Shown: positions 1 through 64,000 of the stretch, piece by piece
Position numbering within the stretch: the stretch's first letter is position 1
Layout: every line of letters starts with the position of its first letter
Assembly: GCA_018713745.1 (NCBI GenBank)
Contig: DVOH01000016.1
Coordinates: forward strand, 15,604 to 79,603
Length of the DNA: 64,000 nt
Direction of reading: 5' to 3'
DNA from: Candidatus Stercoripulliclostridium merdipullorum
Lineage (GTDB): Bacteria > Bacillota > Clostridia > Christensenellales > DTU072
Translations under genes and position numbers: made by a program
Notes under the pieces: generated by a model
Told to the model about the DNA's origin: nothing
The model's database searches: none
What the model saw: the letters and a program-made list of their open reading frames with translations, nothing else

Positions 1-132
1 GCGGCGGGGGCAGTTTTTGCAGTGAGAGCCGCAAGCGGGATATCCTTTTTTGCGGCGCACGATCATTGCCGCCGCGGCGAGGGCGACGACGATGACGACG
101 ATGACGAGAACGACGACGGTCGGGGTGTTCAT
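1..132 (-). CDS. FeoB-associated Cys-rich small membrane protein (C-terminus runs off the window)
   Basis: Own translation of the minus strand from ATG at 132-130, which overlaps the feoB stop by 1 nt: MNTPTVVVLVIVVIVVALAAAAMIVRRKKGYPACGSHCKNCPRR... It has one hydrophobic helix followed by a Cys-rich tail. The position directly downstream of feoB is typical. Too short or partial for the ORF track. Confidence 0.5.
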   Translation of the reverse strand, partial: MNTPTVVVLVIVVIVVALAAAAMIVRRKKGYPACGSHCKNCPRR

Positions 133-2138
133 CAGAGGGTGAACAGCAGCCCCAAGCCGTAGATCAGGGCGGCGGCGAGGTATGCGATCAGGGTCTGGAG
201 CGCCATGGCGGCGACGGCGACGCGGGTGGAGCCGAGTTCTTTGCGGGCGGTGGCGAAGGCGGCGACGCAGGGCATATAAAGGGAGCAGAATACGAGGAAA
301 GACATCGCCTGCACGGGGGAGAACAACGCCGACAGAACGCCGCCGAGCTCGGCTTGCGTGACGCCCATCAGGACTGCCAGGGTGCTGACGACGGCTTCTT
401 TGGCGGTGATGCCGACGATGACCGAGGTTGCGGCGCGCCAGTCGCCGAATCCGAGGGGAACAAATACGGGCGCGATCAGCTTGGCGACGGCGGCAAGGAT
501 GCTGTCCTCACTGTTTTGGGTGAAGTGGAAGGTGGGGGTGAAGCTGCGCAGGAACCAGACGACGACGGAGGCAAGCAGGATGATCGTAAAAGCGCGGACG
601 AGGAAATCTTTGGCTTTGTCCCACATATTAAGAAGCACCGACTTTGCCGAGGGGAAGCGATAGGCGGGCAGTTCCATGACGAAGGGGACGGACTGCCCTT
701 TGAAAGCGGTTTTTTGAAGAATCAGGGCGTAAACGATCTGCAAGAGAATGCCGAAGACATAAAGAAACAGCATAATCAAAGCGCGGTATTTGGGGAAAAA
801 CGCCATGGTAAAGACGGCGTAGATGGGAATTTTGGCGCTGCAGGACATGAACGGAACCATAAAGATCGTCAGTTTGCGGTCGCGTTCGGACGAGAGGGTG
901 CGGGTGGCAAGGTAGGCAGGGACGGAGCAGCCGAAGCCGATGAGCAGGGGGACGATACTGCGTCCCGACAGTCCGATTTTGCGCATCAGGTTGTCCATGA
1001 CAAAGGCGACCCGCGCCATATATCCGGTATCTTCGATGACGGAGAGGAAAAAGAACAGCACGACGATGGTCGGCAGGAACGACAAAACGCTGCCGACGCC
1101 CGCAAAAAGTCCGTTGACGACGAGGGAACGAAGCCACTCGCTGACTTCGAGGCGGACGAAAAGATCGTCCAGTCCGTTTGCGGCAAGATCGATCAGATAA
1201 GAAAAACCGTCGCTGAGATATTTGCCGATCAATCCGAAGGTCAGATAAAAGATCAGACCCATGACGCCGAGAAAGATCGGTATCGCCCAGATGCGGTGGG
1301 TCAGAATGCGATCGATTTTGTCGGCGCGGAGGCGATTGACGTTCTGTCCTTCCTTCTTAATGACGGCGGCACAGATTTCGGCGATGTTGTCGTAGCGCAG
1401 ATCGACGATGGCGGACTCCCGGTCGGTGCCGAGTTTTTGCTCGATTTCTTCGACGAAATGCTGGACGATTTCGGTCTGATTGACGCCGAGGTTGAGTTTT
1501 GCGATCATATCGGCATCGTTTTCGATCAGTTTGATCGCGCAATACTTGGGAGGCAGTCCCAGCTGTTTTGCGTTGTTTTCGATCAGATGGGCGACCGAGT
1601 GCAAGACGGTGTGGAGGGGACCCGAACACAGATCCTTAAAGCGGTTGCGATTGGGAGTGCGCGCCAGTCTGACCGCCTTTTCGCACAGCTCGTCCACGCC
1701 TTGGTTTTTTGCCGCGGAGATCGGCACCACCGTCGTCCCCAACAGCTCGGACAGGGCGTCGACGTCGATTACCGTGCCGTTCTGACGGACTTCGTCCATC
1801 ATGTTGAGCGCAATGATCATAGGGATTTGGGTTTCCAAAAGCTGCATTGTAAGATACAGATTTCGGCTTAACGTTGTTGCGTCGACGATATTGACGATGC
1901 AGTCCGGCTTTTGGGCAAGCGCCTGGAGCGTTACCGTTTCTTCGTTGGAGTACGGCGTCAGCGAATAGATTCCGGGGAGGTCGACGATTTCGACGTCCTT
2001 ATAATTTTTGACCGCCCCCACGCCGAGATCGACCGTCACGCCCGGGAAGTTGCCGACGTGGCGCCGCCCGCCCGTGATGCGGTTGAACAGCGTTGTTTTG
2101 CCCGAATTCTGATTGCCGATCAGCAAAAGTCTCATCAT
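132..2138 (-). CDS. feoB: Ferrous iron transport protein B
   Basis: 668-aa ORF. N-terminal G-domain with P-loop GNQNSGKTTLFN, followed by a long polytopic membrane domain. Translationally coupled to feoA upstream. Confidence 0.95.
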   Translation of the reverse strand: MMRLLLIGNQNSGKTTLFNRITGGRRHVGNFPGVTVDLGVGAVKNYKDVEIVDLPGIYSLTPYSNEETVTLQALAQKPDCIVNIVDATTLSRNLYLTMQLLETQIPMIIALNMMDEVRQNGTVIDVDALSELLGTTVVPISAAKNQGVDELCEKAVRLARTPNRNRFKDLCSGPLHTVLHSVAHLIENNAKQLGLPPKYCAIKLIENDADMIAKLNLGVNQTEIVQHFVEEIEQKLGTDRESAIVDLRYDNIAEICAAVIKKEGQNVNRLRADKIDRILTHRIWAIPIFLGVMGLIFYLTFGLIGKYLSDGFSYLIDLAANGLDDLFVRLEVSEWLRSLVVNGLFAGVGSVLSFLPTIVVLFFFLSVIEDTGYMARVAFVMDNLMRKIGLSGRSIVPLLIGFGCSVPAYLATRTLSSERDRKLTIFMVPFMSCSAKIPIYAVFTMAFFPKYRALIMLFLYVFGILLQIVYALILQKTAFKGQSVPFVMELPAYRFPSAKSVLLNMWDKAKDFLVRAFTIILLASVVVWFLRSFTPTFHFTQNSEDSILAAVAKLIAPVFVPLGFGDWRAATSVIVGITAKEAVVSTLAVLMGVTQAELGGVLSALFSPVQAMSFLVFCSLYMPCVAAFATARKELGSTRVAVAAMALQTLIAYLAAALIYGLGLLFTL

Positions 2139-2362
2139 TGTTCCGCCTCCACCGTGATGCGTGCGGCATCGGCAAGACGAAGCGTCAGGTGATAGCCGCG
2201 CAGTTCGATTTCGAGGGGGTCGCCGAGGGGCGCGCGTTTGACCATGGTGACGTGCGTCTTCGGGGTCAGTCCCATTTCGAGCAGTCGTTTGCGCGTCAGA
2301 CCCTGACCGCCGACAACGGTGACGACGGCTTTTTTGCCTTCTTTCAGTTGGTCGAGTGTCAT
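2135..2362 (-). CDS. feoA: Ferrous iron transport protein A
   Basis: 75-aa ORF with the FeoA-like SH3 pattern (...GLTRKRLLEMGLTPKTHVTMVKRAPLGDPLEIELRGY...). Overlaps the feoB start by 4 nt. Confidence 0.9.
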   Translation of the reverse strand: MTLDQLKEGKKAVVTVVGGQGLTRKRLLEMGLTPKTHVTMVKRAPLGDPLEIELRGYHLTLRLADAARITVEAEQ

Positions 2363-2386
2363 GGTTTGCAGTCCCTTCCTCGTACG

Positions 2387-2402
2387 GTTAGCTTATGCTA
2401 AC
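2387..2402. promoter_or_regulatory. Perfect 6-4-6 palindrome GTTAGC-TTAT-GCTAAC abutting the feoA -10 box (candidate metalloregulator operator)
   Basis: Read directly: GTTAGC 2387-2392 and GCTAAC 2397-2402 are exact reverse complements. On the minus strand the palindrome starts immediately after the predicted -10 and would cover the transcription start. Confidence 0.35.
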
Positions 2403-2431
2403 ATTGTAACAACCGTGAATTGCCTTGTCAA
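2403..2431 (-). promoter_or_regulatory. Sigma-A type promoter for feoAB
   Basis: Minus strand TTGACA (2431-2426), 17-nt spacer, TACAAT (2408-2403). Confidence 0.45.
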
Positions 2432-2453
2432 ATCTTTCGGGATAAGATATACT
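2425..2453 (+). promoter_or_regulatory. Sigma-A type promoter for the DUF896/yhbY genes
   Basis: TTGTCA 2425-2430, 17-nt spacer, TATACT 2448-2453. Its -35 hexamer physically overlaps the -35 of the divergent feoA promoter. Confidence 0.45.
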
Positions 2454-2488
2454 ATTAGCGCATCATAACGGATATACCGGAGGTTCCC

Positions 2489-2707
2489 GTGATCGACATC
2501 GAACGGATCAATTATCTTGCCAAAAAAAGCAGGGAGCAGGGCTTAACGCCCGCCGAAACCGCCGAGCAGGCAAAACTGCGGCGCGCCTACATCGACGCGT
2601 ACAAGCGCAACCTGACGGCGCAGCTGGACAACACCTACATTGTCGACGAAGCGGGCAACAAACGGAAATTGGAGAAGAAGAATGTTGACGAGCAAGCAAA
2701 GAAGTAA
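2489..2707 (+). CDS. DUF896 (YnzC/UPF0291-like) small protein
   Basis: 72-aa ORF with GTG start and GGAGG 6-10 nt upstream. Pattern INYLAKKSREQGLTPAE..EQAKLRRAYIDAYKRNL is typical of DUF896. Confidence 0.75.
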   Translation: MIDIERINYLAKKSREQGLTPAETAEQAKLRRAYIDAYKRNLTAQLDNTYIVDEAGNKRKLEKKNVDEQAKK

Positions 2708-2975
2708 ACTGCGTGCGCAAGCAAGCGCGATCGAACCGATTTTTCAGATCGGCAAAGGCGGCGTAAGCGAAGCGATGATACAGGATCTGTCCCGCGCGCT
2801 GGACGCAAGAGAGCTGATCAAAATCACCGTGCTGAAAAACAGCGACCTTGACCCCAAAGAAACGGTCAATCAACTGGCGGAACTGTTGTTTGCCGAGCCG
2901 GTGGGTGCCGTCGGCAGCAAAATCGTACTGTATCGGTATTCCAAAAAGAAAAAGGAGCACGTACCCCTCGACTGA
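2682..2975 (+). CDS. yhbY: YhbY-like CRM-domain RNA-binding protein
   Basis: Internal ATG at 2682 gives MLTSKQRSKLRAQASAIEPIFQIGKGGVSEAMIQDLSRALDARELIKI..., the classic YhbY N-terminus. Overlaps the DUF896 gene end. Confidence 0.8.
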   Translation: MLTSKQRSKLRAQASAIEPIFQIGKGGVSEAMIQDLSRALDARELIKITVLKNSDLDPKETVNQLAELLFAEPVGAVGSKIVLYRYSKKKKEHVPLD

Positions 2976-3021
2976 GCATCGCTCGAGGTATGGCGCGCCC
3001 CGACCTCGCCATACTGTAAGT

Positions 3022-3243
3022 ATGGCATATTTCAATTATCACGCAACGGCGTCGCGGCTGATTGCCGAAGGGCATCTGACGGGCGCAATCCGAACGGAGG
3101 ACTGGCACGGGATTAAGCCCGCGCTGGTTCTTTTTTTTGACAATCACCGTCCCATGCCCGTGCGCATTCACAGGTTCGGCGAATACGTTGCCAAAATCGA
3201 AAGGGCGGGGATTACGATCGGCGAGGATCGCAGGGAGAATTGA
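3022..3243 (+). CDS. Hypothetical small protein (73 aa)
   Basis: ATG at 3022 within track ORF 2848..3243 gives MAYFNYHATASRLIAEGHL... The composition looks protein-like. I do not recognise the family. Confidence 0.35.
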   Translation: MAYFNYHATASRLIAEGHLTGAIRTEDWHGIKPALVLFFDNHRPMPVRIHRFGEYVAKIERAGITIGEDRREN

Positions 3244-3715
3244 GGAGTCTGTTCAGCCGTGCGCGCAGTTCGACGCGGCGGTCGGACGGGGGCGCGGCGA
3301 GATCCTTCGGGTCGGTTGCCGCGGGGAGAGAAGCCTCGGCGGGGACGGCGGGGTTTTGGTCAAAGCGCGCGGGGCGGGAGAAAGACTTGCCGCTTTTCGG
3401 GATGCGCTTGACAAGGCGGACGGCAAAGCCGATGAGAAGTGTCGCCGTCACGAATGCCGCAAACACGACGAGTTCGGAAATCAACGGCGCAAAGGGGAGC
3501 GGGACGCTTCCCGCCGTAACCGTCAGCGCGTCGGCGTCGACTCCGATCGCCACGGCAAGGGGCGGCAATAAAAGGGCGCGACATGCGGCGCGCCAGATCA
3601 GATAGCCGATCAATATAAAAAACAGAGGCAGATACTGCATCCAAAACCATCCGCGTTCGGCGTTTGCCTGCGGATCGGCGTCCTTGCGGACGGAAGAAAA
3701 ACGGGACATGGTCAA
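3212..3715 (-). CDS. Hypothetical membrane protein
   Basis: 167-aa ORF with 2-3 hydrophobic helices. Its start overlaps the upstream HD gene stop by 4 nt, suggesting an operon. Confidence 0.5.
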   Translation of the reverse strand: MTMSRFSSVRKDADPQANAERGWFWMQYLPLFFILIGYLIWRAACRALLLPPLAVAIGVDADALTVTAGSVPLPFAPLISELVVFAAFVTATLLIGFAVRLVKRIPKSGKSFSRPARFDQNPAVPAEASLPAATDPKDLAAPPSDRRVELRARLNRLLNSPCDPRRS

Positions 3716-4302
3716 CTCCTGTCGTTGCGATTCTCGTCGAGATACGTTGCCGAGAGGTCGGCAAGGTGGGTCAGGACGGCGATGGGGTAGTCGGCATACG
3801 CCTTGGCGATCGAGTGACTTCCGCCCCTTACGCGGTCGTCAAAACTTCCCATGTGCCAGTTTATCGCAAGTGCTTCTTCGCGGGTCAGACGGAGGAATCC
3901 GTTGATGATATAAACGGATTTTTCGCCGTGCCCGTAAGGGAGTTGTTCGTCGGTGGTATAAAACGGAACTTCTTTCCAGATACCGTTTTCTTTTACGTTA
4001 CGGTACGAAACGGCGTAAACGCCGATTTTGCAGACGTCATGCAGGAGTCCGCAGATCGCGACGGTTTCGTCCGAGTAAATTTCGGGGCGTTTTTCGCCGT
4101 ATTCGAGGTCGAGGAGGGATTTGAGGCGGAGATAAACGTTGACGCTGTGTTCGACCAGACCGCCTTCGCACGCCAGATGGAAGCGTGTGCTTGCGGGCGC
4201 GGTAAAGAAGTCGCTTTTTTTGAGATATTCGAGCAATTCCTCCGAGCCTTTGCGTTTGATGTTGGCTTGATACAGTTCGATAAAGCGATCGGCGTAGTTC
4301 AT
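3712..4302 (-). CDS. HD-domain phosphohydrolase
   Basis: 196-aa ORF with H..(LVEHS)..LLHDVCK..HMG pattern of the HD superfamily. The N-terminus (FTAPASTRFHLACEGGLVEHS) resembles small HD hydrolases common in Clostridia and phages. Confidence 0.8.
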   Translation of the reverse strand: MNYADRFIELYQANIKRKGSEELLEYLKKSDFFTAPASTRFHLACEGGLVEHSVNVYLRLKSLLDLEYGEKRPEIYSDETVAICGLLHDVCKIGVYAVSYRNVKENGIWKEVPFYTTDEQLPYGHGEKSVYIINGFLRLTREEALAINWHMGSFDDRVRGGSHSIAKAYADYPIAVLTHLADLSATYLDENRNDRS

Positions 4303-4303
4303 C

Positions 4304-5545
4304 TTATTCCTCCAAAGTATAAAGATCGGCGCGGATCGAACCCGTACCGCCGAGGGTCAACGCGCGGGGCGGACGAGCGGTCGAGAACAGGGCTTTTCCG
4401 TCGAAATAAAAGGCTGCCGATGCGGGCAGAATCAGAGCGTCCACGCGAGAGACACCCGAAGAAAGCGGGAAGCGGCGTTCGGTTTTGCCGTAGGTTACGA
4501 TGACGGCGGCGGCGTCGCGGTCGAAGTCGAAGCGGAATTCCTGCGCTTCGAGGGTGACGACGGAGCCGGAAGGGCAATCGATTGAGAGCGACAATTCGGT
4601 GGGACGGTCGGTATGCAGGGTGGCTTCGGTGCCGGGAGAAAGAGAGATCGTCTTTCCGTCGTGTGCCCGTCGGCGTTCGAGGCAGGAAGGATAGGTAAGG
4701 GTAAGCGCGTCGTTCGGCGCGGTCAGAGCCGATACGACCATTCCGTTTCCGATGTCGGTCGGGGTTGTGAGCAGGGTTTCGCCGCCCGCGACGGTCGAGG
4801 TGCGCGGCGCGCGAATACCGTAGAGGACCGATGCGTTTGCGGCGGAAAAATCGGCGCGGGTCAGATCGAAGTCGCCGCGCTCCGCAAGGGCTTCGTCCGA
4901 GCGAACGTCCTTGCGGTACAGCAGGACGCTTTGTGCGTTGCAAGTGAATGCGGAGGGGTGGGAAAAGCGCGCGGGCTTTCTGCCGCGGGATTCTCGGATC
5001 GTTCCGACCGATTCCCATTTCATCAGGTTTCGGGACTCCAAAAGAACGATTTCGGAGCGAAAGGGGCGACGGATCGCGCCGAGCAGGAAGTATCGTTTTT
5101 CGGCATAAAACAGACGCGGTTCTTTGAGGTCGAAGTGCGCCGACAAGACAGGCTCGGGATGGGGATCGAAGTGCAGTCCGTCCGAAGATTTGGCAAGGTG
5201 CAGACGGGTCCCGAAGGGGGTGCGCACCGCGTAAAGCAAAGCGATTTTTCCGCCGCGCAGCAGCGTTGTACAAGCCGTGACGGAGCCGCTTGTCCGAAGG
5301 TCGACAACGGTTGCGTCGTGCCAGAAGATACGGTCGGCGGATACGGCGCGTACGATTTTTTGGGGCATTGCGGGGGCGGGACGGGCGAGAAAATAGCAGT
5401 AGTACGTCCCGTCGAGATACAGCACCGATCCGCCCTCCTTGACGGCGGCGGTCGATGGCAGATCGCCAAAGCGTTGCAGTCGGTCGAAATCCTGTTTCAT
5501 CGCATCCTCCGAGTTTATTCTATACGGAAACGGACGGTTTGTCAA
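4304..5545 (-). CDS. Beta-propeller protein resembling the GH32/GH43 (beta-fructosidase-clan) fold, catalytic motifs not evident
   Basis: 413-aa ORF. Spacing of DGTYYCYFL, FWHD, KEPRLF and LMKWESVG recalls GH32 blades, followed by a beta-sandwich-like C-terminus. I cannot find WMNDPNG, RDP or EC signatures. Confidence 0.4.
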   Translation of the reverse strand: MTNRPFPYRINSEDAMKQDFDRLQRFGDLPSTAAVKEGGSVLYLDGTYYCYFLARPAPAMPQKIVRAVSADRIFWHDATVVDLRTSGSVTACTTLLRGGKIALLYAVRTPFGTRLHLAKSSDGLHFDPHPEPVLSAHFDLKEPRLFYAEKRYFLLGAIRRPFRSEIVLLESRNLMKWESVGTIRESRGRKPARFSHPSAFTCNAQSVLLYRKDVRSDEALAERGDFDLTRADFSAANASVLYGIRAPRTSTVAGGETLLTTPTDIGNGMVVSALTAPNDALTLTYPSCLERRRAHDGKTISLSPGTEATLHTDRPTELSLSIDCPSGSVVTLEAQEFRFDFDRDAAAVIVTYGKTERRFPLSSGVSRVDALILPASAAFYFDGKALFSTARPPRALTLGGTGSIRADLYTLEE

Positions 5546-5572
5546 TCGAGGGCGGAAATCCGCGGTTTTCCG

Positions 5573-5917
5573 TCAGGATTCGGGGTTCGGAGCGGGCGGT
5601 ACGCGTCCCGACAGTCCGATGACGTCTTCGACGGGGAGGGACACGGCAAGTCCGTTGCCTTCGGTGTGCAGTCCCGCGGCTTCGTAGATCGCTTCGAGAA
5701 TGGCTTTGCGCAAGTCGGAGCGGGCAAGGATCAGAATAATTTCGCGTTCGGGTTCGATGGTGACGCCGAGGAATTTGCTGACGTCGGCGCCGCCCGTCCC
5801 GCGGGCGTTCAGTACGGTTCCGCCCCGTGCGCCTTCTTTGCGCGCGGCGTTCATGACGGTGTCGGCATAGCCGTGTCGGACAATGGCAAGGATCATAGAG
5901 TAGCAAGCGGATTCCAT
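5573..5917 (-). CDS. P-II-like signalling protein (non-canonical, short T-loop)
   Basis: 114-aa ORF. The pattern ILAIVRHGYADTVMNAARKEGARGGTVLNARG...REIILILA... matches the P-II ferredoxin-like beta-alpha-beta layout. The gene context (DUF1538) is typical for this subfamily. Confidence 0.7.
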   Translation of the reverse strand: MESACYSMILAIVRHGYADTVMNAARKEGARGGTVLNARGTGGADVSKFLGVTIEPEREIILILARSDLRKAILEAIYEAAGLHTEGNGLAVSLPVEDVIGLSGRVPPAPNPES

Positions 5918-5921
5918 AGGG

Positions 5922-6269
5922 TTACCTCGAAGATTTGGGTTCGCCCAGCAGATAGCGGAGGGCGGTCAGACCGGAAACGGTCGAAACGGGCAGCGAAAAC
6001 GCCACCCCCGTATTGGGTTTGTCGAAGTCCAGTTCGGTGCCGAAGGCGTCGAACAGCGACGGAACTTCTGTCGCGGCGACGAAGGCGAGGACGACGGTTT
6101 TTTCGGTTTCGCCGAAGCCCAAATAGGATTGCAGTTCGCTGGGGGCGGTGCCGACGCCGGGGGCAGCCAGCTGAACGCGAATTTTGCGGCGATTGAGCAA
6201 GCGAATCAGACGTTTGCTTTTGGTGCGGTTGACGACGGCAACGATCAGACGCATCGGTTGAGGATCCAT
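5922..6269 (-). CDS. Second, divergent P-II-like protein
   Basis: 115-aa ORF (MRLIVAVVNRTKSKRLIRLL...TVVLAFV...). Same size and secondary-structure pattern as the neighbour. The start may instead be the internal Met (MRLIVAVV). Confidence 0.6.
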   Translation of the reverse strand: MDPQPMRLIVAVVNRTKSKRLIRLLNRRKIRVQLAAPGVGTAPSELQSYLGFGETEKTVVLAFVAATEVPSLFDAFGTELDFDKPNTGVAFSLPVSTVSGLTALRYLLGEPKSSR

Positions 6270-6270
6270 G

Positions 6271-7848
6271 TCAGTTCTCCTTTGGCGCGCGGAATGCGAC
6301 GGAATATCGCGCCGCGTCGGGCAAAACGATTTCGGATTCGGGGGCGTCGCCGCGGATGCGCTTTGCGTATCTGCGCGAGCGGTAAGCGTGAAGAGAGGGG
6401 AGATAGTCGGTGCGGGCGCGGTAAATCAGTCCCATCATCTGCACCGACAGAAGCGGCGTCATTGCGACAAAGGCGACCAGCCCGTAAGCGTCGGTCAGCA
6501 GGTTGCCGCCGAGGGCGGAGCAGGCGCCGACGGCGAAGGGCAAGATAAAGGTAGCGGTTGTAGGTCCCGACGCGACGCCGCCCGAGTCGAACGCGACGGC
6601 GGTGAAGATATCGGGGACGAAAAAGGACAAGAGAAGGGATACCGCGTAAGCGGGTGCAACGAAGTACCAAATGCTGACCGAAGTCAAAACGCGCAGCATT
6701 GCAAGTCCGACCGATGCCGAAACGCCGAGCGCAAGGCAAAGGAGCATTTTGCGGCGGGAGACGGTACCGCCGGTCAGATCCTCGACCTGCTTGTTGAGAA
6801 CGTGCACGGCGGGTTCGGCAAGAATGACGCAGCAACCCATGACGACGCCGAGCGGAATCAGAAAGGCGGGGGCGGAAAGGGCGACGGCTTCGCCGAGGGC
6901 GGCGCCCATGGGCATAAATCCGACGTTGACGCCGGTGAGAAAGACCGAAAGTCCGAAGTAAGCGTAAACGACGCCCACACCGATGCGGATCAGGTTTGCC
7001 GCGGGCAGGCGGAGGGCGAAGATCTGAAACAGCAAGAACACGCCGACGACGGGGAAGAGGGCGAGGGCGACCTCTTTGAGATATCGAGGCAGGGCGCCGA
7101 AAAAGGGGAGGATGGCTTCCGCGGCATTTGTGACCTGCGGGATGACGGTTTGGGAGGGGGTAACGTCGACCGAACCGGTCAAGCCGACGATCATGACGGC
7201 GATGACGGGACCCACCGAGCAAAGGGCGACCAAGCCGAAGGAATCGCGCGAGCTGTTTTTGCCGCGGACGGAAGCAAGCCCGATGCCGAGCGCCATCAGA
7301 AAGGGGACGGTAACGGGACCCGTGGTGACGCCGCCCGCGTCGAACGCGACGGCAAGGAAGTTGTCGGGGACAAAGGCGGCAAGGAGAAAGAGCAAGCCGT
7401 AGAGCAGGAGCAAAAGAAGATTGAGCGGAATATTGAACGCCATGCGGCACACCGCGACGAGCAGCGAGATTCCCACGCCGAGGGCGACGGAATAGAGGAT
7501 GGCGGCGTTAAGCCCTTCGCCTTGCTGCAACTGCGTTGCAAGCACCTGCAGATCGGGTTCGGCAACCGTGATCAAAAAGCCTAAGACGAAGCAAACGCCG
7601 AGAATCAAAGGAAGCTTTTTGGATTTGGTCAAAAAAGCACCGATGGAGTGCCCCATCGGCATCATGGCGAGATCGGTGCCCACGGTGAACAGCGTCATGC
7701 CGACGATCAGAAAAACGGATCCCACGGCAAACAAGCCGATCAGCCCTCCGTCGATTTTACGGGTGATCAGCGCGGCGACGATCCCGAGCACCGTGATCGG
7801 CAGAATGGATACCAGCGATTCGCGCAGTTTGAGCAGGACGTTTTTCAA
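6271..7848 (-). CDS. Fused double DUF1538 integral membrane protein
   Basis: 525-aa polytopic ORF with TTG start. It has two homologous halves, each with FDAGGVTTGP / FDSGGVASGP motifs. The family is normally encoded as two genes of about 250 aa next to P-II-like genes. Confidence 0.75.
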   Translation of the reverse strand: MKNVLLKLRESLVSILPITVLGIVAALITRKIDGGLIGLFAVGSVFLIVGMTLFTVGTDLAMMPMGHSIGAFLTKSKKLPLILGVCFVLGFLITVAEPDLQVLATQLQQGEGLNAAILYSVALGVGISLLVAVCRMAFNIPLNLLLLLLYGLLFLLAAFVPDNFLAVAFDAGGVTTGPVTVPFLMALGIGLASVRGKNSSRDSFGLVALCSVGPVIAVMIVGLTGSVDVTPSQTVIPQVTNAAEAILPFFGALPRYLKEVALALFPVVGVFLLFQIFALRLPAANLIRIGVGVVYAYFGLSVFLTGVNVGFMPMGAALGEAVALSAPAFLIPLGVVMGCCVILAEPAVHVLNKQVEDLTGGTVSRRKMLLCLALGVSASVGLAMLRVLTSVSIWYFVAPAYAVSLLLSFFVPDIFTAVAFDSGGVASGPTTATFILPFAVGACSALGGNLLTDAYGLVAFVAMTPLLSVQMMGLIYRARTDYLPSLHAYRSRRYAKRIRGDAPESEIVLPDAARYSVAFRAPKEN

Positions 7849-7895
7849 GGCAAAACCTTTGTGTCGGAAGCCGACGTTCGATCGATACTATCAAT

Positions 7896-7924
7896 ATTAT
7901 ACTCTGCCGAACGCGCGAAGTCAA
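7896..7924 (-). promoter_or_regulatory. Sigma-A type promoter for the DUF1538/P-II-like block
   Basis: Minus strand TTGACT (7924-7919), 17 nt, TATAAT (7901-7896). Confidence 0.5.
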
Positions 7925-7946
7925 AGAAACACAAAGGAAATCGGAT

Positions 7947-8504
7947 TTAATCGCGATACAGAATTTTTTCGGCAATTTCGCGGCGGGAACAGCGTTGATT
8001 CATCGCTTCTTTCTCGATCATGCGATGGGCTTCGGCTTCGTCGACGCCTTTGACCGACATCAAGCGGAATTTGGCGCGTTCGATCAGTTTGATCTCTTCG
8101 AGCTGGCGGCGAAGTCGGAGGTTTTCGAGATGCAGAGAGTCGATTTTGCGGTGCAGAACGCCGAGGGTGCGGACGGTATTGAGCAGTGTCGTTTGACTGA
8201 GCGGTTTGGTCAGCACGACGATGCCGCGACCGGCGAGTCCTCCTTCGGGGTTCGGCGTGTGGTCGGCGGGCACGATCAGAACGACCGCGATGCCGCGTTC
8301 GGCGGCGGCAAGGGCAAGCTCCCGCCCCGTTCCGTCGGCAAGCGGCGCGTTGATCAGCAAAAGGGCGGGTTGAGTTGCAAGCATCGTTTTTTTTGCTTCG
8401 GCAAGGGTCGTCACGACAGACAGCGCGTAGCCGCTTGCGGCAAACAAGCGGACGGTGCGCGCGTCGATGACGGGAGTCGAAACAAACAATGCCGGTTGCA
8501 ACAT
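7947..8504 (-). CDS. ANTAR-domain RNA-binding antiterminator with receiver-like N-domain (NitR-like)
   Basis: 185-aa ORF. The C-terminus (LEEIKLIERAKFRLMSVKGVDEAEAHRMIEKEAMNQRCSRREIAEKIL) is a clear ANTAR helix bundle. The N-terminal half has the receiver fold. Sits 10 nt downstream of glnA with its own SD. Confidence 0.8.
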   Translation of the reverse strand: MLQPALFVSTPVIDARTVRLFAASGYALSVVTTLAEAKKTMLATQPALLLINAPLADGTGRELALAAAERGIAVVLIVPADHTPNPEGGLAGRGIVVLTKPLSQTTLLNTVRTLGVLHRKIDSLHLENLRLRRQLEEIKLIERAKFRLMSVKGVDEAEAHRMIEKEAMNQRCSRREIAEKILYRD

Positions 8505-8514
8505 AACAGCTCCT

Positions 8515-9807
8515 TCAGATACGGCTTAAGTAGCGGCGCAAGGTGTATTCGCGCTTGTCGATCGCCTTCTGATAATCTTCCCACTCCTGTTTTTTTGCGG
8601 CAAGGAAGCGGGCAAAAACGGAGGGCGGCAGGACGGCGCGAACAAAGTCCGACCGTTCGGCAAAGGCAATGGCTTCGCCGAGATCTGCGGGCAATGCTTC
8701 ATAGGGGGGATCGATCGCCTCGTAAAGATTGAGGTCGGCAGGCGGGGCAAGGCGCATCGAATGCTCCAGTCCCTCGGCACCCGCCCGAAGAATCAGCGCA
8801 TAGGCAAGGTAAGGGTTGCAGGAGGGATCGGGAGAACGCAGTTCCATCCGCGAGTCGGCGCCGCTTGCCGCGGGAATCCGCACCAGCTGCGAGCGGTTTT
8901 CGCGCGACCAGCTGACATAGCGCGGGGCTTCGTACTCGCCGAGACGCTCGTAGGAGTTGGCAAGGGGATTGCAAAAGAGAGAAATCTCTTTGATGCGATT
9001 CAGGATCCCCGCGATAAAGCTTTCGGTTTCCGATTTGTTGGCTTGTCGGGCAAACAGGTTTTCGCCGTTTTTGAGGAGGGAGAGGTTGACGTGCATCCCC
9101 GATCCCGCGGAATCGGGGAGGGGTTTGGGCAAGAAGGACGCAGTCAGTCCCAAGGTGTCGGCAACCGTGCGGACGACGGTACGGAAGGTGACGACGTCGT
9201 CTGCCGCGACGGCGGCGTCGTTGTAGCGGAAGTCGATTTCGTTTTGCCCGGGGCCTTGCTCGTGGTGGGCGGTCAGGGGTTGAATGCCCAATGCTTCGAG
9301 CGCGACGCAGATCCGTTTGCGGACATCCTCTCCTTTGTCGAGGGGGCTGACGTCCATATATCCTCCGCGGTCGAGGGGCTGGGGCTGCCCCGACGATTTT
9401 TCAAACAAATAGAATTCGCATTCGCTTCCGATCTGACAGAGATAGCCTTTGCGGGCAAGGTCGTCCTGCGCCCGAAGCAGCAGGTTGCGGCAGTCCCCCT
9501 CGAAAGGCGTTCCGTCGGGTCGGCGAATATTGCAGAAAAACCGGATCGTCGCGCCTTGCTCCGACCGCCACGGCAAAAGGCTAACCGTGGAGGGATCGGG
9601 GAACAGGAAAAGGTCGCTTTCTTCGACGTTCATGAATCCCGCAACGGCGGAGGCGTCGAACGAAACGCCGTGTTCGAACGCGCGGGGAAGCTCTTCGGCA
9701 ACGAGAGTAATGTTTTTTTGCGTTCCGAAGAGGTCGGCAAAGGTCAGGCGGACAAATTTGACTTGATTGTCCCGCACAAACTGCAGGACTTCGCGGACGG
9801 TGTTCAT
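8515..9807 (-). CDS. glnA: Glutamine synthetase, type I
   Basis: 430-aa ORF. N-terminal beta-grasp (VKFVRLTFADLFGTQKNI) and catalytic domain motifs (GSECEFYLF, GSGMHVNLSL, NPYLAYA). Confidence 0.9.
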   Translation of the reverse strand: MNTVREVLQFVRDNQVKFVRLTFADLFGTQKNITLVAEELPRAFEHGVSFDASAVAGFMNVEESDLFLFPDPSTVSLLPWRSEQGATIRFFCNIRRPDGTPFEGDCRNLLLRAQDDLARKGYLCQIGSECEFYLFEKSSGQPQPLDRGGYMDVSPLDKGEDVRKRICVALEALGIQPLTAHHEQGPGQNEIDFRYNDAAVAADDVVTFRTVVRTVADTLGLTASFLPKPLPDSAGSGMHVNLSLLKNGENLFARQANKSETESFIAGILNRIKEISLFCNPLANSYERLGEYEAPRYVSWSRENRSQLVRIPAASGADSRMELRSPDPSCNPYLAYALILRAGAEGLEHSMRLAPPADLNLYEAIDPPYEALPADLGEAIAFAERSDFVRAVLPPSVFARFLAAKKQEWEDYQKAIDKREYTLRRYLSRI

Positions 9808-9839
9808 AGTGCCTCCGGCATCTTTGTAAGTATAGATTT

Positions 9840-9868
9840 ATTTTACTCTTCCAAACGGCTGTCGTCAA
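9840..9868 (-). promoter_or_regulatory. Sigma-A type promoter for glnA
   Basis: Minus strand TTGACG (9868-9863), 17 nt, TAAAAT (9845-9840). Short leader with GGAGG before the ATG. Confidence 0.45.
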
Positions 9869-9952
9869 TGGGAGGCGGAAAAGCAATCGAAGCGAAGTTG
9901 ATTTATTTACGATAGATTTGCCTTAAAAAATCGGCGGGCTATGCAAAAATCG

Positions 9953-9982
9953 TTGACAAGAAGCGTCTTGAACCGCTATACT
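9953..9982 (+). promoter_or_regulatory. Sigma-A type promoter for glnN
   Basis: TTGACA 9953-9958, 18-nt spacer, TATACT 9977-9982. Confidence 0.5.
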
Positions 9983-9995
9983 GAGACCAACTTGA

Positions 9996-10011
9996 GCAAC
10001 AAAGGCGTTGC
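9996..10011 (+). promoter_or_regulatory. Candidate antiterminator hairpin with ANTAR-type hexaloop
   Basis: GCAAC (9996-10000) / GTTGC (10007-10011) stem closing the loop AAAGGC (A at position 1, G at position 4). Its 3' half is shared with the 5' arm of the terminator that follows. Confidence 0.4.
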
Positions 10012-10036
10012 AGAGATGCTCTGCGACGCCTTTTTT
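10004..10036 (+). terminator. Intrinsic terminator inside the glnN 5' leader
   Basis: GGCGTTGCAGAG (10004-10015), loop ATG, CTCTGCGACGCC (10019-10030; one G-U pair), then TTTTTT 10031-10036. Located about 70 nt upstream of the glnN start. Confidence 0.6.
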
Positions 10037-10106
10037 AACATTGTAATGTGCGCCCGCGCGCTGAGTGGAACAAAAATTACCGAAAAGGAAAAAAGGAGAA
10101 CCGACA

Positions 10107-12185
10107 ATGAATATGTCCGAACTGTTCGGCTGTATGGTGTTCAACGATTCCGTCATGCAGGAACGTTTGCCCAAGGCGACGTATAAAGAACTCAAAACCT
10201 GCATCGCCGAGGATCGTAGTCTTCCCCTTCACGTTGCCAACGTCGTTGCCAACGCGATGAAGGACTGGGCGATCGAAAAAGGTTGTACGCACTTTACGCA
10301 CTGGTTCCAGCCGATGACGGGGGTAACCGCCGAAAAGCACGACTCGTTTATCAATCCGACGCCCGACGGCAAGGTGATTATGGAGTTCAGCGGCAAGGAG
10401 CTGATCAAAGGCGAACCCGACGCGTCGAGTTTTCCGTCCGGGGGACTGCGCGCAACGTTTGAAGCGCGGGGATATACCGCCTGGGATCCCACGTCCTATG
10501 CTTTCATCAAAGACGGAATCCTGTGCATCCCGACGGCGTTCTGCTCGTACGGCGGGGACGCGCTGGACAAAAAAACGCCTCTTCTGCGCAGTATGGAAGC
10601 CGTCAACCGCCAGGCAATGCGGATCATCCGTTTGTTCGGCAAAACCGACGTTCACAAGGTTCTGACGACGGTCGGGTCGGAGCAGGAATACTTTTTGATC
10701 GACCGCGAAATGTTTGACAAGCGCAAAGATCTTTTGCTGACGGGCAGGACGGTGTTCGGCGCCAGAAGTCCCAAGGGACAGGAGCTGGAAGATCACTATT
10801 TCGGCGCCATCAAACCGCGCGTCGTCGCTTATATGAAAGAGCTGGACGAAGAACTCTGGAAACTCGGGATTCTTGCCAAAACCAAGCACAACGAAGTCGC
10901 TCCTGCGCAGCACGAGCTTGCCCCGATTTATACGACAACCAACATCGCGACCGATCAGAACCAGCTGACGATGGAAGTGATGAAAAAAGTTGCGGCAAAA
11001 CACGGGATGGTCTGTCTGCTGCACGAAAAACCGTTTGCAGGCGTCAACGGCAGCGGGAAGCACAACAACTGGTCGATTTCGACCGATCTCGGCGAAAATC
11101 TGTTGGAACCCGGCGATACGCCCTACGAAAACGCACAGTTTCTGCTGTTTCTCTGTGCCGTGATCAAAGGGGTGGACGAGTATCAGGATTTGTTGCGGAT
11201 CTCGGTCGCGAGCGCAGGGAACGACCACCGTCTCGGCGCCAACGAAGCGCCTCCCGCGATCGTATCGATGTTCCTCGGCGAGGAGCTGACCGGCATTCTC
11301 GAGGCGATCGAAGGCGGCAGAACTTATTCCCGCCGCGCAAAGTGCGAAGTGGAAATCGGCGTGCACGTTCTGCCCAAATTCCCCAAAGACAGCACCGACC
11401 GCAACCGTACCTCTCCGTTTGCGTTCACGGGCAACAAATTCGAGTTCCGTATGCTGGGATCGACCTTCAGCATCGCGGGGTCCAATATCGTCCTCAATAC
11501 GATTGCCGCCGAAGAACTTCGACGTTTTGCCGACGAACTGGAGGCGGCACCCGACTTTTTGCCCGCGATCACCGAAATCGTCAAGCGGACGGTCCGCGAA
11601 CACAAACGGATTATTTTCAACGGGAACAACTATTCGGACGAGTGGGTCAAAGAAGCAAAGCGCAGAGGGCTTAGCAACTTCCGCACGGCGGCGGACGCGA
11701 TTCCGCACTTTGCCGATGCGCACAACGTCGAATTGTTTGTCCGACACGGCGTCTTTACCGAAAGCGAAGTCAAAACCCGTACCGAAATTTTGTTGGAAGG
11801 CTACTGCAAAACGCTGCACATCGAGGCAATGACGATGATCGATATCGCCCGTCAGCAGATCTTGCCCGCCGTTCTGAAATACGGCAAGGAACTTGCCGGC
11901 GCCGCGCTCAAAATGCGGGAGCTGTCCGCCGAGATCGATACGTCGGTCGAAATCGGTCTGATCAAAAAGCTGACCGACTTCGGCAAAGAAGCCGCCGGCG
12001 CATTGCAGCTTCTCGAGCGGGAGACCGAAAAAGCCGCGGCAAAAATGAGTGCCGAGGCATACCGCGACAAAGTGATTCCCGCAATGGAGCGGCTCCGCAA
12101 AGCCGTGGACGAACTGGAGCTGTATACCGCGTCGGAATACTGGCCGCTCCCGTCTTACTGCGATCTGCTGTATTCCGTCCGATAA
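10107..12185 (+). CDS. glnN: Glutamine synthetase, type III
   Basis: ATG at 10107 preceded by AAAAGGAG. The roughly 692-aa product begins [30 protein letters not shown]... and carries HWFQPMTG and [10 protein letters not shown] motifs typical of GSIII. Confidence 0.9.
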
Positions 12186-12206
12186 ACAATCTCGGCAAAC
12201 CCAAAA

Positions 12207-12239
12207 ACCCGCGCAAAAAGCGCGGGTTTTATTTTTTTT
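12207..12239 (+). terminator. Intrinsic terminator after glnN
   Basis: ACCCGCGC (12207-12214), loop AAAAA, GCGCGGGT (12220-12227), followed by a T-run to 12239. Confidence 0.7.
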
Positions 12240-12369
12240 GTCGATTCGGATTCCGATCGTACCGGAACGGAATCCCATTATATCGGAAAGAAAAATCAAC
12301 CGCGGCAATCGGCGCGGAAAATGCCGATGATGCACAAAAAAAGAAAAAAACGGGAATTAACAGAAAGTA

Positions 12370-12398
12370 TTGACGGGCAGAAATTTGTCTGATATCAT
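12370..12398 (+). promoter_or_regulatory. Sigma-A type promoter for the giant surface-protein gene
   Basis: TTGACG 12370-12375, 17 nt, TATCAT 12393-12398. Confidence 0.4.
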
Positions 12399-12461
12399 TA
12401 CAATGTATAGTAATCTGTACTTTTTACGCGCGCGATGCGTAAGAAGTGAGGAGAGGAAGTT

Positions 12462-15400
12462 ATGACGCGATTTGCCGATCGATTGTTCAGACGCAAAATG
12501 CTGCTCGCTTTGGGGCTTGTTGTGTTGGTCGTGATGACCGCGGTATTTGCATGGGGGGCGGCACCCGACCCCGCGCCCGCGGTGCAGGCGGCATGGAGCG
12601 GGAACGCCGCTTCGGGATTTGCCGGCGGAACGGGGACCGCAGATGATCCTTACCGCATCGCGACGGCAGAGCAGCTCGCCTATTTCCGTAATCAGGTCAA
12701 CGGCGGCAGAACGTTCGAAGGGGAATACATTGTCCTGACCGCCAACATCGATCTGATCGGCACTTCGGGCACAAAGCAGGGCTTCGGGACGATCGGGACA
12801 CCTACAATTGATTACGGAGAGGAATACCGGCCAAATGGGGCGGGCGGAAATGTTCGTATCGCAACCGGCGTCAGCGGCACGCCGTTTCAGGGCGTGTTTG
12901 ACGCGCGGATTTACGAAATCAAAAATCTGTATTGGAACGGCGGCGACTATCGCGGACTTTTCGGCTATATCGGCGAAAAGGGGAAGGTTTACAACGTAAC
13001 GATCTCCAACGTCGAGCTGATCTCGACGGGGTCGCTCAACGGGACGATCGCCGCCGTCAACCGCGGACTGATCGACAACTGCGTCGTCGCAAGCGGAACG
13101 GTCAAAAGCGCGGGAAGAGCGGGCGGCATCGTCGGCTTCAATTACGGCGGTACGGTGCGCAACTCGATCAACTGGGCAAATGTTTCGGCAAATGGAAAAT
13201 CGATCGTCGGAAATCATATCCCGGGGATTCACAATGTCGACTGGCTCGGGTCTGATTTCGGCGGTATCGCGGGCGTCATGACTTCGGGCGCCGTCATCGA
13301 TCAGTGCGCCAATTACGGCAACGTAACAGGTAGCGCCGAAGTGGGAGCGGATTCCGGTGGCACCAGGGCAGGCGGTTTGGCAGGGCTCCTTGATACTTCG
13401 ACGATCAGTGATTCCTATTTTATCGGCTCCTTGTCCAACCGCAACACGAATGACATCGGAGGCTTTACCGGTTCTATTTACGACGGTACGGTGACAAACT
13501 GTTATCACCAAAGCGGGGCATCCAAATTGTACGGGTGGGAGCAGTCGACAACCGGCGGCACCCGCACCAACAACCATGCAAGCGGTTCGGAGGCGGCAGG
13601 AAGTCTGAATAACGGAGTCTGGAAGGTCGACACCGCCCGCCACAACGGCTATCCCTATCTGATCAACACCAGACTGTTCGACAGCTATGCCGCGTCCCAG
13701 TCCGATCTCGGGCTTCTGCCCGAAGGTAGCGTTCCCGCAGGATATAACAATACTAACGGGACCCCAATAAGCAGTGCGGATGATTTTTATGCGTTTAGAA
13801 ATGCAGAAAATACAACCCAAAATTATTATTTGACGCAAGACATCACCGTTACATATCCCAAAAACGGCAATAACATTGTACATTATGGTTTATGGTACGG
13901 AGGAACTTTTGACGGGAACGGACATACCATCACGTTTCAGGCAGGAACTTCAGGCAGTTGGTGCAGTACGATGCGGTACAGCCGGGCATTTGGTGGATTT
14001 TTTGCGTCAACCATTAATGGCGGAACCGTCAAAAACCTGAAAATCGTTGTGGAGGATTCCTATACGACAACCGATCTCGACAATACAGAAGTAACAAGCG
14101 GCTTCGGTGTTATTGCAGGAGATGTCTCGGGTGCAACGATCGACAATGTTTCGGTTGAAGTGAAGACGCTTAAGTTCCATACGGAATGTAACTATGGAGG
14201 ATGGACTAACAGAGTAAATTGGTATGGACAAACCAGTTTCGGCGGTTTGTTCGGAACGGCAAACGATGCCAACAATAACGGCGTAACGATCCGAAATACG
14301 AGCGTAACATTTACAGGAACGCCGGAATTCAAAAGAAAAACGGATGATGGTGGCGTTTGGTCTTTCTTTGGAGGGTTAATCGGTAATATCAAAAACACCG
14401 CGGCAATCAATATACAAGGAGTGAGGGTTCATTTCCAAAACGGTGCCAGGTATTTGATGTATCGGAGCAACAGCGGTCATTTTGGCGGAATGATCGGGGA
14501 AACATATGCGGGCGGAACGGTCAATATTTCGGACAGCTTTTACGATTTCGACGGAGAGTTATACACTGAAAATTTGACCGGCGGATACAAAGGGAAACTG
14601 ATCGCCGCAGTACAAAGCGGCACGACAAAACTGAACAATATCTATTACGGACCCGGTGCAGAAGCTTCCAAAATCTATGTACCTAACGGGGGAGAGCCCA
14701 CGCAAAAAAATTATTATGAGATTGCAGGCTTTGATGGAGCAGGATTTCTTCGCGCTGACTTTGATCCCCAAACACCGGGAATGATGTGGGTTACCCTGAA
14801 TGCCGACGGGGGGAGTGAAACCCTCGGCCGCGCGGGAGAGTGGGACTGGAGTAAGGACTGGGACGGCATGATCCTGGTCGGCAGTCAACCCGGGACCTAT
14901 TCGGTCCGGATGTCGACGGCGCAACTCAAAGCGTTTTCGACCCTTAACAAAGGAACGGGATCGGTTTCCAACGATCTTTATACGGATGTTAATCTTTCTT
15001 CTTCCTTATCCTTTTCGGGACAGGCCTCCGGCATCGTTTCCGAACTGCGCAAGTGGCAAACGTCACCGCCCGAAATGCGAAATTATTTCGGGACCTGGCG
15101 CGGAGGCATTGCCGTTGAGAGCGGAAGCGGTACGGTCGAGATCTTCGACAAGGAGACGGGAGAATTTGTCTGGGCGACCGACGGGAGCCAAAACGGCAAT
15201 TACTTTGACAACGACGGCAATCTCGTCACCAATGACAAAGGGATCGGGCATTTGATCCCGGGGACGTATGTCGCGCGCCTTGTTCATCCCTATGCTGCCG
15301 TCTTGCATCATGGATCTACCAACCGGTATTGGTACGACTTCGAGACAATTCCTTTTGTCGAATTTACCATCGAGCCCAAAACCGTGACGGTCGAGGCCTC

Positions 15401-18400
15401 TGCTTCTTATGTCTACGGCGATAAGGCGGCAGGCGCCGATCTCGGGCACACCGTTTGGACGTCGGGCGGAACGCAAATCACGGCAGAGGACTATACCTTT
15501 ACGACAAGCGGCAATATCGCAGAGATTCCCTTCTATCTCACGTTTTCGGTTGCGGCGGCAGGGACTTCTCCCCGCCCGGCAGGAAGCTATCCGATTTCGG
15601 TCTCTACCTCGTCGCCGATCTACTCCATTGGCGGAACGGCAGGAAACTACGTCGTCAGTCCTAAGCCCGTCACCGTGACGATCGCAAGCGCCAACAAAAC
15701 GTACGGCGACGGCGATCCGACGTTTGCCTGGTCGACGACGGATACCCTTCCTTACGGCGAAGTCGCGAAAGACGTTTTGGGTATTACGCTGTCCCGCGAC
15801 GAGGGCGAAGACGTCAAAGATGGCGGCTATGCGATCACGGGATCGTCGACCAACGGGAATTACGCCATCAGCTGGGCCAACGGAACGCTGACGATCAACC
15901 CCAAAGCGATTACCGTGACGATCGACGACAAAACGCAGGTTTACGGGGATCCCGAGGAAACTTTGACCTGTAGCGTCGGCGGTCTGGTGAACGGCGATAC
16001 CGAAGGGGATCTCAACATTCACTTACAAAGAGCGGAGGGGCGAGACGTGGCGAAGTATCCCATTACGGGGACTTATACCAACGCCAATTATACCGTCACG
16101 TTTACGGACGGTGTTTATACGATCACCCCGCGTCCGATCACCGTGACGATCGCAAGCGCCAACAAAACGTACGGCGACGGCGATCCGACGTTTACCTGGT
16201 CGACGGCGGACTCGCTCCCTTACGGCGAAGTCGCGGAAGAAGTTTTGGGTATTACCCTGTCCCGTGAAGGGGGCGAAGACGTCAAAGATGGCGGCTATGC
16301 GATCACGGGATCGTCGACCAACGGGAATTACGCCATCAGCTGGACCAACGGCACGCTGACGATCGACCCCAAAGCGATCACCGTGACGATCGACGACAAA
16401 ACGCAGGTTTACGGGGATCCCGCAGTTGCGTTGACCGCGCAGACAGAGGCGACGCTTCCTTACGGCGATCTGCTGGAAAATATCGTGTCACTGACCCGCG
16501 AAGCGGGCGATACCGTCAAAGAGGGCGGCTACGCGATCACGGGCGAAGGAGTAAGCGACAACTATAACGTCACATTTCATAATAACGGCGTTTATACGAT
16601 CACCGCGCGCCCCGTTACCGTGACGCTGACCTTCGGCGGTTTGACGGAAGAGGGCGGCATCTATTATTGGACGTACGGCGATTACGGCGCGGGCGGCTTC
16701 GGAACCGGAACGGCAACGATAACCGTTTCGGAGAGCGGCTTGGTATCGGGCGACGGCGTCGGGGCAGACTTCGCCGTTACGCAAGAGGGCATTGCCGCAA
16801 CCCTGAAAAATGTCGGAACCTATACCTTCGGCATTGTGTTGACGGGGGACAACGCCCGCAACTACGCGCTGACCAAAGTGTTTGAAGGGATTACGGGCGA
16901 AGGCGACACGCGCGATGTCGAAGTCCGTCCGTTGGTGCTCGAATATACGACGAAGTCCGCAAGTTTTGTATACAATGAATATACGGCGGAAAAGCCGCTT
17001 CCCTCCCCCGACGCGATCGGCGCCAAGGCAACTCTCGAGACGGAGCTTCCGTACGGCGACGCGGAGCCGGAAATTGTCCTTGTTTATACCGATGATCCCG
17101 CCGAGATCATGAAATTGTCGGTGGGGGAATACAAAAAAATTCTGATGCAACTCGCCGAGGGGCAAAGCAATTACAGCCTTTCCGCAGACAGCGATCTGAT
17201 TACGCTGATCATAGAGAAGGGGACGATCTCTCTTGCGTTGGACGAAAGTTTTGTCACGGATTATACCTATGCGGCGGATCTTAGCGTTTCGTTCGGCGAT
17301 AAATTGACCGCGAAGGACGAGTTTGGGAAGCCTTATGTTCCCCAATATACTGCCAAACTCTATTTCGACGAAAGTAAAAAGTGGTTTGAAGGTACGACCT
17401 CGGTCGGTGTTCCGTATGTTCCGTCCGTCGATCAGGAAGAAACGTTTGTTACGCTGACGCTCGAAATCCTTGTAAGCAGCGATTCCAACTACAACGACGC
17501 TACGCTGACGGTACCGATTACGTTGCGGAAAGGGGCGTTCGATCTTACGGGCGTAACGTTTGAGAATCAGACGTTTATCTATGACGGAACCGCGCACGAA
17601 ATGGCTTTTGCGGGGTTGCCGATCGCGCAGAACGGTGAAACGCTGAGCGGCAGCGTCGTTTATCCCGACGGCGCCGATCGCGTCAACCATACCCCCGCCC
17701 CGATCGCGGCGCAACTGGTCTTTACCGTTTCGGGCAAAGAGTATGACGGAATTACCTATTATAATTACAAGATTCCCGATCCGTGGACGGCGACCATGAC
17801 GATCGACAAGGCAACCGTCGATCTCTCCCGCTACGGCTTGGTGCTCGAACGCAGACAACAGGCGGACGGCGCGGTACGCGAAACCCTTACGATCGAAGGG
17901 AGTTCCGTTACGGTTGTTTATTATGCGGGGTGCGCGTTCTTCGTCGTGCCCGACGCCGATCTTCCCGCCTTTATCGAGGCGGAGATAACGGGAGAAGCCG
18001 CCGCGACGGGTGCCGGCGCGGTCAAGTGGGATGTGACGAATCGGAAAGCGCTTTCCTATCAATTCACCGTTAAGTTCAGTCTGAGCGACGCAAACGGCAA
18101 TTACGAAATTTCCGGCGCCGATCAGCGCACCGTCGAGGTTACCGTCGAACAGCGCAAAGTTACGCTGTCGCCCCGTCGACAGGATACCGTATTTAACGGC
18201 GAACAGCAGATTCCGAGTGCGGACCTTACCAAGTGGCGGTACGCCTTCGAGGGTGTAGAAGGAGAGGCGCTTGCCGCTTTCCTTGCCGACTTTGAGAAAA
18301 GCGGAACGTTTGCCGCGCGTGCCGAGTCCTTTACCTCGATCGGCACTGATAAGGCGGTCAACGCCGGGATTTACGCCATCAACGGCGTTTATACCCCCGA

Positions 18401-21400
18401 TTCGGGCAATTACAACTATGCCGTCACCGTCAACAAATCGCAAGAAAATTCGGCAGACAGCGCCGACGCCTTTGTCATCGCCAAAGCGCAATACGGAAAC
18501 CTCGACAACGTGACGTTCGACGGAAAAACCGTCGTCTACGACGGAAACGCGTATACGATCACGGTTTCGGGGCTTCCGACAGACGTCAACGGTGTCGGGG
18601 TCGAACCGCAGTATTCGGTGACGAAAGACGGCAGCGCGACGGAAGACGTCTTCTTTACCAACGCGGGAACGTATGACTATGTCGCGATTTGGAACGATCT
18701 CAATTACGAGGCAGTGACGCGGGAAGCGACGCTTATCATCCAAAAGGCAACCTTCGATCTTTCCGTCGTTCGGTTCGAGGACGGCACGTTTATCTACGAC
18801 GGGCAGTATCATAGCCTTGCCCTTTCGTCGGACGAGCCCCTCCCCGATTGGATTACGGTTTCTTACAGCTCCAACAATTCCAAAAAGGATGTCGGCCCCT
18901 CCTTGGTGGTTACGCTGGAGCTTTCCCACGAAAACCCCAACTATCATGCGTTCGACGCAAGTGTCGCGCAACAACGCGCAACGCTTACCATCGCGGCGCG
19001 CCCCATCGATGTGACGATTCTGTCCGCAAGCAAGGTGTACGGCGATGTCGATCCCGCTTTCGACTGGGAGAGCGGCGAAGGCTTGGTCGAAGGGGACGAT
19101 CTGAAGATTACGGTAAGCCGCGACGATCGCGACAATCAAAACGTCGGTACTTACGTATTGAACGGGACAAGCGGCAACGGGAATTATGCCGTTACCTTCA
19201 ATTCCGATGCCGTTCTGACGATCGGGCAACGCGACCTTGTGATCGATCTCGATAGCGTTTCGAAGGTTTATCGCTATCCCGATCCCAATCCCGACCCCGA
19301 TCTGACGTTCGGGATTGCGGACGGATATCAATTATATTATGACGATACCGTTGCGCTTCTCGGCGTTACGCTCAGTCGCGCCGCGGGTGAAACGGCAGGG
19401 AGTTACGAGATCACGGCAACCCTTCCCGACGCCGGCAACTATCGCATTACGGTCGGCAGAACCGCGGTCTTGACGATTGCAAAAGCCGACGTTACGATCG
19501 GCGTCGAGGGCATCGTCAAGGACTATGTTTACACCGGGGTGTCCTTCCGCATCGAAACAGGGGCGACCCACAATAATACCGACGAGGGCGCGGTGCTGAT
19601 CTATCCCGACAAGGACTTCCTGCTGGTTGCCGATTCGGGCGAATACACCGTGTCGATTGCCGAAACCGCCAACTACAATGCCCAAAGCGTAACCTTTACC
19701 GTTACCATTGTCAGAGCCGACGTCGCGTTTGATTTCGGCGGGGTCGGGCAGTATGTTTACAACGGTTCGCTGCAGACCGTCACGGGCGTTACCCACACCA
19801 ATACCGATGCCGAAGCAACCTTAGTGTATCGCAATCATACGTTTACCGATGTTCCCGAAAACGGGATCCTGACGATCGAGGTTTCGATTGCCCAAACCGC
19901 AAACTTTAATGCGGCGAGCGCAACCTTCGACGTTACGGTCGACAAAGCGACGTATGTCATCGATATCGCCTTTGACGATCAAACCGTCCGCTATCACGGC
20001 GACGCCGTCGACCTTTTGATCGCAGGGGAGCTCCCCGAGGGCGTAACCGTCCGCTATACCGGCAACGGCAATCGCAATCAGGGCGTATATGTGGTCGTTG
20101 CCGAATTCGAGGGCGACGGACGCAACTATCATCCCATCCCCGATCGCGAAGCAACGCTGACGATTCTGCCCGCGTCGCTTTCGGTTACGATCGACGATCA
20201 GACTTCGGTTTACGGCGATGCGCTCAATACGTTGACCTATCTTGTCGAAGGAGAAATCTACAGCCAGGACGGCGTCAAGGACGATCCGATGATCGGCGTA
20301 TTCAAAGAAGACGGGCTTCGTGCGGGCGAGTACGCAATCACGGGACACGGCGGCAATGCCAACTATGACGTGACGTTTGAGAGCGCCGTTTATCGCATCA
20401 CCCCGCGGGAAGCAACGCTTACCGCCAATGAGGTGACTGCCGTTTACGGCGATCTCGACACGGCATTGACCTTTGTCGCGGACAACGTGCTGGACGGCGA
20501 TCTCGAGCGGTTTACGGGCGGGTTGCAACGCGAACCCGGCAGAAACGTAGGGAAATACGCGATCTCTTCCACACTTGCCAATCCCGACTATACGATCACG
20601 TTTGTTTCGGCAGATTATATCGTTTTGCCGCGCGAAGTGACCGTTACCCTGCGCGATCAGTCGGGCATTTCGGGCGAGGACGTTCTCAGCCAGTCGGCGT
20701 ATGACATTACCGACGGCAACGTGATCGCAGGCGATACGCTGGGGCTCCGTTTGCGGCGCGCACCCGGGACCACGCGCGGCGAGTATCCCATCACGGCGAC
20801 CTACTCCAACAAAAACTATCTTCTGGACATCATCCCTGCAATCTATTATCTGTCCGAGCGCGCGGTCATTACGTTCACTCGTCCTTCCGACTTCGTCTAT
20901 GACGGCAATCCCTTCTCGATCAGCGCGTCGATCAACAGCGACACCGCTTTGATCTTTACCGTCAACGGCGTCCGCAGCGACAACTTCTTCGATGCGCCCG
21001 GCAATTACTCCGTCCGCATTTCGGCGACGGCAACCGACGAATACGTCGAACCCATCCCCGTCAGCTTCACCTTTACGATTTTGGCGGCGGAATTGATCTT
21101 TACCGACGAGCAGGGCGGCGAAATCATCATTTCCCTCCCCGAAGGATTTATGCCCGGCACGGCGATCGAAGTCGTTCTTGCCGAGTCTTCGGTCAAAGAC
21201 GCCATTCATAAGCAGATCTCTACCGCTTACGCCATGGTCGAGGGTTACGATATCTATATCGTCGAAAACGGCGTCAAAATCCCCCTCGGAGAGTATGTTG
21301 CGTCCGATACGCTCAAAGTCCGCATCAAACTTCCCTCCGTGTTTGCCGAGGAAGAATCGGTTTGGTTTGTCGGATTCCGAGGCGGAAAAGCCGAACTCGG

Positions 21401-21572
21401 CGAACTGACCAACGAGGACGGTTATATCGTTATCGAAGGCGGCAGCTTTGACTCGGTAATCTTTGTCAGTCGGCAGGAACTGTCGACGTTTATCTATCTG
21501 TTGATCGGCGTCGTTATTCTCGTTGCCGTTGTCATGACGGCGTACTTCCTGTTCCGTCGCAAGACGATATAA
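12462..21572 (+). CDS. Giant (3036 aa) cell-surface repeat protein: N-terminal signal/anchor, GLUG-type beta-helix region, many MBG-like (YGD) repeats, C-terminal TM anchor
   Basis: Single uninterrupted ORF with SD GAGGAGAGG. The N-terminus has a hydrophobic helix (LLALGLVVLVVMTAVFAWG). It has repeated GGIVG/GGLAG motifs. There are at least 10 modules of about 75-80 aa of the form (I/V)TVTI...YGD.DP....L.GD....L.R..GE.VG.Y.I.......NY.(I/V).F..G.(L/Y)TI. The C-terminus is LLIGVVILVAVVMTAYFLFRRK. Confidence 0.85.
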   Translation: MTRFADRLFRRKMLLALGLVVLVVMTAVFAWGAAPDPAPAVQAAWSGNAASGFAGGTGTADDPYRIATAEQLAYFRNQVNGGRTFEGEYIVLTANIDLIGTSGTKQGFGTIGTPTIDYGEEYRPNGAGGNVRIATGVSGTPFQGVFDARIYEIKNLYWNGGDYRGLFGYIGEKGKVYNVTISNVELISTGSLNGTIAAVNRGLIDNCVVASGTVKSAGRAGGIVGFNYGGTVRNSINWANVSANGKSIVGNHIPGIHNVDWLGSDFGGIAGVMTSGAVIDQCANYGNVTGSAEVGADSGGTRAGGLAGLLDTSTISDSYFIGSLSNRNTNDIGGFTGSIYDGTVTNCYHQSGASKLYGWEQSTTGGTRTNNHASGSEAAGSLNNGVWKVDTARHNGYPYLINTRLFDSYAASQSDLGLLPEGSVPAGYNNTNGTPISSADDFYAFRNAENTTQNYYLTQDITVTYPKNGNNIVHYGLWYGGTFDGNGHTITFQAGTSGSWCSTMRYSRAFGGFFASTINGGTVKNLKIVVEDSYTTTDLDNTEVTSGFGVIAGDVSGATIDNVSVEVKTLKFHTECNYGGWTNRVNWYGQTSFGGLFGTANDANNNGVTIRNTSVTFTGTPEFKRKTDDGGVWSFFGGLIGNIKNTAAINIQGVRVHFQNGARYLMYRSNSGHFGGMIGETYAGGTVNISDSFYDFDGELYTENLTGGYKGKLIAAVQSGTTKLNNIYYGPGAEASKIYVPNGGEPTQKNYYEIAGFDGAGFLRADFDPQTPGMMWVTLNADGGSETLGRAGEWDWSKDWDGMILVGSQPGTYSVRMSTAQLKAFSTLNKGTGSVSNDLYTDVNLSSSLSFSGQASGIVSELRKWQTSPPEMRNYFGTWRGGIAVESGSGTVEIFDKETGEFVWATDGSQNGNYFDNDGNLVTNDKGIGHLIPGTYVARLVHPYAAVLHHGSTNRYWYDFETIPFVEFTIEPKTVTVEASASYVYGDKAAGADLGHTVWTSGGTQITAEDYTFTTSGNIAEIPFYLTFSVAAAGTSPRPAGSYPISVSTSSPIYSIGGTAGNYVVSPKPVTVTIASANKTYGDGDPTFAWSTTDTLPYGEVAKDVLGITLSRDEGEDVKDGGYAITGSSTNGNYAISWANGTLTINPKAITVTIDDKTQVYGDPEETLTCSVGGLVNGDTEGDLNIHLQRAEGRDVAKYPITGTYTNANYTVTFTDGVYTITPRPITVTIASANKTYGDGDPTFTWSTADSLPYGEVAEEVLGITLSREGGEDVKDGGYAITGSSTNGNYAISWTNGTLTIDPKAITVTIDDKTQVYGDPAVALTAQTEATLPYGDLLENIVSLTREAGDTVKEGGYAITGEGVSDNYNVTFHNNGVYTITARPVTVTLTFGGLTEEGGIYYWTYGDYGAGGFGTGTATITVSESGLVSGDGVGADFAVTQEGIAATLKNVGTYTFGIVLTGDNARNYALTKVFEGITGEGDTRDVEVRPLVLEYTTKSASFVYNEYTAEKPLPSPDAIGAKATLETELPYGDAEPEIVLVYTDDPAEIMKLSVGEYKKILMQLAEGQSNYSLSADSDLITLIIEKGTISLALDESFVTDYTYAADLSVSFGDKLTAKDEFGKPYVPQYTAKLYFDESKKWFEGTTSVGVPYVPSVDQEETFVTLTLEILVSSDSNYNDATLTVPITLRKGAFDLTGVTFENQTFIYDGTAHEMAFAGLPIAQNGETLSGSVVYPDGADRVNHTPAPIAAQLVFTVSGKEYDGITYYNYKIPDPWTATMTIDKATVDLSRYGLVLERRQQADGAVRETLTIEGSSVTVVYYAGCAFFVVPDADLPAFIEAEITGEAAATGAGAVKWDVTNRKALSYQFTVKFSLSDANGNYEISGADQRTVEVTVEQRKVTLSPRRQDTVFNGEQQIPSADLTKWRYAFEGVEGEALAAFLADFEKSGTFAARAESFTSIGTDKAVNAGIYAINGVYTPDSGNYNYAVTVNKSQENSADSADAFVIAKAQYGNLDNVTFDGKTVVYDGNAYTITVSGLPTDVNGVGVEPQYSVTKDGSATEDVFFTNAGTYDYVAIWNDLNYEAVTREATLIIQKATFDLSVVRFEDGTFIYDGQYHSLALSSDEPLPDWITVSYSSNNSKKDVGPSLVVTLELSHENPNYHAFDASVAQQRATLTIAARPIDVTILSASKVYGDVDPAFDWESGEGLVEGDDLKITVSRDDRDNQNVGTYVLNGTSGNGNYAVTFNSDAVLTIGQRDLVIDLDSVSKVYRYPDPNPDPDLTFGIADGYQLYYDDTVALLGVTLSRAAGETAGSYEITATLPDAGNYRITVGRTAVLTIAKADVTIGVEGIVKDYVYTGVSFRIETGATHNNTDEGAVLIYPDKDFLLVADSGEYTVSIAETANYNAQSVTFTVTIVRADVAFDFGGVGQYVYNGSLQTVTGVTHTNTDAEATLVYRNHTFTDVPENGILTIEVSIAQTANFNAASATFDVTVDKATYVIDIAFDDQTVRYHGDAVDLLIAGELPEGVTVRYTGNGNRNQGVYVVVAEFEGDGRNYHPIPDREATLTILPASLSVTIDDQTSVYGDALNTLTYLVEGEIYSQDGVKDDPMIGVFKEDGLRAGEYAITGHGGNANYDVTFESAVYRITPREATLTANEVTAVYGDLDTALTFVADNVLDGDLERFTGGLQREPGRNVGKYAISSTLANPDYTITFVSADYIVLPREVTVTLRDQSGISGEDVLSQSAYDITDGNVIAGDTLGLRLRRAPGTTRGEYPITATYSNKNYLLDIIPAIYYLSERAVITFTRPSDFVYDGNPFSISASINSDTALIFTVNGVRSDNFFDAPGNYSVRISATATDEYVEPIPVSFTFTILAAELIFTDEQGGEIIISLPEGFMPGTAIEVVLAESSVKDAIHKQISTAYAMVEGYDIYIVENGVKIPLGEYVASDTLKVRIKLPSVFAEEESVWFVGFRGGKAELGELTNEDGYIVIEGGSFDSVIFVSRQELSTFIYLLIGVVILVAVVMTAYFLFRRKTI
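15671..16420 (+). repeat. Tandem intragenic duplication, period 468 bp (156 codons), about 1.6 copies
   Basis: CACCGTGACGATCGCAAGCGCCAACAAAACGTACGGCGACGGCGATCCGACGTTT... occurs at 15671 and again at 16139. About 285 bp align with only scattered substitutions (by eye above 90 percent) before the copies diverge near 16420. Confidence 0.8.
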
Positions 21573-21578
21573 TCCCGT

Positions 21579-22781
21579 ATGGCGGCTAAACCCGAACTGC
21601 TTGCCCCGGCGGGCAACTTCGCAAAACTTAAGACGGCGCTTGCGTTCGGCGCAGACGCCGTCTATCTCGGAGGGAAGCGGTTTTCCCTCCGTTCTTATGC
21701 CGACAACTTCGATTTCGATACGCTCAAAGAAGCCGTAAGCGTCGCTCACGACGCGCGCAAAAAAGTGTATGTCGCCGTCAATATTTTTTGCAAGGATTCC
21801 GACTTTGCCGACCTGAAAGAAGAGCTGCCACGCTTGCATCGGGCAGGCGTCGACGCGCTGATCGTTTCAGATCCCGGCTTGATTGCCTTTGCCAAAGAAT
21901 CGGTCCCCGATCTCGCGTTGCATCTTTCGACGCAGGCAAATACCCTCAATTCGCACGCCGTGCGGTTTTGGCATCGGCAAGGGGTGGAGCGCGTCGTTCT
22001 GGCGCGGGAGCTGTCGGCGGATCAGGTCAAAGCGATCAAGGACGCCGTTCCCGAAATGGAGATCGAGTGCTTTGTGCACGGCGCGATGTGCATTTCGTAT
22101 TCGGGCAGATGCCTGTTGTCCAATTATCTTGCCCGACGCGACGCCAATCGCGGGGAATGCGTACAAGCGTGCCGATGGCACTTCCGCGTTTCGGAGGGCG
22201 ACAACGCGCTCGAACTCGAAGAGGACGCGCGCGGTACCTATCTTCTCAACAGCAAAGATCTCAATTTGATCGACCGCATCCCCGCTCTGATCGAAGCGGG
22301 GGTCGACTCCTTCAAAATCGAAGGACGGATGAAATCGGAGTATTATGTCGCAACGGTAACCGAGGCGTATCGTCGCGCAATCGACGCCGTACTCGGCGGC
22401 GGCGCTGTGCCGAAGTCGTCGGTCGAGCTTCTCGAAAACGTTACGCATCGCCCCTATACGCATGCCTATTTCGACGGCGACAACGCGGCGACCGTTTCGT
22501 ACGACGACAGCCAGCAGGGCGGGAAGGGCGTATTTGTCGCGGTCGTGCTGGGGGCGGAAGGTAAGACGGCTCTGGTCGAAATGCGCAACCGCTTCCGCGA
22601 CGGCGAAACGTTAAAGGTGCTGTCGCCGCAGTATTCCGCGGATCTTGACGTTACCGTCCGGAATCTGCGGGACGCGGAAGGCACTCCCGTAGCCGACGCC
22701 AAACTGGTACAGCAACAACTGTATTTCGACAGCGATTTGTCGCTGACGAAGGGAGATATTTTGTATCGGAGATCGGTTTGA
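21579..22781 (+). CDS. U32 family protein (peptidase U32 / prephenate-dependent hydroxylase family), short form
   Basis: 400-aa ORF starting MAAKPELLAPAGNFAKLKTALAFGADAVYLGG..., with E..VHGA.C.SYSGRC and a Cys cluster (RGECVQACRW) typical of U32. Confidence 0.85.
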   Translation: MAAKPELLAPAGNFAKLKTALAFGADAVYLGGKRFSLRSYADNFDFDTLKEAVSVAHDARKKVYVAVNIFCKDSDFADLKEELPRLHRAGVDALIVSDPGLIAFAKESVPDLALHLSTQANTLNSHAVRFWHRQGVERVVLARELSADQVKAIKDAVPEMEIECFVHGAMCISYSGRCLLSNYLARRDANRGECVQACRWHFRVSEGDNALELEEDARGTYLLNSKDLNLIDRIPALIEAGVDSFKIEGRMKSEYYVATVTEAYRRAIDAVLGGGAVPKSSVELLENVTHRPYTHAYFDGDNAATVSYDDSQQGGKGVFVAVVLGAEGKTALVEMRNRFRDGETLKVLSPQYSADLDVTVRNLRDAEGTPVADAKLVQQQLYFDSDLSLTKGDILYRRSV

Positions 22782-22793
22782 TTGCAAAATCGC

Positions 22794-22822
22794 TTGACAA
22801 CTCCGCTCAAAAGGAATATGAT
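22794..22822 (+). promoter_or_regulatory. Sigma-A type promoter of the aro operon leader
   Basis: TTGACA 22794-22799, 17 nt, TATGAT 22817-22822. The leader-peptide ATG (22829) lies 6 nt after the -10, so the predicted start of transcription is at or next to the A of the ATG. Confidence 0.5.
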
Positions 22823-22828
22823 CTTGGT

Positions 22829-22897
22829 ATGAACACCGCAAAGATTTTCGCTTACGAATATTTTTACTTTAAGGGCTTTTACTTTACGAAGTCCTGA
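22829..22897 (+). CDS. Candidate leader peptide, 22 aa, 5 Phe + 4 Tyr: MNTAKIFAYEYFYFKGFYFTKS
   Basis: Own translation: atg aac acc gca aag att ttc gct tac gaa tat ttt tac ttt aag ggc ttt tac ttt acg aag tcc tga. Nine of 22 codons are Phe or Tyr. It lies between the promoter and a terminator directly upstream of the genes that make Phe and Tyr. Confidence 0.6.
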   Translation: MNTAKIFAYEYFYFKGFYFTKS

Positions 22898-22901
22898 TTT
22901 T

Positions 22902-22953
22902 CGTGCGCGGTTATCCGAGGGTTTTCTCATTATCAACACGTTTAGCCGCCACG
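22902..22953 (+). promoter_or_regulatory. Candidate antiterminator helix of the aro leader
   Basis: 5'-CGTG(C)GCGGTTA (22902-22913) can pair with 5'-TAGCCGCCACG (22943-22953), giving 11 pairs, one bulge and one G-U. This sequesters the 5' arm of the terminator. Its 5' strand starts 5 nt after the leader stop codon. Confidence 0.45.
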
Positions 22954-22969
22954 CATTGGCGGCTTTTTT
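22944..22969 (+). terminator. Intrinsic terminator (attenuator) upstream of aroF
   Basis: AGCCGCCA (22944-22951), loop CGCAT, TGGCGGCT (22957-22964), T-run to 22969. Located 31 nt before the aroF ATG. Confidence 0.7.
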
Positions 22970-22999
22970 ATTCTACCGGCAAAAGGAGCAGTAAAGATT

Positions 23000-24019
23000 A
23001 TGATTATCGTCATCAAACAGAATCCCGACGAAAAACAACTCAACAATCTCGTCAAATGGGTCCGAAGCCTCGGTCTGGAAGTTCACATGAGCCGCGGCGA
23101 AAACACCAATATCATGGGGCTGATCGGCGATACGTCCGCCGTCGATATCGACTTGATCCGTTCCCTCGATATCGTCGAAACCGTCAAGCGGATTCAGGAG
23201 CCGTACAAAAACGCCAACCGTAAATTTCACCCGCAAGATACCGTCGTTTCGGTCGGCGGCTATCCCATCGGCGGCGGACACTTCCAATTTATGGCGGGAC
23301 CGTGTTCGGTCGAGTCCGAAGAGCAGGTGATTGCCATCGCAAAAGCCGTCAAAGAGGCTGGCGCGACCATTCTGCGCGGCGGTGCGTTCAAACCGCGGAC
23401 GTCGCCTTACGCCTTCCAAGGACTGGGCGAAAGCGGTATTCAACTTCTTCTGGAAGCCAAACGCGAAACCGGTATGCCGATCGTCACCGAATTGATGTCG
23501 GTCAGACATATCGACGCCTTCCGCGACGTCGATATGATTCAGATCGGCGCGCGCAATATGCAAAACTTCGAGCTTCTGAAGGAAGTCGGCAGAACCGACA
23601 AACCGATTTTGTTGAAGCGCGGGCTTGCCAACACCATTCAGGAGTGGCTGATGTCGGCAGAGTATATTATGAGCGAAGGCAACATGAACGTCGTGCTGTG
23701 CGAGCGCGGCATCCGAACCTTCGAGCCTTACACGCGCAACACGCTTGACCTGTCGGCGATTCCGCTCCTGCGCGATCTGACGCATCTGCCGATCATCGTC
23801 GATCCTTCGCACGCATCGGGAATTTCCAAACTCGTTGCTCCGATGTCGCTTGCCGCCGTCGGCGCGGGGACGGACGGCTTGATGATCGAAGTCCACAACA
23901 ATCCCGCCTGTGCGCTATGCGACGGACCGCAGGCGTTGACGCCCGAGCAGTTTGCCGACGTGGTCAAAAACGTCGACGTCTTACTGCCCATCGTGCATCG
24001 TGTGAGGGACGGAAAATGA
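23000..24019 (+). CDS. aroF: 3-deoxy-7-phosphoheptulonate (DAHP) synthase, type I-beta with N-terminal ACT/ferredoxin-like regulatory domain
   Basis: 339-aa ORF. An N-terminal domain of about 65 aa (MIIVIKQNPDEKQLNNLVKWV...) is followed by the KDSA-like barrel (MAGPCSVESEEQ, LRGGAFKPRTSPY, DPSHA). Confidence 0.9.
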   Translation: MIIVIKQNPDEKQLNNLVKWVRSLGLEVHMSRGENTNIMGLIGDTSAVDIDLIRSLDIVETVKRIQEPYKNANRKFHPQDTVVSVGGYPIGGGHFQFMAGPCSVESEEQVIAIAKAVKEAGATILRGGAFKPRTSPYAFQGLGESGIQLLLEAKRETGMPIVTELMSVRHIDAFRDVDMIQIGARNMQNFELLKEVGRTDKPILLKRGLANTIQEWLMSAEYIMSEGNMNVVLCERGIRTFEPYTRNTLDLSAIPLLRDLTHLPIIVDPSHASGISKLVAPMSLAAVGAGTDGLMIEVHNNPACALCDGPQALTPEQFADVVKNVDVLLPIVHRVRDGK

Positions 24020-24891
24020 AGATCGGAATCGTAGGACTCGGTCTGATCGGCGGTTCGGCGGGACGCGCTCTCTGCAAACGGACGGCGCACGAAGTCTATG
24101 CCTTTGACACCGACCCGTCGGCGATGCTGAAAGGCGAAATGCTCGAAGCCTATCATCAGCCGCTGACGGAAGAAAACGCATCCGAACTCGATCTTCTGCT
24201 GATTGCGCTGTATCCTGCCAAAACCGTTTGGGCGTTGGAGCATTACGTCCCCTTGCTGAAAGAAGGATGCATCGTCGCGGACTTTGCGGGCGTCAAGCGG
24301 AAGCCCGTTGCCGAAATGCAAAAACTTGCCGTTCGATATCCCGGAATTTATTTGATAGGAGCCCATCCGATGGCGGGCAGGGAATTCAGCGGAATTTCTC
24401 ATTCGACGCCCGGGCTGTTTGACCGGGCCACGATGCCCATTGTCAACGTCAATGCTCCGATCGACGCACTGCACCGCTTTCGTTCGGTGTGTCTGGAGAT
24501 CGGCTTTGACGGCATTGTGCCGACTTCCGCCGAAGAGCATGACCGCGTCATCGCGTATACCTCGCAGCTTGCGCATATCGTTTCGGCAGCGTATGTGGTA
24601 AACCCCATTGCCTTGCGGCATCACGGGTATTCGGCAGGCAGTTTCCGCGATATGACGCGGGTGGCAAAACTCAATCCCGGGATGTGGACCGAACTGTTTT
24701 CGGACAACCGCGACAACTTGATCGAAGCCGTCAAAATGATCGAGGACGCTTTGCGCGAATACCGTCTTGCGTTGGAAAGTGACGACAAAGACCGTCTGTT
24801 TGCCCTTCTCGATCGGGCAAACCGCACCAAGGAAGCCGTCGAAGCGGATGCAAAACGCAAAAAGCAGGAGGCAATTTATGATAACGATTGA
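24016..24891 (+). CDS. tyrA: Prephenate dehydrogenase
   Basis: ATG at 24016 overlaps the aroF stop (ATGA). MKIGIVGLGLIGGS Rossmann motif and HPMAG motif. Confidence 0.85.
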   Translation: MKIGIVGLGLIGGSAGRALCKRTAHEVYAFDTDPSAMLKGEMLEAYHQPLTEENASELDLLLIALYPAKTVWALEHYVPLLKEGCIVADFAGVKRKPVAEMQKLAVRYPGIYLIGAHPMAGREFSGISHSTPGLFDRATMPIVNVNAPIDALHRFRSVCLEIGFDGIVPTSAEEHDRVIAYTSQLAHIVSAAYVVNPIALRHHGYSAGSFRDMTRVAKLNPGMWTELFSDNRDNLIEAVKMIEDALREYRLALESDDKDRLFALLDRANRTKEAVEADAKRKKQEAIYDND

Positions 24892-25915
24892 CGTCAAGGC
24901 GTCACGCCCGTACCGCGTGGAGATCGAGTCGGGCGGACTGCGGAAAATCGGTGCCCGAATTTCCGCCCTCCACAAACTCTGCCGTGTTCTGCTGGTTGCC
25001 GACGACACCGTTGACGGGCGGTACGGCGATGTCGTGCGGCAGTCGCTCGAAGAAGCCGGATTCGATGTCGTTCGGTTTGTTTTTCGGCACGGAGAGCAAA
25101 GCAAAACGCTTGATACGTATCAACAAATTTTAGGATCGGCAGCCCGCAACCGACTGCGCCGCTCCGACTTGATGGTTGCATTGGGCGGAGGCGTAACGGG
25201 CGATCTGACGGGATTTGCCGCGGCAACGTATCTGCGCGGCGTCGATTATGTGCAGATTCCGACGACGCTGCTTGCCGCGATCGACTCTTCGGTCGGCGGA
25301 AAAACCGGAGTCGACCTGCCCGAAGGCAAAAATCTCGTCGGGGCGTTTCATCAGCCCATCGGCGTATTCTGCGACCCCGACGTGTTTCGGACTCTTCCGA
25401 CAGAAGTTTTGCGGGACGGGATCGGGGAAAGTCTGAAGTACGCCGTTTTGGACGGCGGCGTCTTGCTGGAAACGTTGGAGCAAGGCGACGTTTGCTCCGA
25501 GCGGTTTGTCGCGCTTTGCGTCGACAGTAAGCGGCGTATTGTCGAGCGCGACGAGCGGGAAGGCGGGTTAAGACGCTTACTCAATCTCGGGCATACCTAC
25601 GCCCATGCCATCGAACGTTGTTCGGGATACCGCTTAACGCACGGTTTGTGCGTGGCGCGCGGGTTGCACGAAATGATTGCGTGGTCGGAGCGCAACGGTT
25701 TGATTTCCGCCCCTTCGGCAGAACGCATCCGCGCCATTTACCGCCGCTATGATATGCCGACCGATCCGGTTTATGACAAAAAGGAGCTGATTGCCGCGAT
25801 GGCAACCGACAAAAAAACGGAAGGGGATGAGATCACTTTGATTTTGCCCTATGAAATCGGTGACTGCCGCCCCGTGCGCGTACCGCTCGGAGAATTGGAG
25901 AAATTTTTGCAATGA
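24878..25915 (+). CDS. aroB: 3-dehydroquinate synthase
   Basis: ATG at 24878 after AGGAGG. Motifs GGGVTGDLTGFAAATYLRG, PTTLLA..DSSVGGKTGV, NLGHTYAHA. Confidence 0.9.
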   Translation: MITIDVKASRPYRVEIESGGLRKIGARISALHKLCRVLLVADDTVDGRYGDVVRQSLEEAGFDVVRFVFRHGEQSKTLDTYQQILGSAARNRLRRSDLMVALGGGVTGDLTGFAAATYLRGVDYVQIPTTLLAAIDSSVGGKTGVDLPEGKNLVGAFHQPIGVFCDPDVFRTLPTEVLRDGIGESLKYAVLDGGVLLETLEQGDVCSERFVALCVDSKRRIVERDEREGGLRRLLNLGHTYAHAIERCSGYRLTHGLCVARGLHEMIAWSERNGLISAPSAERIRAIYRRYDMPTDPVYDKKELIAAMATDKKTEGDEITLILPYEIGDCRPVRVPLGELEKFLQ

Positions 25916-27168
25916 ACGCCAAAGTATTCCCATCCCGTTTGTCGGGGCGGGTGGAAGCCGTCCCCTCCAAGTCCTACGCTCATCGGATGCTGATTGCGGC
26001 GGCGCTTGCCGACCGCCCGACGCGGATTAACCGCATCGGCAGATCGCAAGACGTATGCGCCACGATCGGGGGATTAATTGCGTTGGGTGCAACAATCGAA
26101 CGGAAAGGAGAGGACGTTATCGTCCATCCCGTTTCCGCGCCGCCCGCATCCGCCCTCGTCGATTGCAACGAGTCCGGGTCGACGCTCCGCTTTTTGATTC
26201 CGGTCGCCGCGGCGCTCGGCGTCGAAGCGACGTTTGTCGGAAAAGGACGGCTTGCGGAGCGTCCCGTCGCCGCACTGGTCGATGCCCTCGGACAGGCGGG
26301 CGTTCGCATCGAAGGGACGGGACTGCCCCTTTCGATCTGCGGCAGGTTGACTTCGGATGGCGTCGAAGTCGACGGAGGTCTGAGTTCGCAATATGTCACG
26401 GGGATGCTGTTTGCGCTGGCGGCGCAGGGCGGCAATCGTCGTCTGAAGGTCAAGGGGAAACGGGTTTCCGAAAGTTATCTTGCCCTGACAATCGATGTGC
26501 TTGCCCGCTTCGGCGTGCGGGTCACGGCAACCGCGGAAGGATATACGGTCGTCGGCAATCTTCGCTCTCCCGGGGAAATTACGGTCGAGGGCGACTGGTC
26601 AAACGCGGCGTTTTTTGCCGTTTGCGGCGCGCTGTCGGGGACGATCGAGATCGTTAATCTTAATCCCCACAGCCTGCAGGGCGACCGTCGGATTGTTTCG
26701 ATCCTCGAAGAAGCGGGAGCGGCGGTCGAAGCGGGGGACGATTTTGTCAGGGTTTCGGCGGGAAAACTGAAAGCGATTTCCGCCGATTGCGAGCAAATCC
26801 CCGATCTGGTCCCCGTTGTCGCCGTGCTGACGGCGTTTGCGGAGGGCAGGAGCGTGTTGACGGGAGTTGCCCGTCTTAAGCTGAAAGAGAGCGATCGTTT
26901 GACGCAAACCGTTCGGCTGATCGAAGGTCTGGGCGGCGCGGCAAGCGCGACCGAGCATCGTATCGTCGTTGACGGACAGAGTGCGTTGCAAGGCGGACAA
27001 ACCATAGAAGGCACCAACGATCATCGGCTGGTGATGGCGGGTGCCGTCGGCGCGGCGGCAACGACGCTCGGCGCAACGATTACGGATGCCGAAGCGGTCC
27101 ACAAGTCATATCCCGATTTTTGGGAAGTATTTGAAGCAACGGGAGGCAGATATGAGCTGGATGTTTGA
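25912..27168 (+). CDS. aroA: 3-phosphoshikimate 1-carboxyvinyltransferase (EPSP synthase)
   Basis: 418-aa ORF. Motifs PSKSYAHR, NESGSTLRFL, LKESDR, DHRLVMA. Confidence 0.9.
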   Translation: MNAKVFPSRLSGRVEAVPSKSYAHRMLIAAALADRPTRINRIGRSQDVCATIGGLIALGATIERKGEDVIVHPVSAPPASALVDCNESGSTLRFLIPVAAALGVEATFVGKGRLAERPVAALVDALGQAGVRIEGTGLPLSICGRLTSDGVEVDGGLSSQYVTGMLFALAAQGGNRRLKVKGKRVSESYLALTIDVLARFGVRVTATAEGYTVVGNLRSPGEITVEGDWSNAAFFAVCGALSGTIEIVNLNPHSLQGDRRIVSILEEAGAAVEAGDDFVRVSAGKLKAISADCEQIPDLVPVVAVLTAFAEGRSVLTGVARLKLKESDRLTQTVRLIEGLGGAASATEHRIVVDGQSALQGGQTIEGTNDHRLVMAGAVGAAATTLGATITDAEAVHKSYPDFWEVFEATGGRYELDV

Positions 27169-28213
27169 GCGGTTGCGTTTGTCGGTGTTCGGCGAGTCGC
27201 ACGGCAAGGCGATCGGTGCGGTAATCGAAGGCTTGCCGGCAGGCGAGGCCGTCGACCTTGAAGCGATCAAATGCTGTATGGAGCGGAGAAAAGGGAAATC
27301 CGCCGCGGTTTCGACGACGCGCGGGGAGTCGGACGAAGTCGAAATTCTGTCGGGACTGTACCGCGGCAAGACGACGGGTACTCCTTTGGCGTTGCAGATC
27401 GTCAATCGCACGCAACGGAGCGAAGACTACGATCTGACGGTGTTTCGTCCGTCGCATGCCGATTATACCGCGCAAATCCGTTACGGCGGCAACGCCGATA
27501 TGCGCGGCGGCGGGCATTTTTCGGGCAGGCTGACCGCACCTCTTGTGGCTGCGGGTGCGATTGCAAAGCAAATTTTAGGGCGGCGCGCGATCGAAGTCGA
27601 AGCGTTTGTGTCGTCCGTGGGTGCAGTCAAAGGACTGACGTACGAAAGCGTGTCCGACCCGACCGAAATTGCGGCAAGACGAACCGAAGTCGTCGGCGCG
27701 CTGGATGACGAAAGCGCAATGCTTGCCGTCATTCGCGCGGCGCGCGAGCAGGGCGACTCGGTCGGCGGAACGGTCGATTGTGTTGCGGCAGGGTTGCCTG
27801 CCGGGTACGGCGATCCCTTGTGGTACGGCGTCGAAAGCCGACTTGCGGCGATGCTGTTCGGGATTCCGGCGGTCAAAGGGGTGGAGTTCGGCAGAGGGTT
27901 CGGATTGGCTGAGATGCGCGGGAGCGAAGCAAACGATCCGTTTGCCCTGCGGGAAGGAAGAGTTGTTACGACAAGCAACCGGAGCGGCGGTATCAACGGC
28001 GGAATCACCAACGGAATGCCGTTGACGTTCCGTACGGCGTTCCGACCGACGCCGACGATCTTTGTGCCGCAGAAAACCGTGACGGCAGAGGGACGGGAAA
28101 CGGAATATTCCGTCAAAGGCAGACACGACGGATGTATCGTTCCGCGGGCGGCAGTCGTGGTCGAATGTGCGGCGGCGCTGATCCTGTTGGATCTTGCCGA
28201 ACGCTATCGCTGA
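27152..28213 (+). CDS. aroC: Chorismate synthase
   Basis: ATG at 27152 after GGGAGG. FGESHGKAIGAVIEGLPAG, RPSHADYT and GRHD motifs. Overlaps the aroA end. Confidence 0.9.
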   Translation: MSWMFERLRLSVFGESHGKAIGAVIEGLPAGEAVDLEAIKCCMERRKGKSAAVSTTRGESDEVEILSGLYRGKTTGTPLALQIVNRTQRSEDYDLTVFRPSHADYTAQIRYGGNADMRGGGHFSGRLTAPLVAAGAIAKQILGRRAIEVEAFVSSVGAVKGLTYESVSDPTEIAARRTEVVGALDDESAMLAVIRAAREQGDSVGGTVDCVAAGLPAGYGDPLWYGVESRLAAMLFGIPAVKGVEFGRGFGLAEMRGSEANDPFALREGRVVTTSNRSGGINGGITNGMPLTFRTAFRPTPTIFVPQKTVTAEGRETEYSVKGRHDGCIVPRAAVVVECAAALILLDLAERYR

Positions 28214-28250
28214 AAATCGAAAAAATACCGATCGAGAGGAGAAATATAAT

Positions 28251-29390
28251 ATGTTAACCGAAATCAGAGAGAAAATCGATGCAATTGACGACAAGATCGC
28301 GGCGCTGTACGACGAACGGATGAAACTGGTCAAAGAAGTGGCGCTCGAGAAGAGCAAAACAGGCGTTAATCTGGTCGATCGCGGACGGGAAAAGGCCATT
28401 GTCAGCCGTGTGACCAAAGCGGTTTCGCCCGACATCAAAGTGTTTACCAAACTGGTATACGATACGATTTTCGAGACCAGCAGAGGGTATCAGAGTCGCT
28501 ATCTCAACGCGACGTCGCCGACGGCGCAGGCGATTGCGGAAGCAATCGAAGGCGGAGCGCTGAAGTTTCCCGAAGCGGCAACGGTTGCCTGCCAAGGGGT
28601 GGAAGGGGCATACAGCAATCTTGCCGCCGAAAAACTGTTCCGCCTTGCCGATATCATGTATTTCAAAAATTTCGAAGGTGTATTCAACGCCGTCGAAAAG
28701 GGACTTTGCGAGTACGGCGTTTTGCCCATCGAAAACAGTTCGGTCGGGTCGGTCAACGCGGTATACGATCTGATGCGCGAACATCGCTTTTATATCGTGC
28801 GGAGCGTCAAGCTGCGTGTAAGACACAGCTTGCTTGCCGTGCGTCAAACGACCAAAGACGCCATCCGCGAGGTCGTATCGCACGAACAGGCGCTTCGGCA
28901 GTGCGAAGGCTTTTTGAAAACGCTGAAAAACGTCAAGATCACCGTGGTCGACAACACCGCGCAGGCGGCGCGCATCGTTGCCGAAAGCGGTCGGAAAGAT
29001 CTTGCGTGTCTGTCTTCTCCCGAGTGTGCCGCACTTTACGGGCTTGGCGTCGTGCAAAGCGACGTGCAGGACTCCGACACCAATTATACGCGGTTTATTT
29101 GCATTTCCAAAAAACTCCGGATTTTTGCGCCGGCAACGCGCATCAGCATGATGGTCAGCCTGCCGCACGAGCCGGGCAGCCTCAACCGAACGCTCAACAA
29201 GTTTGCCGTTTTGGGACTCAATCTGACCAAATTGGAATCCCGTCCCTTGCCGAACAGTACGTTTGAGTTTATGTTCTATTTCGACTTCGAAGGGCAGCTC
29301 GAAAATCGCGAGGTGCAAAACCTGATTGCCGAACTCGAAGGCGACAGCGCGATGTTCACCTTCCTCGGCAGCTACGCAGAGGTGCAGTGA
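28251..29390 (+). CDS. pheA: Bifunctional chorismate mutase / prephenate dehydratase (P-protein) with C-terminal ACT domain
   Basis: ATG at 28251 after GAGAGGAG. N-terminal CM helix (IREKIDAIDDKIAALYDERMKLV), PDT core (VACQGVEGAYSNLAA...PIENSSVGSV...TRF), then an ACT-like tail. Confidence 0.85.
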   Translation: MLTEIREKIDAIDDKIAALYDERMKLVKEVALEKSKTGVNLVDRGREKAIVSRVTKAVSPDIKVFTKLVYDTIFETSRGYQSRYLNATSPTAQAIAEAIEGGALKFPEAATVACQGVEGAYSNLAAEKLFRLADIMYFKNFEGVFNAVEKGLCEYGVLPIENSSVGSVNAVYDLMREHRFYIVRSVKLRVRHSLLAVRQTTKDAIREVVSHEQALRQCEGFLKTLKNVKITVVDNTAQAARIVAESGRKDLACLSSPECAALYGLGVVQSDVQDSDTNYTRFICISKKLRIFAPATRISMMVSLPHEPGSLNRTLNKFAVLGLNLTKLESRPLPNSTFEFMFYFDFEGQLENREVQNLIAELEGDSAMFTFLGSYAEVQ

Positions 29391-29391
29391 C

Positions 29392-30606
29392 GTGTACGGA
29401 CTGATCGGCAATCCGCTGGGGCACAGCTACTCGGCGATGATCCACAAAAAGTTAGGGTACGACTACGCGTTGCAAGAAGTCGAACCCGAAGCCCTCGAGG
29501 CGTTTGTCAAAAGTCGCCGCTTTACGGGCTATAACGTTACGATCCCGTACAAGCGGGCGATTATGCCCCTTCTGGACGTCATCGACAAGACGGCGGAGGC
29601 GGTCGGCGCGGTCAATACCGTCATCGATCGCGCGGGGGTCAGGACGGGCTACAACACCGATCTTGACGGAATGGCGTATGCCATGCGGTCGGCAGGGATT
29701 CGGCTTCGGGACAAATCGGTCGTCATACTGGGCACGGGCGGCACGTCGCACACCGCCGTTGCGCTTGTTCGGCGCGAAGGGGCGCGGAAGGTGACGATCG
29801 TCAGTCGGAAAGGAGAGTGGAATTACGACAATTATGCCGCCCTGACCGATACCGAGATCGTCATCAACACGACTCCCGTCGGGATGTATCCCGACAACGG
29901 GTCTCGCCCTGTCGATCTCGCGGTGTTTCCGAGGCTCGAAGGAGTGTTCGACGCGGTATACAACCCCTTGAAAACCCGACTGATTCTGCAAGCGGAGTCC
30001 CTCGGCGCAAAGTGTGCGGGAGGATTGAAAATGCTGGTGGCGCAAGCCGTCTACGCCCGCAATCTTTTTTTGGAAGAAGCGGGGGACGACGCGCTGATCG
30101 AAACGGTTTATGACGCCTTGCTGAAAGAAGTGCGCAATCTCGTTTTGGTCGGCATGCCCGGGTCGGGGAAGTCGACGATCGGCTTTCAGCTTGCGCGCTT
30201 TTACGGGATGCCGTTTGTCGACGTCGACCGTCTGATCGAGCGTAACGCGGGGAAGACGGTTGCCGCGATCTTCGATGCCGAAGGCGAAGCAGGCTTCCGG
30301 CAAAGGGAGCGTCGGGCGATCGAGGCGGTTTCCAAACGGAAAGGCATCGTGATCGCAACGGGAGGCGGCGCGGTCTGCGACGCCGAAAACCGCTTGCAAT
30401 TACGCGGAAACGGGACTATAATTTATCTGAAGCGTGACGCGCAAGCGTTGGCAACGGACGGCAGACCTCTTTCGTCTTCGTTGGAGAAGTTATGTGAAAT
30501 GGAAGCTGTGCGCGCGCCGATTTACGCTTCGGTCGCCGATTTTACGGTCGACAACAACGGCGGAATCGGAGCGACCGTTGCCGCCGTCCTGAAGGAGCTC
30601 GGATGA
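29392..30606 (+). CDS. aroE/aroK: Shikimate dehydrogenase fused to shikimate kinase
   Basis: Probable GTG start at 29392, 1 nt after the pheA stop, with AGAGG about 10 nt upstream. The N-terminal part is AroE (YGLIGNPLGHSYS, NVTIPYK, NTD). From about residue 250 there is a Walker A (GMPGSGKSTIG) and shikimate-kinase pattern. Confidence 0.8.
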   Translation: MYGLIGNPLGHSYSAMIHKKLGYDYALQEVEPEALEAFVKSRRFTGYNVTIPYKRAIMPLLDVIDKTAEAVGAVNTVIDRAGVRTGYNTDLDGMAYAMRSAGIRLRDKSVVILGTGGTSHTAVALVRREGARKVTIVSRKGEWNYDNYAALTDTEIVINTTPVGMYPDNGSRPVDLAVFPRLEGVFDAVYNPLKTRLILQAESLGAKCAGGLKMLVAQAVYARNLFLEEAGDDALIETVYDALLKEVRNLVLVGMPGSGKSTIGFQLARFYGMPFVDVDRLIERNAGKTVAAIFDAEGEAGFRQRERRAIEAVSKRKGIVIATGGGAVCDAENRLQLRGNGTIIYLKRDAQALATDGRPLSSSLEKLCEMEAVRAPIYASVADFTVDNNGGIGATVAAVLKELG

Positions 30607-31040
30607 AAATACTTTGTCTGCACGGACCCAACCTCAATTTGCTCGGCATTCGCGAACCCGATCTGTACGGGGATCGCTCTTATCGCGCGCTGATTGCGTT
30701 TGTGCGGCGCGTCGCCGCGGAGCAGGGCGTTTCGATCCGTTGCAAACAGACCAATCACGAAGGAAAACTCGTCGATTGGATTCAGAAAGCGCGGGGACGT
30801 TATGACGGGATCGTCATCAACGCCGGCGCATATACCCATACCTCGGTCGCCGTTCTCGACGCCTTGAAAGCGGTGGGCATCCCCACGGCGGAAGTCCATC
30901 TGACCGATATCGACAGCCGCGAAGATTTCCGAAAGCACAGTTATATTTCGCTTTATGCCGCCGTTCGGGTGGCGGGCGAAGGGTTCGAAGGGTATCGCCG
31001 CGCATTGACGGAGCTGGTTGCGTTATGTCGGAACTCTTAG
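30603..31040 (+). CDS. aroQ: Type II 3-dehydroquinate dehydratase
   Basis: 145-aa ORF MKILCLHGPNLNLLGIREPDLYG...QTNHEG...INAGAYTHTS. Confidence 0.9.
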   Translation: MKILCLHGPNLNLLGIREPDLYGDRSYRALIAFVRRVAAEQGVSIRCKQTNHEGKLVDWIQKARGRYDGIVINAGAYTHTSVAVLDALKAVGIPTAEVHLTDIDSREDFRKHSYISLYAAVRVAGEGFEGYRRALTELVALCRNS

Positions 31041-33208
31041 CGCCCGCGGGGAATCTCGACAGCTTTTTTGCCGCCGTCAACAACGGCGCCGATGCCGTTT
31101 ATCTCGGATTGAAATCCTTTTCGGCGCGGCAGGGCGCGGACAACTTCGACCGCGAACAATTAGTCCGACTGATCGGAGAAGCCAAATTACGGGGCGTTAA
31201 AGTTTATGTCGCCCTTAATACGATTGTCAAAGAGGCAGAACGCGCCTCTTTTTTCGCGTCTGCCGCCGAAGCGTGGCACGCGGGTGCCGACGCGCTGATT
31301 CTGCAAGACGTTTTTCTCGGCAAAGCGATGAAGGACGCCGATCCCCGACTCGTTTTGCATCTCTCGACGCAAGCGGGCGTCAACAATGTCGCGGGCGCCG
31401 AGGCGGCGAAGGAATTCGGCTTTGACCGCGTGATCTTGTCGCGGGAAACGGCACTGGAAGAAATTGCCGAAATCGCAAAGATTCTCCCCACCGAAGTCTT
31501 TGTGCAGGGGGCGTTGTGTACGGCGTTTTCGGGGCAATGCTATCTGTCGGGATTTGCGGGCGGCAACAGCGGCAACCGCGGCAGGTGCAAGCAGCCCTGC
31601 CGCAAGCGTTACCGCCTGAGCGGTGGCGGAGAAGAGCGGGAGGGCTATCTGATTTCGCTTGCCGATCTTTCGGTCGGGCATAAGATCGATCGTCTGATCG
31701 AAGCGGGCGTTACGTCGTTCAAAATCGAAGGGCGCATGCGCCGTCCCGAATATGTAGCGGCGGCGTGCCGCTATTATCGCGCGTTGCTGGACGGGAGAGA
31801 CGGGGTCGCCGATCTCTCGGCACTGAAGCGCGCCTATAACCGCGGCGATTATACCGAAGGGTACGCGTTCGGGCAAAAAACGGGACTGCTTTCGACGCGC
31901 GTTCAAAACCATATCGGCGAAGAAGTCGGTCGTATCGATCGGATTTCGGGCAACCTTATCACCGTAAGAGGGTATCAAAATCCGGAGATCGGAGACGGAT
32001 TTAAGATTTTGCGGAAGGGCGCGGAGATCGGCGGCGCCGAAGCGGTGCGCGCGGGCGGCGCCGTTGCGATTCGACTGATCGGCAACGCGGCGGCGCAAAG
32101 AGGCGACAGCGTTCGAATTACGACGGACGTAAGACTCAACCGCACGTTGGCCGAGGCAAAACAAACGGTACCGGTGACGGTCGAAGCACGCCTGATCGGG
32201 GGCGAAAAGGGCAGTCTGCAGGCGTCTTGCCGCGGCGTGAAAGCGGAAAGGACGTTTGACGTCGGCGTTGCACGCACGGCGCCGCTCGATCCTCCGACCG
32301 TTGTCGAGATTCTCGGCAAGACGGGGACGTTGCCGTTTACGCCGACAATTTTTGTCGAAACGGAACACGCGTTTTTGCCCCGTTCCGTCCTCAATGCCGA
32401 GCGCCGCGCGTTATACGAGTCCCTTGCCGAAGCCTTGATCGGGGAGCCGCGCCCCTTGCAGGCGGTGCAACCGGCCGAACCTGTCGTCGCGAAGCGTCTA
32501 GGCGGAAAAGTCGCGGTGATCGCAAGCCGCTTTCCGCATGCGGACGGGATCGACGTTGCCGTATTTGCGCCCGACGATTATCGGGACGAGGGGGCAAGAG
32601 AGGCATATTTTGCCGTCGTTCCCGCGGGGAAACGCTATTTGTATCTTCCTCCGTTTTTCAACAATCGCGATCTTGCCGTGTTGCAAGATGCCGTCCGTGG
32701 GTTTGACGGCGTGTATACCGAAACCGCGGCGGGTTATTCCTTTGCCGCCGAAAACGGGAAGCAAGTTTTTACGGGAACGGGGATGCACGTTCTCAACCGC
32801 ACCGACGTTGCCTTTGCCGCCGCGCGCGGCGCCTTTGCTTATTCCAAAGAAGGGACGCTCAAAGAAGTTGCCGAAGGGGGCGGCGACGGCTATTATACGG
32901 TCGGCGGCAGCGTGAAACTGATGGATCTCGTCCATTGCCCGTTCGGAGGGCAATGTTCGGGGTGCAGGCGGGGCAGAGTGTTTCGCTTGACCGACGAAGA
33001 GGGCAGGACGTTTCTGCTAAGACGCGTCAGCTTGTCGTCTTGCCGCTTCGAGCTTTACGACGCCCGACCCCTTGCTTGCGATTTCGAGGGCAATCGTCTT
33101 TATAATGCCGTTCTGCATCCCTTTTCAATCGTCGGAAAGTCCGCCGCCGCCCTGCGCGCAATGCTTCCGGACGCCACGACGGGGCATGCCTTCAAAGGGG
33201 TATTGTAA
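31025..33208 (+). CDS. U32 family protein, long form (N-terminal U32 domain plus extended C-terminal region)
   Basis: 727-aa ORF MSELLAPAGNLDSFFAAVNNGADAVYLG..., FVQGALCTAFSGQC, RGRCKQPCR. Overlaps the aroQ end by 16 nt, so it is probably part of the aro transcription unit. Confidence 0.8.
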   Translation: MSELLAPAGNLDSFFAAVNNGADAVYLGLKSFSARQGADNFDREQLVRLIGEAKLRGVKVYVALNTIVKEAERASFFASAAEAWHAGADALILQDVFLGKAMKDADPRLVLHLSTQAGVNNVAGAEAAKEFGFDRVILSRETALEEIAEIAKILPTEVFVQGALCTAFSGQCYLSGFAGGNSGNRGRCKQPCRKRYRLSGGGEEREGYLISLADLSVGHKIDRLIEAGVTSFKIEGRMRRPEYVAAACRYYRALLDGRDGVADLSALKRAYNRGDYTEGYAFGQKTGLLSTRVQNHIGEEVGRIDRISGNLITVRGYQNPEIGDGFKILRKGAEIGGAEAVRAGGAVAIRLIGNAAAQRGDSVRITTDVRLNRTLAEAKQTVPVTVEARLIGGEKGSLQASCRGVKAERTFDVGVARTAPLDPPTVVEILGKTGTLPFTPTIFVETEHAFLPRSVLNAERRALYESLAEALIGEPRPLQAVQPAEPVVAKRLGGKVAVIASRFPHADGIDVAVFAPDDYRDEGAREAYFAVVPAGKRYLYLPPFFNNRDLAVLQDAVRGFDGVYTETAAGYSFAAENGKQVFTGTGMHVLNRTDVAFAAARGAFAYSKEGTLKEVAEGGGDGYYTVGGSVKLMDLVHCPFGGQCSGCRRGRVFRLTDEEGRTFLLRRVSLSSCRFELYDARPLACDFEGNRLYNAVLHPFSIVGKSAAALRAMLPDATTGHAFKGVL

Positions 33209-33251
33209 AAATAAAGCTTACTTCATGATAAACAATATATAGGGAGGAGTT

Positions 33252-35432
33252 ATGACAAATTTCAACCATTTGGTCCGATCGTTTTTCGGACGGATCGCAG
33301 CGACGAAGACGGGTGCCGCCGCCGAAAAAATCAACGGGATCGCCTATGCCCTCGATTGCTTTTTGCAAACGGGCAACAAAGAGGATGCGTTGGTCGTTTA
33401 CTATGCGTTTTGCGAAGCGTTTGACGTGTTCGGCGAAGGGTATTCCGCCAATACAAGGACGATGCTCGAAGTTTTGTGCGAGTACGAGAGCGTCGCAGGC
33501 GCCGTCAATATGAAGCATCGCGATCATTACGGGCATTCGGCGTATGTGTTCGCGCTCGGAATCGCATTGTACGAAAACGGCGGCGTTGCCGCAACCGAAA
33601 TTCGCCGTGCGCTGTTCGACGACGAAACGTTTTTGTATCGCTGGGGATGCGTATCCCTTTTCCATGACGTCGGGTATCCCTTCGAAATGGCGTACGAAAG
33701 TATCAAAAGCTATTCCACGCGGATGGATCCCGAAGGCGATCCCCGTCGGTTTGCTCCGTCGGTCGGGTATTGCAGGCTGGATCGGTTTAACGCGCTGTCG
33801 GAGGAAGAATCCGCTTTGCTTGCAGCCGTTTATCCCGACGCCGCGTTCCGCGCCGCGGACGAAGCGTTGTTCCGGCGCCTTACCGATTTGTTCGGGGAGG
33901 GGGTCGGCTCCTTCGACGCGTTCCGTAAGCGGGCGGAAGCGCCCGAAGATCCGTTTATGGATCACGCCTATTTCGGGGCGGTTGTTCTGCTCAAGCGACT
34001 TTTGCACAAAATAGCGGGGCAAACGGCGGCAAAAGACGATCGAAAAGCGGCGACTGCCGCCGCGCTCGATCTCGGGACGGCAATTTTGTTGCACAACAGT
34101 TTTTACCGCTACGGCGTGGAGGCGCGTTGCAACTGTTCGCCCGAAGCGCTTGCGGCATGTCATCCGCTGGCATATTTTTTGATGATAGCGGACGAAATCC
34201 AGTGCTGGGATCGTGACGCCTACGGGATCGAAAGCAAAAAGGAAGTACAGCCTTGGGGATTGGATTTCGAGGTGCGGGGAGATCGACTTTGTCTGACGTA
34301 TCTGTTCGATGCCGCAGACCGAACGGTTGACGGAGTTTTTGCGCACAAACTCGGCAAAACGCTGACATGGCTTTTGGGCGAAGGCTATGACAATATTAAG
34401 ATCGGGACCGAAGTCCGTCGGCGGAAAAAGCCGAAACGGGATGCCTTTTCGACCGAATTTTTCGGCAGTCTGATCGAAAGCGCGGTTATAACGCATGCGG
34501 GATATTTGTATTCTTTGGCGCAGGACGCCGTGCGCAAGCATGCCGTAAGCGACTGGGACGGACTAAGTCCCGCGATGAAACTGTCCAATATCGCGCAAGT
34601 CAAGTCGTATCCCGCTTATCTAGCCGCAATCGGATGTTATGCGCGGAAACAATCGTCGGACGCCGCGCCGGTCGAGGCGTTGACGGAAGAAGAAGTCGAA
34701 CGGATCGCGTCGCTCGAACACGATCGCTGGATCAAGTTTCAGGAAGCGGCGGGATGGCGTTACGGACCCGAGCGCAACGATGCCGAAAAGATTCACGACT
34801 GTATGGTCGCCTACGAAGAGCTGCCGGAGTCGGTCAAGGAATACGACCGCGCGGTCGCAAGGCGTCTGATCGACGTGTACCGTCGGTGCGGTCTGACGGT
34901 TTACCGCAAGCGGAGGAAGGAGGGGGCGTTACGCCCGGGATGCTACCGGATTGCCGTGGTCGGGCATCGCGATTGGGACGAGAACGAGCGGGAAGGCATC
35001 GAGCGGAAGCTGACGGCGTTGTTTGCCGAACTGAAAGAGCGTGAAGCCGCGCCCGTCGTGGTGACGGGGCTTGCCGACGGTGCCGATCAGTTGGCGGCGG
35101 AATGCGCGTTGCGTTGCGGATTGGAGATCGAGGCGGTGTTTCCCGCAAGATTTTTCGAATTCCGCAAGACGATTGCGGCGGAGGACAAATTTGCAGACTT
35201 AATCGGAAAGCTATCGGATCTCACGCTTGCAGTGCAGGCGGAGGGGGACGAAAACGAATACCAAAGCGTGTTGCGCACGATTTTGGATCGGAGCGACGAG
35301 GCGGTCGCGCTTTGGGACGGCGAGGCGCGCGGGGGCGCGGGCGGAACGTATGACGCGGTCAAGCAATGCCGGCGGCGGAAGATTCCGCTGGCCGTAATCG
35401 CGACGCCGCGCAAATCCCGTCACCCGAATTAG
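33252..35432 (+). CDS. Uncharacterised multidomain protein: N-terminal HD domain, central RyR-like repeats, C-terminal SLOG/YpsA-like Rossmannoid domain
   Basis: 726-aa ORF after GGGAGGAG. HD signature: HRDHYGHS...LFHDVGYP...MDHAYF...LLHNS...ADEIQCWDR. RyR-like segment: EHDRWIKFQEAAGWRYGPERNDAEKIHDCMVAYEELPESVKEYDRAVARRL, preceded by WDGLSPAMKLSNIAQVKSYPAYLAAIGC. C-terminus: RIAVVGHRD...VVVTGLADGADQLAAECALRCGLEIEAVFP...DEAVALWDGE..GGTYDAV. Domain calls are by eye. Confidence 0.6.
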   Translation: MTNFNHLVRSFFGRIAATKTGAAAEKINGIAYALDCFLQTGNKEDALVVYYAFCEAFDVFGEGYSANTRTMLEVLCEYESVAGAVNMKHRDHYGHSAYVFALGIALYENGGVAATEIRRALFDDETFLYRWGCVSLFHDVGYPFEMAYESIKSYSTRMDPEGDPRRFAPSVGYCRLDRFNALSEEESALLAAVYPDAAFRAADEALFRRLTDLFGEGVGSFDAFRKRAEAPEDPFMDHAYFGAVVLLKRLLHKIAGQTAAKDDRKAATAAALDLGTAILLHNSFYRYGVEARCNCSPEALAACHPLAYFLMIADEIQCWDRDAYGIESKKEVQPWGLDFEVRGDRLCLTYLFDAADRTVDGVFAHKLGKTLTWLLGEGYDNIKIGTEVRRRKKPKRDAFSTEFFGSLIESAVITHAGYLYSLAQDAVRKHAVSDWDGLSPAMKLSNIAQVKSYPAYLAAIGCYARKQSSDAAPVEALTEEEVERIASLEHDRWIKFQEAAGWRYGPERNDAEKIHDCMVAYEELPESVKEYDRAVARRLIDVYRRCGLTVYRKRRKEGALRPGCYRIAVVGHRDWDENEREGIERKLTALFAELKEREAAPVVVTGLADGADQLAAECALRCGLEIEAVFPARFFEFRKTIAAEDKFADLIGKLSDLTLAVQAEGDENEYQSVLRTILDRSDEAVALWDGEARGGAGGTYDAVKQCRRRKIPLAVIATPRKSRHPN

Positions 35433-35452
35433 CGCGGGAGGGGTCAAAACGG

Positions 35453-35481
35453 TTGTCAGCACGCCGCGATTGTGGTATGAT
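35453..35481 (+). promoter_or_regulatory. Sigma-A type promoter (extended -10) of the pur operon
   Basis: TTGTCA 35453-35458, 17 nt, TGg-TATGAT with the -10 at 35476-35481. Confidence 0.5.
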
Positions 35482-35626
35482 AAAGATACTTTCGCACGAG
35501 GTGACAGTATGGTAATGCGTATCGGATCGATCGGACTGAAACAGTGTTCCCATTCGGGACCTTTTTCCGTGAAGTCGCCGAAACTTTACCAAAACCCGCC
35601 TTTTGTCGGAGTATAACGCAGAACAG

Positions 35627-35658
35627 ACGCAAGCAAAGTACGCTTGCGTTCTTTTTTT
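35627..35658 (+). terminator. Intrinsic terminator in the pur 5' leader, abutting the purE SD
   Basis: ACGCAAGC (35627-35634), 7-nt loop, GCTTGCGT (35642-35649), then TCTTTTTTT to 35658. GGAGG follows at 35659-35663 and the purE ATG at 35668. Confidence 0.65.
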
Positions 35659-35667
35659 GGAGGTACT

Positions 35668-36159
35668 ATGAAGAAAGTCGCTATCGTAATGGGCAGCAAA
35701 AACGATTTTCCCGTCGTCAAGCCTGCCGTCGGCGTTCTGAAAGAGTTCGGCGTTTGTTGTGACGTCCGCGTGATGAGCGCACACCGCTCGCCGCAGATTG
35801 CGGCGGAGTTCGCCGACAATGCCCGCAAAGCGGGATACGGCGTCATCATTGCCGCCGCCGGGAAAGCCGCGCATCTTGCCGGGGTAATTGCGGGACACAC
35901 ATCCCTTCCCGTCATCGGACTTCCCGTAAAGAGCAGTCTGATGGACGGACTGGACAGCCTTTTGTCGACGGTGCAGATGCCGGGCGGAATTCCCGTGGCG
36001 ACGGTCGCGGTGGACGGCGCGCTGAATGCGGGCTTGCTTGCCGTGCAGATTCTGGCGACGGCGGACGACGGACTGGTCGCAAAGCTCGACGCGTACAAAC
36101 AAAAAATGATCGATAAAATCGTAGAAGACGACAAAATCTTGCAAGAGGAGATAAAATAA
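35668..36159 (+). CDS. purE: N5-carboxyaminoimidazole ribonucleotide mutase
   Basis: ATG at 35668. [16 protein letters not shown]..., [21 protein letters not shown] motifs. Confidence 0.9.
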
Positions 36160-36869
36160 TGGAAAAGACCGTTCAACTTTACGAAGGAAAAGCCAAAAAA
36201 GTTTTTGCGACCACCGATCCCGACGTCGTGTTGGTCAGCTACAAAGACGACGCTACGGCGTTCAACGGGCTTAAAAAAGGACAGATCGCGGGAAAAGGCG
36301 TGGTTAACAACCGTTGCAGCAACTTCCTGTTCAAAATGCTCGAAGGGCACGGCATCGAAACCCATCTGATCGAAGAAGTTTCCGATACCGACACCTATGT
36401 CAAAAAGGTCGAAATCGTACCGATCGAAGTGATCGTGCGCAACATCGCCGCGGGATCGCTCAGCAAGCGCATCGGCTATCCCGAAGGAACGGTACTGAAG
36501 TCGACGGTGCTGGAATTCTGCTACAAAAACGACGATCTCGGCGATCCGATGATCAACGATTATCACGCGCTTGCGATGGGACTTGCGACCGAGGAAGAGC
36601 TTGCCACGATCAAAGCGATGAGCTTCAAGATCAACGATATTCTCCGCGATTATCTCAAAGACATCAACATCGATCTCATCGATTTCAAGCTGGAATTCGG
36701 CCGTTATAAAGGCAGAATCATTCTTGCCGACGAAATTTCGCCCGATACCTGCCGTTTCTGGGATTCCGTCACCAAGGAGAAACTGGACAAAGACCGTTTC
36801 CGTCGCGACATGGGCGGCGTGGAAGAAGCGTACCAAGAAGTGATCAAGCGTCTGATGGGAGATAAATAA
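36159..36869 (+). CDS. purC: SAICAR synthetase
   Basis: 236-aa [41 protein letters not shown]. Confidence 0.9.
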
Positions 36870-36873
36870 GCGT

Positions 36874-38295
36874 ATGGAGATTACCGTTCCGGCGAAAGAA
36901 ATGGGCGTGCACGAAGAGTGCGGCGTCATCGGCATTATCGGCAAAAAGAAACAGGACGTCGCGCGCGAAATTTATTTCGGACTGTTCGCCCTGCAACACA
37001 GAGGACAGGAAAGCGCGGGAATCGCCGTATCGTACGACGGCAACAAAGTCGCTTATTATAAGAACATGGGGCTGGTCAACGAGGTGTTCGGCGAAGAAGA
37101 ACTCAAACTGCTTCCGCACAGCGAACTCGGGATCGGGCACGTTCGTTATTCGACGACGGGCAGCAGCAACGTCGTCAACGCACAGCCCGTCGTGTTTTAC
37201 GGTCGTTACGGCAGAATGGCGCTTGCCCACAACGGCAACATCGTCAACGCCTCCGAGATCAAAAACAAAATGATCCGAGCAGGGCATATTTATCAAAGCT
37301 CGGTCGACTCCGAACTCGTTGCCTCGCTGATCAACGAATACAGTACCCAAAACGTCAAAGAAGGGATCTTCAAAGCCTGCAAAGAGTTTGTCGGGGCATT
37401 TGCCATCATCGTGATGGAAGAAAACCGTCTGATCGCCGTCCGCGACAAATACGGACTCAAACCGTTGGTGCTCGGCGAAAAGGACGGAGCGTACATTCTG
37501 GCAAGCGAATCCTGCGCGCTGGACGCCCTCGAGGCCAATTTCATCCGCGACATCGAACCGGGCGAAGTGATCGAAATCGATACCGACGGCACCGTCCGTT
37601 CGGAGCATTACGACGTGCCTTGCCGCAGAAGCTGTATTTTTGAATATGTATATCTTGCGCGCAGCGATTCCGTGATCGACGGGGTCAGCGTGTACGACTC
37701 CCGTTACGAGTGCGGCAGAGCGCTTGCAAAGCTTTACAAGATCGACGCCGACATCGTTGCGGGGGTTCCCGACTCGGCGTTGGTATGCGCAAGAGGTTAC
37801 AGCGACGTTTCGGGCATTCCGTACGTCGAAGCCCTCAGCAAAAACCGCTATATCGGCAGAACGTTTATCCAGCCCAGTCAGTCGATGCGCGAAAGCAGCG
37901 TGAAGATTAAGCTCAACGCCTTCCGCTCCAACATCAAAGGCAAACGCCTGATCCTGATCGACGACAGCATCGTGCGCGGCACGACCAGCAAAAAGATTAT
38001 CAAACTTCTCCGCCAAAGCGGCGCCAAAGAAGTTCATATGTTGGTCGCTTCCCCCATCGTGCAGCATCCTTGTTATTTCGGCGTTGACATGCAGACCAAA
38101 GAGCAGTTGATCGGTGCCGAGCGCAACGCGCAGCAGATCTGTGCCGAAATCGGTGCGGACAGCCTGCATTTTATTCCGCTCGACGCCCTCAAAAGCGCCT
38201 GCGGCGGCAACGGCTGTCTGTGTTCGGCGTGTTTTGACGGGGATTACCCGATGGAAGTCGCTTGCTACGGCTGCGACAAAACGGGCTTAGAATAA
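36874..38295 (+). CDS. purF: Amidophosphoribosyltransferase
   Basis: 473-aa ORF. A short propeptide is followed by the catalytic CGVIGI. Also has the PRTase motif LIDDSIVRGTT and C-terminal Cys ligands. The start could be the second Met (36901). Confidence 0.9.
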   Translation: MEITVPAKEMGVHEECGVIGIIGKKKQDVAREIYFGLFALQHRGQESAGIAVSYDGNKVAYYKNMGLVNEVFGEEELKLLPHSELGIGHVRYSTTGSSNVVNAQPVVFYGRYGRMALAHNGNIVNASEIKNKMIRAGHIYQSSVDSELVASLINEYSTQNVKEGIFKACKEFVGAFAIIVMEENRLIAVRDKYGLKPLVLGEKDGAYILASESCALDALEANFIRDIEPGEVIEIDTDGTVRSEHYDVPCRRSCIFEYVYLARSDSVIDGVSVYDSRYECGRALAKLYKIDADIVAGVPDSALVCARGYSDVSGIPYVEALSKNRYIGRTFIQPSQSMRESSVKIKLNAFRSNIKGKRLILIDDSIVRGTTSKKIIKLLRQSGAKEVHMLVASPIVQHPCYFGVDMQTKEQLIGAERNAQQICAEIGADSLHFIPLDALKSACGGNGCLCSACFDGDYPMEVACYGCDKTGLE

Positions 38296-38313
38296 TTTTT
38301 GAAGGAGAAAGTC

Positions 38314-39330
38314 ATGGCGATTGATTACAAACAAGCGGGCGTCGACGTCGAAGCGGGATATTCCGCCGTCGCGCTGATGAAGCAGTACGTCAAAGAAACT
38401 TATGACAAAAACGTTGTCGGCGATCTCGGATCGTTCGGCGGATTTTATGCGCTGAGCGACGCGCCCGACGGCGATGTTCTGGTCGCCGGCACCGACGGGG
38501 TCGGCACCAAACTCAAATACGCTTTCGTGCTCGATCGCCACGATACCGTCGGCATCGACTGCGTCGCAATGTGCGTCAACGACATCGTCTGTCAAGGCGC
38601 GCGTCCTTTGATTTTTCTCGACTACATCGCTTGCGGAAAGCTAGTGCCCGAGAAGATCGCGTCGATCGTCAAGGGCGTTGCCGAAGGCTGCAAGCAGGCG
38701 GGTTGCGCCTTGATCGGCGGCGAAACCGCCGAGATGCCCGGCTTCTATCCCCTCGACGAGTACGATATGGCAGGATTTTCGTGCGGGATCGCGCGTAAAG
38801 ACAAGATCGTCAACGGATCGGGGATCGTTGCGGGCGACAAGCTGATCGGGCTGAAGTCGTCCGGGATCCATTCCAACGGCTACTCTTTGGTGCGGCAGCT
38901 GTTCCCGCCGGTCAAAGAAGAGTTGTTGCGTTATGACGAAGAGCTGGGCGCTACCCCCGCGGACGTGATTCTGACCCCCACGCGCATTTACGTCAAAACC
39001 GTACTCGAACTCCTTAAGACCTGTTCCGTCAAAGGGATTGCGCATATTACGGGCGGCGGATTTATCGAAAATATTCCGCGCATCATCCCCAAAGGACTGG
39101 GCGTCGCGATCGATCGCGATTCTTACGAAGTTCCCGCGATTTTCAAAGTACTGCAAAAACGCGCGGGCATCGAAGACCGCAAAATGTACAACACGTTCAA
39201 TATGGGGATCGGACTGGTTCTTGCCGTCAGCTCCGAAGACGAAGCAAACGTCGCCGCCGAACTGCGTCGCTTGGGCGAAGAGCCCGTGTTGCTCGGCAAA
39301 GTCGTCGAAGGCGAAGGCGTGATTTTATGA
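38314..39330 (+). CDS. purM: AIR synthetase
   Basis: ATG at 38314 after GAAGGAG (the track ORF begins at an upstream TTG). YKQAGVDVEAG, GTDGVGTK, GGETAEMPG. Confidence 0.9.
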   Translation: MAIDYKQAGVDVEAGYSAVALMKQYVKETYDKNVVGDLGSFGGFYALSDAPDGDVLVAGTDGVGTKLKYAFVLDRHDTVGIDCVAMCVNDIVCQGARPLIFLDYIACGKLVPEKIASIVKGVAEGCKQAGCALIGGETAEMPGFYPLDEYDMAGFSCGIARKDKIVNGSGIVAGDKLIGLKSSGIHSNGYSLVRQLFPPVKEELLRYDEELGATPADVILTPTRIYVKTVLELLKTCSVKGIAHITGGGFIENIPRIIPKGLGVAIDRDSYEVPAIFKVLQKRAGIEDRKMYNTFNMGIGLVLAVSSEDEANVAAELRRLGEEPVLLGKVVEGEGVIL

Positions 39331-39920
39331 AAAAGAGAATCGCCGTTTTCGCATCGGGGGGCGGTACCGATCTGCAAAGCGTGATCGACGCCGTCCGCCA
39401 AGGAGAAATCGAAGCCGAAATTGCCGTCGTCATCGGATCGAAGGCAGGGATTTACGCGCTGGAACGCGCCCGCCTTGCCGGCATCGAAACGGCGGTGTTT
39501 GACAAACGCGACTTCGAAAATCTTGACGCAATGTACGAAGCGTTGATCGTGTTTTTGCAAAAACGCGGAGTCGATCTGATCGTACTTGCAGGATATCTGA
39601 CCATTCTGACGCCCAACATCGTGCGGGCGTTCGAGCGAAAAATCATCAATATTCATCCCTCGCTGATCCCCAAGTACTGCGGGATCGGCTTTTACGGGAT
39701 GCGGGTACACGAAGCGGTGATCGCGGGCGGCGAAACCGAGTCGGGTTGTACCGTGCATTATGTTGACGAAGGGGCGGACACCGGAGCGATTATCGCGCAG
39801 ACCAAAGTTCCCGTCTATCCCGACGACACCCCCGAAACCTTGCAAAAGCGGGTGCTGGAAGCCGAGCACCGCTTGTTGCCCCAAACCGTTAAAAGAATCT
39901 GCAAAGGAGAGTTGCAATGA
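39327..39920 (+). CDS. purN: GAR formyltransferase
   Basis: 197-aa ORF. RIAVFASGGGTDLQ, INIHPSLIPK, GCTVHYVDEG.DTG. Confidence 0.9.
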   Translation: MKKRIAVFASGGGTDLQSVIDAVRQGEIEAEIAVVIGSKAGIYALERARLAGIETAVFDKRDFENLDAMYEALIVFLQKRGVDLIVLAGYLTILTPNIVRAFERKIINIHPSLIPKYCGIGFYGMRVHEAVIAGGETESGCTVHYVDEGADTGAIIAQTKVPVYPDDTPETLQKRVLEAEHRLLPQTVKRICKGELQ

Positions 39921-41449
39921 AAAAAAGAGCCTTGATCAGCGTGTCGGACAAAACCGACATCGAAGTCGTCGCCAAAAAACTCGTCGATCTCGGATACGAA
40001 CTGATTTCGACGGGCGGTACCTACGCCGCTTTGCAAAAAGCGGGACTCAAAGTCCTCAATATCAGTGAAATCACGGGATTTCCGGAATGCCTGGACGGGC
40101 GGGTCAAAACACTGCACCCCAAGGTGCACGCGGGGCTTCTGGCGATGCGCTCCAATCCCGAACATATGAAGCAGATTGCCGAGCTGGACGTCAACCCCAT
40201 CGACGTCGTCATCGTCAACCTGTATCCGTTCAAGCAAACGGTGATGAAAGAAGGGGTTGCCTTTGAAGAAGTCGTCGAAAATATCGATATCGGCGGACCG
40301 ACGATGTTGCGCAGCGCCGCCAAAAACTATCAGGACGTCATCGTCATCGTCGATCCCAAGGACTACGGCAAGGTGTTTTCCGAACTCGAAGGCGGTGCGG
40401 TTTCGATCGAAACGCGGATGTACCTGATGTACAAAGTCTATCAGCACACCGCGGTGTACGACACGATGATTTCGACGTATCTGCGCAACAAACTGGGGAT
40501 TGCCTTCCCCGAGCAGCTGACGCTTGCTTACGAGAAGAAAGAAGATATGCGTTACGGCGAAAACCCCCATCAGGCGGGCGCGCTGTACGCAGAGGAAATC
40601 CCCGTTGCCAACTCGTTGGTCGAAGCCGAACAACTCAACGGCAAACAACTCTCTTACAACAACATCAACGACGCCAACGGCGCCGTTGAACTGCTCAAAG
40701 AGTTTGACGCGCCGACGATCGTTGCCGTCAAGCACGCCAATCCCTGCGGCGTGGCAAGCGCCGACACGATTGCCGAAGCCTATCGCAAAGCGTATGCAAG
40801 CGACCCCGTCAGCATTTTTGGCGGAATCGTGGCTTCCAATCGCGTGATCGACGCCGAAACGGCAAGCGAAATGGTCAAGATTTTCTTAGAGATCGTCATT
40901 GCACCCGACTTCACCGCGGACGCGCTCGAAATCCTTAAGACCAAACCCAATCTCCGCGTTCTCAAGCAGGCATTGATCGCAAAGCCCAACCCCGAAGGCA
41001 CGATGGAATTTAAGAAGTGCTACGGCGGTCTGATCATGCAGGAAAGCGACAAAGGCGTCTTCGAACATCTCAAAACGGTTACCAAAGCCGTCCCGACAGA
41101 AGCCCAGATCGCCGATATGGAATTCGGCATGAAAGTCGTCAAGCACTGCAAGTCCAACGCGATCGTTATCGTGAAAGACGGCGTGACCCAAGGGATCGGC
41201 GTCGGGCAGACCAATCGGATCTGGGCGACCGAACAGGCGGGCGAGCATTGCATCAACGGCGCCAAGGGCGCGGTGCTGGCAAGCGACGCCTTCTTCCCCT
41301 TCTCGGACTGCGTCGAAGCGGCGGGAAAACTCGGGATTGCGGCAATCGTTCAGCCCGGCGGCAGTATCCGCGACGAAGACAGCGTCAAAAAAGCCGACGA
41401 ACTCGGCATTGCCATGTCCTTCAGCGGCAAACGCCATTTCAAACACTAA
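39917..41449 (+). CDS. purH: Bifunctional AICAR transformylase / IMP cyclohydrolase
   Basis: 510-aa ORF. ALISVSDKT, VKTLHPKVH.G and a C-terminal AICARFT domain ending ...GKRHFKH. Confidence 0.95.
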   Translation: MKKRALISVSDKTDIEVVAKKLVDLGYELISTGGTYAALQKAGLKVLNISEITGFPECLDGRVKTLHPKVHAGLLAMRSNPEHMKQIAELDVNPIDVVIVNLYPFKQTVMKEGVAFEEVVENIDIGGPTMLRSAAKNYQDVIVIVDPKDYGKVFSELEGGAVSIETRMYLMYKVYQHTAVYDTMISTYLRNKLGIAFPEQLTLAYEKKEDMRYGENPHQAGALYAEEIPVANSLVEAEQLNGKQLSYNNINDANGAVELLKEFDAPTIVAVKHANPCGVASADTIAEAYRKAYASDPVSIFGGIVASNRVIDAETASEMVKIFLEIVIAPDFTADALEILKTKPNLRVLKQALIAKPNPEGTMEFKKCYGGLIMQESDKGVFEHLKTVTKAVPTEAQIADMEFGMKVVKHCKSNAIVIVKDGVTQGIGVGQTNRIWATEQAGEHCINGAKGAVLASDAFFPFSDCVEAAGKLGIAAIVQPGGSIRDEDSVKKADELGIAMSFSGKRHFKH

Positions 41450-41462
41450 TCGGAGAGTTTAT

Positions 41463-42710
41463 ATGAAAATCGCAGTGATCGGCGGAGGCGGCAGAGAGCA
41501 CGCCATTATCCGTCAGTTTAAGAAGAGCCGTTATCAGCCCGAGCTGTTTTGCCTGCCCGGCAACGCGGGCATCGCAGAGGATGCGACGTGTGTGCCTGTC
41601 GGCGCGATGGAATTTGACAAAATCGTAGCGTTTGCCAAAGACAACGCCGTCGATCTCGTCTTTGTCGCGCCCGACGATCCTTTGGCGGGGGGCTTGGTCG
41701 ATCGCTTGCAGGATGCGGGCATTCGCGCGTTCGGACCGACCGCCGCCGCCGCGATCGTCGAAGGAAGCAAGGCGTTCAGCAAAGATTTTATGAAGCGGCA
41801 CGGCATTCCCACCGCGGCTTACGAAGTGTTTGACGACTTCGCCCGTGCCGAAGCCTATCTCAAGACTGCCGATTATCCCTTGGTGCTTAAGGCCGACGGA
41901 CTTGCCCTCGGCAAAGGCGTCGTCATTTGCGCTTCGGAGCAGGAGGGGCTGCAAGCACTGCGTTCGATGATGCTCGACAACGTATTCGGCAAAGCCGGAA
42001 GCCGCGTCGTCGCCGAAGAATTTCTGACGGGACACGAGGTCAGCCTGTTGGTCTTTACCGACGGCGAGCATGTCGTCCCGATGCCTTCTTCGCAAGATCA
42101 CAAGCGCGCCTATGACAACGATCAGGGTCCCAATACCGGCGGTATGGGAGCTTTTACCCCCAGTCGCTATTATACCGATGCGATCGCCGCAGAAACCGCG
42201 GAAAAGATCGTCAAGCCCACGATCGAAGGTTTGAAGGCGGAAGGGCGCAAATTTGTCGGCGTCTTGTATTTCGGACTGATGCTGACCGAAAAGGGCGTCA
42301 AAGTCCTCGAGTATAACGCGCGGTTCGGCGATCCCGAAACCCAGGCGGTGCTTCCGCTTTTGGAAACGGACTTCGTCGACGTCGTCAACGCCTGTATCGA
42401 CGGGACGCTCGATCGTCTGGACGTCAGATTTGCAGACAAAGTCGGCTTTTGCGTCGTCATCGCAAGCGGCGGCTATCCCGTCAACGTCGTCAAAGGCTAT
42501 CCCGTGACGATCGGCGATCTCGAGGGCGTTACGCTGATTCACGCGGGGACGGCGATCAAAGACGGCAAACTCGTCACCAACGGCGGCAGAGTGTTCTGTC
42601 TGACCACGGTCGCCGATACCATGGAGGAAGCACGCAAAACCGTCTACCGCGAAATCGACAAAGTTTCGTTTACCGACAGCCGCTACCGCCGCGACATCGG
42701 CGTCAAATAA
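41463..42710 (+). CDS. purD: GAR synthetase
   Basis: ATG at 41463 after GGAGAG. MKIAVIGGGGREHAI, ATP-grasp motifs, GGRV near the C-terminus. Confidence 0.9.
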   Translation: MKIAVIGGGGREHAIIRQFKKSRYQPELFCLPGNAGIAEDATCVPVGAMEFDKIVAFAKDNAVDLVFVAPDDPLAGGLVDRLQDAGIRAFGPTAAAAIVEGSKAFSKDFMKRHGIPTAAYEVFDDFARAEAYLKTADYPLVLKADGLALGKGVVICASEQEGLQALRSMMLDNVFGKAGSRVVAEEFLTGHEVSLLVFTDGEHVVPMPSSQDHKRAYDNDQGPNTGGMGAFTPSRYYTDAIAAETAEKIVKPTIEGLKAEGRKFVGVLYFGLMLTEKGVKVLEYNARFGDPETQAVLPLLETDFVDVVNACIDGTLDRLDVRFADKVGFCVVIASGGYPVNVVKGYPVTIGDLEGVTLIHAGTAIKDGKLVTNGGRVFCLTTVADTMEEARKTVYREIDKVSFTDSRYRRDIGVK

Positions 42711-42728
42711 TATAAGGATAAAAGCATT

Positions 42729-45700
42729 ATGGTATATCGCATTTACGTTTCCAAAAAACCCCGCTTCGACAGCGCAAAGCAAAAGCTTCTTGCCGATCTC
42801 AACGGTACGCTCGGCGTGCCGTGCGACGACGTCACGACCTATATCCGTTATGACGTCGAAGGCATCGACGAAGCGACGTTGAAAGGGGCAATCGACGGGA
42901 TTTTCAGCGAGCCGCCCGTCGACGACGTTACCGACCGTTTGGTCACGGATGCCGGCGATTACGTATTGATCGTCGAGTATCTCGAAGGACAGTACGATCA
43001 GCGCGCCGACTCGGCGATGCAATGCGTACAGCTTTATACCGGAGGCGCGCGTCCCTTGGTGCGTTGCGCGACGGTGTACCGCTTCCGCGGCGTCAAAGCG
43101 GAGGACGTCGACAAAATCAAAAAATATCTCATCAATCCCGTTGACAGCAAAGAGGGGAGTGCGGATCTGCCCGCAACCCTCAAGCGCGACTATGCGACGG
43201 CAGAGCGCATGCGGGTCGAACTCAACGGACTGATCGGCTATGACGAAAGTCGACTCAAGGCGTTTTACGACGGGTTCGGATTTGCGATGAGCTTCGAAGA
43301 TCTGAAGTTTGTCCAAAGCTATTTCCGTTCGGTCGATCGCGACCCCACGCTGACCGAAATCAAGGTAATCGATACCTACTGGTCCGACCACTGCCGTCAT
43401 ACGACGTTTTTGACCGAAATCAAGTCGATCGAAATCGTTTCGCCCGATCCGCACATTGCCGAAACGCTTGCACTGTATCGCAAGACGTTTGAATCCCTTT
43501 ATGCGGGCAGAACCGACAAATACCCCTGCCTGATGGATATCGCGACGATTGCGGCAAAGGTGCTCAGGAAAGAGGGGTATCTCGACAACCTCGACCTGTC
43601 GGACGAAATCAACGCCTGCAGCGTCAAGGTGAAGGTCGACGTTGACGGCAAGGATCAGGACTGGCTGATCATGTTCAAAAACGAAACGCACAACCACCCC
43701 ACCGAGATCGAGCCGTTCGGCGGCGCGGCAACCTGCCTCGGCGGCGCTATCCGCGACCCCTTGAGCGGCAGAACCTACGTCTATCAGGCAATGCGGATCA
43801 CGGGGGCGGGCGATCCCACCGAAGGGATCGACAAGACGCTTGCCGGCAAGCTGCCCCAACGCGTGCTGACTAAGACGGCTTTGGCAGGATTCAGTAGCTA
43901 TGGCAACCAAATCGGGCTTGCAACGGGAATTGTGCACGAGATTTACAACAACCGTTACAAGGCAAAACGTCTGGAGACGGGTTATGTCATCGGCGGCGCG
44001 CCCGCGGCAAACGTCGTACGCAAAAAGCCCGTGGCGGGCAATGCGGTATTGCTGATCGGCGGCGATACGGGACGGGACGGATGCGGCGGCGCGACGGGAT
44101 CGAGCAAGTCGCACACCGTCAGCTCGGTCGAGCAGTGCGGCGCCGAAGTCCAGAAGGGTAACGCGCCCGAGGAGCGCAAACTGCAACGCCTGTTCCGCAA
44201 CGCGCAAGCGGCGCGGATGATCGTCAAGTGCAACGATTTCGGTGCGGGCGGCGTATGCGTTGCCATCGGCGAGCTTTCGGACGGAATCGATATTTTCCTC
44301 GATCGCGTCAATAAGAAATACGCCGGACTCAGCGCAACCGAGCTTGCCATCAGCGAGTCGCAGGAACGGATGGCGGTCGTCGTCGAGCGCGAAAACGTCG
44401 AGGCGTTCAAGGCGCTTGCGGCGGAAGAGAATCTCAAGGTTGCCGAAGTCGGTGTGATTACCGACAGCAAGCGGCTGAGAATGTATTACGGAGACGAAAC
44501 GATTTGCGATATCGAACGCGAATTTCTCGATACCAACGGCGTCAAGCAGACGACGACGGCGCGGATTACGGGCGAAGGATGCGACTTTTTTGTCAAACCC
44601 GCCGAAGACACCGCGCGTCTGATTGCAGCGGGAAAAGCCGGGGATGCGCTTCTGAAAGAACTTGCCAAACTCAACAACTGCTCTCAAAAAGGAGCGGGCG
44701 AAACGTTTGACAGCACGATCGGCGCGGGCACCGTTCTGATGCCGTTCGGCGGCAAACGTCAACTGACGCCCGTCGATATGATGGCAAGTTATCCCCCCGT
44801 CAACGGCATCACACATACCGTAACGTGTTCCTCTTACGGAATTTGCACCGAACTGATGGAAGTTTCGCCTTATACGGGCAGTATTTATTCGATTGTCGGC
44901 GCGGTATCCAAGCTGATTGCGGGCGGCGTTCGCTACGACAGCATCCGTCTGACGTTGCAGGAATTCTTCAAGCGGCTCAACAAAGACGCCGCGCGCTGGG
45001 GGGAACCCTTGCAGGCGTTGCTCGGCGCGTTTGACGCTCAGATGAACCTGAAACTCGCCGCGATCGGCGGAAAAGACAGTATGAGCGGGTCGTTTGAACA
45101 ACTCGACGTTCCGCCCACGCTGATTGCCTTTGCCATGGGGATTGCCGACGACCGTCGGCTTGTCCACAACGCATTCGGCACCGAAGGAAAAATTTATCAT
45201 TTCGCCGTACCCAAAGACGGCTACGGATATCCCGATTATCGGAAGCTTCTTGCCATGTACGCCGAACTCGAAGGGCTGATCGCGGCAGGGAAAGTGCGTC
45301 ACACCGCCGTGGTCGGCGTGGGCGGCAGAGCGGTCGCGCTTGCCAAGTCCCTCCTCGGCAACGGCGCGGGCGCGCAGCTCGACGCTCCCCTCGGCACCGA
45401 AGATTTTCTGCCCTTGTACGGCGATATTCTGGTCGTTGCGGACGGGCTTAAGAGCGCGTACGGCAAAAAGATCGGCAGTCTGAACGACACCGGCAATCTG
45501 ACCACGCCGTCCGAAACGGTTGCGGGCAAAGATCTCTTGCAGGCGTTTAGCGCAACGCTCGAATCGGTATTTCCGACGACGGCGCCCGCTTCGGGCGAAG
45601 CAAAAGCCGCCGAAGGGACGGCGCTCGGTGTTTTGAAGTGCAAAGCGGCAATCGCAAAGCCGCGCGTTCTGATTCCGGCGTTCCCCGGCACCAACTGCGA

Positions 45701-46454
45701 GGACGACACGGCGCGGGCGTTCGAACGCGCAGGGGCGAAGGCGGAGATTTTTGTCATCCGCAATCAGACGCCTGCCGACATCGAAGCGTCGATTGCAGAG
45801 ATCGCCAAACGCCTTTCCGACGCCCAGATGATTGCCTTCCCCGGCGGGTTCAGCGGCGGGGACGAGCCCGACGGATCGGGTAAATTTATCGCAACGACGT
45901 TCCGCAACCCCCGTCTGAAAGAGGCGGTGGAAGAACTGCTTTATGCCCGCGACGGACTTGCGCTCGGGATCTGCAACGGCTTCCAGGCACTGATCAAACT
46001 CGGGCTTCTGCCTTACGGCAGGATTGCCGCGCAAACGGCTTCGTCGCCCACATTGACTTACAACAACATTTCCCGTCACGTCAGCACGATCAGCAGAGTG
46101 CGTGTCGGCACGACCAAATCGCCCTGGCTGTCTGCTTGTAAGGTGGGCGAAATTTACAGCGTACCGGTCAGCCACGGGGAAGGAAAGTTTGTTGCCGACG
46201 ACGACGCGCTTGCCCGTTTGATTCTCAACGGACAGATCGCGACGCAATATGTCGACGATCGGGGCAACGTGACAATGGAGTCGCCCTACAACCCCAACGG
46301 TTCGGTCAACGCCATCGAAGGGATCATTTCGACCGACGGCAGGGTGATCGGCAAAATGGGACACACCGAACGGTATCGTTCGGGGCTGTACCGCAACGTC
46401 GAAGGCAATTACGCGATGCCGATCTTCGAAGGCGGCGTCAAATATTTCGGCTGA
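42729..46454 (+). CDS. purL: FGAM synthase, large single-chain form (PurS/PurL/PurQ fused)
   Basis: 1241-aa ORF. N-terminal PurS-like region, FGAM synthetase core (NHPTEIEPFGGAATC..), C-terminal glutaminase (GICNGFQAL, SHGEG). Confidence 0.9.
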   Translation: MVYRIYVSKKPRFDSAKQKLLADLNGTLGVPCDDVTTYIRYDVEGIDEATLKGAIDGIFSEPPVDDVTDRLVTDAGDYVLIVEYLEGQYDQRADSAMQCVQLYTGGARPLVRCATVYRFRGVKAEDVDKIKKYLINPVDSKEGSADLPATLKRDYATAERMRVELNGLIGYDESRLKAFYDGFGFAMSFEDLKFVQSYFRSVDRDPTLTEIKVIDTYWSDHCRHTTFLTEIKSIEIVSPDPHIAETLALYRKTFESLYAGRTDKYPCLMDIATIAAKVLRKEGYLDNLDLSDEINACSVKVKVDVDGKDQDWLIMFKNETHNHPTEIEPFGGAATCLGGAIRDPLSGRTYVYQAMRITGAGDPTEGIDKTLAGKLPQRVLTKTALAGFSSYGNQIGLATGIVHEIYNNRYKAKRLETGYVIGGAPAANVVRKKPVAGNAVLLIGGDTGRDGCGGATGSSKSHTVSSVEQCGAEVQKGNAPEERKLQRLFRNAQAARMIVKCNDFGAGGVCVAIGELSDGIDIFLDRVNKKYAGLSATELAISESQERMAVVVERENVEAFKALAAEENLKVAEVGVITDSKRLRMYYGDETICDIEREFLDTNGVKQTTTARITGEGCDFFVKPAEDTARLIAAGKAGDALLKELAKLNNCSQKGAGETFDSTIGAGTVLMPFGGKRQLTPVDMMASYPPVNGITHTVTCSSYGICTELMEVSPYTGSIYSIVGAVSKLIAGGVRYDSIRLTLQEFFKRLNKDAARWGEPLQALLGAFDAQMNLKLAAIGGKDSMSGSFEQLDVPPTLIAFAMGIADDRRLVHNAFGTEGKIYHFAVPKDGYGYPDYRKLLAMYAELEGLIAAGKVRHTAVVGVGGRAVALAKSLLGNGAGAQLDAPLGTEDFLPLYGDILVVADGLKSAYGKKIGSLNDTGNLTTPSETVAGKDLLQAFSATLESVFPTTAPASGEAKAAEGTALGVLKCKAAIAKPRVLIPAFPGTNCEDDTARAFERAGAKAEIFVIRNQTPADIEASIAEIAKRLSDAQMIAFPGGFSGGDEPDGSGKFIATTFRNPRLKEAVEELLYARDGLALGICNGFQALIKLGLLPYGRIAAQTASSPTLTYNNISRHVSTISRVRVGTTKSPWLSACKVGEIYSVPVSHGEGKFVADDDALARLILNGQIATQYVDDRGNVTMESPYNPNGSVNAIEGIISTDGRVIGKMGHTERYRSGLYRNVEGNYAMPIFEGGVKYFG

Positions 46455-46475
46455 CGACGATCTTACAATTCGAAA

Positions 46476-46497
46476 GGCGCGGCAACGCGCCTTTTTT
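46476..46497 (+). terminator. Intrinsic terminator after purL
   Basis: GGCGCG (46476-46481), loop GCAA, CGCGCC (46486-46491), TTTTTT 46492-46497. Confidence 0.7.
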
Positions 46498-46513
46498 GAC
46501 GGAAGATTCCGTC

Positions 46514-46542
46514 TTGAAAACCGCACGCGCGTTTGCTATAAT
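46514..46542 (+). promoter_or_regulatory. Sigma-A type promoter for the lipase gene
   Basis: TTGAAA 46514-46519, 17 nt, TATAAT 46537-46542. Confidence 0.5.
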
Positions 46543-46572
46543 ACTGTTATCCGGACAAGGGAGGCAGGGAAC

Positions 46573-48096
46573 GTGAATTATTTTGCCAAAAAGCGAGCGA
46601 TAGCGATAATTGCCGCGATTGCGGTGATCCTGACCGTTGCGGTGGCGGCGGTTGCGTTGGGACTGCAGACGGCAGGGCGCGCGGGAACGATCGAATTGCC
46701 CGATCCGCCTGTCGATATTCCCGATATGCTGTCGATGAAAGACATTACGCTCCCCGAAGGGATCGACCTTGACGAGCTGGGGATTTTTCTGTACAAAGGC
46801 GGCGCGGTGCAAAATCCCGCTTCCTGGGTGCGGTATGATCAAAGCGACGTTCCCTTCGACGAGACGCACAAGACGGTTTTTTATGCCCACGGCATGGGAG
46901 AAGCGCAATATATGCCGTTTGCCGATCGGTGGCGCGCGGCAGGCTATAACGTTGCGACATTCTTGTGGGGACCGTTTTCCCGCTTCGATCCCGCAACGGG
47001 ACAGAACAACGTTTGGACGGCTTCCCCCGATCTCATGCGGTGGATCAATCCCGACGGCGATATCGTAAAAGACAATCCCTCCGATCACAGCGTTGCGGAG
47101 ATTTATGCCGCTTGTTACTATGACTTTTTGTCCACGCATCGCTTCCGCGGGGACGAGCTGATAATCGCCGGGCATTCGCTGGGCGGTCAGATGTCGATTG
47201 CAATCAGCAACATCCTGTTACAATACTATAAGGCGGGTTCGATCGGGGCGGAATTCCTGCCCGACCGCGTCGCTTTGCTCGATCCTTATATTACGGGGAT
47301 GTCGGTACCGAACGCCACGATTTCCTGGAGCGGGATGGCGATGACCGAAGGGATTAACCGCGTCGCCGCAGAAACGGCGGCACAACTGTTGGAGTACGGA
47401 ATTCCGGTCGAATTTTACCGCACCTCGGCGTTTGTCGCGATGCCGGCTCTGCTGGGGAGCGAATTGTCCAAGCAATACAACGCTCGTTTTATGGAGGACG
47501 TCGTGTATGTCGAGTACGATTATACGGGCGACGATATCTTCGAACGGGCGCATACCATTGTTTGGGATCTCTATCTCGGCGGAATCGTTAATCCCGCATA
47601 CGACGATCAGACGTCGGGGCGGGGCTACGGGATCGGAATCCGCACGCCTTACGTTTACTCGCTGATGCGCACGGGCGAACAATACAAGGGATCGTTGAAC
47701 GGAACGCCCGAGCAATTCGATGACGACACGATGGCGTCCGTCGGGATCGACGCAGCCGTGATCGGCGGCATAGCGTTTTGCGACGAGAACGGCAACGGCA
47801 GGATGGACGAACGGATGGGAAGTCGCGTGGCGGGCGTCAAAGTCGAGCTGATCGACGCGGCAAGCGGCAAGGTGATCGACAGTACCTTGACGGGCGAAGG
47901 AGGGTGGTATCGCTTCTTCGTCAAGGATGTTTCCAAGCAATACCGCGTGCGCGCGACAAAGGACGGTGCGCGGTTTTCGGCAGTGACCGACGGAGCGTGG
48001 TACAACGCCAACAAGATTGCGGGCGGCACCTCCGAAGCGTTTGGATTGACGGACCGCTATGACGCACAAATCATCAATATCGGAATCCTGAAATAA
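46573..48096 (+). CDS. Membrane-anchored/secreted alpha/beta-hydrolase (lipase-like, GHSLGG nucleophile elbow) with C-terminal SdrD-B/Cna-B-like domain
   Basis: 507-aa ORF with GTG start after GGAGGCAGGG. N-terminal TM/signal helix. IIAGHSLGGQ serine-hydrolase motif. The C-terminus (GGIAFCDENGNGRMDE...GVKVELIDAASGKVI...GWYRF) is typical of SdrD B-like repeats. Confidence 0.65.
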   Translation: MNYFAKKRAIAIIAAIAVILTVAVAAVALGLQTAGRAGTIELPDPPVDIPDMLSMKDITLPEGIDLDELGIFLYKGGAVQNPASWVRYDQSDVPFDETHKTVFYAHGMGEAQYMPFADRWRAAGYNVATFLWGPFSRFDPATGQNNVWTASPDLMRWINPDGDIVKDNPSDHSVAEIYAACYYDFLSTHRFRGDELIIAGHSLGGQMSIAISNILLQYYKAGSIGAEFLPDRVALLDPYITGMSVPNATISWSGMAMTEGINRVAAETAAQLLEYGIPVEFYRTSAFVAMPALLGSELSKQYNARFMEDVVYVEYDYTGDDIFERAHTIVWDLYLGGIVNPAYDDQTSGRGYGIGIRTPYVYSLMRTGEQYKGSLNGTPEQFDDDTMASVGIDAAVIGGIAFCDENGNGRMDERMGSRVAGVKVELIDAASGKVIDSTLTGEGGWYRFFVKDVSKQYRVRATKDGARFSAVTDGAWYNANKIAGGTSEAFGLTDRYDAQIINIGILK

Positions 48097-48124
48097 TCTA
48101 TCGGAAACCCAAAAGGAGAAAATT

Positions 48125-49474
48125 TTGAAACTTACCGTAATCGGGGGCGGCGGCGTCCGCAGTATGTTTTTGTCAAAAAGTATCGCAGTTTACGGGCGCG
48201 GACTGGGGATAGACCGCTTGACTCTCATGGATAACGATCCGGTCAAACTCAATATCTTCGGGACGATGGCGAAGGCGCTTGCCGCACGCATCGATCCCGA
48301 ACTCAAGGTCGAATTGACGACCGATCCCGTCCGCGCGCTGGACGGCGCGGATTATGTCATTACGACCATCCGCGTCGGCGGAGACGACCTTCGGGTCAAG
48401 GACGAGCGCGCCGCGCTGTCCTGCGGGATCCTGGGGCAGGAGACGACGGGGGCGGCAGGGTTTTCGTTTGCCATGCGATCGATTCCCGCACTGGTCGGCT
48501 ATTGCCGCATGACGGAGCGTTATGCCGCAAAAGGAGCAAAAGTTTTCAATTTTACCAATCCCGCAGGCATCGTGTCCGAAGCGTTGCGGCGGGAAGGGTT
48601 TGATTTTACCTACGGGATCTGCGATGCGCCGAGCGGGATGCTCCGACAATTCCGTCGGTTCTACAACGGGACGACGGCAGAACTCAAGGGGTACGGACTC
48701 AATCATCTTTCCTTCTTCTCTTCCGTCGTCATCGACGGCGTCGAGCGCGTGCATGACCTGATTGCCGATCCCGAGGCGTATCGTCGCACCGATTTGCGGT
48801 TTTTCGATCCCGCAACTTTGAAGAGTGCCGGGGAGATTTTTAACGAATATGTTTATTATTATCTCAATCCGGAGCGCGCCGTCCGCAATATTTTGGCGGC
48901 AAAAGAGACGCGGGGCGAGTTGATTGTCCGCGTCAACCGCGCTTTGATCGCAGAATTAAAGGACTTTGACGTCGAAAAGAACTTCGACCGCGCGCTTGCG
49001 ATTTACGGGCGGCAGCATGCCGAGCGCGAAAACGCTTATATGGCGACCGAGACGGGCGTTCGGTGCGATACCGAATTCCGCTTCGATCCCCTGACGGCGG
49101 ATGACGGTTATGCGGGCGTTGCGCTGGACTTTATCCGCAACAGTCGCAGCGGATCGGGATCGATGGTGCTTTGCGTCCCCAACAACGGCGCGATCGACGA
49201 TCTCGAGAAAGACGACGTCATCGAAACAAGCGTCCGATTCGAGGGGACGGGATTTGTCAACGACCGTGCAGGAAAACTCAAAGATTACAACCGCGAGTGG
49301 ATTGTCCGCGTCAAAGCCTACGAAAGAGAAGGCGCCAAAGCGATTTTAAGCCGCGATAAGGCGGGCGCGATTGCGGCATTGTCGGAGCATCCTCTGATCG
49401 GCAAGGCATACGCCGAAGGGCTGGTCGGTATCTTTGAGCGCAACAATAAGGGGTTTTTTGAAGGATGGCGGTAG
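48125..49474 (+). CDS. Glycoside hydrolase family 4 (NAD/Mn-dependent 6-phospho-glycosidase-like)
   Basis: 449-aa ORF with TTG start after AAAGGAG. MKLTVIGGGGVRS Rossmann N-terminus, QETTGAAGFSFAMRSIP, NFTNPAG, ICDAP motifs characteristic of GH4. Confidence 0.8.
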   Translation: MKLTVIGGGGVRSMFLSKSIAVYGRGLGIDRLTLMDNDPVKLNIFGTMAKALAARIDPELKVELTTDPVRALDGADYVITTIRVGGDDLRVKDERAALSCGILGQETTGAAGFSFAMRSIPALVGYCRMTERYAAKGAKVFNFTNPAGIVSEALRREGFDFTYGICDAPSGMLRQFRRFYNGTTAELKGYGLNHLSFFSSVVIDGVERVHDLIADPEAYRRTDLRFFDPATLKSAGEIFNEYVYYYLNPERAVRNILAAKETRGELIVRVNRALIAELKDFDVEKNFDRALAIYGRQHAERENAYMATETGVRCDTEFRFDPLTADDGYAGVALDFIRNSRSGSGSMVLCVPNNGAIDDLEKDDVIETSVRFEGTGFVNDRAGKLKDYNREWIVRVKAYEREGAKAILSRDKAGAIAALSEHPLIGKAYAEGLVGIFERNNKGFFEGWR

Positions 49475-50355
49475 CGGGATACGACAAGCTCAACCTCGAT
49501 CTGATTTTTTCGGGGTTAGACCGACTGCCCGTGCAGGGCGAAGAACTTTATGCCAAACGGTTTGCCGTCAAAATAGGCGGGGGTTATTTTGCTTCGCTTG
49601 CCGTTGCGGCAAATCTCGGCGTCGACGCCAAATGGGTGGGAGCCGTGGGCGAAGGTGCGTTTTCGGAATTTCTGCGGGCGGAAATCGCCTCCCTCCCCCT
49701 TCGGATCGAAGAACTTGCTTCGGGCGCGATGCCGTTCAATCTGACCGCGGCGGCGGTGACTCCGGAGGACCGCACTTTTTTGTCCTACGGCGGCGATCCC
49801 TTCCGTCCGACCGCAGGCGTTTTGTACGCTACCCTTAAGGGGTATCGCCACGTTTTGACGGCGGACGGATTTCACGACGTTTATCGGAAGCTGAAAGCGG
49901 AAGGCGCGGTTTTGTTATACGACCGCGGCTACGATCCCGCCATGCGTCTTGCCGATTATGCCGACAGGCTGTCCCTATGCGATTGGTATTTCCCCAACCG
50001 CAAAGAGGCGATGCGCCTGACGGAGCGGTCGTCGGTAGAGGAAGCGGCGGCGGTTCTTTCCGAGTTTCTCGATCCCGTCATCGTCAAAGGCGATCGGGAG
50101 GGCGTATATTGTCTTTCGGGCGGAAAGGGACGTTGGCTTCGCCTTCGGCATCGGTTTGAAGCCGTCGACGCGACGGGGGCGGGCGATGCCTTCCTCGGCG
50201 GTTTTTTGTACGGACTGGAGCAGGGATACGATCTCGAAAAAACGCTTGCCGCGGCGATGGCGGCGGGTGGAACGGCGGTCGAAGCCGTCGGCTGTCTCGG
50301 CAAAATGCTGACGGCAGAGCAGATGGAGTCCTTGCTGAAAAAAGAGGGCTACTGA
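49465..50355 (+). CDS. PfkB-family carbohydrate kinase
   Basis: 296-aa ORF with the C-terminal DATGAGDAFLGGFLYG signature of the ribokinase/PfkB family. Overlaps the GH4 gene end. Confidence 0.8.
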   Translation: MAVAGYDKLNLDLIFSGLDRLPVQGEELYAKRFAVKIGGGYFASLAVAANLGVDAKWVGAVGEGAFSEFLRAEIASLPLRIEELASGAMPFNLTAAAVTPEDRTFLSYGGDPFRPTAGVLYATLKGYRHVLTADGFHDVYRKLKAEGAVLLYDRGYDPAMRLADYADRLSLCDWYFPNRKEAMRLTERSSVEEAAAVLSEFLDPVIVKGDREGVYCLSGGKGRWLRLRHRFEAVDATGAGDAFLGGFLYGLEQGYDLEKTLAAAMAAGGTAVEAVGCLGKMLTAEQMESLLKKEGY

Positions 50356-51930
50356 TCAGGTACGGGAGCTTGTTCGGTAAGCGAGATTCAATCGGCGCAG
50401 TTTAAGCTGATCTTCGCGGCTGATGTTCAGCCGCTCTTTTTCGATTAGTCCCGGGGCGTCCGATCGGGCAAGCGACTCGACGCAGTAGCCCGCGCCGCCC
50501 ACCGCTTCCAGCGCGCGGATCGCCGAAGCCAGACGCAACAAAAGGCGGGGGGCAAGGGGCGTTTCGTCGGGGACGGATACCGATGCGACGGGACAATACG
50601 GCGCGGCTTCGGTCGTGAGAAGCGAGGGGTATTGCCGCATCAGCGCGGCTTTTGTTTTGGGCGGAAGGGTGTTGTCCGGCGCGAGAATCGCTCCGAGTGC
50701 CGCGCTCGGCGTGTCGGCATTGCAGAGGATCGATTGCATCGCATGTTGCAGACAAAGTCCTTTGGGCATCAGAACGGGTCGGGCGGGATCGAAACTTTTC
50801 AGCTCCGCCGCAACGCGGCAGATATTGTCGGGAGCTTCATATAGATCAGATACGGGATTCCAAACAATAACGGAAGGATGCCCGATTGCAATATTTTTGA
50901 GTTCTTCCCATCGTTTCGGCAAAAGCGAATTTCCGCGCGCGGCGCCCTCGACGATAACCGCCATTCCGATGCGGTCGGCAAAGGCGAGATAGGCGGGCGA
51001 AAGTTTGCGGGCGGTCGTGACGACGGCATTGAACCCGAGCGACATCGGGTAAAAAAAGGTTTGGCGCAGGGCGTCGGTCCCGGTCGGAACAAACCCTTCT
51101 TCGCCGTAAGGCAGGTTGTCGCGCACCGCCGCAACGGGAAAGGGCTTGCCGTTGAGCAGGATGCCGCGCCCGGTCGTCGTGACCGTGCGGTATGCGGCAT
51201 AGGTCAGTACGCGATCCGAAGCTTCCCCCGACGGCCGTCGGAGCGTGATATCGAGATCGTAAAGTGCGGGATCGTCGGGCGACCAGGGACGGAGATCGGG
51301 ACAGGGGACCGACAGCGTGAAGTGGGGCTCGGCGCGATAGCGGTACCGTTCGGCTTTGCCGGAGGGGGACTTGAGGACGACTTCGAGCAGAGATCCGGGA
51401 CAGGGGTCGGCATAGCCTTCGACAATCAGACGGTGTTCGGCGGCGACTGCGGTCGCGCCGAGGGACAAAATACGGTCTTTCCCCGACCATTCCAGCCATA
51501 CCGTTCCTTCGATCCCCGCCGTCGTGCCGCTTGCGGCGGTTACGCTGACGACAAGGGTGTTGTCGCCGCGCACGACGCAGTCGGAAATATCGAAAGCGAC
51601 AAAGGACGCGCCGTCCGTTACGCCGACGAGTTTTGCATTGACAAAAATTTCCGATCGGTCGGAAAGATGCGAAAAATGTAAGAGAACCGTCCCCGACGCT
51701 TCCTCCCCGAGCGAAAACGTGCGGCGGTACCACACGCTTCTTGCCTGCTCCGTTACGCCGCTTGCGGCGCTACGGCAGGAGTAGGGCAAACGGCAACGCG
51801 CGGCATATCGCGCCGTCGAAAAAAAGTAGTCCAGCGGTTGCGCTTTGCCGCACTCAAACTCCCATTCGCCGTTCAACGAGCGGAAGGCGGGGCGAAAGAA
51901 ATCGGGTTTCGGGTGAAAATTTTCGTTCAT
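50356..51930 (-). CDS. GH2-like protein (sugar-binding jelly-roll + Ig-like + TIM-barrel-like region)
   Basis: Start taken at the internal Met (MNENFHPKPDFFRP...). SLNGEWEF, VWYRRTF, LHF....S.IFVN and GDNTLVV resemble the GH2 N-terminal domain. The C-terminal barrel is short and the catalytic NE motif is not obvious. Confidence 0.5.
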   Translation of the reverse strand: MNENFHPKPDFFRPAFRSLNGEWEFECGKAQPLDYFFSTARYAARCRLPYSCRSAASGVTEQARSVWYRRTFSLGEEASGTVLLHFSHLSDRSEIFVNAKLVGVTDGASFVAFDISDCVVRGDNTLVVSVTAASGTTAGIEGTVWLEWSGKDRILSLGATAVAAEHRLIVEGYADPCPGSLLEVVLKSPSGKAERYRYRAEPHFTLSVPCPDLRPWSPDDPALYDLDITLRRPSGEASDRVLTYAAYRTVTTTGRGILLNGKPFPVAAVRDNLPYGEEGFVPTGTDALRQTFFYPMSLGFNAVVTTARKLSPAYLAFADRIGMAVIVEGAARGNSLLPKRWEELKNIAIGHPSVIVWNPVSDLYEAPDNICRVAAELKSFDPARPVLMPKGLCLQHAMQSILCNADTPSAALGAILAPDNTLPPKTKAALMRQYPSLLTTEAAPYCPVASVSVPDETPLAPRLLLRLASAIRALEAVGGAGYCVESLARSDAPGLIEKERLNISREDQLKLRRLNLAYRTSSRT

Positions 51931-51939
51931 ATCGGCAAT

Positions 51940-51968
51940 ATTATAGCATATTGCAGGACGCCGTGCAA
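51940..51968 (-). promoter_or_regulatory. Sigma-A type promoter immediately upstream of the GH2-like ATG
   Basis: Minus strand TTGCAC (51968-51963), 17 nt, TATAAT (51945-51940). Only 9 nt (ATTGCCGAT, no SD) separate the -10 from the ATG at 51930. Confidence 0.45.
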
Positions 51969-52021
51969 CGGATTGGCTCCGTCGCACGCCGCGTCGGCGC
52001 CCAAATTCTTGCAAAAAACAG

Positions 52022-52050
52022 TTGAATTATAAATTATTATATAGTATAAT
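52022..52050 (+). promoter_or_regulatory. Sigma-A type promoter for the lipoprotein gene
   Basis: TTGAAT 52022-52027, 17 nt, TATAAT 52045-52050, in an AT-rich intergenic island. Confidence 0.5.
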
Positions 52051-52089
52051 ACAAAATGCTGATCAATTTTTATTGTTGCAGGAGCAAAC

Positions 52090-54201
52090 ATGAGCAAAAA
52101 AACCTTTTTCAAACTGATCGCTTGCGTAATGCTGATCGCGGTGGCAGCCGTATCGCTGACGGCTTGCACGTTTATTAAAGAAAACGATTACCGCGTCGCC
52201 AACCAGACCTTGGTTGAGATCAACGGTGCGGGCGGTTATAAGCTGACGCTGACGCAGAACGAAGTCAACGATTACTTCAATACCTATGCGTACTATCTCG
52301 TCAACAGTTACGGATACACCATCCGCGAAGCCTTGGATTGGGTGATCGAAAACAAAGTCAAGTCCAAATACCTCATTACCGAGGGGATGGAATATCTTCA
52401 GAACGTTACGGCGCGCAAGGCGCTGATTTCGACCAATGTCAAAAACCCCGTCGACGTTTTAACGCCTGCCGAACGGTATGCCGCGATTCAAAGCGTCAAC
52501 GACAGCATCGAAGCTTCGATCAAGACGATGATGGACGAGTCGTATCAAGACGAATTGGAGTCGATTGCCGACAAGACCGATGCCAAAAACGTGAAAGAAG
52601 TCGTTTTTGCCGACGAAACGCTCAAGTATCTCAAAGCCGAATATCTTGTCAACGAGAAGTTTGATACCGACCGGGTCAAGATTCAGTTTGTCTACGATGA
52701 CGGAAAGGTAAGCGAAGCGTTTATCGTACCGACGACGTGGTATAAGACGGCGTTTGCCGACACCGAAGCGGGAACGGACAAGAAGATCGAAATCAAATTC
52801 GAAGAACCTGTTACCGAAGACGGCGAAGTGACGTACGAAGAGCATATTCTGACGCACGAATATGACGTTGTCGAAGGGCGCGCCACCAAAAACGAACCCG
52901 AAGAAGAAGTCGATCCCGACGAAATCGAGATCAACGACGTCAAAGTCAACCGTTACGATTCGGTTTCGACCCTGAAGGAAAAAGGTGCGACGGCGGAAGT
53001 CATCAACCTCGAACAAAAATACAAAACGTTGCAGAGCACCGAAGGTGCCGATCCCGCCGAAGTCGACGCATACCGTCGCCTGATCGAAAATATGAAGTCG
53101 GGCAACAAGACGATGGATTATCTGTATCAGACGGCATACGAAAACTATGTGCTGACCGCGCTGCAGGCAGAAGTTCAGAAGACCGCACCTGCCGTGACCG
53201 AAGCCGAAGTGTTTGCCGAGTTCGATTATCTTTATAAGAGTGCAAAAGCGGGCTATACGGGTGACGCGGACAAGGACACCGAAACGTTCTTGAGTTCGAT
53301 CAAGTCCGGTCTTGCTTCGATGTACTACTATCCCGCCATCGAAGACCTCAGCAAAACGTTCTACGTTTATCAGATTCTGTTCAAATTCAGCCCCGAGCAG
53401 GAAGCCTGGCTGAAAGAGCAGATCGGGGAAGGCGAAGACGTCAACGGGCTTTACGAGTTGATGAAAGGTCAGATCACGACCAAAGAATCCAATCCCGACT
53501 ATGATCCCGAGTTCGAGTGCCCCCTGCACGGTGACGGCGATCAGAATGCCGAGTGCGCTCACGAAGGCGAAGGCGTTTGTCCCGCGCTTCCCTATGTGAC
53601 GGACGGCGAAGGCAACGTGGTCGAACGCAAGTTTGTCGACGTTTACAACGAGCTGCAGACCGCCCTTCAAAACGCCGAACAAGGGGACAAGCTTTCGATC
53701 TTCGAAGATTATATGTATCGCTTCAATGACGACCCCGGCGTGATGAACAGCGAACTCGGCTACTTTATCGTTCCCGAAACGATGGAAGACCCCAACGGTT
53801 TCTATGACGCATTCAATCAGTTGGCGCGTGATATTTACGCCGATTCCGCAACGGTCGGCAACGCCTTTGTGGACGGAAAGCTTGCCTACGCCTTTACGCC
53901 TTACGGCGTCCACCTGATCATGATTTCGGCGATGCCGTTCGGAGCGGAAGCCGAAAATACCGAGTTGACGTTTGCCGACGACGCCGCCAAAAAAGCCTTC
54001 CTCGAACGGCCTTACAACCTTGCGGGCGACACGCTGTATCAGACCTTGTTCGACGCGCTGAAAACCGAAAAGCAGACCAACGCTTATACCGATTTCAGCA
54101 ATTCGAAGATCAAAGCGGATCTTATGGACGACGGCGCGATCGTTGTCAAAAACGAAAAGAAAATCAAAAAACTTTACGAATTGTACGGCGCCGAAGAATA
54201 A
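52090..54201 (+). CDS. Lipoprotein with C-terminal parvulin (PpiC/PrsA)-like domain
   Basis: 703-aa ORF. Signal peptide with lipobox (AVSLTAC). Long acidic helical region. The C-terminal part has parvulin-like landmarks (VYQILFKF..., FNDDPG...ELGYF, TPYGVHLIMI). By-eye call. Confidence 0.55.
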   Translation: MSKKTFFKLIACVMLIAVAAVSLTACTFIKENDYRVANQTLVEINGAGGYKLTLTQNEVNDYFNTYAYYLVNSYGYTIREALDWVIENKVKSKYLITEGMEYLQNVTARKALISTNVKNPVDVLTPAERYAAIQSVNDSIEASIKTMMDESYQDELESIADKTDAKNVKEVVFADETLKYLKAEYLVNEKFDTDRVKIQFVYDDGKVSEAFIVPTTWYKTAFADTEAGTDKKIEIKFEEPVTEDGEVTYEEHILTHEYDVVEGRATKNEPEEEVDPDEIEINDVKVNRYDSVSTLKEKGATAEVINLEQKYKTLQSTEGADPAEVDAYRRLIENMKSGNKTMDYLYQTAYENYVLTALQAEVQKTAPAVTEAEVFAEFDYLYKSAKAGYTGDADKDTETFLSSIKSGLASMYYYPAIEDLSKTFYVYQILFKFSPEQEAWLKEQIGEGEDVNGLYELMKGQITTKESNPDYDPEFECPLHGDGDQNAECAHEGEGVCPALPYVTDGEGNVVERKFVDVYNELQTALQNAEQGDKLSIFEDYMYRFNDDPGVMNSELGYFIVPETMEDPNGFYDAFNQLARDIYADSATVGNAFVDGKLAYAFTPYGVHLIMISAMPFGAEAENTELTFADDAAKKAFLERPYNLAGDTLYQTLFDALKTEKQTNAYTDFSNSKIKADLMDDGAIVVKNEKKIKKLYELYGAEE

Positions 54202-54237
54202 TCGGCAGACGCATTCGGACAAAATCGAGGTATCTCG

Positions 54238-54263
54238 AAAGCGCACCGCTCGGTGCGCTTTTT
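54238..54263 (+). terminator. Intrinsic terminator after the lipoprotein gene
   Basis: AGCGCACC (54240-54247), loop GCTC, GGTGCGCT (54252-54259), T-run to 54263. Confidence 0.7.
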
Positions 54264-54266
54264 CGT

Positions 54267-54295
54267 GTATAAAACGCCAACTGCGGGCAATAATG
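54267..54295 (+). promoter_or_regulatory. Possible forespore sigma-F-type promoter for spoIIR
   Basis: GTATA 54267-54271, 14-nt spacer, GGCAATAATG 54286-54295. Recalled consensus is roughly GYATA - 14/15 nt - GGnnAnAnTR. Confidence 0.3.
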
Positions 54296-54300
54296 GGAGT

Positions 54301-54825
54301 ATGAAAAAATTATTGGTCGTCATCGTGCTTGCCGCCGTTGCGGTGGCAATCGTTGCAGGGGTGCAGGCAAACGAAAAGCAAGAGCAGGAAGTTTTGCGCA
54401 TTCATATCCGTGCCAATTCGGACAGCGAACAGGATCAGCGAATCAAACTGGAAGTCCGCGACGCGGTCGTAGCCTATCTGACCCCGGTGCTTGCCGAGTG
54501 CAAAGGGCTTTCGGAAGCCAAAAGCGCGGTCGCCGCGCGTCAAAGCGAAATCGAACGGCGGGCGGAACATGTATTGGAGGCTGCCGGCTACCGATACGGA
54601 TGCACGGTAAAGCTGACGCGAGAAGAGTTTCCCGCGCGTACATACGACGGGCTGACGCTGGAGGAGGGGATTTACGACGCGCTGATTGTCGAACTCGGCG
54701 ATGCCGAGGGCGCCAACTGGTGGTGCGTCGCCTTTCCGCCTCTGTGCTTTCTGCCCGCCGAAAGCGAGGAGTACCGATCTTTGATTGTCGAGTGGATTGA
54801 AAAAATCAAAGAGCGGCGCGCCTGA
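54301..54825 (+). CDS. spoIIR: Stage II sporulation protein R
   Basis: ATG at 54301. Signal/anchor helix, then VLRIHIRANSDSEQDQRIKLEVRDAV... and ...GANWWCVAFPPLCF, which are hallmark SpoIIR motifs. Confidence 0.85.
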   Translation: MKKLLVVIVLAAVAVAIVAGVQANEKQEQEVLRIHIRANSDSEQDQRIKLEVRDAVVAYLTPVLAECKGLSEAKSAVAARQSEIERRAEHVLEAAGYRYGCTVKLTREEFPARTYDGLTLEEGIYDALIVELGDAEGANWWCVAFPPLCFLPAESEEYRSLIVEWIEKIKERRA

Positions 54826-54835
54826 AGGAGTGTTT

Positions 54836-55519
54836 ATGGTCAAAAAAATCGTTACGCCGTTGTTGGTCGTTGCCGTTTTGCTGACGGCATTGATCTTTTA
54901 TACCGACGTGTTTACGCCTGCCGAGGACGCCGAAGCCGCCGTTTATAAGCAGGGCAGCACCGGGGCAACGGTACGCACCATTCAGCAGAAGCTGAAAAAC
55001 TGGGGGTATTATTTCGGCGAGGTCGACGGTATTTTCGGCTCCAAAACGACGGAAGCCGTCAAATATTTTCAACGCCGCAACGGGCTGACCGTCGACGGAA
55101 TCGTCGGCAAAAATACCGCCGCGGCAATGGGGATTTCGCTGTCCTCTTCGGGGGACGCTTCCTCTGCGTCGGGGGACGTATATCTGCTTGCCCGTCTTGT
55201 TTACGGCGAGGCGCGCGGAGAGCCTTACGTCGGGCAGGTAGCGGTTGCTGCGGTTGTCCTCAACCGTGTCCGCAGTCCCTCCTTTCCCAATACGATTGCG
55301 GGCGTGATTTATCAGCCCTGGGCGTTTACCGTCGTCAACGACGGGCAGATCAATCTGACGCCCGACGCGACCGCGATCAAAGCGGCGCAGGACGCGCTGA
55401 ACGGGTGGGATCCGACATACGGATGTCTGTTCTACTATAATCCCGCGACGGCGACCAACGCCTGGATTCGTCAAAAAGAAATCAGGCTGAGCATCGGCGA
55501 GCATGTGTTCTGCGTGTAG
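54836..55519 (+). CDS. sleB: Spore cortex-lytic enzyme SleB (PG-binding domain + cell wall hydrolase domain)
   Basis: ATG at 54836 after GAAGGAG. PG_binding_1-like segment (TVRTIQQKLKNWGYYFGEVDGIFGSKT). Hydrolase domain (LLARLVYGEARGEPY.GQVAVAAVVLNRV...YQPWAF). Confidence 0.85.
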   Translation: MVKKIVTPLLVVAVLLTALIFYTDVFTPAEDAEAAVYKQGSTGATVRTIQQKLKNWGYYFGEVDGIFGSKTTEAVKYFQRRNGLTVDGIVGKNTAAAMGISLSSSGDASSASGDVYLLARLVYGEARGEPYVGQVAVAAVVLNRVRSPSFPNTIAGVIYQPWAFTVVNDGQINLTPDATAIKAAQDALNGWDPTYGCLFYYNPATATNAWIRQKEIRLSIGEHVFCV

Positions 55520-55528
55520 GAGGGAAGG

Positions 55529-56842
55529 ATGAAACAAGGATACAGACTGGGCATTACGCTGATCGTGTTGGTGCTGGTAGCCGGGCTTGCGGCGGCACTG
55601 GGGATCACCGTGGAAATGCAAAAAAATTATCAGCGCGAATTGGATAACCTCTACAAAAAATCGTATTACGACGTCATCGATTCGATCGGCGACGTCAACG
55701 ATAAGCTGGACAAGCTGGAAATCGCCGAGGGTTCCGCGACGCAAAAAGAATTGTTGTACGACGTCTGGAAAAACAGCGAGCTTGCCGCAAGCAATCTTGC
55801 CCAGCTTTCGGCAAAAGAAACCGATATGACAACGGTCATCCGCTTTGTCAACCAAACGGGGGATTATTGCCGCTACCTGGCGCAAAAGAGCGGTACTCTG
55901 ACGAGTTCGGAGCGGGAAACGCTCGGCAAACTTCAAAAGGTGATCGAGGCGTTCCGTCAGGCGCTGGAGTCGACCAACGAACAGGTGATGGCGGGCGAAA
56001 GCCTGATCGGAAAAATGCAGGAAGGGATCCGGTTGATCGGGGACAGCTATGCGGTATTCGGCAGTGATTCCAGCGTCGATTATCCCGAGATGATTTATGA
56101 CGGACCGTTCAGCGACGGGCTGGACAGCCGCGAAACGCGGTTTTTGAACGGCAAATCCGAGATCGACGCCGAACAAGCGGCGGCGAAGCTGAAAGCGATG
56201 TTTCCCGATGCGGTCGTGACGTACCGCACCGAAAATCAGGGGAGTATCGGAACGTATCTGTTTGATATCACACGCGGAGGCCAAACGGGAAGCGCGCAGA
56301 TCAGCAAGAAAGGGGGGTACCTCGTGCAGTACGATATGTTCCGCGACGTTACCGATCCCGCCCTCGATCAGGCATCTTGCATCGAAAAGGGCAAGGCATT
56401 CCTGGAGACGATCGGATATACCGGGATGGAAGCCGTTTGGGTATCCAATTTCAACTCTACGATGTTCTTGAATTTCGCATTTGAGCAGGACGGCATCACG
56501 ATGTATCCCGATCTGATCAAAGTGAAAGTCGCTTCCGACAACGGCGATATCGTGGGGCTTGAAAGTTCGATGTATCTCTACAACCATGTCGAGCGCGATA
56601 CCGATCGCAAGGTGATTACCGTCGATGCGGCGCGGGCAAAAGTCAGCTCCAAACTGACCGTCAAAACTTCGCGGCTCTGCTATATTCCGACCGAATGGAA
56701 CACCGAGGTGCTGTGCTATGAGTTTAGCGGAACGTATCGGGAGGGGACGTATTACGTTTATATCGACGCCGAGCGAGGGGAAGAAATCAAGGTGATGCGC
56801 GTCATCGAAGGAGACGGGCTGAGCGGAACGCTGATCGTTTGA
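55529..56842 (+). CDS. ypeB: Germination protein YpeB
   Basis: 437-aa ORF directly after sleB. N-terminal TM helix, YpeB-like N-region (NLYKKSYYDVIDSIGDVNDKLDKL...) and C-terminal PepSY-like repeats. Confidence 0.8.
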   Translation: MKQGYRLGITLIVLVLVAGLAAALGITVEMQKNYQRELDNLYKKSYYDVIDSIGDVNDKLDKLEIAEGSATQKELLYDVWKNSELAASNLAQLSAKETDMTTVIRFVNQTGDYCRYLAQKSGTLTSSERETLGKLQKVIEAFRQALESTNEQVMAGESLIGKMQEGIRLIGDSYAVFGSDSSVDYPEMIYDGPFSDGLDSRETRFLNGKSEIDAEQAAAKLKAMFPDAVVTYRTENQGSIGTYLFDITRGGQTGSAQISKKGGYLVQYDMFRDVTDPALDQASCIEKGKAFLETIGYTGMEAVWVSNFNSTMFLNFAFEQDGITMYPDLIKVKVASDNGDIVGLESSMYLYNHVERDTDRKVITVDAARAKVSSKLTVKTSRLCYIPTEWNTEVLCYEFSGTYREGTYYVYIDAERGEEIKVMRVIEGDGLSGTLIV

Positions 56843-56856
56843 CGGCGGCGATTCTC

Positions 56857-56886
56857 AAAAAAAGAGGGCGGCCTTTCGGTCGCCCT
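56857..56886 (-). terminator. Intrinsic terminator between the convergent ypeB and lipoprotein genes
   Basis: AGGGCG (56865-56870) / CGCCCT (56881-56886) stem. The T-run follows on the minus strand (A-run 56857-56863 on plus), so it is best oriented for the minus-strand gene and is possibly bidirectional. Confidence 0.55.
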
Positions 56887-56907
56887 TGTCGTAGTTATCG
56901 GAAGAAA

Positions 56908-57762
56908 TCAGCGGATTTTGACGGTGACAAGCTCGTAGGTCAGATTGTTTTCGACAATCTTGACGGGGATATGATAGCTTGCCGTCTTTCCGCCCACGCC
57001 GGGAAGCGCGAAGTCGGACTTCGTATACCACACGCCGATCGAAGTGCCGACGGGGGATTCGGATTTGGAAAGACTGAGAACGGTGACGGGCTTTGCCGCC
57101 TCGACCTCTTTGTCTTCGAGATCGATATATTTGACGGTATAGGAGCTTTGCTCGGTCCCGACGACGGATACGGCGATTTTTTCGACGACGCCGTTCAGCG
57201 GATTGGGAATGTTGTAAGTTGCGGAATAAGCGGAGTCGATTTCGCTATAGCAACGCAATACCATATAAAGCAATTCGTTGTCGAGGAAGCCGCTTTTGAT
57301 TTTGACCGATTGCCATTCGGCAGAACCTGATTGATAGTGATAATTTTTGCCGTCGTAATAAGCGCGGGTTTCGTAATTGACGTCGCCGTTTGCGACTTTT
57401 TTGTAAGAGGCAAGCGCGGTGAAACCGTTGAGCAGGCTTTCGCTTTCCATCAGAACGGTGCCGTCCGGGGCGACTGCCGAAGTCTTGACGCGCAGACCGC
57501 CTCCCTGGCTTTGCGTACTGCTGACGGTGAAGTCGCGATCGATTGCGCCGATGCGGTAAGTCCCGGCGGAAAGGCGTTCGGTGGTGACGGTCATCGTTGC
57601 GATTTGGGCATTGTCGCGGTCGGCGTCTTTGACGGTGTAGGTAAACACTTCGGAGTTTGCCCACGCCGTTCCGGGGGTCGGTGCGGAGTTGCCGCATCCG
57701 GCAAGAAGGGTTGCCGTCAGTGCGACCAGCACGATCAGGACGACGGGAATCGATTTTTTCAT
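56908..57762 (-). CDS. Hypothetical lipoprotein
   Basis: 284-aa ORF. Signal peptide with lipobox LLAGC. The rest is beta-rich with no motif I recognise. Confidence 0.6.
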   Translation of the reverse strand: MKKSIPVVLIVLVALTATLLAGCGNSAPTPGTAWANSEVFTYTVKDADRDNAQIATMTVTTERLSAGTYRIGAIDRDFTVSSTQSQGGGLRVKTSAVAPDGTVLMESESLLNGFTALASYKKVANGDVNYETRAYYDGKNYHYQSGSAEWQSVKIKSGFLDNELLYMVLRCYSEIDSAYSATYNIPNPLNGVVEKIAVSVVGTEQSSYTVKYIDLEDKEVEAAKPVTVLSLSKSESPVGTSIGVWYTKSDFALPGVGGKTASYHIPVKIVENNLTYELVTVKIR

Positions 57763-57795
57763 AGTTTCACCTTAAAATACGGGTTTGATTGTTTC

Positions 57796-57824
57796 AGTAT
57801 AGCGTATTTTTGCCGAAAAGGCAA
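57796..57824 (-). promoter_or_regulatory. Sigma-A type promoter for the lipoprotein gene
   Basis: Minus strand TTGCCT (57824-57819), 17 nt, TATACT (57801-57796). Confidence 0.4.
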
Positions 57825-57840
57825 GTGTTTGGACCGCTAC

Positions 57841-57865
57841 AAAAAACGCCGCCCGAAGGCGGCGT
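57841..57865 (-). terminator. Intrinsic terminator after the MFS gene
   Basis: Minus strand ACGCCGCC-TTCG-GGCGGCGT followed by TTTTTT (plus-strand A-run 57841-57846). Confidence 0.75.
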
Positions 57866-57883
57866 CTTGTGTGTCGGACGGAA

Positions 57884-59509
57884 TCAATCGTCGCCCGCGC
57901 CGATCAGTTCGAGTTTGGATTTGGGCGGCGCCATTTTGCTGTCGCCGTGGCGGACAAACACCATCAGCACGATGGCAAGAATGACGCAGATCGTGGAATA
58001 GAGGAAGAGGTATTTGCTGCCGAGCGCGTCCATCACCAACCCCGCGATAAAGGGCGTAATCGCCTGCGCCGACATGGTGGCGGTATAATAAAGACCGGTG
58101 TACTTGCCGACATTGCCTTCGCTCGAAAGTTCGACGACCATCGGGAAGGTGTTGACGTTTGCCGTAATCAGACCGAATCCCGCAATCAGATAGAACACGG
58201 TGAACAGATAAATAACGGCGGCGGAGTAGTTGGACGCGAAGAAGAAGATCAGCGCAAACGCAACGACGGCAAGGGCAAAACCCAGCATAATCGACTTGCG
58301 TCTGCCGATTTTGACGGCGAGGTAGCCGACCGGGATAAACGCGATGGCGGAGATTCCCATCGAAACGCCCGAGATCACGCCGCCGAGTCCTGCCGAAAGG
58401 TTGAGGGTTTTGGTGATATAAATCGACAGATTGGACGATACGGCGTTGTAGCCCATAAACCACATAAAGATCGAAGCGAGGATAAGGATGAACGAGGTCA
58501 TGCGGGCTTTCTTTTCGGCGGGGGAAAGCTCGATATGATCGGATTTTTCGGGGATGGCGTCCTCGTTTTCGTCAATTCCGTATTCGGCGCAGAGATCATG
58601 GCACTCTCTGACGAGTTTTTTCTCGTTGACCAGGAGAAGATAGGCGACGAGCAAGAGGAGCATCGAGGCGGCAACCGCGGCAAAAATCGCAATATAGCCC
58701 GTCGAATCGAGGAGGAGCGTTACGGTGTAAATGATAAAAGCAACCGCACCGCCCGCGCCGCCGGCAAGATTGATCATGGCGTTTGCCTGCGAACGGAGAG
58801 GCTTGGGCGTTACGTCGGGCATCAGCGCGACGGCAGGGGAACGGAAGGTCGCCATTGCGACCAGGACGAAGAACAGAATGACCATATAGACGATCAGCGA
58901 CGTCGGATTGGCTTTGGTCAGTTTTTCGTTGATCTCGTTGCTGGCGAACGAGTTGATGCCGGCTTCGACAAACTTGCTGTAGTCTTCGCTTTGGGGATCG
59001 GCGGCGATGCGGAGATAGTCTTCGAGCGAATCGACGCCGTTGATGGCAAGATAGTTGTGGTCGCAGTAGTCGGAATTACGCGACTCGTAAAGCATCGTAT
59101 ACAGGGCTTCGGCAGAGCCGTAGACCGTCCCTTTGTGGTCGGTGTAAGTGTAATTTTCGGCAGAAGTGGTGACGATTTGGGCACGGAGATCTTTGGCGGC
59201 ATTGAGTTGCTTTTGCGCCGATACCGGGACAAAAACCATCAGGATAACGGTTGCGACGGTGCCGAGTACGATAAACGGGGTGCGTCTGCCGTACTTCGAA
59301 TTGCAGCGGTCGCTGAGTTTGCCGAACCACGGGAGCATAAACAGGGACAGCAAGTTATCCAGTCCCATAATCAGTCCGCGCATGGTATTGCTGAGACCGA
59401 AGGCGTTTTCGAGCAGGAGGGGAACGACATAGTCGTATGCCGTCCAGAACACCATGACGATGGCAAACGCCGTGCCGACCTTAAGAGTTTTGGGGTAATT
59501 GAGTTTCAT
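57884..59509 (-). CDS. MFS transporter (GPH/SLC45-like) with a large central soluble loop
   Basis: 541-aa polytopic ORF. The N-terminal half carries GKLSDRCNSKYGRRTPF (the MFS loop 2-3 motif, as in glycoside-cation symporters). About 120 aa of hydrophilic insert lie mid-protein. Confidence 0.7.
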   Translation of the reverse strand: MKLNYPKTLKVGTAFAIVMVFWTAYDYVVPLLLENAFGLSNTMRGLIMGLDNLLSLFMLPWFGKLSDRCNSKYGRRTPFIVLGTVATVILMVFVPVSAQKQLNAAKDLRAQIVTTSAENYTYTDHKGTVYGSAEALYTMLYESRNSDYCDHNYLAINGVDSLEDYLRIAADPQSEDYSKFVEAGINSFASNEINEKLTKANPTSLIVYMVILFFVLVAMATFRSPAVALMPDVTPKPLRSQANAMINLAGGAGGAVAFIIYTVTLLLDSTGYIAIFAAVAASMLLLLVAYLLLVNEKKLVRECHDLCAEYGIDENEDAIPEKSDHIELSPAEKKARMTSFILILASIFMWFMGYNAVSSNLSIYITKTLNLSAGLGGVISGVSMGISAIAFIPVGYLAVKIGRRKSIMLGFALAVVAFALIFFFASNYSAAVIYLFTVFYLIAGFGLITANVNTFPMVVELSSEGNVGKYTGLYYTATMSAQAITPFIAGLVMDALGSKYLFLYSTICVILAIVLMVFVRHGDSKMAPPKSKLELIGAGDD

Positions 59510-59563
59510 AGCAGGCTCCTTTTAGAATCGGGAAAGGTAGAGTGTTATTTCGCCCAAAGGGGA

Positions 59564-60598
59564 TTACCATTTATTGTGGACTTTTTCGGCAAAACCGAGA
59601 CGATCGTGAAACTTCAGCACCGTTCCGTCGTCGAGGACGGCGGTTCCGTCGAAATAGCCGAAAACCTGATGCGGGATCATCGCCATTACCTTGAGATCGA
59701 AGGGCTCGTAGCGGTCGATCAAAGGTCGGAAGGTCATTTCGAGCCTGCCGTCGCTCGAAGTAAACCGCCAAGGATCGGTGAAGCGGGGTGCGCCGTCGCG
59801 TTCGCCGGGAATCTCGAAGACGACGTCCTCGATTTTGTGGGACTTGCCGTCGTAAAAAATCATATTTTCGGTTGCGGCGGCGGTATTGCCGAAGCCGTAG
59901 CCGATATTGAAACCGAACCGAACGCCGTCCAGTCGCGTCTGAAGGCTGCCCCAGTACCAAGTGTTGTCATAGGTCCAGACCCCTCTGCCCCAATCGAGGG
60001 TTGCCATGGCGGAAGCGGGATCGAAGGCGTAGCTTGCGTCGCCCACCGAAAAGACGCCCTCGGCGCGCATGCAGTTGATTTTTTGGTTGTAATAAAAATA
60101 GCCTTTGCGGTCAAAGGGGGTGGCGATGACCATTGACTGCGGGGGAACGTCGGTCAGCGTAACGTCGAACGTAAGCGTTTCGCCGCTGTTGCCGAACTTG
60201 GGATAAACCCCCGAAAGGCGTCGGGTTGCGCCGTCGTTCAAAAAGGTGAAAGCGACTTTGCCGTTGCGGTAAGAAACGTCGCCGCGCTCCGAAGTCGCGG
60301 GCATGCCGAGCTTGCCCATCGGGAAGAGAAAGACCGAACTTTTGGTGATCTGGTCGGGGCGCTCGAAGTCCATTACGGTCGCGCTCAGCGCACCGACGTA
60401 ACCCATATCGGCAATCGTCAGGCACAGGGCGCGGCGGTCGTCGCCGACATAATAGTAGTCCCATTCCTTAATCCGGGCGCGGGGCGCACGGATTGCGGCG
60501 CGGTCGTATTGCCACAGTAAGGACTTTGCATATCCCGGGAAAGCAATGTTTCCGTCCTTGTCCAGCAAGGGCATACGGGTGGTGATTTCGGTTTGCAT
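59564..60598 (-). CDS. DUF2804 family protein
   Basis: 344-aa ORF with IKEWDYYYV, YYNQKINCM and DWGRGVW landmarks that I associate with DUF2804. No terminator before the MFS gene. Confidence 0.65.
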   Translation of the reverse strand: MQTEITTRMPLLDKDGNIAFPGYAKSLLWQYDRAAIRAPRARIKEWDYYYVGDDRRALCLTIADMGYVGALSATVMDFERPDQITKSSVFLFPMGKLGMPATSERGDVSYRNGKVAFTFLNDGATRRLSGVYPKFGNSGETLTFDVTLTDVPPQSMVIATPFDRKGYFYYNQKINCMRAEGVFSVGDASYAFDPASAMATLDWGRGVWTYDNTWYWGSLQTRLDGVRFGFNIGYGFGNTAAATENMIFYDGKSHKIEDVVFEIPGERDGAPRFTDPWRFTSSDGRLEMTFRPLIDRYEPFDLKVMAMIPHQVFGYFDGTAVLDDGTVLKFHDRLGFAEKVHNKW

Positions 60599-60628
60599 GC
60601 GCTCTCTCCTTAAAATATCGCTATATTA

Positions 60629-60657
60629 AGTATACGCGCGCAAGACGCGCTTGTCAA
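60629..60657 (-). promoter_or_regulatory. Sigma-A type promoter for the DUF2804-MFS pair
   Basis: Minus strand TTGACA (60657-60652), 17 nt, TATACT (60634-60629). The spacer contains the GC-rich inverted repeat GCGCG-TCTTG-CGCGC. Confidence 0.5.
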
Positions 60658-60672
60658 TACGGGTTTTGTCCG

Positions 60673-60699
60673 AAAAAAAGGGGATCCTTGCGGATCCCC
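60673..60699 (-). terminator. Intrinsic terminator after trpB2
   Basis: Minus strand GGGGATCC-GCAA-GGATCCCC followed by TTTTTTT (plus-strand A-run 60673-60679). Confidence 0.8.
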
Positions 60700-60719
60700 C
60701 GTGTCGGAATCGGCGGAAA

Positions 60720-62099
60720 TTATTTGTTTTGCGGAATGTCGAGAATGCTTGCAAAACCTTGCTCCAAATCTTCGTCGGTCGGGATATAGTCGGACATTTT
60801 TTTGTCGTTGAAGGCTTTGTATGCCGTCATATCGAAGTATCCCGTTCCGGTCAGACCGAAGAGAATCACTTTCTTTTCGCCGCTTTCCTTGCACTTCAGG
60901 GCTTCGTCGATTGCGACGCGGATGGCGTGCGAAGATTCGGGCGCGGGCAAGATGCCTTCGGTACGCGCAAAGGTTTCGGCGGCGGCAAAGACGGAGGTCT
61001 GTTCGACCGCGCGCGCTTCGAGATAGCCGTCGTGATAGAGTTTGCTGATGATCGGGCTCATGCCGTGATAGCGCAGTCCGCCCGCATGGTTGGCGCTGGG
61101 CATAAAGCCGCATCCCAGCGTATACATCCGGATCAGCGGGGTCGTGCGTCCCGTGTCGCCGAAGTCGTAAACGTATTTTCCGCGGGTCAGCGAGGGACAG
61201 GAGGCGGGTTCGACGGCAATGAAACGGATGTTGTTTTTGCCTTTGATCCGTTCGCCCATAAACGGCGCGATCAGACCTGCAAGGTTGCTGCCGCCTCCCG
61301 CGCAGCCGATGACGATGTCGGGGGCGATGCCGTACTTGTCCATGGCGATTTTGGACTCCAGCCCGATCACCGATTGGTGCAAGGCAACGTGGTCGAGGAC
61401 GCTGCCGAGGACATATCTGCAATTCGGGGTACCCAAAGCGACTTCAATCGCTTCCGAAATCGCACATCCGAGGGAGCCGCCCGTGTCGGGATGTTCGGCA
61501 AGAATCTTGCGTCCCGCCTCGGTGGTCGTCGAAGGCGAGGGGATGACTTTTGCCCCGTAAGTGCGCATGACTTCTTTGCGGTGGGGTTTTTGCTCGGAGC
61601 TGACTTTGACCATGTATACGCTGAGATCCAGTCCGTAAAACGCGCATGCCATGCTCAGTGCAGTTCCCCATTGTCCGGCGCCCGTTTCGGTCGTCAGCGA
61701 GGTCAGCCCTTCTTTTTTGGCGTAATACGCTTGCGCGACGGCGGAGTTGAGTTTGTGCGAACCCGACGTGTTGTTGCCTTCAAATTTATAGTAGATTTCG
61801 GCAGGGGTTCCGAGTGCCTTCTCGAGGAAGTACGCCCGCACCAACGGAGAGGGGCGGTACATCTCGTAAAATTCGCGGATGCCTTCGGGGATTTCGATAT
61901 AGGGATTGGTCTGGTTCAGTTCCTGTTTGACCAGTTCTTTGCAAAAGACGGGATACAGATCTTCCGCCGTGCAGGGCTTGAGCGTCGCCGGATGGAGGAA
62001 GGGATCGTGTTTTTCCTTCATGTCGGCGCGCAGATTGTACCAATAACGCGGCATTTCCTCTTCGTTCAGGTAGATTTTGGTCGGTATTTTTTTATTCAT
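60720..62099 (-). CDS. trpB: Tryptophan synthase beta chain, TrpB2 (long, stand-alone type)
   Basis: 459-aa ORF. N-terminal extension (PRYWYNLRADM...), PLP-lysine motif GSHKLN, TETGAGQWG, GGGSN. No trpA is adjacent. Confidence 0.85.
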   Translation of the reverse strand: MNKKIPTKIYLNEEEMPRYWYNLRADMKEKHDPFLHPATLKPCTAEDLYPVFCKELVKQELNQTNPYIEIPEGIREFYEMYRPSPLVRAYFLEKALGTPAEIYYKFEGNNTSGSHKLNSAVAQAYYAKKEGLTSLTTETGAGQWGTALSMACAFYGLDLSVYMVKVSSEQKPHRKEVMRTYGAKVIPSPSTTTEAGRKILAEHPDTGGSLGCAISEAIEVALGTPNCRYVLGSVLDHVALHQSVIGLESKIAMDKYGIAPDIVIGCAGGGSNLAGLIAPFMGERIKGKNNIRFIAVEPASCPSLTRGKYVYDFGDTGRTTPLIRMYTLGCGFMPSANHAGGLRYHGMSPIISKLYHDGYLEARAVEQTSVFAAAETFARTEGILPAPESSHAIRVAIDEALKCKESGEKKVILFGLTGTGYFDMTAYKAFNDKKMSDYIPTDEDLEQGFASILDIPQNK

Positions 62100-62225
62100 A
62101 GCAGATACTCCTTTTTAAATTTATCAAAACGGTCGGCAGGCAGAATCGCCCGGGGGGGGATGCGGGTTTTCTCTTTCGCCATCGGAACTGATCTCGTGCC
62201 GTTTTCATTGCCGTTCTCCTTTTTG

Positions 62226-62486
62226 ATAAATAAAAACACGGTAAACCTCGCTTGGGACGATATTTACCGTGTTGCCACCCAATTTCACAGCTTGCGCTGC
62301 CTCGTTTGTAAGCACTATTATGCTCTGTTCCGTTACGCCGAACTCACGTCGAAAACTACTGGTTGCCGTTCGCCTTCGCCCTCAACAGTCCATTCGCCCG
62401 ACCCGTCTTACTCCGTCACACCAACCCGAAGCTCTCTGAAAATCCGATTGTCGAGGTACTACTCTGTCTCAACGGTTTATTCAATT
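62226..62486 (-). promoter_or_regulatory. T-box leader RNA, specifier codon UGG (Trp), with terminator
   Basis: Read on the minus strand. AGAGAG bulge and GGUUGGUG distal motif. Specifier loop GAA-UGG-A (UGG = 62392-62390). T-box sequence AAUUGGGUGGCAACACGG (about 62284-62267). Terminator ACACGGUAAA / UUUACCGUGU (62272-62263 / 62245-62236) plus a U-run. Confidence 0.8.
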
Positions 62487-62492
62487 TTTTTC

Positions 62493-62521
62493 ATCATAGC
62501 ACCCGCGGGGCGGCTTGTCAA
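62493..62521 (-). promoter_or_regulatory. Sigma-A type promoter of the T-box/trpB2 unit
   Basis: Minus strand TTGACA (62521-62516), 17 nt, TATGAT (62498-62493). Confidence 0.55.
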
Positions 62522-62631
62522 CGCATTTCACAAAATTCGCCCGAAGAAAGATGCAAAATCGCCGACCGAATCTTATGCAGGCGCTTGACTTTAGTGGACT
62601 AATGTGATAAAGTAAACCCCGAGGTGAAAGT

Positions 62632-63741
62632 ATGGATTTTTCGATTGCTACCTTAAAACTCGAAGAGCGTCTTCCGCTCGAGTTGCGCGCGTTGTACGAG
62701 CGGTACGGCTACCGCAAGTATCGGATGAGCCAATTTGAAGAGTACGGACTGTATCTCGAAAACAAACGGTTTCTCGAAAGCGAAAAGCTGATCACGTTTC
62801 ACGATTCGGCGGGTCGTCTGCTTGCGCTGAAGCCCGACGTAACGCTGTCGATCGTCAAAAACACGCGCGGCAGTCGCAAGGCGGCGGAGAAGCTGTATTA
62901 TATCGAAAACGTGTTCCGCTATGCGCCCACGACCAAAGAATACAAAGAAATCGCGCAGGTGGGGTTGGAACTGATCGGAACGGTCGGGACTTACGAAGCG
63001 GCGGAAGCCGTGACGCTTGCGGCAAAGAGTCTTGCCGCGATCGATCCCGACTATGTCATCGACCTTTCGCACATCGGGATTCTCGGCGAATTGATGGGGG
63101 GACTGAACGCCCCCGAGCAGGTCAAAAAATCCTTGCTGAAAGCCATCCGTCAAAAAAATCTGCACGATCTTGCCCGGCTTGCCGAGGAAGGGGGGATCGA
63201 TCGCGCTTTTGTCGACAGCGTAACGGCGTTGACGGCGGTGCAGGGCGATCTGGCGGCGGCAATCTCTGCCGCGCGCAAGGTCTGTCCCGCGGCAAAGGAA
63301 GCGCTGGACGAGCTGGAAGCGATCTGTGCCATTCTCGAAGCCGAAGGGTTAGCGGACAAAATCCGGGCGGACTTTTCGATCGTCAACGATATCGAATACT
63401 ATGACGGCGTGATTTTTCAAGGATACGTCGGCAAGGTGCCGCACGTTGTCGCGGCAGGGGGATGCTACGGCAAGCTGCTGCAAAAGTTCGGCAAAGATAC
63501 CGACGCCGTCGGATTTGCCGTTTATCTGGACGGACTGTCGCGCTACTATCCCACGTCGGCGTTTTCGGTCGACGCCGTCGTCGTTTACGAGGGCGACCCT
63601 GCGGCGGCGCTTGCCTTTGCCGATCGTCTGCGCGCCCAAGGCAAAACGGTCTGGATGGGCAGTACGCCTCCTGTAGAACTTCGGTTTAAGACCATGTACC
63701 GCGTCGGCGCTACGGGAACGGAGGAGGTCACCAATGCTTAA
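62632..63741 (+). CDS. hisZ: ATP phosphoribosyltransferase regulatory subunit
   Basis: 369-aa ORF with the HisRS-like class II core lacking an anticodon domain (LRALYERYGYRKYRMSQFEEY..., LKPDVTLS, YYDGVIFQGY). Followed by short-form hisG. Confidence 0.85.
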   Translation: MDFSIATLKLEERLPLELRALYERYGYRKYRMSQFEEYGLYLENKRFLESEKLITFHDSAGRLLALKPDVTLSIVKNTRGSRKAAEKLYYIENVFRYAPTTKEYKEIAQVGLELIGTVGTYEAAEAVTLAAKSLAAIDPDYVIDLSHIGILGELMGGLNAPEQVKKSLLKAIRQKNLHDLARLAEEGGIDRAFVDSVTALTAVQGDLAAAISAARKVCPAAKEALDELEAICAILEAEGLADKIRADFSIVNDIEYYDGVIFQGYVGKVPHVVAAGGCYGKLLQKFGKDTDAVGFAVYLDGLSRYYPTSAFSVDAVVVYEGDPAAALAFADRLRAQGKTVWMGSTPPVELRFKTMYRVGATGTEEVTNA

Positions 63742-64000
63742 TATCGCATTGCCCAAGGGACGCCTGGGCGACAAGGTTTACAAAATTTTGGCAAGTATCG
63801 GTTACGATTGCGCGGCGATGGAAGAGGACAACCGCAAATTGCTGTTTGAAAACGAAGCGCGCGGCGTGCGGTATTTTCTGGTTAAGCCCAGCGACGTCCA
63901 CGTTTACGTCGAGCAGGGCGCGGCGGACGTCGGCGTCGTCGGCAAAGATATTTTGCTCGAATACGAGCCCGACATTTACGAACTGATGGACCTCGGATTC
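63734..64000 (+). CDS. hisG: ATP phosphoribosyltransferase, short form (5' part; runs off window)
   Basis: MLNIALPKGRLGDKVYKILASIGYDCAAMEEDNRKLLFENEARGVRYFLVKPSDVHVYVEQGAADVGVVGKDIL... The ATG overlaps the hisZ stop (ATGCTTAA). The start coordinate may be off by 1 nt: my manual count and the ORF-track end of hisZ differ by one. Confidence 0.85.
   Translation, partial: MLNIALPKGRLGDKVYKILASIGYDCAAMEEDNRKLLFENEARGVRYFLVKPSDVHVYVEQGAADVGVVGKDILLEYEPDIYELMDLGF

Follow-up and report, generated by a model that had tools for sequence, protein, structure and literature searches.

The glnN gene of Candidatus Stercoripulliclostridium merdipullorum is preceded by a leader in which a small hairpin with an ANTAR-type hexaloop overlaps an intrinsic terminator. 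We consider it probable that glnN is controlled by attenuation, with antitermination at this single hexaloop by an ANTAR protein that has a pseudo-receiver and, as a candidate partner, a glutamine synthetase (GS). The locus lies in a 64-kb stretch of assembly GCA_018713745.1 (contig DVOH01000016.1, positions 15,604 to 79,603), the whole of which is termed the window. Within the window, glnN can be annotated with confidence as attenuator controlled and the neighboring ANTAR gene as its likely regulator.

The gene order given in a preliminary description of this DNA, i.e., glnA followed 10 nt later by a gene for a receiver-ANTAR protein, was upheld, with the ANTAR domain being recognized by Pfam (Table 1). 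The 10-nt gap contains AGGAG, and glnA and the ANTAR gene form one co-transcribed unit. The glnN gene is transcribed divergently from this operon, and the distance from the hairpin to the start of the ANTAR reading frame is 1.5 kb. Catalytic motifs were intact in the glnA product, whose best solved relatives are the GS enzymes of M. mazei and B. subtilis. The predicted promoter of the glnA-ANTAR operon was likewise found in a related locus (L086). The leader of this operon is only ~25 nt long in this organism, and no attenuator was found in it.

Table 1. Features of the glnN locus, numbered from the first nucleotide of the window
Feature	Position	Strand	Details
glnN, type III glutamine synthetase, 692 aa (regulated gene)	10107..12185	+	Pfam GSIII_N, E = 1.3e-80; Gln-synt_C-ter, E = 1.2e-43
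glnA, type I-alpha glutamine synthetase, 430 aa	8515..9807	-	Pfam Gln-synt_N and Gln-synt_C
ANTAR protein gene, 185 aa	7947..8504	-	Pfam ANTAR, E = 1.7e-16
Asn52 codon (AAC)	8349..8351	-	C-terminal end of strand beta3, site of the acceptor Asp of receivers
Predicted promoter of the glnA-ANTAR operon	9840..9868	-	TTGACG, 17-nt spacer, TAAAAT
Predicted sigma-A promoter of glnN	9953..9982	+	-35 TTGACA (9953-9958), 18-nt spacer, -10 TATACT (9977-9982)
Putative antiterminator hairpin (P2-like)	9996..10011	+	GCAAC-AAAGGC-GTTGC, 5 bp, dG -6.2 kcal/mol
Intrinsic terminator and T6	10001/10004..10036	+	12-bp core, 15 bp extended, dG -24.7 kcal/mol

The predicted glnN promoter is identical to the consensus at 11 of 12 positions, and the start of transcription is predicted at ~9989 to 9990. 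The hexaloop of the hairpin, AAAGGC (10001 to 10006), has A at position 1 and G at position 4 and is closed by a C10000-G10007 pair; the hairpin scored 25.1 bits with model R1. In the terminator core, GGCGTTGCAGAG (10004 to 10015) pairs with CTCTGCGACGCC (10019 to 10030) over 12 bp with one G-U pair, and the T6 tract occupies 10031 to 10036. RNAfold lengthened this stem to 15 bp by pairing A10001-10003 with U10031-10033, and the fold of the 126-nt leader had a z score of -4.0 relative to shuffled sequences. The hairpin has 8 nt in common with the core stem (10004 to 10011) and 11 nt in common with the extended stem (10001 to 10011). As the terminator 5′ arm begins with the 8 nt made up of the loop GGC and the whole 3′ arm of the hairpin, the two structures are mutually exclusive. 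The preliminary description had proposed both the 12-bp terminator with T6 and an exclusive 5-bp AAAGGC hairpin, and both hold, including the reuse of the 3′ arm. The terminator is much stronger than the hairpin, indicating that termination before glnN would be the default. The window contains 44 terminator-like sites, and at only this one was an A..G.. hexaloop hairpin found on an intergenic 5′ arm.

Conservation was assessed in 80 glnN upstream regions of other Clostridia, with sites chosen by sequence alone. The 8-mer C-AANGG[CT]-G occurred 44 times in 38 of the 80 leaders (~3.5 expected). Sequences flanking these sites paired over a mean of 4.7 bp, versus 0.8 to 1.5 bp in shifted controls, and formed covarying stems of 4 to 7 bp associated with a terminator. 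The covariation score of the 44 leader sites was 0.521, versus 0.266 for shuffles (0 of 500 reached the observed score) and 0.09 to 0.15 for slid partners. Several pair types were present in the stems (CG 21, AU 13, UA 4; AU 20, GC 20; GC 19, GU 16, AU 6), and the frequency of G-U pairs indicates an RNA on the glnN strand rather than a DNA operator. For 43 of 48 related sites, the minimum-energy fold was a terminator that consumed the hairpin loop and 3′ arm. Loop positions 1, 2, 4, and 5 were invariant in the 44 sites, and a set of 193 hexaloop hairpins located on terminator 5′ arms included 45 with A1/G4 loops, AAAGGC alone accounting for 17. Conservation of the AAA and GGC parts of the loop is imposed in part by the terminator, which has an A tract opposite the U tract and a GC-rich base.

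The hairpin-terminator module was also detected upstream of asnA, amtB-glnK, gdhA, purA, and glnA and of one gene located downstream of the ANTAR gene, and locus L001 has three modules around its glnA-ANTAR operon. The module was present in 13 of 15 loci with an adjacent ANTAR gene versus 25 of 65 other loci (p = 0.001).

In the ANTAR protein, the ANTAR domain comprises residues 130 to 182 and is preceded by a coiled coil (Pfam and AlphaFold model), with the model (pLDDT 84) having a helix at residues 104 to 152 and then two further helices. Foldseek matched the protein to EutV, Rv1626, and AmiR (E = 1e-8 to 1e-6). The best structural match was RNA-bound EutV (6WW6_B; TM 0.73), and AmiR was second among the full-length matches (TM 0.65). 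The domain is intact. Alignment to the RNA-contact residues of EutV (PMC8934654) places K145 and E156 at K149 and E160, and His160, which is invariant in the family, at Tyr164, the residue that stacks on G4 in EutV; the position of Arg142 is occupied by Ile138, with K139 beside it.

The N-terminal domain has a (beta-alpha)5 fold in the AlphaFold model, with five strands alternating with helices, and many receiver domains matched it at TM values of 0.7 to 0.8 (normalized to the target); Pfam Response_reg had no match in the ANTAR protein at E < 0.01. The acceptor site reads LLLIN52APLADG, and in the model strand beta3 spans residues 48 to 52, with Asn52 in the place of the phospho-acceptor Asp. 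Asn52 was located opposite the Asp in alignments with Rv1626 and TorR, and in the alignment with EutV the Asp falls in a deletion. Strand beta1 ends in FVST, with Ser9 and Thr10 replacing the acidic pair, Val78 is present at the Thr/Ser site at the end of beta4, and Lys100-Pro101 at the end of beta5 is kept. Among 172 family representatives, the acceptor position was N in 151 and D in 9, the first acidic-pair position was Ser in 133 and the second was Ser, Ala, or Gly, the Thr/Ser site was V in 128, and the Lys100 position was K in 146 and R in 20. The motif [IV]-N-[ATS]-P-L-x-D-x-x-G and K100-P101 were near-invariant in these representatives. The reading of this domain as a pseudo-receiver, made by eye in the preliminary description from the Asn and the missing acidic pair, was correct and applies family-wide. 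The receiver domain of the ANTAR protein is predicted to be non-phosphorylatable, and the same appears to be true of a large family (752 representatives, one per 50%-identity cluster) that is yet annotated as "response regulators" in databases.

In the proposed mechanism, glnN would be transcribed from the strong sigma-A promoter and the 16-nt hairpin would form within ~6 nt of the RNA 5′ end, presenting the C-G-closed AAAGGC loop as an ANTAR recognition signature. A dimer of the ANTAR protein would clamp the single hexaloop on emergence, with no involvement of a P1 "recruitment" hairpin; the terminator 5′ arm would thereby be withheld and RNA polymerase would read into glnN. ANTAR-mediated antitermination of glnN had been put forward earlier as a suggestion, and this part of the proposal gains from the comparison (module conservation, loop match, and the enrichment beside ANTAR genes), such that a role of the neighboring ANTAR protein is strongly supported as a prediction. 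Given that, in related Clostridia, the module is found ahead of asnA, amtB-glnK, gdhA, purA, and glnA, the ANTAR protein would run an ammonium-assimilation regulon, which, in keeping with reports on clostridial NitR, would most likely be activated when nitrogen is limiting.

The Asn at the acceptor position and the absence of both the acidic pair and the Thr/Ser residue argue against switching by a kinase and, hence, suggest that activity is set by a partner or ligand. No kinase gene was found adjacent to the ANTAR gene, and we infer control of the ANTAR protein by protein-protein contact. The best candidate partner is the co-transcribed type I GS, to which the ANTAR family points as a sensor and which, as a glutamine-sensing "trigger enzyme," would sequester or release the ANTAR protein. 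This input would parallel AmiC-AmiR, NasS-NasT, and GS-TnrA/GlnR. P-II-like proteins had been named alongside GS as potential partners. In 13 of 15 loci, glnA immediately precedes the ANTAR gene, while P-II-like/DUF1538 genes adjoin the ANTAR gene only in near-identical relatives (98% identity), amidotransferase genes being present downstream instead in L001 to L003. Because adjacency to glnA is conserved and adjacency to P-II-like genes is not, GS is probably the better candidate.

A possible, though not a favored, explanation is that the same attenuator receives a nitrogen signal without GS, due either to binding of glutamine, 2-oxoglutarate, or a nucleotide in the pseudo-receiver pocket or to docking of a P-II-type protein. 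Such strong conservation of the pocket motif is unusual in a degenerate receiver, and PMC10783516 reports that the NasT protein of P. putida binds c-di-GMP directly. Furthermore, two P-II-like reading frames are located 1.7 kb downstream in the window, and the ANTAR gene has no adjacent glnA in L024 and L064. These observations are set against the conserved adjacency of glnA and the restriction of the P-II-like/DUF1538 neighbors to the closest relatives, and the sequence allows no inference as to a ligand.

It is unlikely that the hairpin is bound by a non-ANTAR factor, or acts as a protein-free stability or pausing element, with the ANTAR protein having other targets. Among the glnN loci, 25 have the module but lack an ANTAR gene within their 5-kb flanks, the hairpin element is not covered by any Rfam family, and the leader lacks P1, which is required in the EutV, NasR, and AmiR systems. 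However, validated ANTAR hairpins have the loop and closing-pair consensus C-AAHGRH-G (PMC3369931, Fig. S1 and S2), and the AAAGGC loop and C-G closing pair of the window are identical to those of nasF P2, eutA P2, and L. monocytogenes eutG P1 (PMC3369931). The enrichment of the module beside ANTAR genes and its threefold presence around the operon of L001 also count against a non-ANTAR factor, as does the failure to find a leader peptide or T-box features in the glnN leader, and a riboswitch would need more than a 16-nt hairpin.

The preliminary description had cautioned that only one convincing hairpin could be found. Across 39 leaders, candidates for P1 (an A..G.. hexaloop on a stem of at least 3 bp) within 40 nt upstream numbered 3 versus 3.9 expected, and second A..G.. 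hexaloop hairpins downstream numbered 4 versus 3.4 expected; no P1 hairpin was found at the glnN leader of the window. In 28 of the 39 related leaders, a promoter of the same form was spaced alike relative to the hairpin, with 7 to 21 nt (median, 11.5 nt) between the end of the -10 box and the hairpin. With P1 candidates occurring at a chance rate, the single hairpin is a conserved property of the class rather than a gap in the reading, and the glnN leader appears to be a single-hexaloop variant of the ANTAR target in which the position of the promoter leaves no room for P1. A canonical dual-hairpin site with an overlooked P1 and a true start further upstream is very improbable. The transcription start is a predicted one, and a small hairpin, CAAG-AAGCGT-CTTG, is located at 9959 to 9972, 23 nt upstream of P2, but this hairpin, whose fourth loop nucleotide is C rather than G, overlaps both the -35 box and the spacer of a near-consensus promoter whose distance from the antiterminator hairpin is maintained in the 28 leaders. 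Antitermination in the EutV system depends on each of P1, the P1-P2 spacing, and the dimer. Because one hexaloop is bound by the EutV dimer (PMC8934654), a site with a single hairpin is plausible mechanistically. Efficient capture of the hairpin needs explaining, as only ~10 to 20 nt are transcribed between its emergence and that of the terminator 3′ arm and there is no recruiting hairpin. Finally, a chance hairpin on an ordinary leader terminator, with glnN controlled at the promoter alone, can be dismissed, since although the 5-bp stem is weak and the terminator needs part of the loop anyway, a 5-bp A..G.. hexaloop on a given terminator arm has an a priori frequency of <1% (our own estimate) and conservation and covariation in dozens of species and several gene families contradict it, such that coincidence as the source of the hairpin appears to be excluded by the comparative data.

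The leader resembles the EutV/eut leaders of Enterococcus faecalis in having an A1/G4 hexaloop, C-G closure, and a 3′ arm common to hairpin and terminator (PMC3369931, PMC8934654), and the ANTAR protein, as modeled by AlphaFold, has the receiver-fold, coiled-coil, and ANTAR architecture of EutV. Unlike the eut leaders, the glnN leader has one hairpin, without P1, placed at the very start of the transcript. Unlike EutV, the protein has Asn52, no acidic pair, no adjacent kinase gene, and a His for the G4-stacking Tyr, and the regulon is one of ammonium assimilation rather than ethanolamine use. In AmiC-AmiR of Pseudomonas aeruginosa and NasS-NasT of Paracoccus (PMC3795266), the receivers are non-phosphorylated and an adjacent sensor protein holds the ANTAR protein. 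The present system is similar in its pseudo-receiver and in the location of the ANTAR gene directly downstream of, and co-transcribed with, the gene for a potential metabolite sensor. It differs in that the neighbor is an intact GS, with a candidate role as partner, rather than a periplasmic-binding-protein-like protein, in the strong conservation of the pocket residues (Asn rather than random loss), and in the single-hairpin RNA site. As for GS-TnrA/GlnR of Bacillus subtilis (PMC4335299, PMC9249791), a type I-alpha GS encoded in the operon of the regulator could report glutamine by contact. TnrA and GlnR act on DNA at initiation, whereas the regulator here would act on RNA at termination through a GS contact that is hypothetical; if true, the arrangement would correspond, at the RNA level, to the Bacillus circuit.

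PMC6316151, citing Stutz 2007, describes NitR as inducing GS/GOGAT genes under nitrogen limitation. On gene order and role alone, the ANTAR protein can be likened to NitR of Clostridium saccharobutylicum as presented in PMC6316151 and PMC4676874, i.e., glnA followed by an ANTAR regulator with proposed antitermination under nitrogen limitation; relative to NitR as presented there, the target here is the divergently transcribed glnN (GSIII). Firmicutes ANTAR RNA matches listed by Ramesh in 2012 (Table S2) include glutamine synthetase/ANTAR operons, C. thermocellum amtB, asparagine synthase, and P-II (PMC3369931). The GS, amtB, and asparagine synthetase gene classes and the logic of terminator overlap are shared with those matches, which derive from a two-hairpin model (45 to 60 nt), whereas a second hairpin was looked for here and was absent. 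The glnN system belongs to the NitR/ANTAR type of nitrogen regulon predicted in 2012, from which its one-hairpin site differs.

The textbook account of ANTAR antitermination has two hairpins, dual hairpins are still the only type described in a 2025 review (PMC12591593), and the authors of the EutV-RNA structure asked for bioinformatic evidence of functioning single-hexaloop sites (PMC8934654). The locus in the window and ~50 related leaders provide such evidence in an attenuation setting, with covariation and promoter context, and, if the proposed mechanism is true, would answer that question for attenuation. We propose only tentatively that, in gut and rumen Clostridia, glnN, asnA, amtB-glnK, gdhA, glnA, and purA are under the control of a hitherto unrecognized ANTAR sub-class in which one 5′-terminal hexaloop hairpin, unaided by a recruitment hairpin, would suffice for co-transcriptional antitermination and the regulator would be a kinase-independent "Asn-receiver" protein set by the co-transcribed GS. 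A 2026 multi-omics study found that known nitrogen regulators are missing from many rumen bacteria (PMC13196213), a gap that would be filled in part if the Clostridia considered here have an ANTAR-based regulon.

The 7700-10400 interval was found by sequence reading, an ORF list and Pfam searches to hold two divergent units (table below). An AGGAG sequence lies within the 10-nt gap separating glnA from the ANTAR gene, and just one of the two P-II-like ORFs passed the Pfam P-II threshold. These analyses, together with folding, confirmed the preliminary description of the glnN leader, both in its coordinates and in its depiction of a terminator overlapped by a hexaloop hairpin. Since nucleotides 10001-10011 are common to both structures, the hairpin and the terminator are mutually exclusive.

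Features of the glnA-ANTAR/glnN locus and of the glnN leader
Feature	Coordinates	Strand	Details
DUF1538 membrane protein and two P-II-like ORFs	5573-7848	minus	P-II-like ORFs ~115 aa each; operon downstream of ANTAR gene
Promoter-like site of DUF1538/P-II-like operon	7924-7896	minus	separate from glnA-ANTAR
ANTAR gene	7947-8504	minus	185 aa; sole Pfam hit ANTAR, residues 130-182, E = 1.7e-16
glnA	8515-9807	minus	430 aa; Pfam Gln-synt_N and Gln-synt_C
Predicted glnN promoter	9953-9982	plus	TTGACA-18 nt-TATACT; 11/12 consensus positions matched
Hairpin	9996-10011	plus	GCAAC-AAAGGC-GUUGC; -6.2 kcal/mol
Terminator	10004-10015 with 10019-10030	plus	12-bp core extending to 15 bp, then T6; -24.7 kcal/mol
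glnN	start 10107	plus	692 aa; Pfam GSIII_N, E = 1.3e-80

No Rfam family was detected for the leader, either with gathering thresholds over the whole window or in E-value mode over 9800-10120, the matches returned by the leader search being chance, terminator-driven hits. As Rfam offered no family for the hairpin, a comparative approach was taken. One genome per species was scanned with the GlnN protein, yielding 80 Clostridia loci of 63-70% identity, and an 8-mer picked on sequence alone, C-AANGG[CT]-G, was sought in the 350-nt upstream regions. A total of 44 occurrences were present in 38 of the 80 regions relative to an expectation of ~3.5, and in nearly every case the flanks of the 8-mer were complementary over 4 to 7 bp with a T-run behind. 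An ungapped alignment of the 44 sites exhibited compensatory exchanges at stem positions 7-20 (CG 21, AU 13, UA 4), 8-19 (AU 20, GC 20) and 9-18 (GC 19, GU 16, AU 6). The covariation score was 0.521, as compared to 0.266 for shuffled alignments (reached in 0 of 500) and 0.09 to 0.15 when the partner columns were slid. The many G-U pairs indicated an RNA acting on this strand; an inverted repeat serving as a DNA operator was rejected in view of the occurrence of G-U in 16 of 44 sites at one position and of the strand-specific link to a terminator. The minimum-energy fold was the terminator, which consumes the loop and 3' arm of the hairpin, at 43 of 48 sites (median energies of -4.8 kcal/mol for the hairpin versus -24.6 kcal/mol for the terminator). 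Of the 193 hexaloop hairpins that these loci carry on the 5' arm of a terminator, 45 had A at loop position 1 and G at position 4 (A1/G4), with AAAGGC alone accounting for 17.

A pattern scan of the window detected a single intergenic instance of an A1/G4 hexaloop hairpin on a terminator 5' arm, that of the glnN leader; a match at 18477(-) was attributed to chance, being within a long ORF or its antisense strand. A covariance model built from the related hairpins (R1) ranked the window site first, a rank obtained by construction because the site belonged to the training set. Other R1 matches in the window (41041, 41903, 40666 and elsewhere) were inside long ORFs or antisense to them and were also ascribed to chance; no terminator followed the one at 41041, the match read at the sequence level. 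Elsewhere, at one related locus (L052, 4904-4965), the opposite strand of a palindromic terminator also scored as a C-AAAGGC-G hairpin (28.1 bits), probably as a by-product of A-tract/U-tract symmetry. In eight other loci (L010, L011, L012, L040, L042, L049, L057 and L066), two tandem attenuators were located 200 to 300 nt upstream of glnN, mostly with an A..G.. hexaloop hairpin and a terminator of their own.

Validated ANTAR hairpins have the consensus C-AAHGRH-G (Ramesh 2012, Figs S1/S2, PMC3369931), and the AAAGGC loop and closing C-G pair of the window hairpin are identical to those of nasF P2, eutA P2 and L. monocytogenes eutG P1, where P1 and P2 denote the first and second hairpins of a dual site. 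An ANTAR gene was found at most 5 kb from glnN, nearly always divergent as in the window, in 14 fetched loci. The module, an A1/G4 hexaloop hairpin overlapping the 5' arm of a terminator, was present in 13 of 15 loci with an ANTAR gene (window counted) versus 25 of 65 without a visible one (p = 0.001); as the species are not independent, this association is supportive rather than decisive evidence for a putative ANTAR site. Modules were also detected upstream of asnA (five loci), amtB-glnK fusions (three loci), gdhA and purA, the set of genes already tied to ANTAR RNA hits in Firmicutes, which were reported at GS/ANTAR operons, P-II, asparagine synthase and amtB, the C. thermocellum amtB hit being at NC_009012.1:1820473-1820517 (Ramesh 2012, Table S2, PMC3369931). 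Clostridial NitR is described in PMC6316151 as an inducer of GS/GOGAT genes under nitrogen limitation, and the system belongs to this known ANTAR/NitR nitrogen-regulon kind. The earlier proposal that the ANTAR protein would control glnN by antitermination is well supported on comparative grounds, namely module conservation, covariation and an ANTAR-type loop. In one related locus (L001), three modules surround a single glnA-ANTAR operon, at 4376-4401 (-), 4557-4582 (+) and 6593-6618 (+), preceding purA, glnA and a 455-aa gene that lies downstream of the ANTAR gene and is followed by hisF/hisH-like genes. The module before glnA implies autoregulation in that organism. Autoregulation of glnA-ANTAR is unlikely in the window organism, as the predicted glnA leader is ~25 nt long and has no terminator.

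The canonical ANTAR RNA motif has a dual hairpin, whereas the glnN leaders lack this defining feature. Detection of one hairpin only, as noted from the window sequence at the outset, proved to be a trait of the whole class in family-wide scans. Within the 40 nt upstream, a hexaloop hairpin of the A..G.. type with a stem of 3 bp or more was detected in 3 of 39 leaders relative to 3.9 expected from shuffles, and a downstream second hairpin was observed 4 times relative to 3.4 expected. The sole P1 candidate in the window, CAAG-AAGCGT-CTTG at 9959-9972, was rejected because loop position 4 is C, the element is inside the promoter and it is not conserved. In 28 leaders, a near-consensus TTGAC[AGT]-N16-19-TAnnnT promoter ended 7 to 21 nt (median 11.5) before the hairpin, such that the hairpin starts a few nucleotides from the predicted 5' end, which leaves no space for P1. 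The EutV system requires P1, the P1-P2 spacing and a dimer, while in the EutV-RNA crystal structure one dimer contacts one hexaloop; the authors took a single hexaloop as the new minimal site and requested more bioinformatics on such sites (PMC8934654). A 2025 review lists dual hairpins only (PMC12591593).

The ANTAR protein had been suspected of carrying a pseudo-receiver, with Asn in place of the phospho-acceptor Asp and the acidic pair missing, and alignments and an AlphaFold model upheld this assignment. In a profile search covering 1.84 billion representatives, 752 full-length relatives were detected at E <= 1e-30; such proteins are labeled in public databases as 'ANTAR domain-containing response regulator' or 'NasT'. 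Among named relatives, the closest was from Candidatus Stercoripulliclostridium merdipullorum. Of the relatives in culture, Dysosmobacter, Butyricicoccus, Pseudoflavonifractor and Claveliimonas each have the module or members of the protein family. The motif I-N-A-P-L-x-D-x-x-G was common to all nine word-indexed homologues. In an alignment of 172 sequences (the best 150 of the 752 together with the earlier homologues, 14 locus-encoded proteins and that of the window), the Asn52 column held N in 151 sequences and D in 9; Ser occupied the first position of the acidic pair in 133 and Val the receiver Thr/Ser position in 128, with Lys100-Pro101 being retained. In the AlphaFold model (pLDDT 84), a (beta-alpha)5 fold precedes a long helix and then the ANTAR bundle, and the beta3 strand spans residues 48-52, placing Asn52 at the acceptor site. 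Sequence alignments with Rv1626 and TorR set Asn52 opposite their Asp, while the EutV alignment deletes the Asp. The alternative register from the latter, anchored on Pro54 with Leu50 at the acceptor position, has no Asp there either and is disfavored by the model; the protein, as judged from its sequence, is without an acceptor Asp under either alignment and lacks the defining features of phosphorylatable receivers. The top structural match was RNA-bound EutV (6WW6_B, TM 0.73; AmiR, TM 0.65). Residues K145 and E156 align with RNA-contact residues of EutV, and the counterpart of the G4-stacking Tyr164 of EutV is the family-invariant His160 (PMC8934654).

Activity of the ANTAR protein may instead be set by a partner, for which GS and the P-II-like proteins had been put forward. 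GS is favored over P-II by gene order, as glnA immediately preceded the ANTAR gene in 13 of 15 distinct loci. The P-II-like/DUF1538 genes were discarded as a conserved partner, since only relatives with 98% identity have them next to the ANTAR gene. GlnA is of type I-alpha with intact catalytic motifs; among solved structures it is closest to the GS enzymes of M. mazei and B. subtilis, both of which are known to use protein contacts for signalling. By analogy with AmiC-AmiR and NasS-NasT, in which an adjacent sensor holds a pseudo-receiver ANTAR protein, GlnA would be the candidate partner. Direct binding of a ligand by the pseudo-receiver pocket, whose residues are strongly conserved, is a possible alternative. 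In other genomes, glutamine amidotransferases (e.g., pyrG, purF, guaA, hisHF) lie downstream of the ANTAR gene, an arrangement that suggests embedding of the glnA-ANTAR unit in glutamine-consuming pathways. Genes for glutamine-dependent amidotransferases downstream of glnA-ANTAR in three of these loci (L001-L003) were pyrG, purF, guaA, hisH/F and NAD synthase.

Three contigs of close relatives (L086, L088 and L089) encode an ANTAR protein 98% identical to that of the window and keep the glnA promoter. Glutamate-synthase-like genes (Glu_synthase plus GXGXG) are located upstream of glnA in these contigs, in the place held by divergent glnN in the window and in a further locus, L087; this difference is a strain-level rearrangement. 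Directly 3' of the glnN terminator, a 3036-aa ORF at 12462-21572 (+) with many repeated modules, a hydrophobic N-terminal segment and a C-terminal membrane anchor probably encodes a giant surface protein. At 62250-62481 (-), Rfam detected a full-length T-box leader (RF00230, 113.8 bits), upstream of a 459-aa ORF at 60720-62099 (-) that on visual inspection resembles a TrpB-type tryptophan synthase beta chain.

Follow-up and report, generated by a model that had tools for sequence, protein, structure and literature searches.

The locus raises the question of what kind of protein is encoded by a single 9.1-kb gene in an uncultured chicken-gut Clostridium, and how the product would be held at the cell. 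We put at roughly 0.7 the probability that it is a Sec-exported type I surface fibre with a C-terminal membrane anchor, a stalk of MBG modules and two beta-helix heads, which would act as an adhesin or as a spacer; the ORF, its domain families, predicted folds, conservation, synteny and evolutionary rates are observed here, whereas secretion and cleavage of the signal peptide, the topology, the length of the stalk and binding are what we infer. An earlier note on this DNA had proposed an adhesin-like fibre held by a C-terminal helix, and the architecture (a signal-peptide-like N-terminus, heads, stalk, and beta-sandwiches followed by a helix) fits that proposal.

The gene is real and has its own promoter and ribosome-binding site. 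It lies at 12462-21572 (+) as one uninterrupted ORF of 3036 aa and fills, as had been claimed, 14% of the window (the whole 64,000-nucleotide stretch of DNA that was analysed). A TG-extended sigma-70-like promoter, TTGACG-17-TATCAT, is found at 12370..12398 (+; 10/12 matches), where the search ahead of the gene returned 1 site vs. 0.3 expected in shuffles; an AGGAG ribosome-binding site, read from the sequence, is at 12449..12453 (+), 8 nt 5' of the ATG. The predicted protein has a mass of about 321 kDa and a pI of 4.4. Scanned as a whole against NCBIfam it gave a meaningless 18-bit entericidin match as the sole result, and a PDB sequence search returned chance antibody matches only. Elsewhere in the window, a minus-strand ORF at 41439-46526 (1695 aa) was considered as a second giant gene and rejected as a GC-driven antisense ORF, because it has no Pfam hit, its translation is Arg-rich nonsense, and a 1241-aa ORF occupies the same place on the + strand.

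The Kyte-Doolittle 19-residue mean exceeds 1.6 in only two stretches, aa ~8-36 and aa ~3004-3033, and this profile, together with the sequence features at both termini, fits a type I topology with a signal peptide and one C-terminal stop-transfer helix. The earlier note had described anchors at both ends: the two hydrophobic ends and the C-terminal anchor stand, whereas the N-terminus resembles a Sec signal peptide. This probable signal peptide (aa 1-33; 12462..12560, +) combines a basic n-region, RLFRRK, with a hydrophobic core, LLALGLVVLVVMTAVFAWG, and an A-W-G↓A site, and in homologues at 37% identity the corresponding stretch closes with a textbook A-S-A↓V site; given this pattern, the stretch is more likely a Sec signal peptide than a second anchor. 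As the core is long for a signal peptide (about 19 residues), it could instead stay in the membrane as an uncleaved signal anchor, which would leave the fibre anchored at both ends and looped on the membrane, and several family members indeed have no obvious AXA site (e.g. MKKNISKKLSKATILLVAFVALTMVFTIYQ). We consider such looping unlikely: small residues occupy positions −3 and −1 after the core, the site in the 37%-identical homologues is canonical, the N-termini of all comparable GLUG/MBG proteins retrieved are signal-peptide-like, and a 1900-residue stalk would be pointless if the head were tied to the membrane.

Beyond the predicted signal peptide, the head appears to consist of two tandem GLUG-type beta-helix modules, the first assigned by homology and predicted fold and the second by profile only. 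Module 1 (aa 34-420; 12561..13721, +), a predicted right-handed beta-helix, begins with GTGTADDPYRIATAEQL and carries GGIVG, GGIAG and GGLAG motifs within aa 220-340, which is the Gly-rich GGIVG/GGLAG region that had been recognized before. The GLUG-type character then ascribed to it holds by homology and predicted fold but not by the Pfam model: GLUG (PF07581) reached 15 bits over three stretches of aa 1-420 (E 0.035), short of its gathering threshold of 20.5 bits, and gave no match in aa 400-800. Homology was established by BLASTP (E 1e-15 to 1e-32) to the repeated ~300-aa modules of GLUG-annotated proteins, i.e. proteins with precomputed hits to PF07581 or to PF05342 (Peptidase_M26_N). Module 2 (aa 430-760; 13749..14741, +) is more divergent; it contains GGFF, GGLFG, GGLIG and GGMIG motifs, with GG(F/L/M)xG motifs within aa 510-680, and a profile built from the module-1 alignment matched the protein twice, at aa 37-415 and aa 456-737.

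The predicted fold of the head also bears on whether the protein is an enzyme. The AlphaFold2 (AF2) model of module 1 (aa 34-420; pTM 0.84) matched in Foldseek 3n6z (E 3.6e-9, TM 0.59/0.67) and 6xja (E 1.1e-5), as well as 7uvl and 6xjb; 3n6z is titled 'putative immunoglobulin A1 protease', and the other matches are IgA1 proteases of S. pneumoniae and G. haemolysans. With pectate lyases and tailspike depolymerases next among the matches, one might see a surface enzyme here instead of an adhesin, a relative of the IgA1 (M26) proteases or of glycan-degrading beta-helix enzymes. That identity is very improbable, however: the portion of the IgA1-protease structures that matches is what we take to be their non-catalytic N-terminal beta-helix domain, and no match to a lyase or depolymerase has an E value better than 0.1 or a TM-score above 0.2. 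No HEXXH motif occurs anywhere in the protein, the Peptidase_M26 catalytic domain gave no Pfam match, on which grounds an IgA1 (M26) protease identity was rejected, and the Pfam and NCBIfam scans contained no enzyme family.

Head and stalk are joined by a "neck" (aa 761-970; 14742..15371, +), which matches no Pfam family but recurs, conserved, in the homologues at 37% identity; the BLASTP alignment of aa 42-1433 with homologue P0010 runs across it. The stalk itself (aa 971-2878; 15372..21095, +) shows 21 tandem MBG-superfamily modules of 75-100 aa detected with Pfam and self-built profiles, or about 22 modules when the undetected gap at aa 1590-1691 is counted. Pfam MBG_2 (PF18676) scored 291.3 bits (E 2.3e-88, 9 stretches; gathering threshold 25 bits), so that the HMM annotation proposed in the earlier note as a check upheld the MBG assignment, in nine copies, and left GLUG under its threshold. 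An HMM made from the protein's own copies delimits the nine strong ones at aa 1067-1148, 1147-1224, 1223-1304, 1303-1383, 2179-2257, 2256-2342, 2570-2649, 2648-2724 and 2723-2800, and a broader self-profile finds the 21 modules in aa 970-2878. The estimate of at least ten modules of 75-80 aa is therefore right when divergent copies are included and slightly too high for the strong copies.

These nine are canonical MBG_2 modules of the YGD type, and the others are divergent and YDG/MBG_3-like: MBG_3 (PF18887; threshold 25) scored 19.8 bits in the whole protein and, when aa 2016-2097 were scanned alone, 25.5 bits, and YDG (PF18657) scored 10.9 bits (gathering threshold 25). As the self-profile ties them to the MBG_2 copies, the "less regular Ig-like stretches" of the earlier description are present but appear to be MBG/YDG-type modules of the same superfamily. 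Adjacent modules share 25-51% identity; taken over all pairs the median identity is 32%, with one non-adjacent pair at 86%. Tandem Repeats Finder reported no array in the gene, and the stalk repeats are thus not tandem repeats at the DNA level; the sole recent internal duplication is a 299-nt segment at 93% identity, 468 nt apart (15670..16436, +; aa 1067-1224 vs. aa 1223-1383).

Repeat stalks of this family invite the idea of a Periscope Protein, whose repeat number shifts rapidly among strains and varies the projection of the head. The Periscope study defined MBG_2 and YDG as repeats that build the stalks of surface proteins, among them CdrA with its MBG_2 repeats (PMC8201768); the giant protein carries the 299-nt duplication, and within the duplicated region the strain variant P0008 is short of exactly one module (aa 1156-1231). 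We nevertheless regard rapid length variation as improbable. That study chose repeats of at least 80% identity (PMC8201768), far above the values for adjacent modules here; the giant protein shows no such identity between adjacent modules, and its repeat number differs in a single variant. The nine variants of the protein share 83-100% identity with the one in the window and span 2948-3037 aa, and 8/9 of them, a small sample, have 3021-3037 aa and the same module count. As the distant family members are likewise about 3000 aa long, the stalk length looks conserved.

At its far end the protein closes with a beta-sandwich domain (aa 2879-3008; 21096..21485, +) and a predicted TM helix, FIYLLIGVVILVAVVMTAYFLF (aa 3010-3031), followed by the tail RRKTI (aa 3009-3036 plus stop; 21486..21572, +), identified from hydrophobicity and the AF2 model, so that the claim of a C-terminal TM helix with a basic tail is well founded. 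The model (pLDDT 86.7, pTM 0.70) shows two beta-sandwiches and then a 27-residue helix (model residues 210-236), with the final strand, aa 2998-3004, stopping 4-5 residues ahead of the TM helix. A fold search with this region gave only generic tandem Ig/Fn3/CBM matches with TM-scores of 0.2-0.3, and no Pfam or NCBIfam family covered it in our scans. The C-terminal 237 aa retrieved a single fragment in a word-indexed search, and an exhaustive profile search with the last 160 aa, run in its place, found 79 matches at E ≤ 0.001 among 1.84 billion 50%-identity cluster representatives. In these matches the module sits at the extreme C-terminus of proteins of mostly 2800-3566 aa; F-R-x-K is invariant in the family alignment, with the tail pattern F-R-(K/R/N)-K; and differing N-terminal regions are combined with the same stalk and anchor, as expected for adhesins.

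It is worth considering whether the helix and tail instead constitute a sorting signal for an unidentified sortase- or exosortase-like enzyme, in which case the product would be wall-linked or released. LPXTG, PEP-CTERM and PGF-CTERM signals all end in a hydrophobic helix with a short basic tail, the F-R-K-K tail is strongly conserved, and NCBIfam LPXTG_anchor (TIGR01167) and PEF-CTERM gave weak partial matches. These matches, however, are below their cut-offs (12.9 bits vs. 15.9 for LPXTG_anchor, and 12.7 bits for PEF-CTERM) and are confined to the TM and tail positions (model positions 9-32 of LPXTG_anchor). The last 120 aa contain no LPXTG-like motif, and Pfam SLH (PF00395) matched neither the whole protein nor its segments, in agreement with the earlier statement that both kinds of motif are absent. 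Across the family, the linker between the last strand and the helix is polar or acidic only (SRQELST, AERETL, TEENTNY) and lacks any conserved Pro/Gly signature; the 4-5 residues from folded domain to helix leave little room for a processing site; and in none of the genomic contexts looked up is the giant gene flanked by a sortase-like gene. Processing of this kind therefore has little to recommend it. Because the folded domain abuts the helix in the model, the most likely fate of the protein is to stay in the membrane with no peptidoglycan link. Such anchoring had been called less usual for Gram-positive giants, yet it recurs throughout the anchor-module family, and among 102 more distant GLUG/MBG giants 11/102 end in a TM helix with a basic tail and 0/102 in LPXTG.

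The genomic setting speaks to whether the gene is an accessory insertion. Upstream lies glnN (glutamine synthetase type III) with its intrinsic terminator (12204..12230, +; 11-bp stem, T-run), and downstream a U32-family gene (21579..22781, +), which starts 6 nt past the giant gene's stop and is followed by aromatic amino acid genes; the position given in the earlier note, between the glnN terminator and the U32 gene, is correct. The junction with the U32 gene contains no terminator, promoter or clear Shine-Dalgarno sequence, so the two genes are probably co-transcribed, and the 6-nt spacing is identical in the loci L001, L086 and L089. The same note had called the gene the only obviously accessory one, inserted at this site, and had suggested a synteny comparison for variable presence. 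Every related assembly retrieved carries it at the same locus between glnN and U32; from this constancy and from the 83-100% identity and 2948-3037-aa length of the nine variants, the gene appears to be fixed in the lineage. In the nearest other species found, glnN adjoins U32 and the giant gene is absent; given that its glnN and U32 proteins are only 59-67% identical, that glnN is inverted and that the aro genes are not downstream, an insertion event cannot be inferred from it. A scan of a genome collection with the U32 protein gave a best match of 59% identity and no close relative of the host species.

The giant gene has a dN/dS of 0.43 vs. 0.00-0.20 for the glnN, U32, DAHP synthase and EPSP synthase genes at similar dS. 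The membrane-proximal third is 93-99% conserved, and variation is concentrated in the distal and middle parts. To judge from the sequences, this is the pattern of a protein that would be exposed but functional; the dN/dS value could reflect relaxed constraint instead of diversifying selection.

Comparison with known systems places the protein among familiar kinds. CdrA of Pseudomonas aeruginosa and other MBG_2 stalk proteins use a tandem MBG_2 (PF18676) array as an extended stalk that displays other domains away from the cell surface, as the giant protein would (PMC8201768); in contrast to these stalks, its repeats are divergent (median 32%), their number is stable, and its predicted anchor is a C-terminal TM helix. 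CdrA is a Gram-negative two-partner-secretion protein, whereas the giant protein has no TPS domain (PF05860) in scans of the whole protein or its segments; among MBG_2 hits, PF05860 was found only in the proteobacterial ones. The ~300-aa modules and predicted fold of the head are shared with GLUG-motif proteins, including the N-terminal part of the M26 IgA1 protease, but here they stand on an MBG stalk, with no metalloprotease domain or HEXXH motif. The LPXTG giants of Gram-positive bacteria (e.g. SasG, Rib, Sgo_0707; PMC8201768) have the same layout of signal peptide, distal binding region, stalk, and hydrophobic segment with basic tail, and differ in having a sortase motif where the giant protein has a folded domain abutting the helix in the AF2 model. 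A database record already exists: HIU99882.1/UniRef100_A0A9D1NCA6 (P0200, 3036 aa, Candidatus Stercoripulliclostridium merdipullorum), which should be near-identical to the window protein, since it falls into one 90%-identity cluster with P0001, and P0001 matches the window protein at 100% identity. The record bears the names 'hypothetical protein' and 'MBG domain-containing protein', with no description of head, anchor or population variation. The giant protein is a fairly ordinary, already catalogued member of a known bacterial surface-protein kind.

On the reading of a membrane-anchored fibre, the gene would be transcribed from its own promoter, probably jointly with the U32 gene, and the N-terminal signal peptide would probably be cleaved off after export. 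The helix at aa 3010-3031 would serve as the stop-transfer anchor, keeping the RRKTI tail in the cytoplasm and seating the last beta-sandwich right on the membrane. A fixed-length stalk of ~22 mutually divergent MBG-type modules would span the wall and carry the ~210-aa neck and the two GLUG-type modules far out, by tens of nanometres as estimated from the module number. The heads most likely bind a ligand, which may be another cell or else a glycan or protein that comes from the host or its diet, and the protein would thus serve as an adhesin or cell-surface spacer.

We further suggest, tentatively, that the last ~160 residues (beta-sandwich and TM helix with F-R-K-K) form an undescribed, narrowly distributed anchoring module, and that the stalk acts as a fixed-distance molecular ruler, a notion that follows from its conserved length and non-repetitive DNA. 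If so, the module would mark a gut-Clostridia clade of ~2800-3600-aa giants with constant MBG stalk and anchor and exchangeable heads, and the ruler would be the opposite strategy to that of the variable-length Periscope Proteins.

In conclusion, giant surface proteins are a probable means by which uncultured gut Clostridia attach to the host, to food particles or to other cells, and this protein is a clean example, with its full architecture, its divergent fixed-length MBG stalk, its predicted membrane anchor lacking a sortase motif, and a measurably faster evolution than its housekeeping neighbours. Rather than opening a new kind of biology, it is useful for annotation and, provided that the organism or the head domains prove expressible, as a candidate for work on adhesion, and its small, recognizable C-terminal anchor module could become a family model for annotation.

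The gene at 12462-21572 (+) is a single unbroken ORF of 9.1 kb encoding 3036 aa, as the earlier note observed. The best-supported reading makes its product a type I membrane protein exported through the Sec pathway. At the N-terminus (aa 1-33), a basic n-region and a hydrophobic core lead to an AWG↓A site, the n-h-c make-up of a Sec signal peptide (MTRFADRLFRRK-MLLALGLVVLVVMTAVFAWG-AAPDP), and the corresponding signal-like N-terminus of 37%-identical homologues closes with ...LALAASA↓VG. These features speak against the second, N-terminal anchor proposed earlier; the surface fibre with a C-terminal helix anchor stands. The signal peptide would direct export and then be cleaved, giving a mature protein of ~321 kDa (computed; acidic, pI 4.4); the C-terminal helix would act as a stop-transfer sequence, with the RRKTI tail kept inside the cell and the last beta-sandwich seated on the membrane; and a stalk of ~22 modules would cross the wall and hold the neck and both beta-helix modules away from the cell, presumably for ligand binding. 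Like Gram-positive adhesins, the giant protein follows the classical order signal peptide, head, stalk, anchor; it also resembles CdrA and other MBG_2-stalk proteins.

Head module 1 (aa 34-420) is a GLUG-type beta-helix that starts with the GxGTxxDPYxIxTxxQL signature, present in the module-alignment consensus, and carries GGIVG, GGIAG and GGLAG turns. The 28-residue Pfam GLUG model stays below threshold here (15 bits vs. a cut-off of 20.5), though the GLUG assignment made in the earlier note holds by module homology and fold: the whole module matches modules that recur several times each in >80 proteins (E 1e-15 to 1e-32), which carry precomputed GLUG (PF07581) and/or Peptidase_M26_N (PF05342) matches. 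An AlphaFold2 model built from a 27-sequence alignment (pTM 0.84) has a regular strand-turn-strand pattern, and its best PDB match is 3n6z from Bacteroides ovatus (E 3.6e-9, TM 0.59/0.67), annotated as a “putative immunoglobulin A1 protease”, with the S. pneumoniae IgA1-protease structures 6xja, 7uvl and 6xjb among the other top matches. The shared part is the non-catalytic N-terminal beta-helix domain of these proteases. Head module 2 (aa 430-760) is a second, divergent member of the same family, matched over aa 456-737 by a profile made from the module-1 alignment. The neck (aa 761-970) has no Pfam family match and is conserved in the 37% homologues.

In the stalk (aa 971-2878), the expected MBG modules are confirmed by Pfam MBG_2 (291 bits, nine stretches), with four canonical copies in aa 1067-1383, two in 2179-2342 and three in 2570-2800. 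A broader profile seeded with “YDG”-type stretches converges on 21 modules over aa 970-2878 with no large gaps; aa 1590-1691, undetected by this profile, probably form one further module. The “less regular Ig-like stretches” described earlier are therefore present, yet belong to the same superfamily as the MBG modules. Repeat number is nearly constant among the nine variants: protein lengths are stable at 2948-3037 aa, and a single variant is short by one module. Tandem Repeats Finder returned nothing on the giant gene, whose sole recent DNA duplication spans 299 nt at 93% identity; apart from it, neighbouring modules are 25-51% identical. Length variation as in Periscope Proteins, surface stalks whose repeat number differs between strains, depends on repeats at least 80% identical (PMC8201768) and is disfavoured here, because length is stable and the repeats are divergent.

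The protein is already public in near-identical form, judged by cluster membership. The window protein and P0001 share 100% identity. P0200 (3036 aa), in the same 90%-identity cluster, has the accessions HIU99882.1 / UniRef100_A0A9D1NCA6; its source organism is Candidatus Stercoripulliclostridium merdipullorum (classified Clostridia, Eubacteriales incertae sedis), and it goes by “hypothetical protein” and, after its MBG domains, “MBG domain-containing protein”. Eight more variants share 83-92% identity and show few indels: five of nine variants are missing 14 residues that form a loop in head module 1 (aa 116-129; window 12807-12848), and one lacks exactly one MBG module (aa 1156-1231; window 15927-16154), located inside the recent duplication.

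The locus runs from glnA (minus strand) through glnN (type III glutamine synthetase), the giant gene and the U32 gene to the genes for DAHP synthase, prephenate dehydrogenase, dehydroquinate synthase and EPSP synthase. The giant gene (GC 52-56%) is not distinct from the window in base composition. The glnN-giant-U32-aro order is kept in every retrieved context of close variants, which does not bear out the view that the giant gene is an accessory insertion. The nearest other species, found via U32 (59% identity), has glnN beside U32 and no giant gene; as its glnN is inverted and the aro genes do not lie downstream, it does not demonstrate insertion. More distant homologues retain head, stalk and anchor (37% identity, 3215-3322 aa; 27-29%, 3579 aa). 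P0012 (37%; L003 10001-23487) and P0018 (27-29%; L087 1-20675) both have nrdG-nrdD and a thioredoxin-reductase-like gene directly downstream, and thus mark a different, conserved position of the family in other lineages; L087 holds two giants in tandem (3445 and 3579 aa).

Beyond the glnN terminator (12204-12230) comes a sigma-70-like promoter at 12370-12398 (TTGACG-17-TATCAT, TG-extended), and the giant-gene ATG has an AGGAG ribosome-binding site 8 nt ahead of it. Only 6 nt separate the stop from the U32-family ATG (window 21572-21579), and no terminator, promoter-like site or recognisable Shine-Dalgarno was found in this gap; the two genes are therefore probably transcribed together. The spacing is identical in all related strains. 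With so short a gap, no signals of its own and constant spacing, expression of a housekeeping-type U32 gene may rely on transcripts reading through from the 9.1-kb gene of a surface protein.

Other features of the window deserve mention. The closely related strain in L001 carries ~3.5 kb extra between glnA and glnN (L001 3925-7444 vs. window 9817-9905), comprising a split glutamate synthase of three genes (domains GXGXG, Glu_synthase and GATase_2) that the window lacks; the nitrogen-assimilation cluster adjoining the giant gene thus differs between strains by an indel. The aro genes are followed by another U32-family gene, longer than the first (727 aa, DUF3656 “collagenase” domain), and, adjoining it, by the gene for a RyR-domain protein of 726 aa (window 31025-33208 and 33252-35432). 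Two probable lipoproteins, at 52090-54201 (+) and 56908-57762 (−), have signal sequences ending in LTAC and LAGC; the first (703 aa, no Pfam match) lies in the window's lowest-GC stretch (0.50). The giant gene is thus not the sole envelope or non-housekeeping gene, contrary to the earlier description. Very long ORFs, up to 1695 aa, run antisense to real genes at 41439-46526 (−), 16488-19331 (−) and 10077-12335 (−). The first was rejected as a gene: its translation is Arg-rich nonsense, Pfam is blank, and a 1241-aa plus-strand ORF covers that region; the GC richness of the coding strand accounts for this spurious ORF. The ORF at 16488-19331, inside the giant gene, resembles it, the check having covered 41439-46526 alone.

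Against the L001 strain, amino acid identity is 99% for glnA, 100% for glnN (dN/dS 0.04), 98% for U32 (0.06) and 100% for DAHP synthase (0.00), vs. 92% for the giant gene (0.43); EPSP synthase has a dN/dS of 0.20. dS is comparable (giant gene 0.089, flanks 0.04-0.10). Variation falls mostly in aa 100-2300, and aa 2300-3036 are conserved at 93-99%. The raised dN/dS of the distal two-thirds, beside a conserved third near the membrane, is what contact with a changing partner, or pressure from immunity or phages, would be expected to leave; relaxed constraint may be the cause instead.

An AF2 model of aa 2800-3036 (pLDDT 86.7, pTM 0.70) gives two beta-sandwiches followed by a single 27-residue helix (aa 3009-3035). 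The last domain (aa 2879-3008) is a beta-sandwich whose final strand (aa 2998-3004) stops 4-5 residues short of the helix; the anchor (aa 3009-3036) comprises a TM helix (3010-3031) and the RRKTI tail. The fold search matched only generic tandem Ig/Fn3/CBM domains. No HEXXH, LPXTG-like motif or SLH domain was found in the giant protein, in agreement with the LPXTG and SLH absence recorded earlier; assignment as a sortase substrate, SLH protein (SLH domain), TpsA protein or M26 protease was rejected, the defining feature of each being absent. The anchoring mode is less unusual than had been supposed: 11 of 102 distant GLUG/MBG giants end likewise in a TM helix and basic tail, and LPXTG occurs in none of the 102. 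The anchor module is the sole element of the giant protein without a described family. A profile covering the C-terminal 160 aa, run exhaustively over 1.84 billion cluster representatives, matched only 79 proteins at E ≤ 0.001 (42 at E ≤ 1e-10), at the extreme C-terminus in almost all, with lengths mostly of 2800-3566 aa. Most carry MBG_2 modules and only a few a GLUG-type head, so what stays constant in this family is the stalk with its anchor, and the head is exchangeable.

Follow-up and report, generated by a model that had tools for sequence, protein, structure and literature searches.

The window analysed here, a stretch of 64,000 nt (64 kb) from Candidatus Stercoripulliclostridium merdipullorum, carries an operon with the gene order aroF(FXD+DAHPS)-tyrA-aroB-aroA-aroC-pheA(CM-PDT-ACT)-aroE/aroK-aroQ downstream of a U32 gene whose stop codon lies at 22781. 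At its end, aroQ overlaps a U32/TrhP-like gene (31025-33208), possibly a further member of the aroF operon. The gene content agrees with a preliminary, sequence-only reading of the locus, which had noted tyrA and pheA, the lack of trp genes in the operon and a separate T-box serving Trp; this T-box (113.8 bits, specifier UGG) is Trp-specific and is located upstream of a TrpB-like gene. The genes and signals concerned are the following.

22985 to 22988, plus strand: Shine-Dalgarno sequence of aroF (GGAG), 11 nt 5′ of the ATG at 23000
23000 to 24019, plus strand: aroF, encoding a DAHP synthase with an N-terminal ferredoxin-like regulatory domain, the first gene of the controlled operon
24016 to 31040, plus strand: the remaining operon genes, tyrA, aroB, aroA, aroC, pheA (CM-PDT-ACT), the aroE-aroK fusion and aroQ
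60720 to 62481, minus strand: Trp-specific T-box before the TrpB-like gene

The intergenic region preceding aroF is AT-rich (41% GC vs 56% in the whole window) and contains a promoter and a short ORF.

22794 to 22799, plus strand: -35 hexamer TTGACA, which with the 17-nt spacer and the -10 hexamer gives an 11/12 match
22817 to 22822, plus strand: -10 hexamer TATGAT, ending 6 nt 5′ of the leader ATG; predicted transcription start, A22829
22829 to 22897, plus strand: leader ORF of 22 codons, MNTAKIFAYEYFYFKGFYFTKS, from the ATG at 22829 to the TGA at 22895-22897
22847 to 22885, plus strand: Phe and Tyr codons proposed as regulatory stall sites, namely F7, Y9, Y11, F12, Y13 and F14 (22847-22870) and F17, Y18 and F19 (22877-22885)

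The leader ORF is positioned 102 nt 5′ of aroF. Nine of its 22 codons specify Phe (five) or Tyr (four), none specifies Trp, and the tripeptide FYF occurs twice, at residues 12-14 and 17-19. A stringent search for F/Y mini-ORFs (ATG start, at least five F/Y residues and a run of at least four) returned a single match on both strands of the window, namely the ORF at 22829. Promoters of 11/12 quality are present at only eight sites on the two strands, and no ATG in the window other than that at 22829 is preceded by one at a distance of 6-7 nt. Another of the eight is found just 5′ of the T-box.

No Shine-Dalgarno sequence was detected within 3-12 nt 5′ of the leader ATG, a point which the sequence-only reading had left unaddressed. 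Given this absence and the -10 hexamer ending only 6 nt from the ATG, the leader would be translated either as a leaderless mRNA or from read-through transcripts; we consider that the ORF is probably carried on a leaderless mRNA, with transcription predicted to start at A22829. There is no terminator between the upstream U32 gene and the leader promoter, and hence some transcripts may have a 5′ extension. Leaderless mRNAs are rare in Clostridia (PMC7438776, PMC3160421), with 15 such genes in C. difficile (PMC7438776). The arrangement described here recurs nevertheless: in 12 loci (this one and 11 related ones) a perfect TTGACA, a 17-18 nt spacer and the lack of a Shine-Dalgarno sequence are combined with a distance of 6 nt from the end of the -10 box to the ATG (7 nt in one locus). 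Ten of the 12 loci with this leaderless-type geometry group in one AroF clade, and the remaining leaders of the family described below are preceded, at 5-11 nt, by a Shine-Dalgarno sequence.

Downstream of and partly within the ORF, the leader transcript contains segments that can form alternative helices. The elements themselves, the mutual exclusivity of their pairings, the folding energies and the conservation described below are computational observations.

22848 to 22858, plus strand: region 1, the 5′ strand of an anti-antiterminator, UCGCUUACGAA (codons F-A-Y-E), as given by the MFE fold and the pair list
22872 to 22895, plus strand: terminator-like hairpin of 8 pairs ending at the stop codon and followed by UUUU, nested in the 1:2 helix
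22900 to 22913, plus strand: region 2, of which 22900-22910 pairs with region 1 and 22902-22913 (the antiterminator 5′ strand) with region 3
22943 to 22953, plus strand: region 3, the antiterminator 3′ strand, spanning the terminator 5′ arm (22944-22951) and part of its loop
22944 to 22970, plus strand: intrinsic terminator with stem 22944-22951 / 22957-22964, loop 22952-22956 and T-run 22965-22970

The terminator stem-loop (22944-22964) consists of 8 pairs, 6 of them G-C, with an energy of -14.0 kcal/mol. The antiterminator helix formed by 22902-22913 and 22943-22953 comprises 11 pairs, with C22906 bulged; the duplex has an energy of -16.2 kcal/mol and the whole antiterminator fold reaches -16.8 kcal/mol. 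Thus, all the elements named in the sequence-only reading, that is, the TTGACA-17-TATGAT promoter (11/12 match), the 22-codon ORF with nine Phe/Tyr codons, the strong intrinsic terminator at 22944-22969 (8 pairs, T6) and an 11-pair alternative helix beginning 5 nt after the stop codon, are present where it had placed them. Its two-state model, in which the ribosome position selects antiterminator or terminator, holds in that respect but leaves out a third helix, between 22848-22858 and 22900-22910, in which 10 of the 11 positions of region 1 are paired. Region 1 lies within and just 5′ of the first F/Y cluster, and region 2 begins 2-5 nt past the leader stop codon. Nine nucleotides of region 2 are common to the 1:2 and 2:3 helices, which are therefore mutually exclusive. 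RNA folding, proposed in that reading as a check, yields an MFE structure of the leader that contains the 1:2 helix together with the terminator (-40.5 kcal/mol, z = -3.6, better than 200 of 200 shuffles). In the resulting model, the third helix completes the classical 1:2 / 2:3 / 3:4 logic of an attenuator, including termination without translation. The hairpin at 22872-22895 with its UUUU is probably a transcription pause site; leaderless relatives carry an equivalent GGCUAC...GUAGUC hairpin followed by a U-run.

The energetics of the switch were explored by masking the segments that a ribosome would cover. If a ribosome occupies codon 13 before the terminator 3′ arm has been transcribed, the fold obtained is the antiterminator (-16.8 kcal/mol, compared with -14.0 kcal/mol for the terminator alone), and with a ribosome at the stop codon the masking model gives P(terminator) of 0.98. 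In the equilibrium folds, most of the modelled stall positions of this leader still favor the terminator (P(terminator) 0.25-0.90), so that the switch must be kinetic, as in other attenuators. Across the family, the full expected pattern was obtained in only 19 of 56 leaders, a result which speaks neither for nor against a kinetic switch; the masking folds discriminate only partly because strong terminators dominate. When this locus alone is compared with shuffles, neither the antiterminator duplex (p 0.09, that is, 9% of shuffles as good) nor the 1:2 duplex (p 0.13) is significant. The support for the antiterminator comes from its position, conservation within the genus and the family-wide excess of complementarity, rather than from the statistics of this leader alone.

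Conservation was assessed at increasing distances. Six strains of the same species were compared; in the most divergent of these, L161, two of the 142 leader positions are changed, and both belong to the terminator loop. By comparison, the same strain has 6 differences in the 69 nt upstream of the leader, and the sequence 3′ of its terminator is heavily changed, with indels. The 6-nt distance between the -10 box and the ATG is kept in L161 despite two substitutions within it, and the single change within the ORF across strains is synonymous (AAC to AAT). The same three helices are found in the same-genus lineage L005-L007, with region 1 starting from nt 20 of the ORF in both lineages and with two compensatory changes in the same register (C-G to U-A and A-U to C-G). 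The pairing is thus kept in relatives, a point that the sequence-only reading had named as a test. AroF identity drops from 99-100% within the species to 77% in the next relative, and genome, metagenome and protein searches found no relative in between; because of this gap, covariation can be read against one sister lineage only, and it was read by hand and by script for this locus versus L005-L007, where the register is identical. In MAFFT alignments of the leaderless subgroup, everything past the F/Y run is misaligned owing to indels and to helices sliding between lineages.

The F/Y mini-ORF is widespread in Clostridia. Under the stringent definition it was found 5′ of aroF in 49 of 81 related loci, as against none of the 81 reverse complements; when the whole locus set was shuffled 20 times with dinucleotides preserved, ~0.5 were seen per shuffle on average, with a maximum of 2. 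All but two of these 49 ORFs have a correctly placed Shine-Dalgarno sequence or leaderless-type promoter, which was the case for none in the shuffles. Metagenomes added 45 loci with an F/Y ORF, out of 76. The stringent ORF is absent from 32 of the 81 related loci and, with looser criteria, about one third of related loci lack an F/Y ORF within 450 nt 5′ of aroF. Collectively, 94 distinct leader peptides were obtained, which range from 14 to 43 aa in length and keep a YFYF-type core and little else; Phe accounts for 17.7% and Tyr for 15.6% of their residues (33% together), compared with 0.2% for Trp. In 56 of 60 cases the leader has a terminator behind it, which, with one exception, lies 16-63 nt past the stop codon. 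Complementarity exceeds that of shuffled sequences both for the antiterminator (mean z -0.85, p 2.6e-6, n = 56) and for the anti-antiterminator (mean z -0.81, p 8e-5), and a permutation test of weak power, in which spacers were swapped between loci, gave -8.2 vs -6.6 kcal/mol. A tyrA homologue is located downstream in 72 of 80 loci, whereas none of the 69 loci with enough flank has a U32 homologue upstream of aroF; judged by these associations, the element belongs to aroF-tyrA and not to the upstream gene.

Taken together, the locus very likely encodes a ribosome-mediated Phe/Tyr leader-peptide transcription attenuator, which would sense charged tRNA-Phe and tRNA-Tyr and control the operon from aroF to aroQ. 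Such an attenuator had been put forward in the sequence-only reading, and the comparative check proposed there bears it out: the F/Y mini-ORF, its in-frame start signal and the terminator recur 5′ of aroF across Clostridia, Trp codons are nearly absent from the leaders, and the element is linked to aroF-tyrA. According to the proposed mechanism, the strong σ70-type promoter would start the transcript at the A of the leader AUG (22829), and the 22-codon ORF would be translated as a leaderless mRNA. Polymerase would pause at the stop-codon hairpin and UUUU (22872-22899), allowing the ribosome to catch up. When Phe and Tyr are plentiful, the ribosome would reach the UGA at 22895-22897, where its footprint would cover region 2 (22900-22913); with region 2 masked, region 3 would pair with region 4 to form the terminator and transcription would stop at the T-run (about 22965-22970). 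Without translation, region 1 (22848-22858) would pair with region 2, and the terminator would form as well. When either amino acid is scarce, the ribosome would stall on one of the nine F/Y codons (22847-22885), covering region 1 and freeing region 2, which could then capture the terminator 5′ arm (22943-22953) by pairing ahead of the synthesis of the 3′ arm, resulting in read-through into aroF. We infer this response to Phe and Tyr supply from the sequence.

Other explanations for the same elements have to be weighed. The attenuator could be real, with transcripts starting further upstream, for instance by read-through from the U32 gene, and with an ORF that is not leaderless; ribosomes would then enter via AAAGGA at 22810-22815, a weak site, or through coupling at a TTG at 22778, which shares the reading frame of the leader and forms a TTGA overlap with the U32 stop codon. 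This version accommodates the rarity of leaderless genes in Clostridia, the lack of a terminator between the U32 stop (22781) and the promoter, and the presence of a 39-codon in-frame ORF from 22778 to 22897. We nevertheless regard it as unlikely. The 11/12 promoter puts +1 on the A of the ATG, and the identical geometry recurs in the 12 loci with a perfect TTGACA and no Shine-Dalgarno sequence, 10 of them in one clade. Furthermore, AAAGGA is 13 nt from the ATG, too far to serve, an open stretch of 17 codons is expected by chance with a frequency of ~44%, and the upstream gene is different in every relative, so that coupling cannot be the conserved mechanism.

A lower probability still attaches to an untranslated regulatory RNA (a riboswitch, a T-box-like element or a TRAP- or PyrR-like site recognizing U/A-rich repeats), in which the F/Y frame would be incidental. 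A terminator/antiterminator pair is common to all such mechanisms, and the UUU/UAC repeats could in principle bind a protein. However, the locus region has no match to any Rfam family, even at E ≤ 10 (best score 23 bits), nor to the T-box model (RF00230) in 22700-23050 at the same threshold, and the leader, at 142 nt, does not reach the length of a T-box and contains no T-box sequence. The searches of 27 related loci at Rfam gathering thresholds likewise found no family for the leader and no T-box upstream of aroF. Moreover, the F/Y run is in frame with a start signal in 47 of the 49 stringent matches, as against none in controls, and the F/Y frame is kept while peptide length and sequence vary. 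We give hardly any credence to an assembly of unrelated parts, with the hairpin terminating the U32 gene, a promoter that simply serves aroF, and a mini-ORF that arose by chance or encodes a functional micropeptide. Terminator-like patterns are indeed not rare (4 found vs 2.6 expected in 2 kb) and the intergenic region is AT-rich; yet the terminator lies 3′ of the promoter, not 5′. The hairpin was rejected as the terminator of the upstream gene, since the ORF and terminator accompany aroF whatever gene lies upstream, and a chance ORF was rejected by the reverse-complement and shuffle controls, which give essentially none. A micropeptide would conserve more than the F/Y run, whereas the leaders vary from 14 to 43 aa.

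With the leader-peptide attenuator as the preferred reading, classical attenuation, and not the T-box or TRAP assumed for Firmicutes, would govern DAHP synthase together with the entire Phe/Tyr branch in many uncultured gut Clostridia, which would add a transcriptional layer over the feedback-sensitive FXD domain of DAHP synthase. The sequence-only reading had called such an attenuator unusual for Firmicutes; it does not fit the T-box/TRAP scheme of the textbooks, but its distribution in Clostridia is wide and it has precedents. Indeed, the mechanism is of a known kind and the conceptual gain is thus moderate, whereas the Clostridia aroF leader family is uncatalogued; the literature searched contained no description of it, which is not proof that none exists. 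We lean slightly towards a broader view. Throughout gut and rumen Clostridia (Christensenellales-like, Oscillospiraceae, Lachnospiraceae and Anaerovoracaceae), the shikimate pathway would be regulated at the transcriptional level mainly by Phe/Tyr leader-peptide attenuators that form a large, as yet uncatalogued family, and one clade of this family, including this organism, would have swapped the Shine-Dalgarno start for a true leaderless 5′-AUG. The leaders, at least 94 of them distinct, suffice for an Rfam-type model, which would improve the annotation of MAGs, where leader ORFs of 14-43 codons are never called.

A close mechanistic parallel is offered by E. coli pheL-pheA and pheST (Rfam Phe_leader, RF01859), which similarly combine a short ORF with a run of aromatic codons, 1:2 / 2:3 / 3:4 helices and a terminator before a Phe-pathway gene, the ribosome position being decisive. 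RF01859 scores only 14.3 bits on the present leader (gathering score 55, E = 9.4), indicating no homology of sequence or structure. The present element differs from pheL in its mixed Phe and Tyr codons, its control of the whole shikimate-Tyr-Phe operon from DAHP synthase, its occurrence in Clostridia and the lack of a Shine-Dalgarno sequence before the leader. As far as the published accounts of aroR-aroF of C. glutamicum describe it, a Phe-Tyr-Phe leader peptide is encoded directly 5′ of the DAHP synthase gene aroF (PMC11802643, PMC4046766, PMC7356990), and Phe limitation raises aroF expression through ribosome stalling at AroR (PMC11802643). The likeness to the present locus is a functional analogy drawn from description only: aroR is actinobacterial, has three regulatory codons compared with nine here and precedes an operon of other content, and an independent origin seems likely. 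The aroR leader was reportedly also leaderless (Neshat et al. 2014).

The motif uORFC-13-1, found only 5′ of aroF in Acholeplasma and unassigned environmental sequences (24 representatives), combines a promoter (-35/-10 boxes) and a start codon with U-runs that encode Phe, and an intrinsic terminator comes immediately after (Brewer et al. 2021, PMC8632094). Its predicted uORF has an RBS, only Phe is mentioned, the published consensus includes an extra stem and the antiterminator logic was not worked out (PMC8632094). Compared by description, as Rfam 15 holds no model for it, uORFC-13-1 overlaps in function with the present leader but has an RBS, which is lacking here. Leaders of the same architecture have been predicted sporadically in Firmicutes alongside T-boxes, for His in the B. 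cereus group, Peptostreptococcaceae and Erysipelotrichales (PMC9413887) and as leuL in Streptococcus (PMC5314783); these concern other amino acids, operons and lineages, and none was described as leaderless. Leaderless leader peptides are known from Actinobacteria, namely trpL, leuL and ilvL of Streptomyces lividans (PMC8079986) and the mycobacterial poly-Cys uORFs (bioRxiv 10.1101/834739), which resemble the prediction made here in having a mini-ORF at the 5′ end of the transcript and no Shine-Dalgarno sequence. Leaderless mRNAs are common in Actinobacteria, in contrast to Clostridia. If the prediction is true, the sensing ribosome would load as a 70S particle on the first nucleotides made, providing a natural system for the coupling of leaderless initiation to RNA polymerase in a phylum where such mRNAs are rare. 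Furthermore, leaderless-type and Shine-Dalgarno-led versions of the leader coexist in this family, which offers a clean comparison for work on leaderless translation and on the coupling of transcription to translation in Bacillota.

The intergenic region between a U32-family gene and aroF contains all four elements that an earlier, sequence-only reading had placed there, namely a promoter, a short leader ORF, an intrinsic terminator and a helix alternative to the latter. Their layout is as follows:

21579-22781, + strand: U32-family gene, upstream neighbour of the leader region
22794-22822, + strand: promoter, TTGACA at 22794, 17 nt, TATGAT ending at 22822 (11/12 match)
22829-22897, + strand: leader ORF, ATG at 22829, TGA at 22895-22897, peptide MNTAKIFAYEYFYFKGFYFTKS
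22902-22913 / 22943-22953, + strand: alternative helix (antiterminator), 11 pairs with one bulged C
22944-22964, + strand: intrinsic terminator followed by T6, 8 pairs, 6 of them G-C, -14.0 kcal/mol
23000-24019, + strand: aroF, FXD regulatory domain and DAHP synthase, start of the operon

Direct reading of the 22 leader codons yields five Phe and four Tyr, and the operon proceeds in the order aroF, tyrA, aroB, aroA, aroC, pheA (CM-PDT-ACT), an aroE-aroK fusion and aroQ. A scan of the 64-kb window yielded only eight promoter sites of equal quality, both strands included; one is located just ahead of the T-box, suggesting that the scan detects real promoters.

The putative attenuator is a member of a sizeable, uncatalogued family. 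We defined stringent Phe/Tyr (F/Y) mini-ORFs as ATG-initiated frames of 8-45 codons with at least 5 F/Y, an F/Y content of at least 25% and four or more F/Y in succession; the window contains exactly one on both strands, at 22829. Conservation of such an ORF upstream of aroF in relatives, proposed earlier as a check, was borne out. For this survey, 80 aroF loci were retrieved from species-representative genomes (64-76% AroF identity) and 80 from metagenomes. Of 81 loci, 49 carry a stringent ORF in the 450 nt preceding aroF, compared to 0 of 81 reverse complements and a mean of 0.5 ORFs (maximum 2) in 20 dinucleotide shuffles of the entire locus set, controls which exclude a chance ORF. A correctly placed Shine-Dalgarno sequence or a leaderless-type promoter accompanies 47 of the 49 ORFs and none in the controls. 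Looser criteria gave F/Y leaders at 59 of 80 loci from genomes and 45 of 76 from metagenomes. The 94 distinct leader peptides are 14-43 residues long (F, 17.7%; Y, 15.6%; W, 0.2%) and commonly contain a YFYF-like core, with little else shared. An intrinsic terminator is located 3′ of the ORF in 56 of 60 leaders, 16-63 nt past the stop codon with one exception, and tyrA is found downstream of aroF in 72 of 80 loci. Judging from these comparisons, the element travels with aroF-tyrA; by contrast, no U32 homologue was found upstream in any of the 69 loci with sufficient upstream flank, so that the hairpin is not the terminator of the neighbouring gene. The lack of conservation of the upstream neighbourhood is illustrated by one relative (L026), in which an FMN riboswitch (70.5 bits; 2158-2288, - strand) lies ~130 nt upstream of the aroF leader on the opposite strand.

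At shorter evolutionary range, an identical AroF protein is present in 123 blocks of the assembly collection, the organism bearing the NCBI name Candidatus Stercoripulliclostridium merdipullorum. Across six strain-level loci compared over 142 nt, from the ATG through the T-run, variation is limited to a silent change in codon 2 (AAC to AAT) and to substitutions in the terminator loop. The most divergent strain of the species (L161) carries 6 changes within the 69 nt upstream of the leader, and the 29-nt stretch from its terminator to aroF is heavily altered, with indels.

The minimum free energy (MFE) fold of 22829-22975 (-40.5 kcal/mol; z = -3.6; equalled or beaten by 0 of 200 shuffles) consists of the terminator and a long 5′ domain. 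Folding thus recovered the expected terminator and added a helix that had not been listed previously: region 1, corresponding to codons F-A-Y-E (22848-22858, UCGCUUACGAA), pairs with 22900-22910 (UUCGUGCGCGG) of region 2, with a hairpin ending at the stop codon (22872-22895) nested within. Nine of the 11 region-2 nucleotides also belong to the 5′ strand (22902-22913) of the antiterminator (-16.2 kcal/mol for the duplex and -16.8 for the whole antiterminator fold), the 3′ strand of which is region 3. The modelled arrangement is the classical one of anti-antiterminator (1:2), antiterminator (2:3) and terminator (3:4), and the 1:2 helix accounts for termination without translation of the ORF. The same three helices are found in the same-genus Ca. 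Stercoripulliclostridium pullicola (L006) and two near-identical loci (L005 and L007), with region 1 starting from ORF nucleotide 20 in both lineages; in 2 of 11 pairs both partners have changed in a compensatory manner (C-G to U-A and A-U to C-G), and L007 has an additional U-G to U-A change. Among 56 non-identical leaders compared with dinucleotide shuffles, complementarity is enriched both between region 2 and the terminator 5′ arm (mean z -0.85, p 2.6e-6) and between the ORF and region 2 (mean z -0.81, p 8e-5). Taken singly, neither of the window's duplexes is significant against such shuffles (antiterminator, p 0.09; 1:2, p 0.13), and the structural claim therefore draws on where the helices lie, on their mutual exclusivity, on the comparison with the sister lineage and on the signal across the family.

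The transcription start, leader translation and amino-acid response are predictions, from which the following scheme would emerge. With Phe and Tyr charged, the ribosome would reach the UGA and, with a footprint extending ~12-13 nt 3′ of the A site, cover most of 22900-22913, so that the terminator forms; its modelled probability in this state is 0.98. A ribosome stalling at one of the nine F/Y codons would cover region 1 and open the stop-codon hairpin, freeing region 2 to pair with 22943-22953 once made and leading to read-through. In the absence of a ribosome, regions 1 and 2 would pair and the terminator would form. At the stall positions, the equilibrium model still gives terminator probabilities of 0.25-0.90, implying that the decision must be kinetic, as it is in classical attenuators. 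The stop-codon hairpin followed by UUUU (22872-22899, + strand) was scored as terminator-like, and is retained in the leaderless clade (L005, L016, L026, L033 and L039) as GGCUAC...GUAGUC followed by UUU(U), its 3′ arm ending at or including the leader stop codon, as in the window. Plausibly, this is a candidate pause site at which RNA polymerase and the ribosome could be synchronised.

The -10 hexamer ends 6 nt upstream of the leader ATG, so that +1 is predicted at the A of this codon. The stretch 3-12 nt upstream of the ATG has no Shine-Dalgarno sequence; AAAGGA at 22810-22815 is 13 nt away and outside the predicted transcript. The window shares this geometry with L005-L007, L016, L017, L019, L022, L026, L033, L034 and L039: all 12 loci have a perfect TTGACA, a 17-18-nt spacer and a gap of 6 nt (7 nt at one locus) from the -10 box to the ATG, and 0 of 12 have a Shine-Dalgarno sequence. 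In the other leaders, the -10 box is located about 15-46 nt (mostly 19-35) upstream of the ATG, which in most of them is preceded at 5-11 nt by a GGAG-type Shine-Dalgarno sequence. Ten of the 12 loci form one clade in the AroF neighbour-joining tree, no ATG in the window other than 22829 has such promoter geometry, and strain L161 has changed 2 of the 6 bases that separate the -10 box from the ATG while keeping the spacing. Translation of the leader peptide from a leaderless mRNA is accordingly probable on sequence grounds. The one live alternative is that translation starts on a longer transcript: a TTG at 22778, which overlaps the stop of the U32 gene as TTGA, shares its reading frame with the leader and opens a 39-codon ORF (22778-22897, + strand) through which read-through transcripts could feed ribosomes into the leader. 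However, each relative has another gene at the upstream position, and 17 open codons in a row are expected by chance ~44% of the time. Leaderless leaders are normal for attenuators of Actinobacteria (PMC8079986; bioRxiv 10.1101/834739); within Firmicutes, leaderless genes are concentrated in Lactobacillales and Mycoplasma (PMC3160421), and just 15 were mapped in C. difficile (PMC7438776). A leaderless leader is thus unusual for Clostridia, and this sub-clade represents the most interesting side of the family.

Collectively, the sequence data support the sequence-only reading of an F/Y attenuator, amended by a logic of three helices and a probably leaderless start. The mechanism proposed here is the ribosome-mediated attenuation known from E. 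coli pheL, trpL and hisL, although the leader is not a member of the Rfam Phe_leader family (14 bits vs 55 needed). A riboswitch, T-box or protein-binding RNA is disfavoured, given that the leader has no Rfam match and that the F/Y frame is strictly tied to a start signal. The closest functional analogue is C. glutamicum aroR, a Phe-Tyr-Phe leader peptide upstream of aroF, stalling on which increases transcription when Phe is limiting (PMC11802643, PMC4046766, PMC7356990). The closest prediction in a related lineage, similar by description, is uORFC-13-1, whose 24 representatives precede aroF in Acholeplasma and unassigned environmental sequences and which carries an RBS, Phe-coding U-runs and a terminator (PMC8632094). 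Only scattered leader-peptide attenuators are known in Firmicutes (His in C. difficile and relatives, PMC9413887; Leu in Streptococcus, PMC5314783), and our literature search found no description of a Clostridia aroF F/Y leader family.

Two further subgroups were observed. In the Shine-Dalgarno-led subgroup with peptides ending in NxxxSISR (L008, L009, L015, L021, L023, L028, L030 and L032), a short palindromic hairpin (UAGUAAUUACUA) that lies just past the stop codon or spans it has the same sequence as the upper part of the terminator stem (GUAGUAAUUACUAC), and two copies of one palindrome form the alternative pairing; at several of these loci the leader is 200-430 nt upstream of aroF. Oscillospiraceae- and Anaerovoracaceae-type leaders (L040, L044-L050, L061, L065, L066, L068 and many of L085-L160) are longer, at 28-40 codons, with a conserved G-K-(V/A)-x-F...A-A tail after the F/Y run. 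Since the terminator is opened by modelled stalls near the beginning of the run but not by those near its end, the tail probably encodes region 2 within the ORF.

The sole Rfam match in the window is a Trp-specific T-box at 62250-62481 (- strand; 113.8 bits) with a UGG specifier, upstream of a gene for a TrpB-like PLP enzyme (60720-62099, - strand; NF009057, 688 bits), in agreement with the earlier remark that Trp is handled separately. Its promoter, at 62521 (- strand), has the same hexamers and spacing as that of the leader (TTGACA-17-TATGAT).

The aro operon is flanked by two U32-family genes (21579-22781 and 31025-33208, both + strand), the best NCBIfam match of which is the prephenate-dependent tRNA U34 hydroxylase TrhP (389 and 182 bits, below the curated cut-off of 534). 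The latter shares 16 nt with the end of aroQ and is hence probably co-transcribed with the prephenate-producing operon, suggesting that prephenate supply and a hydroxylase using prephenate are functionally linked. Directly upstream of the former, a 3036-residue ORF (12462-21572, + strand) containing 8 or more MBG (YGX-type) repeat domains probably encodes a giant surface protein.
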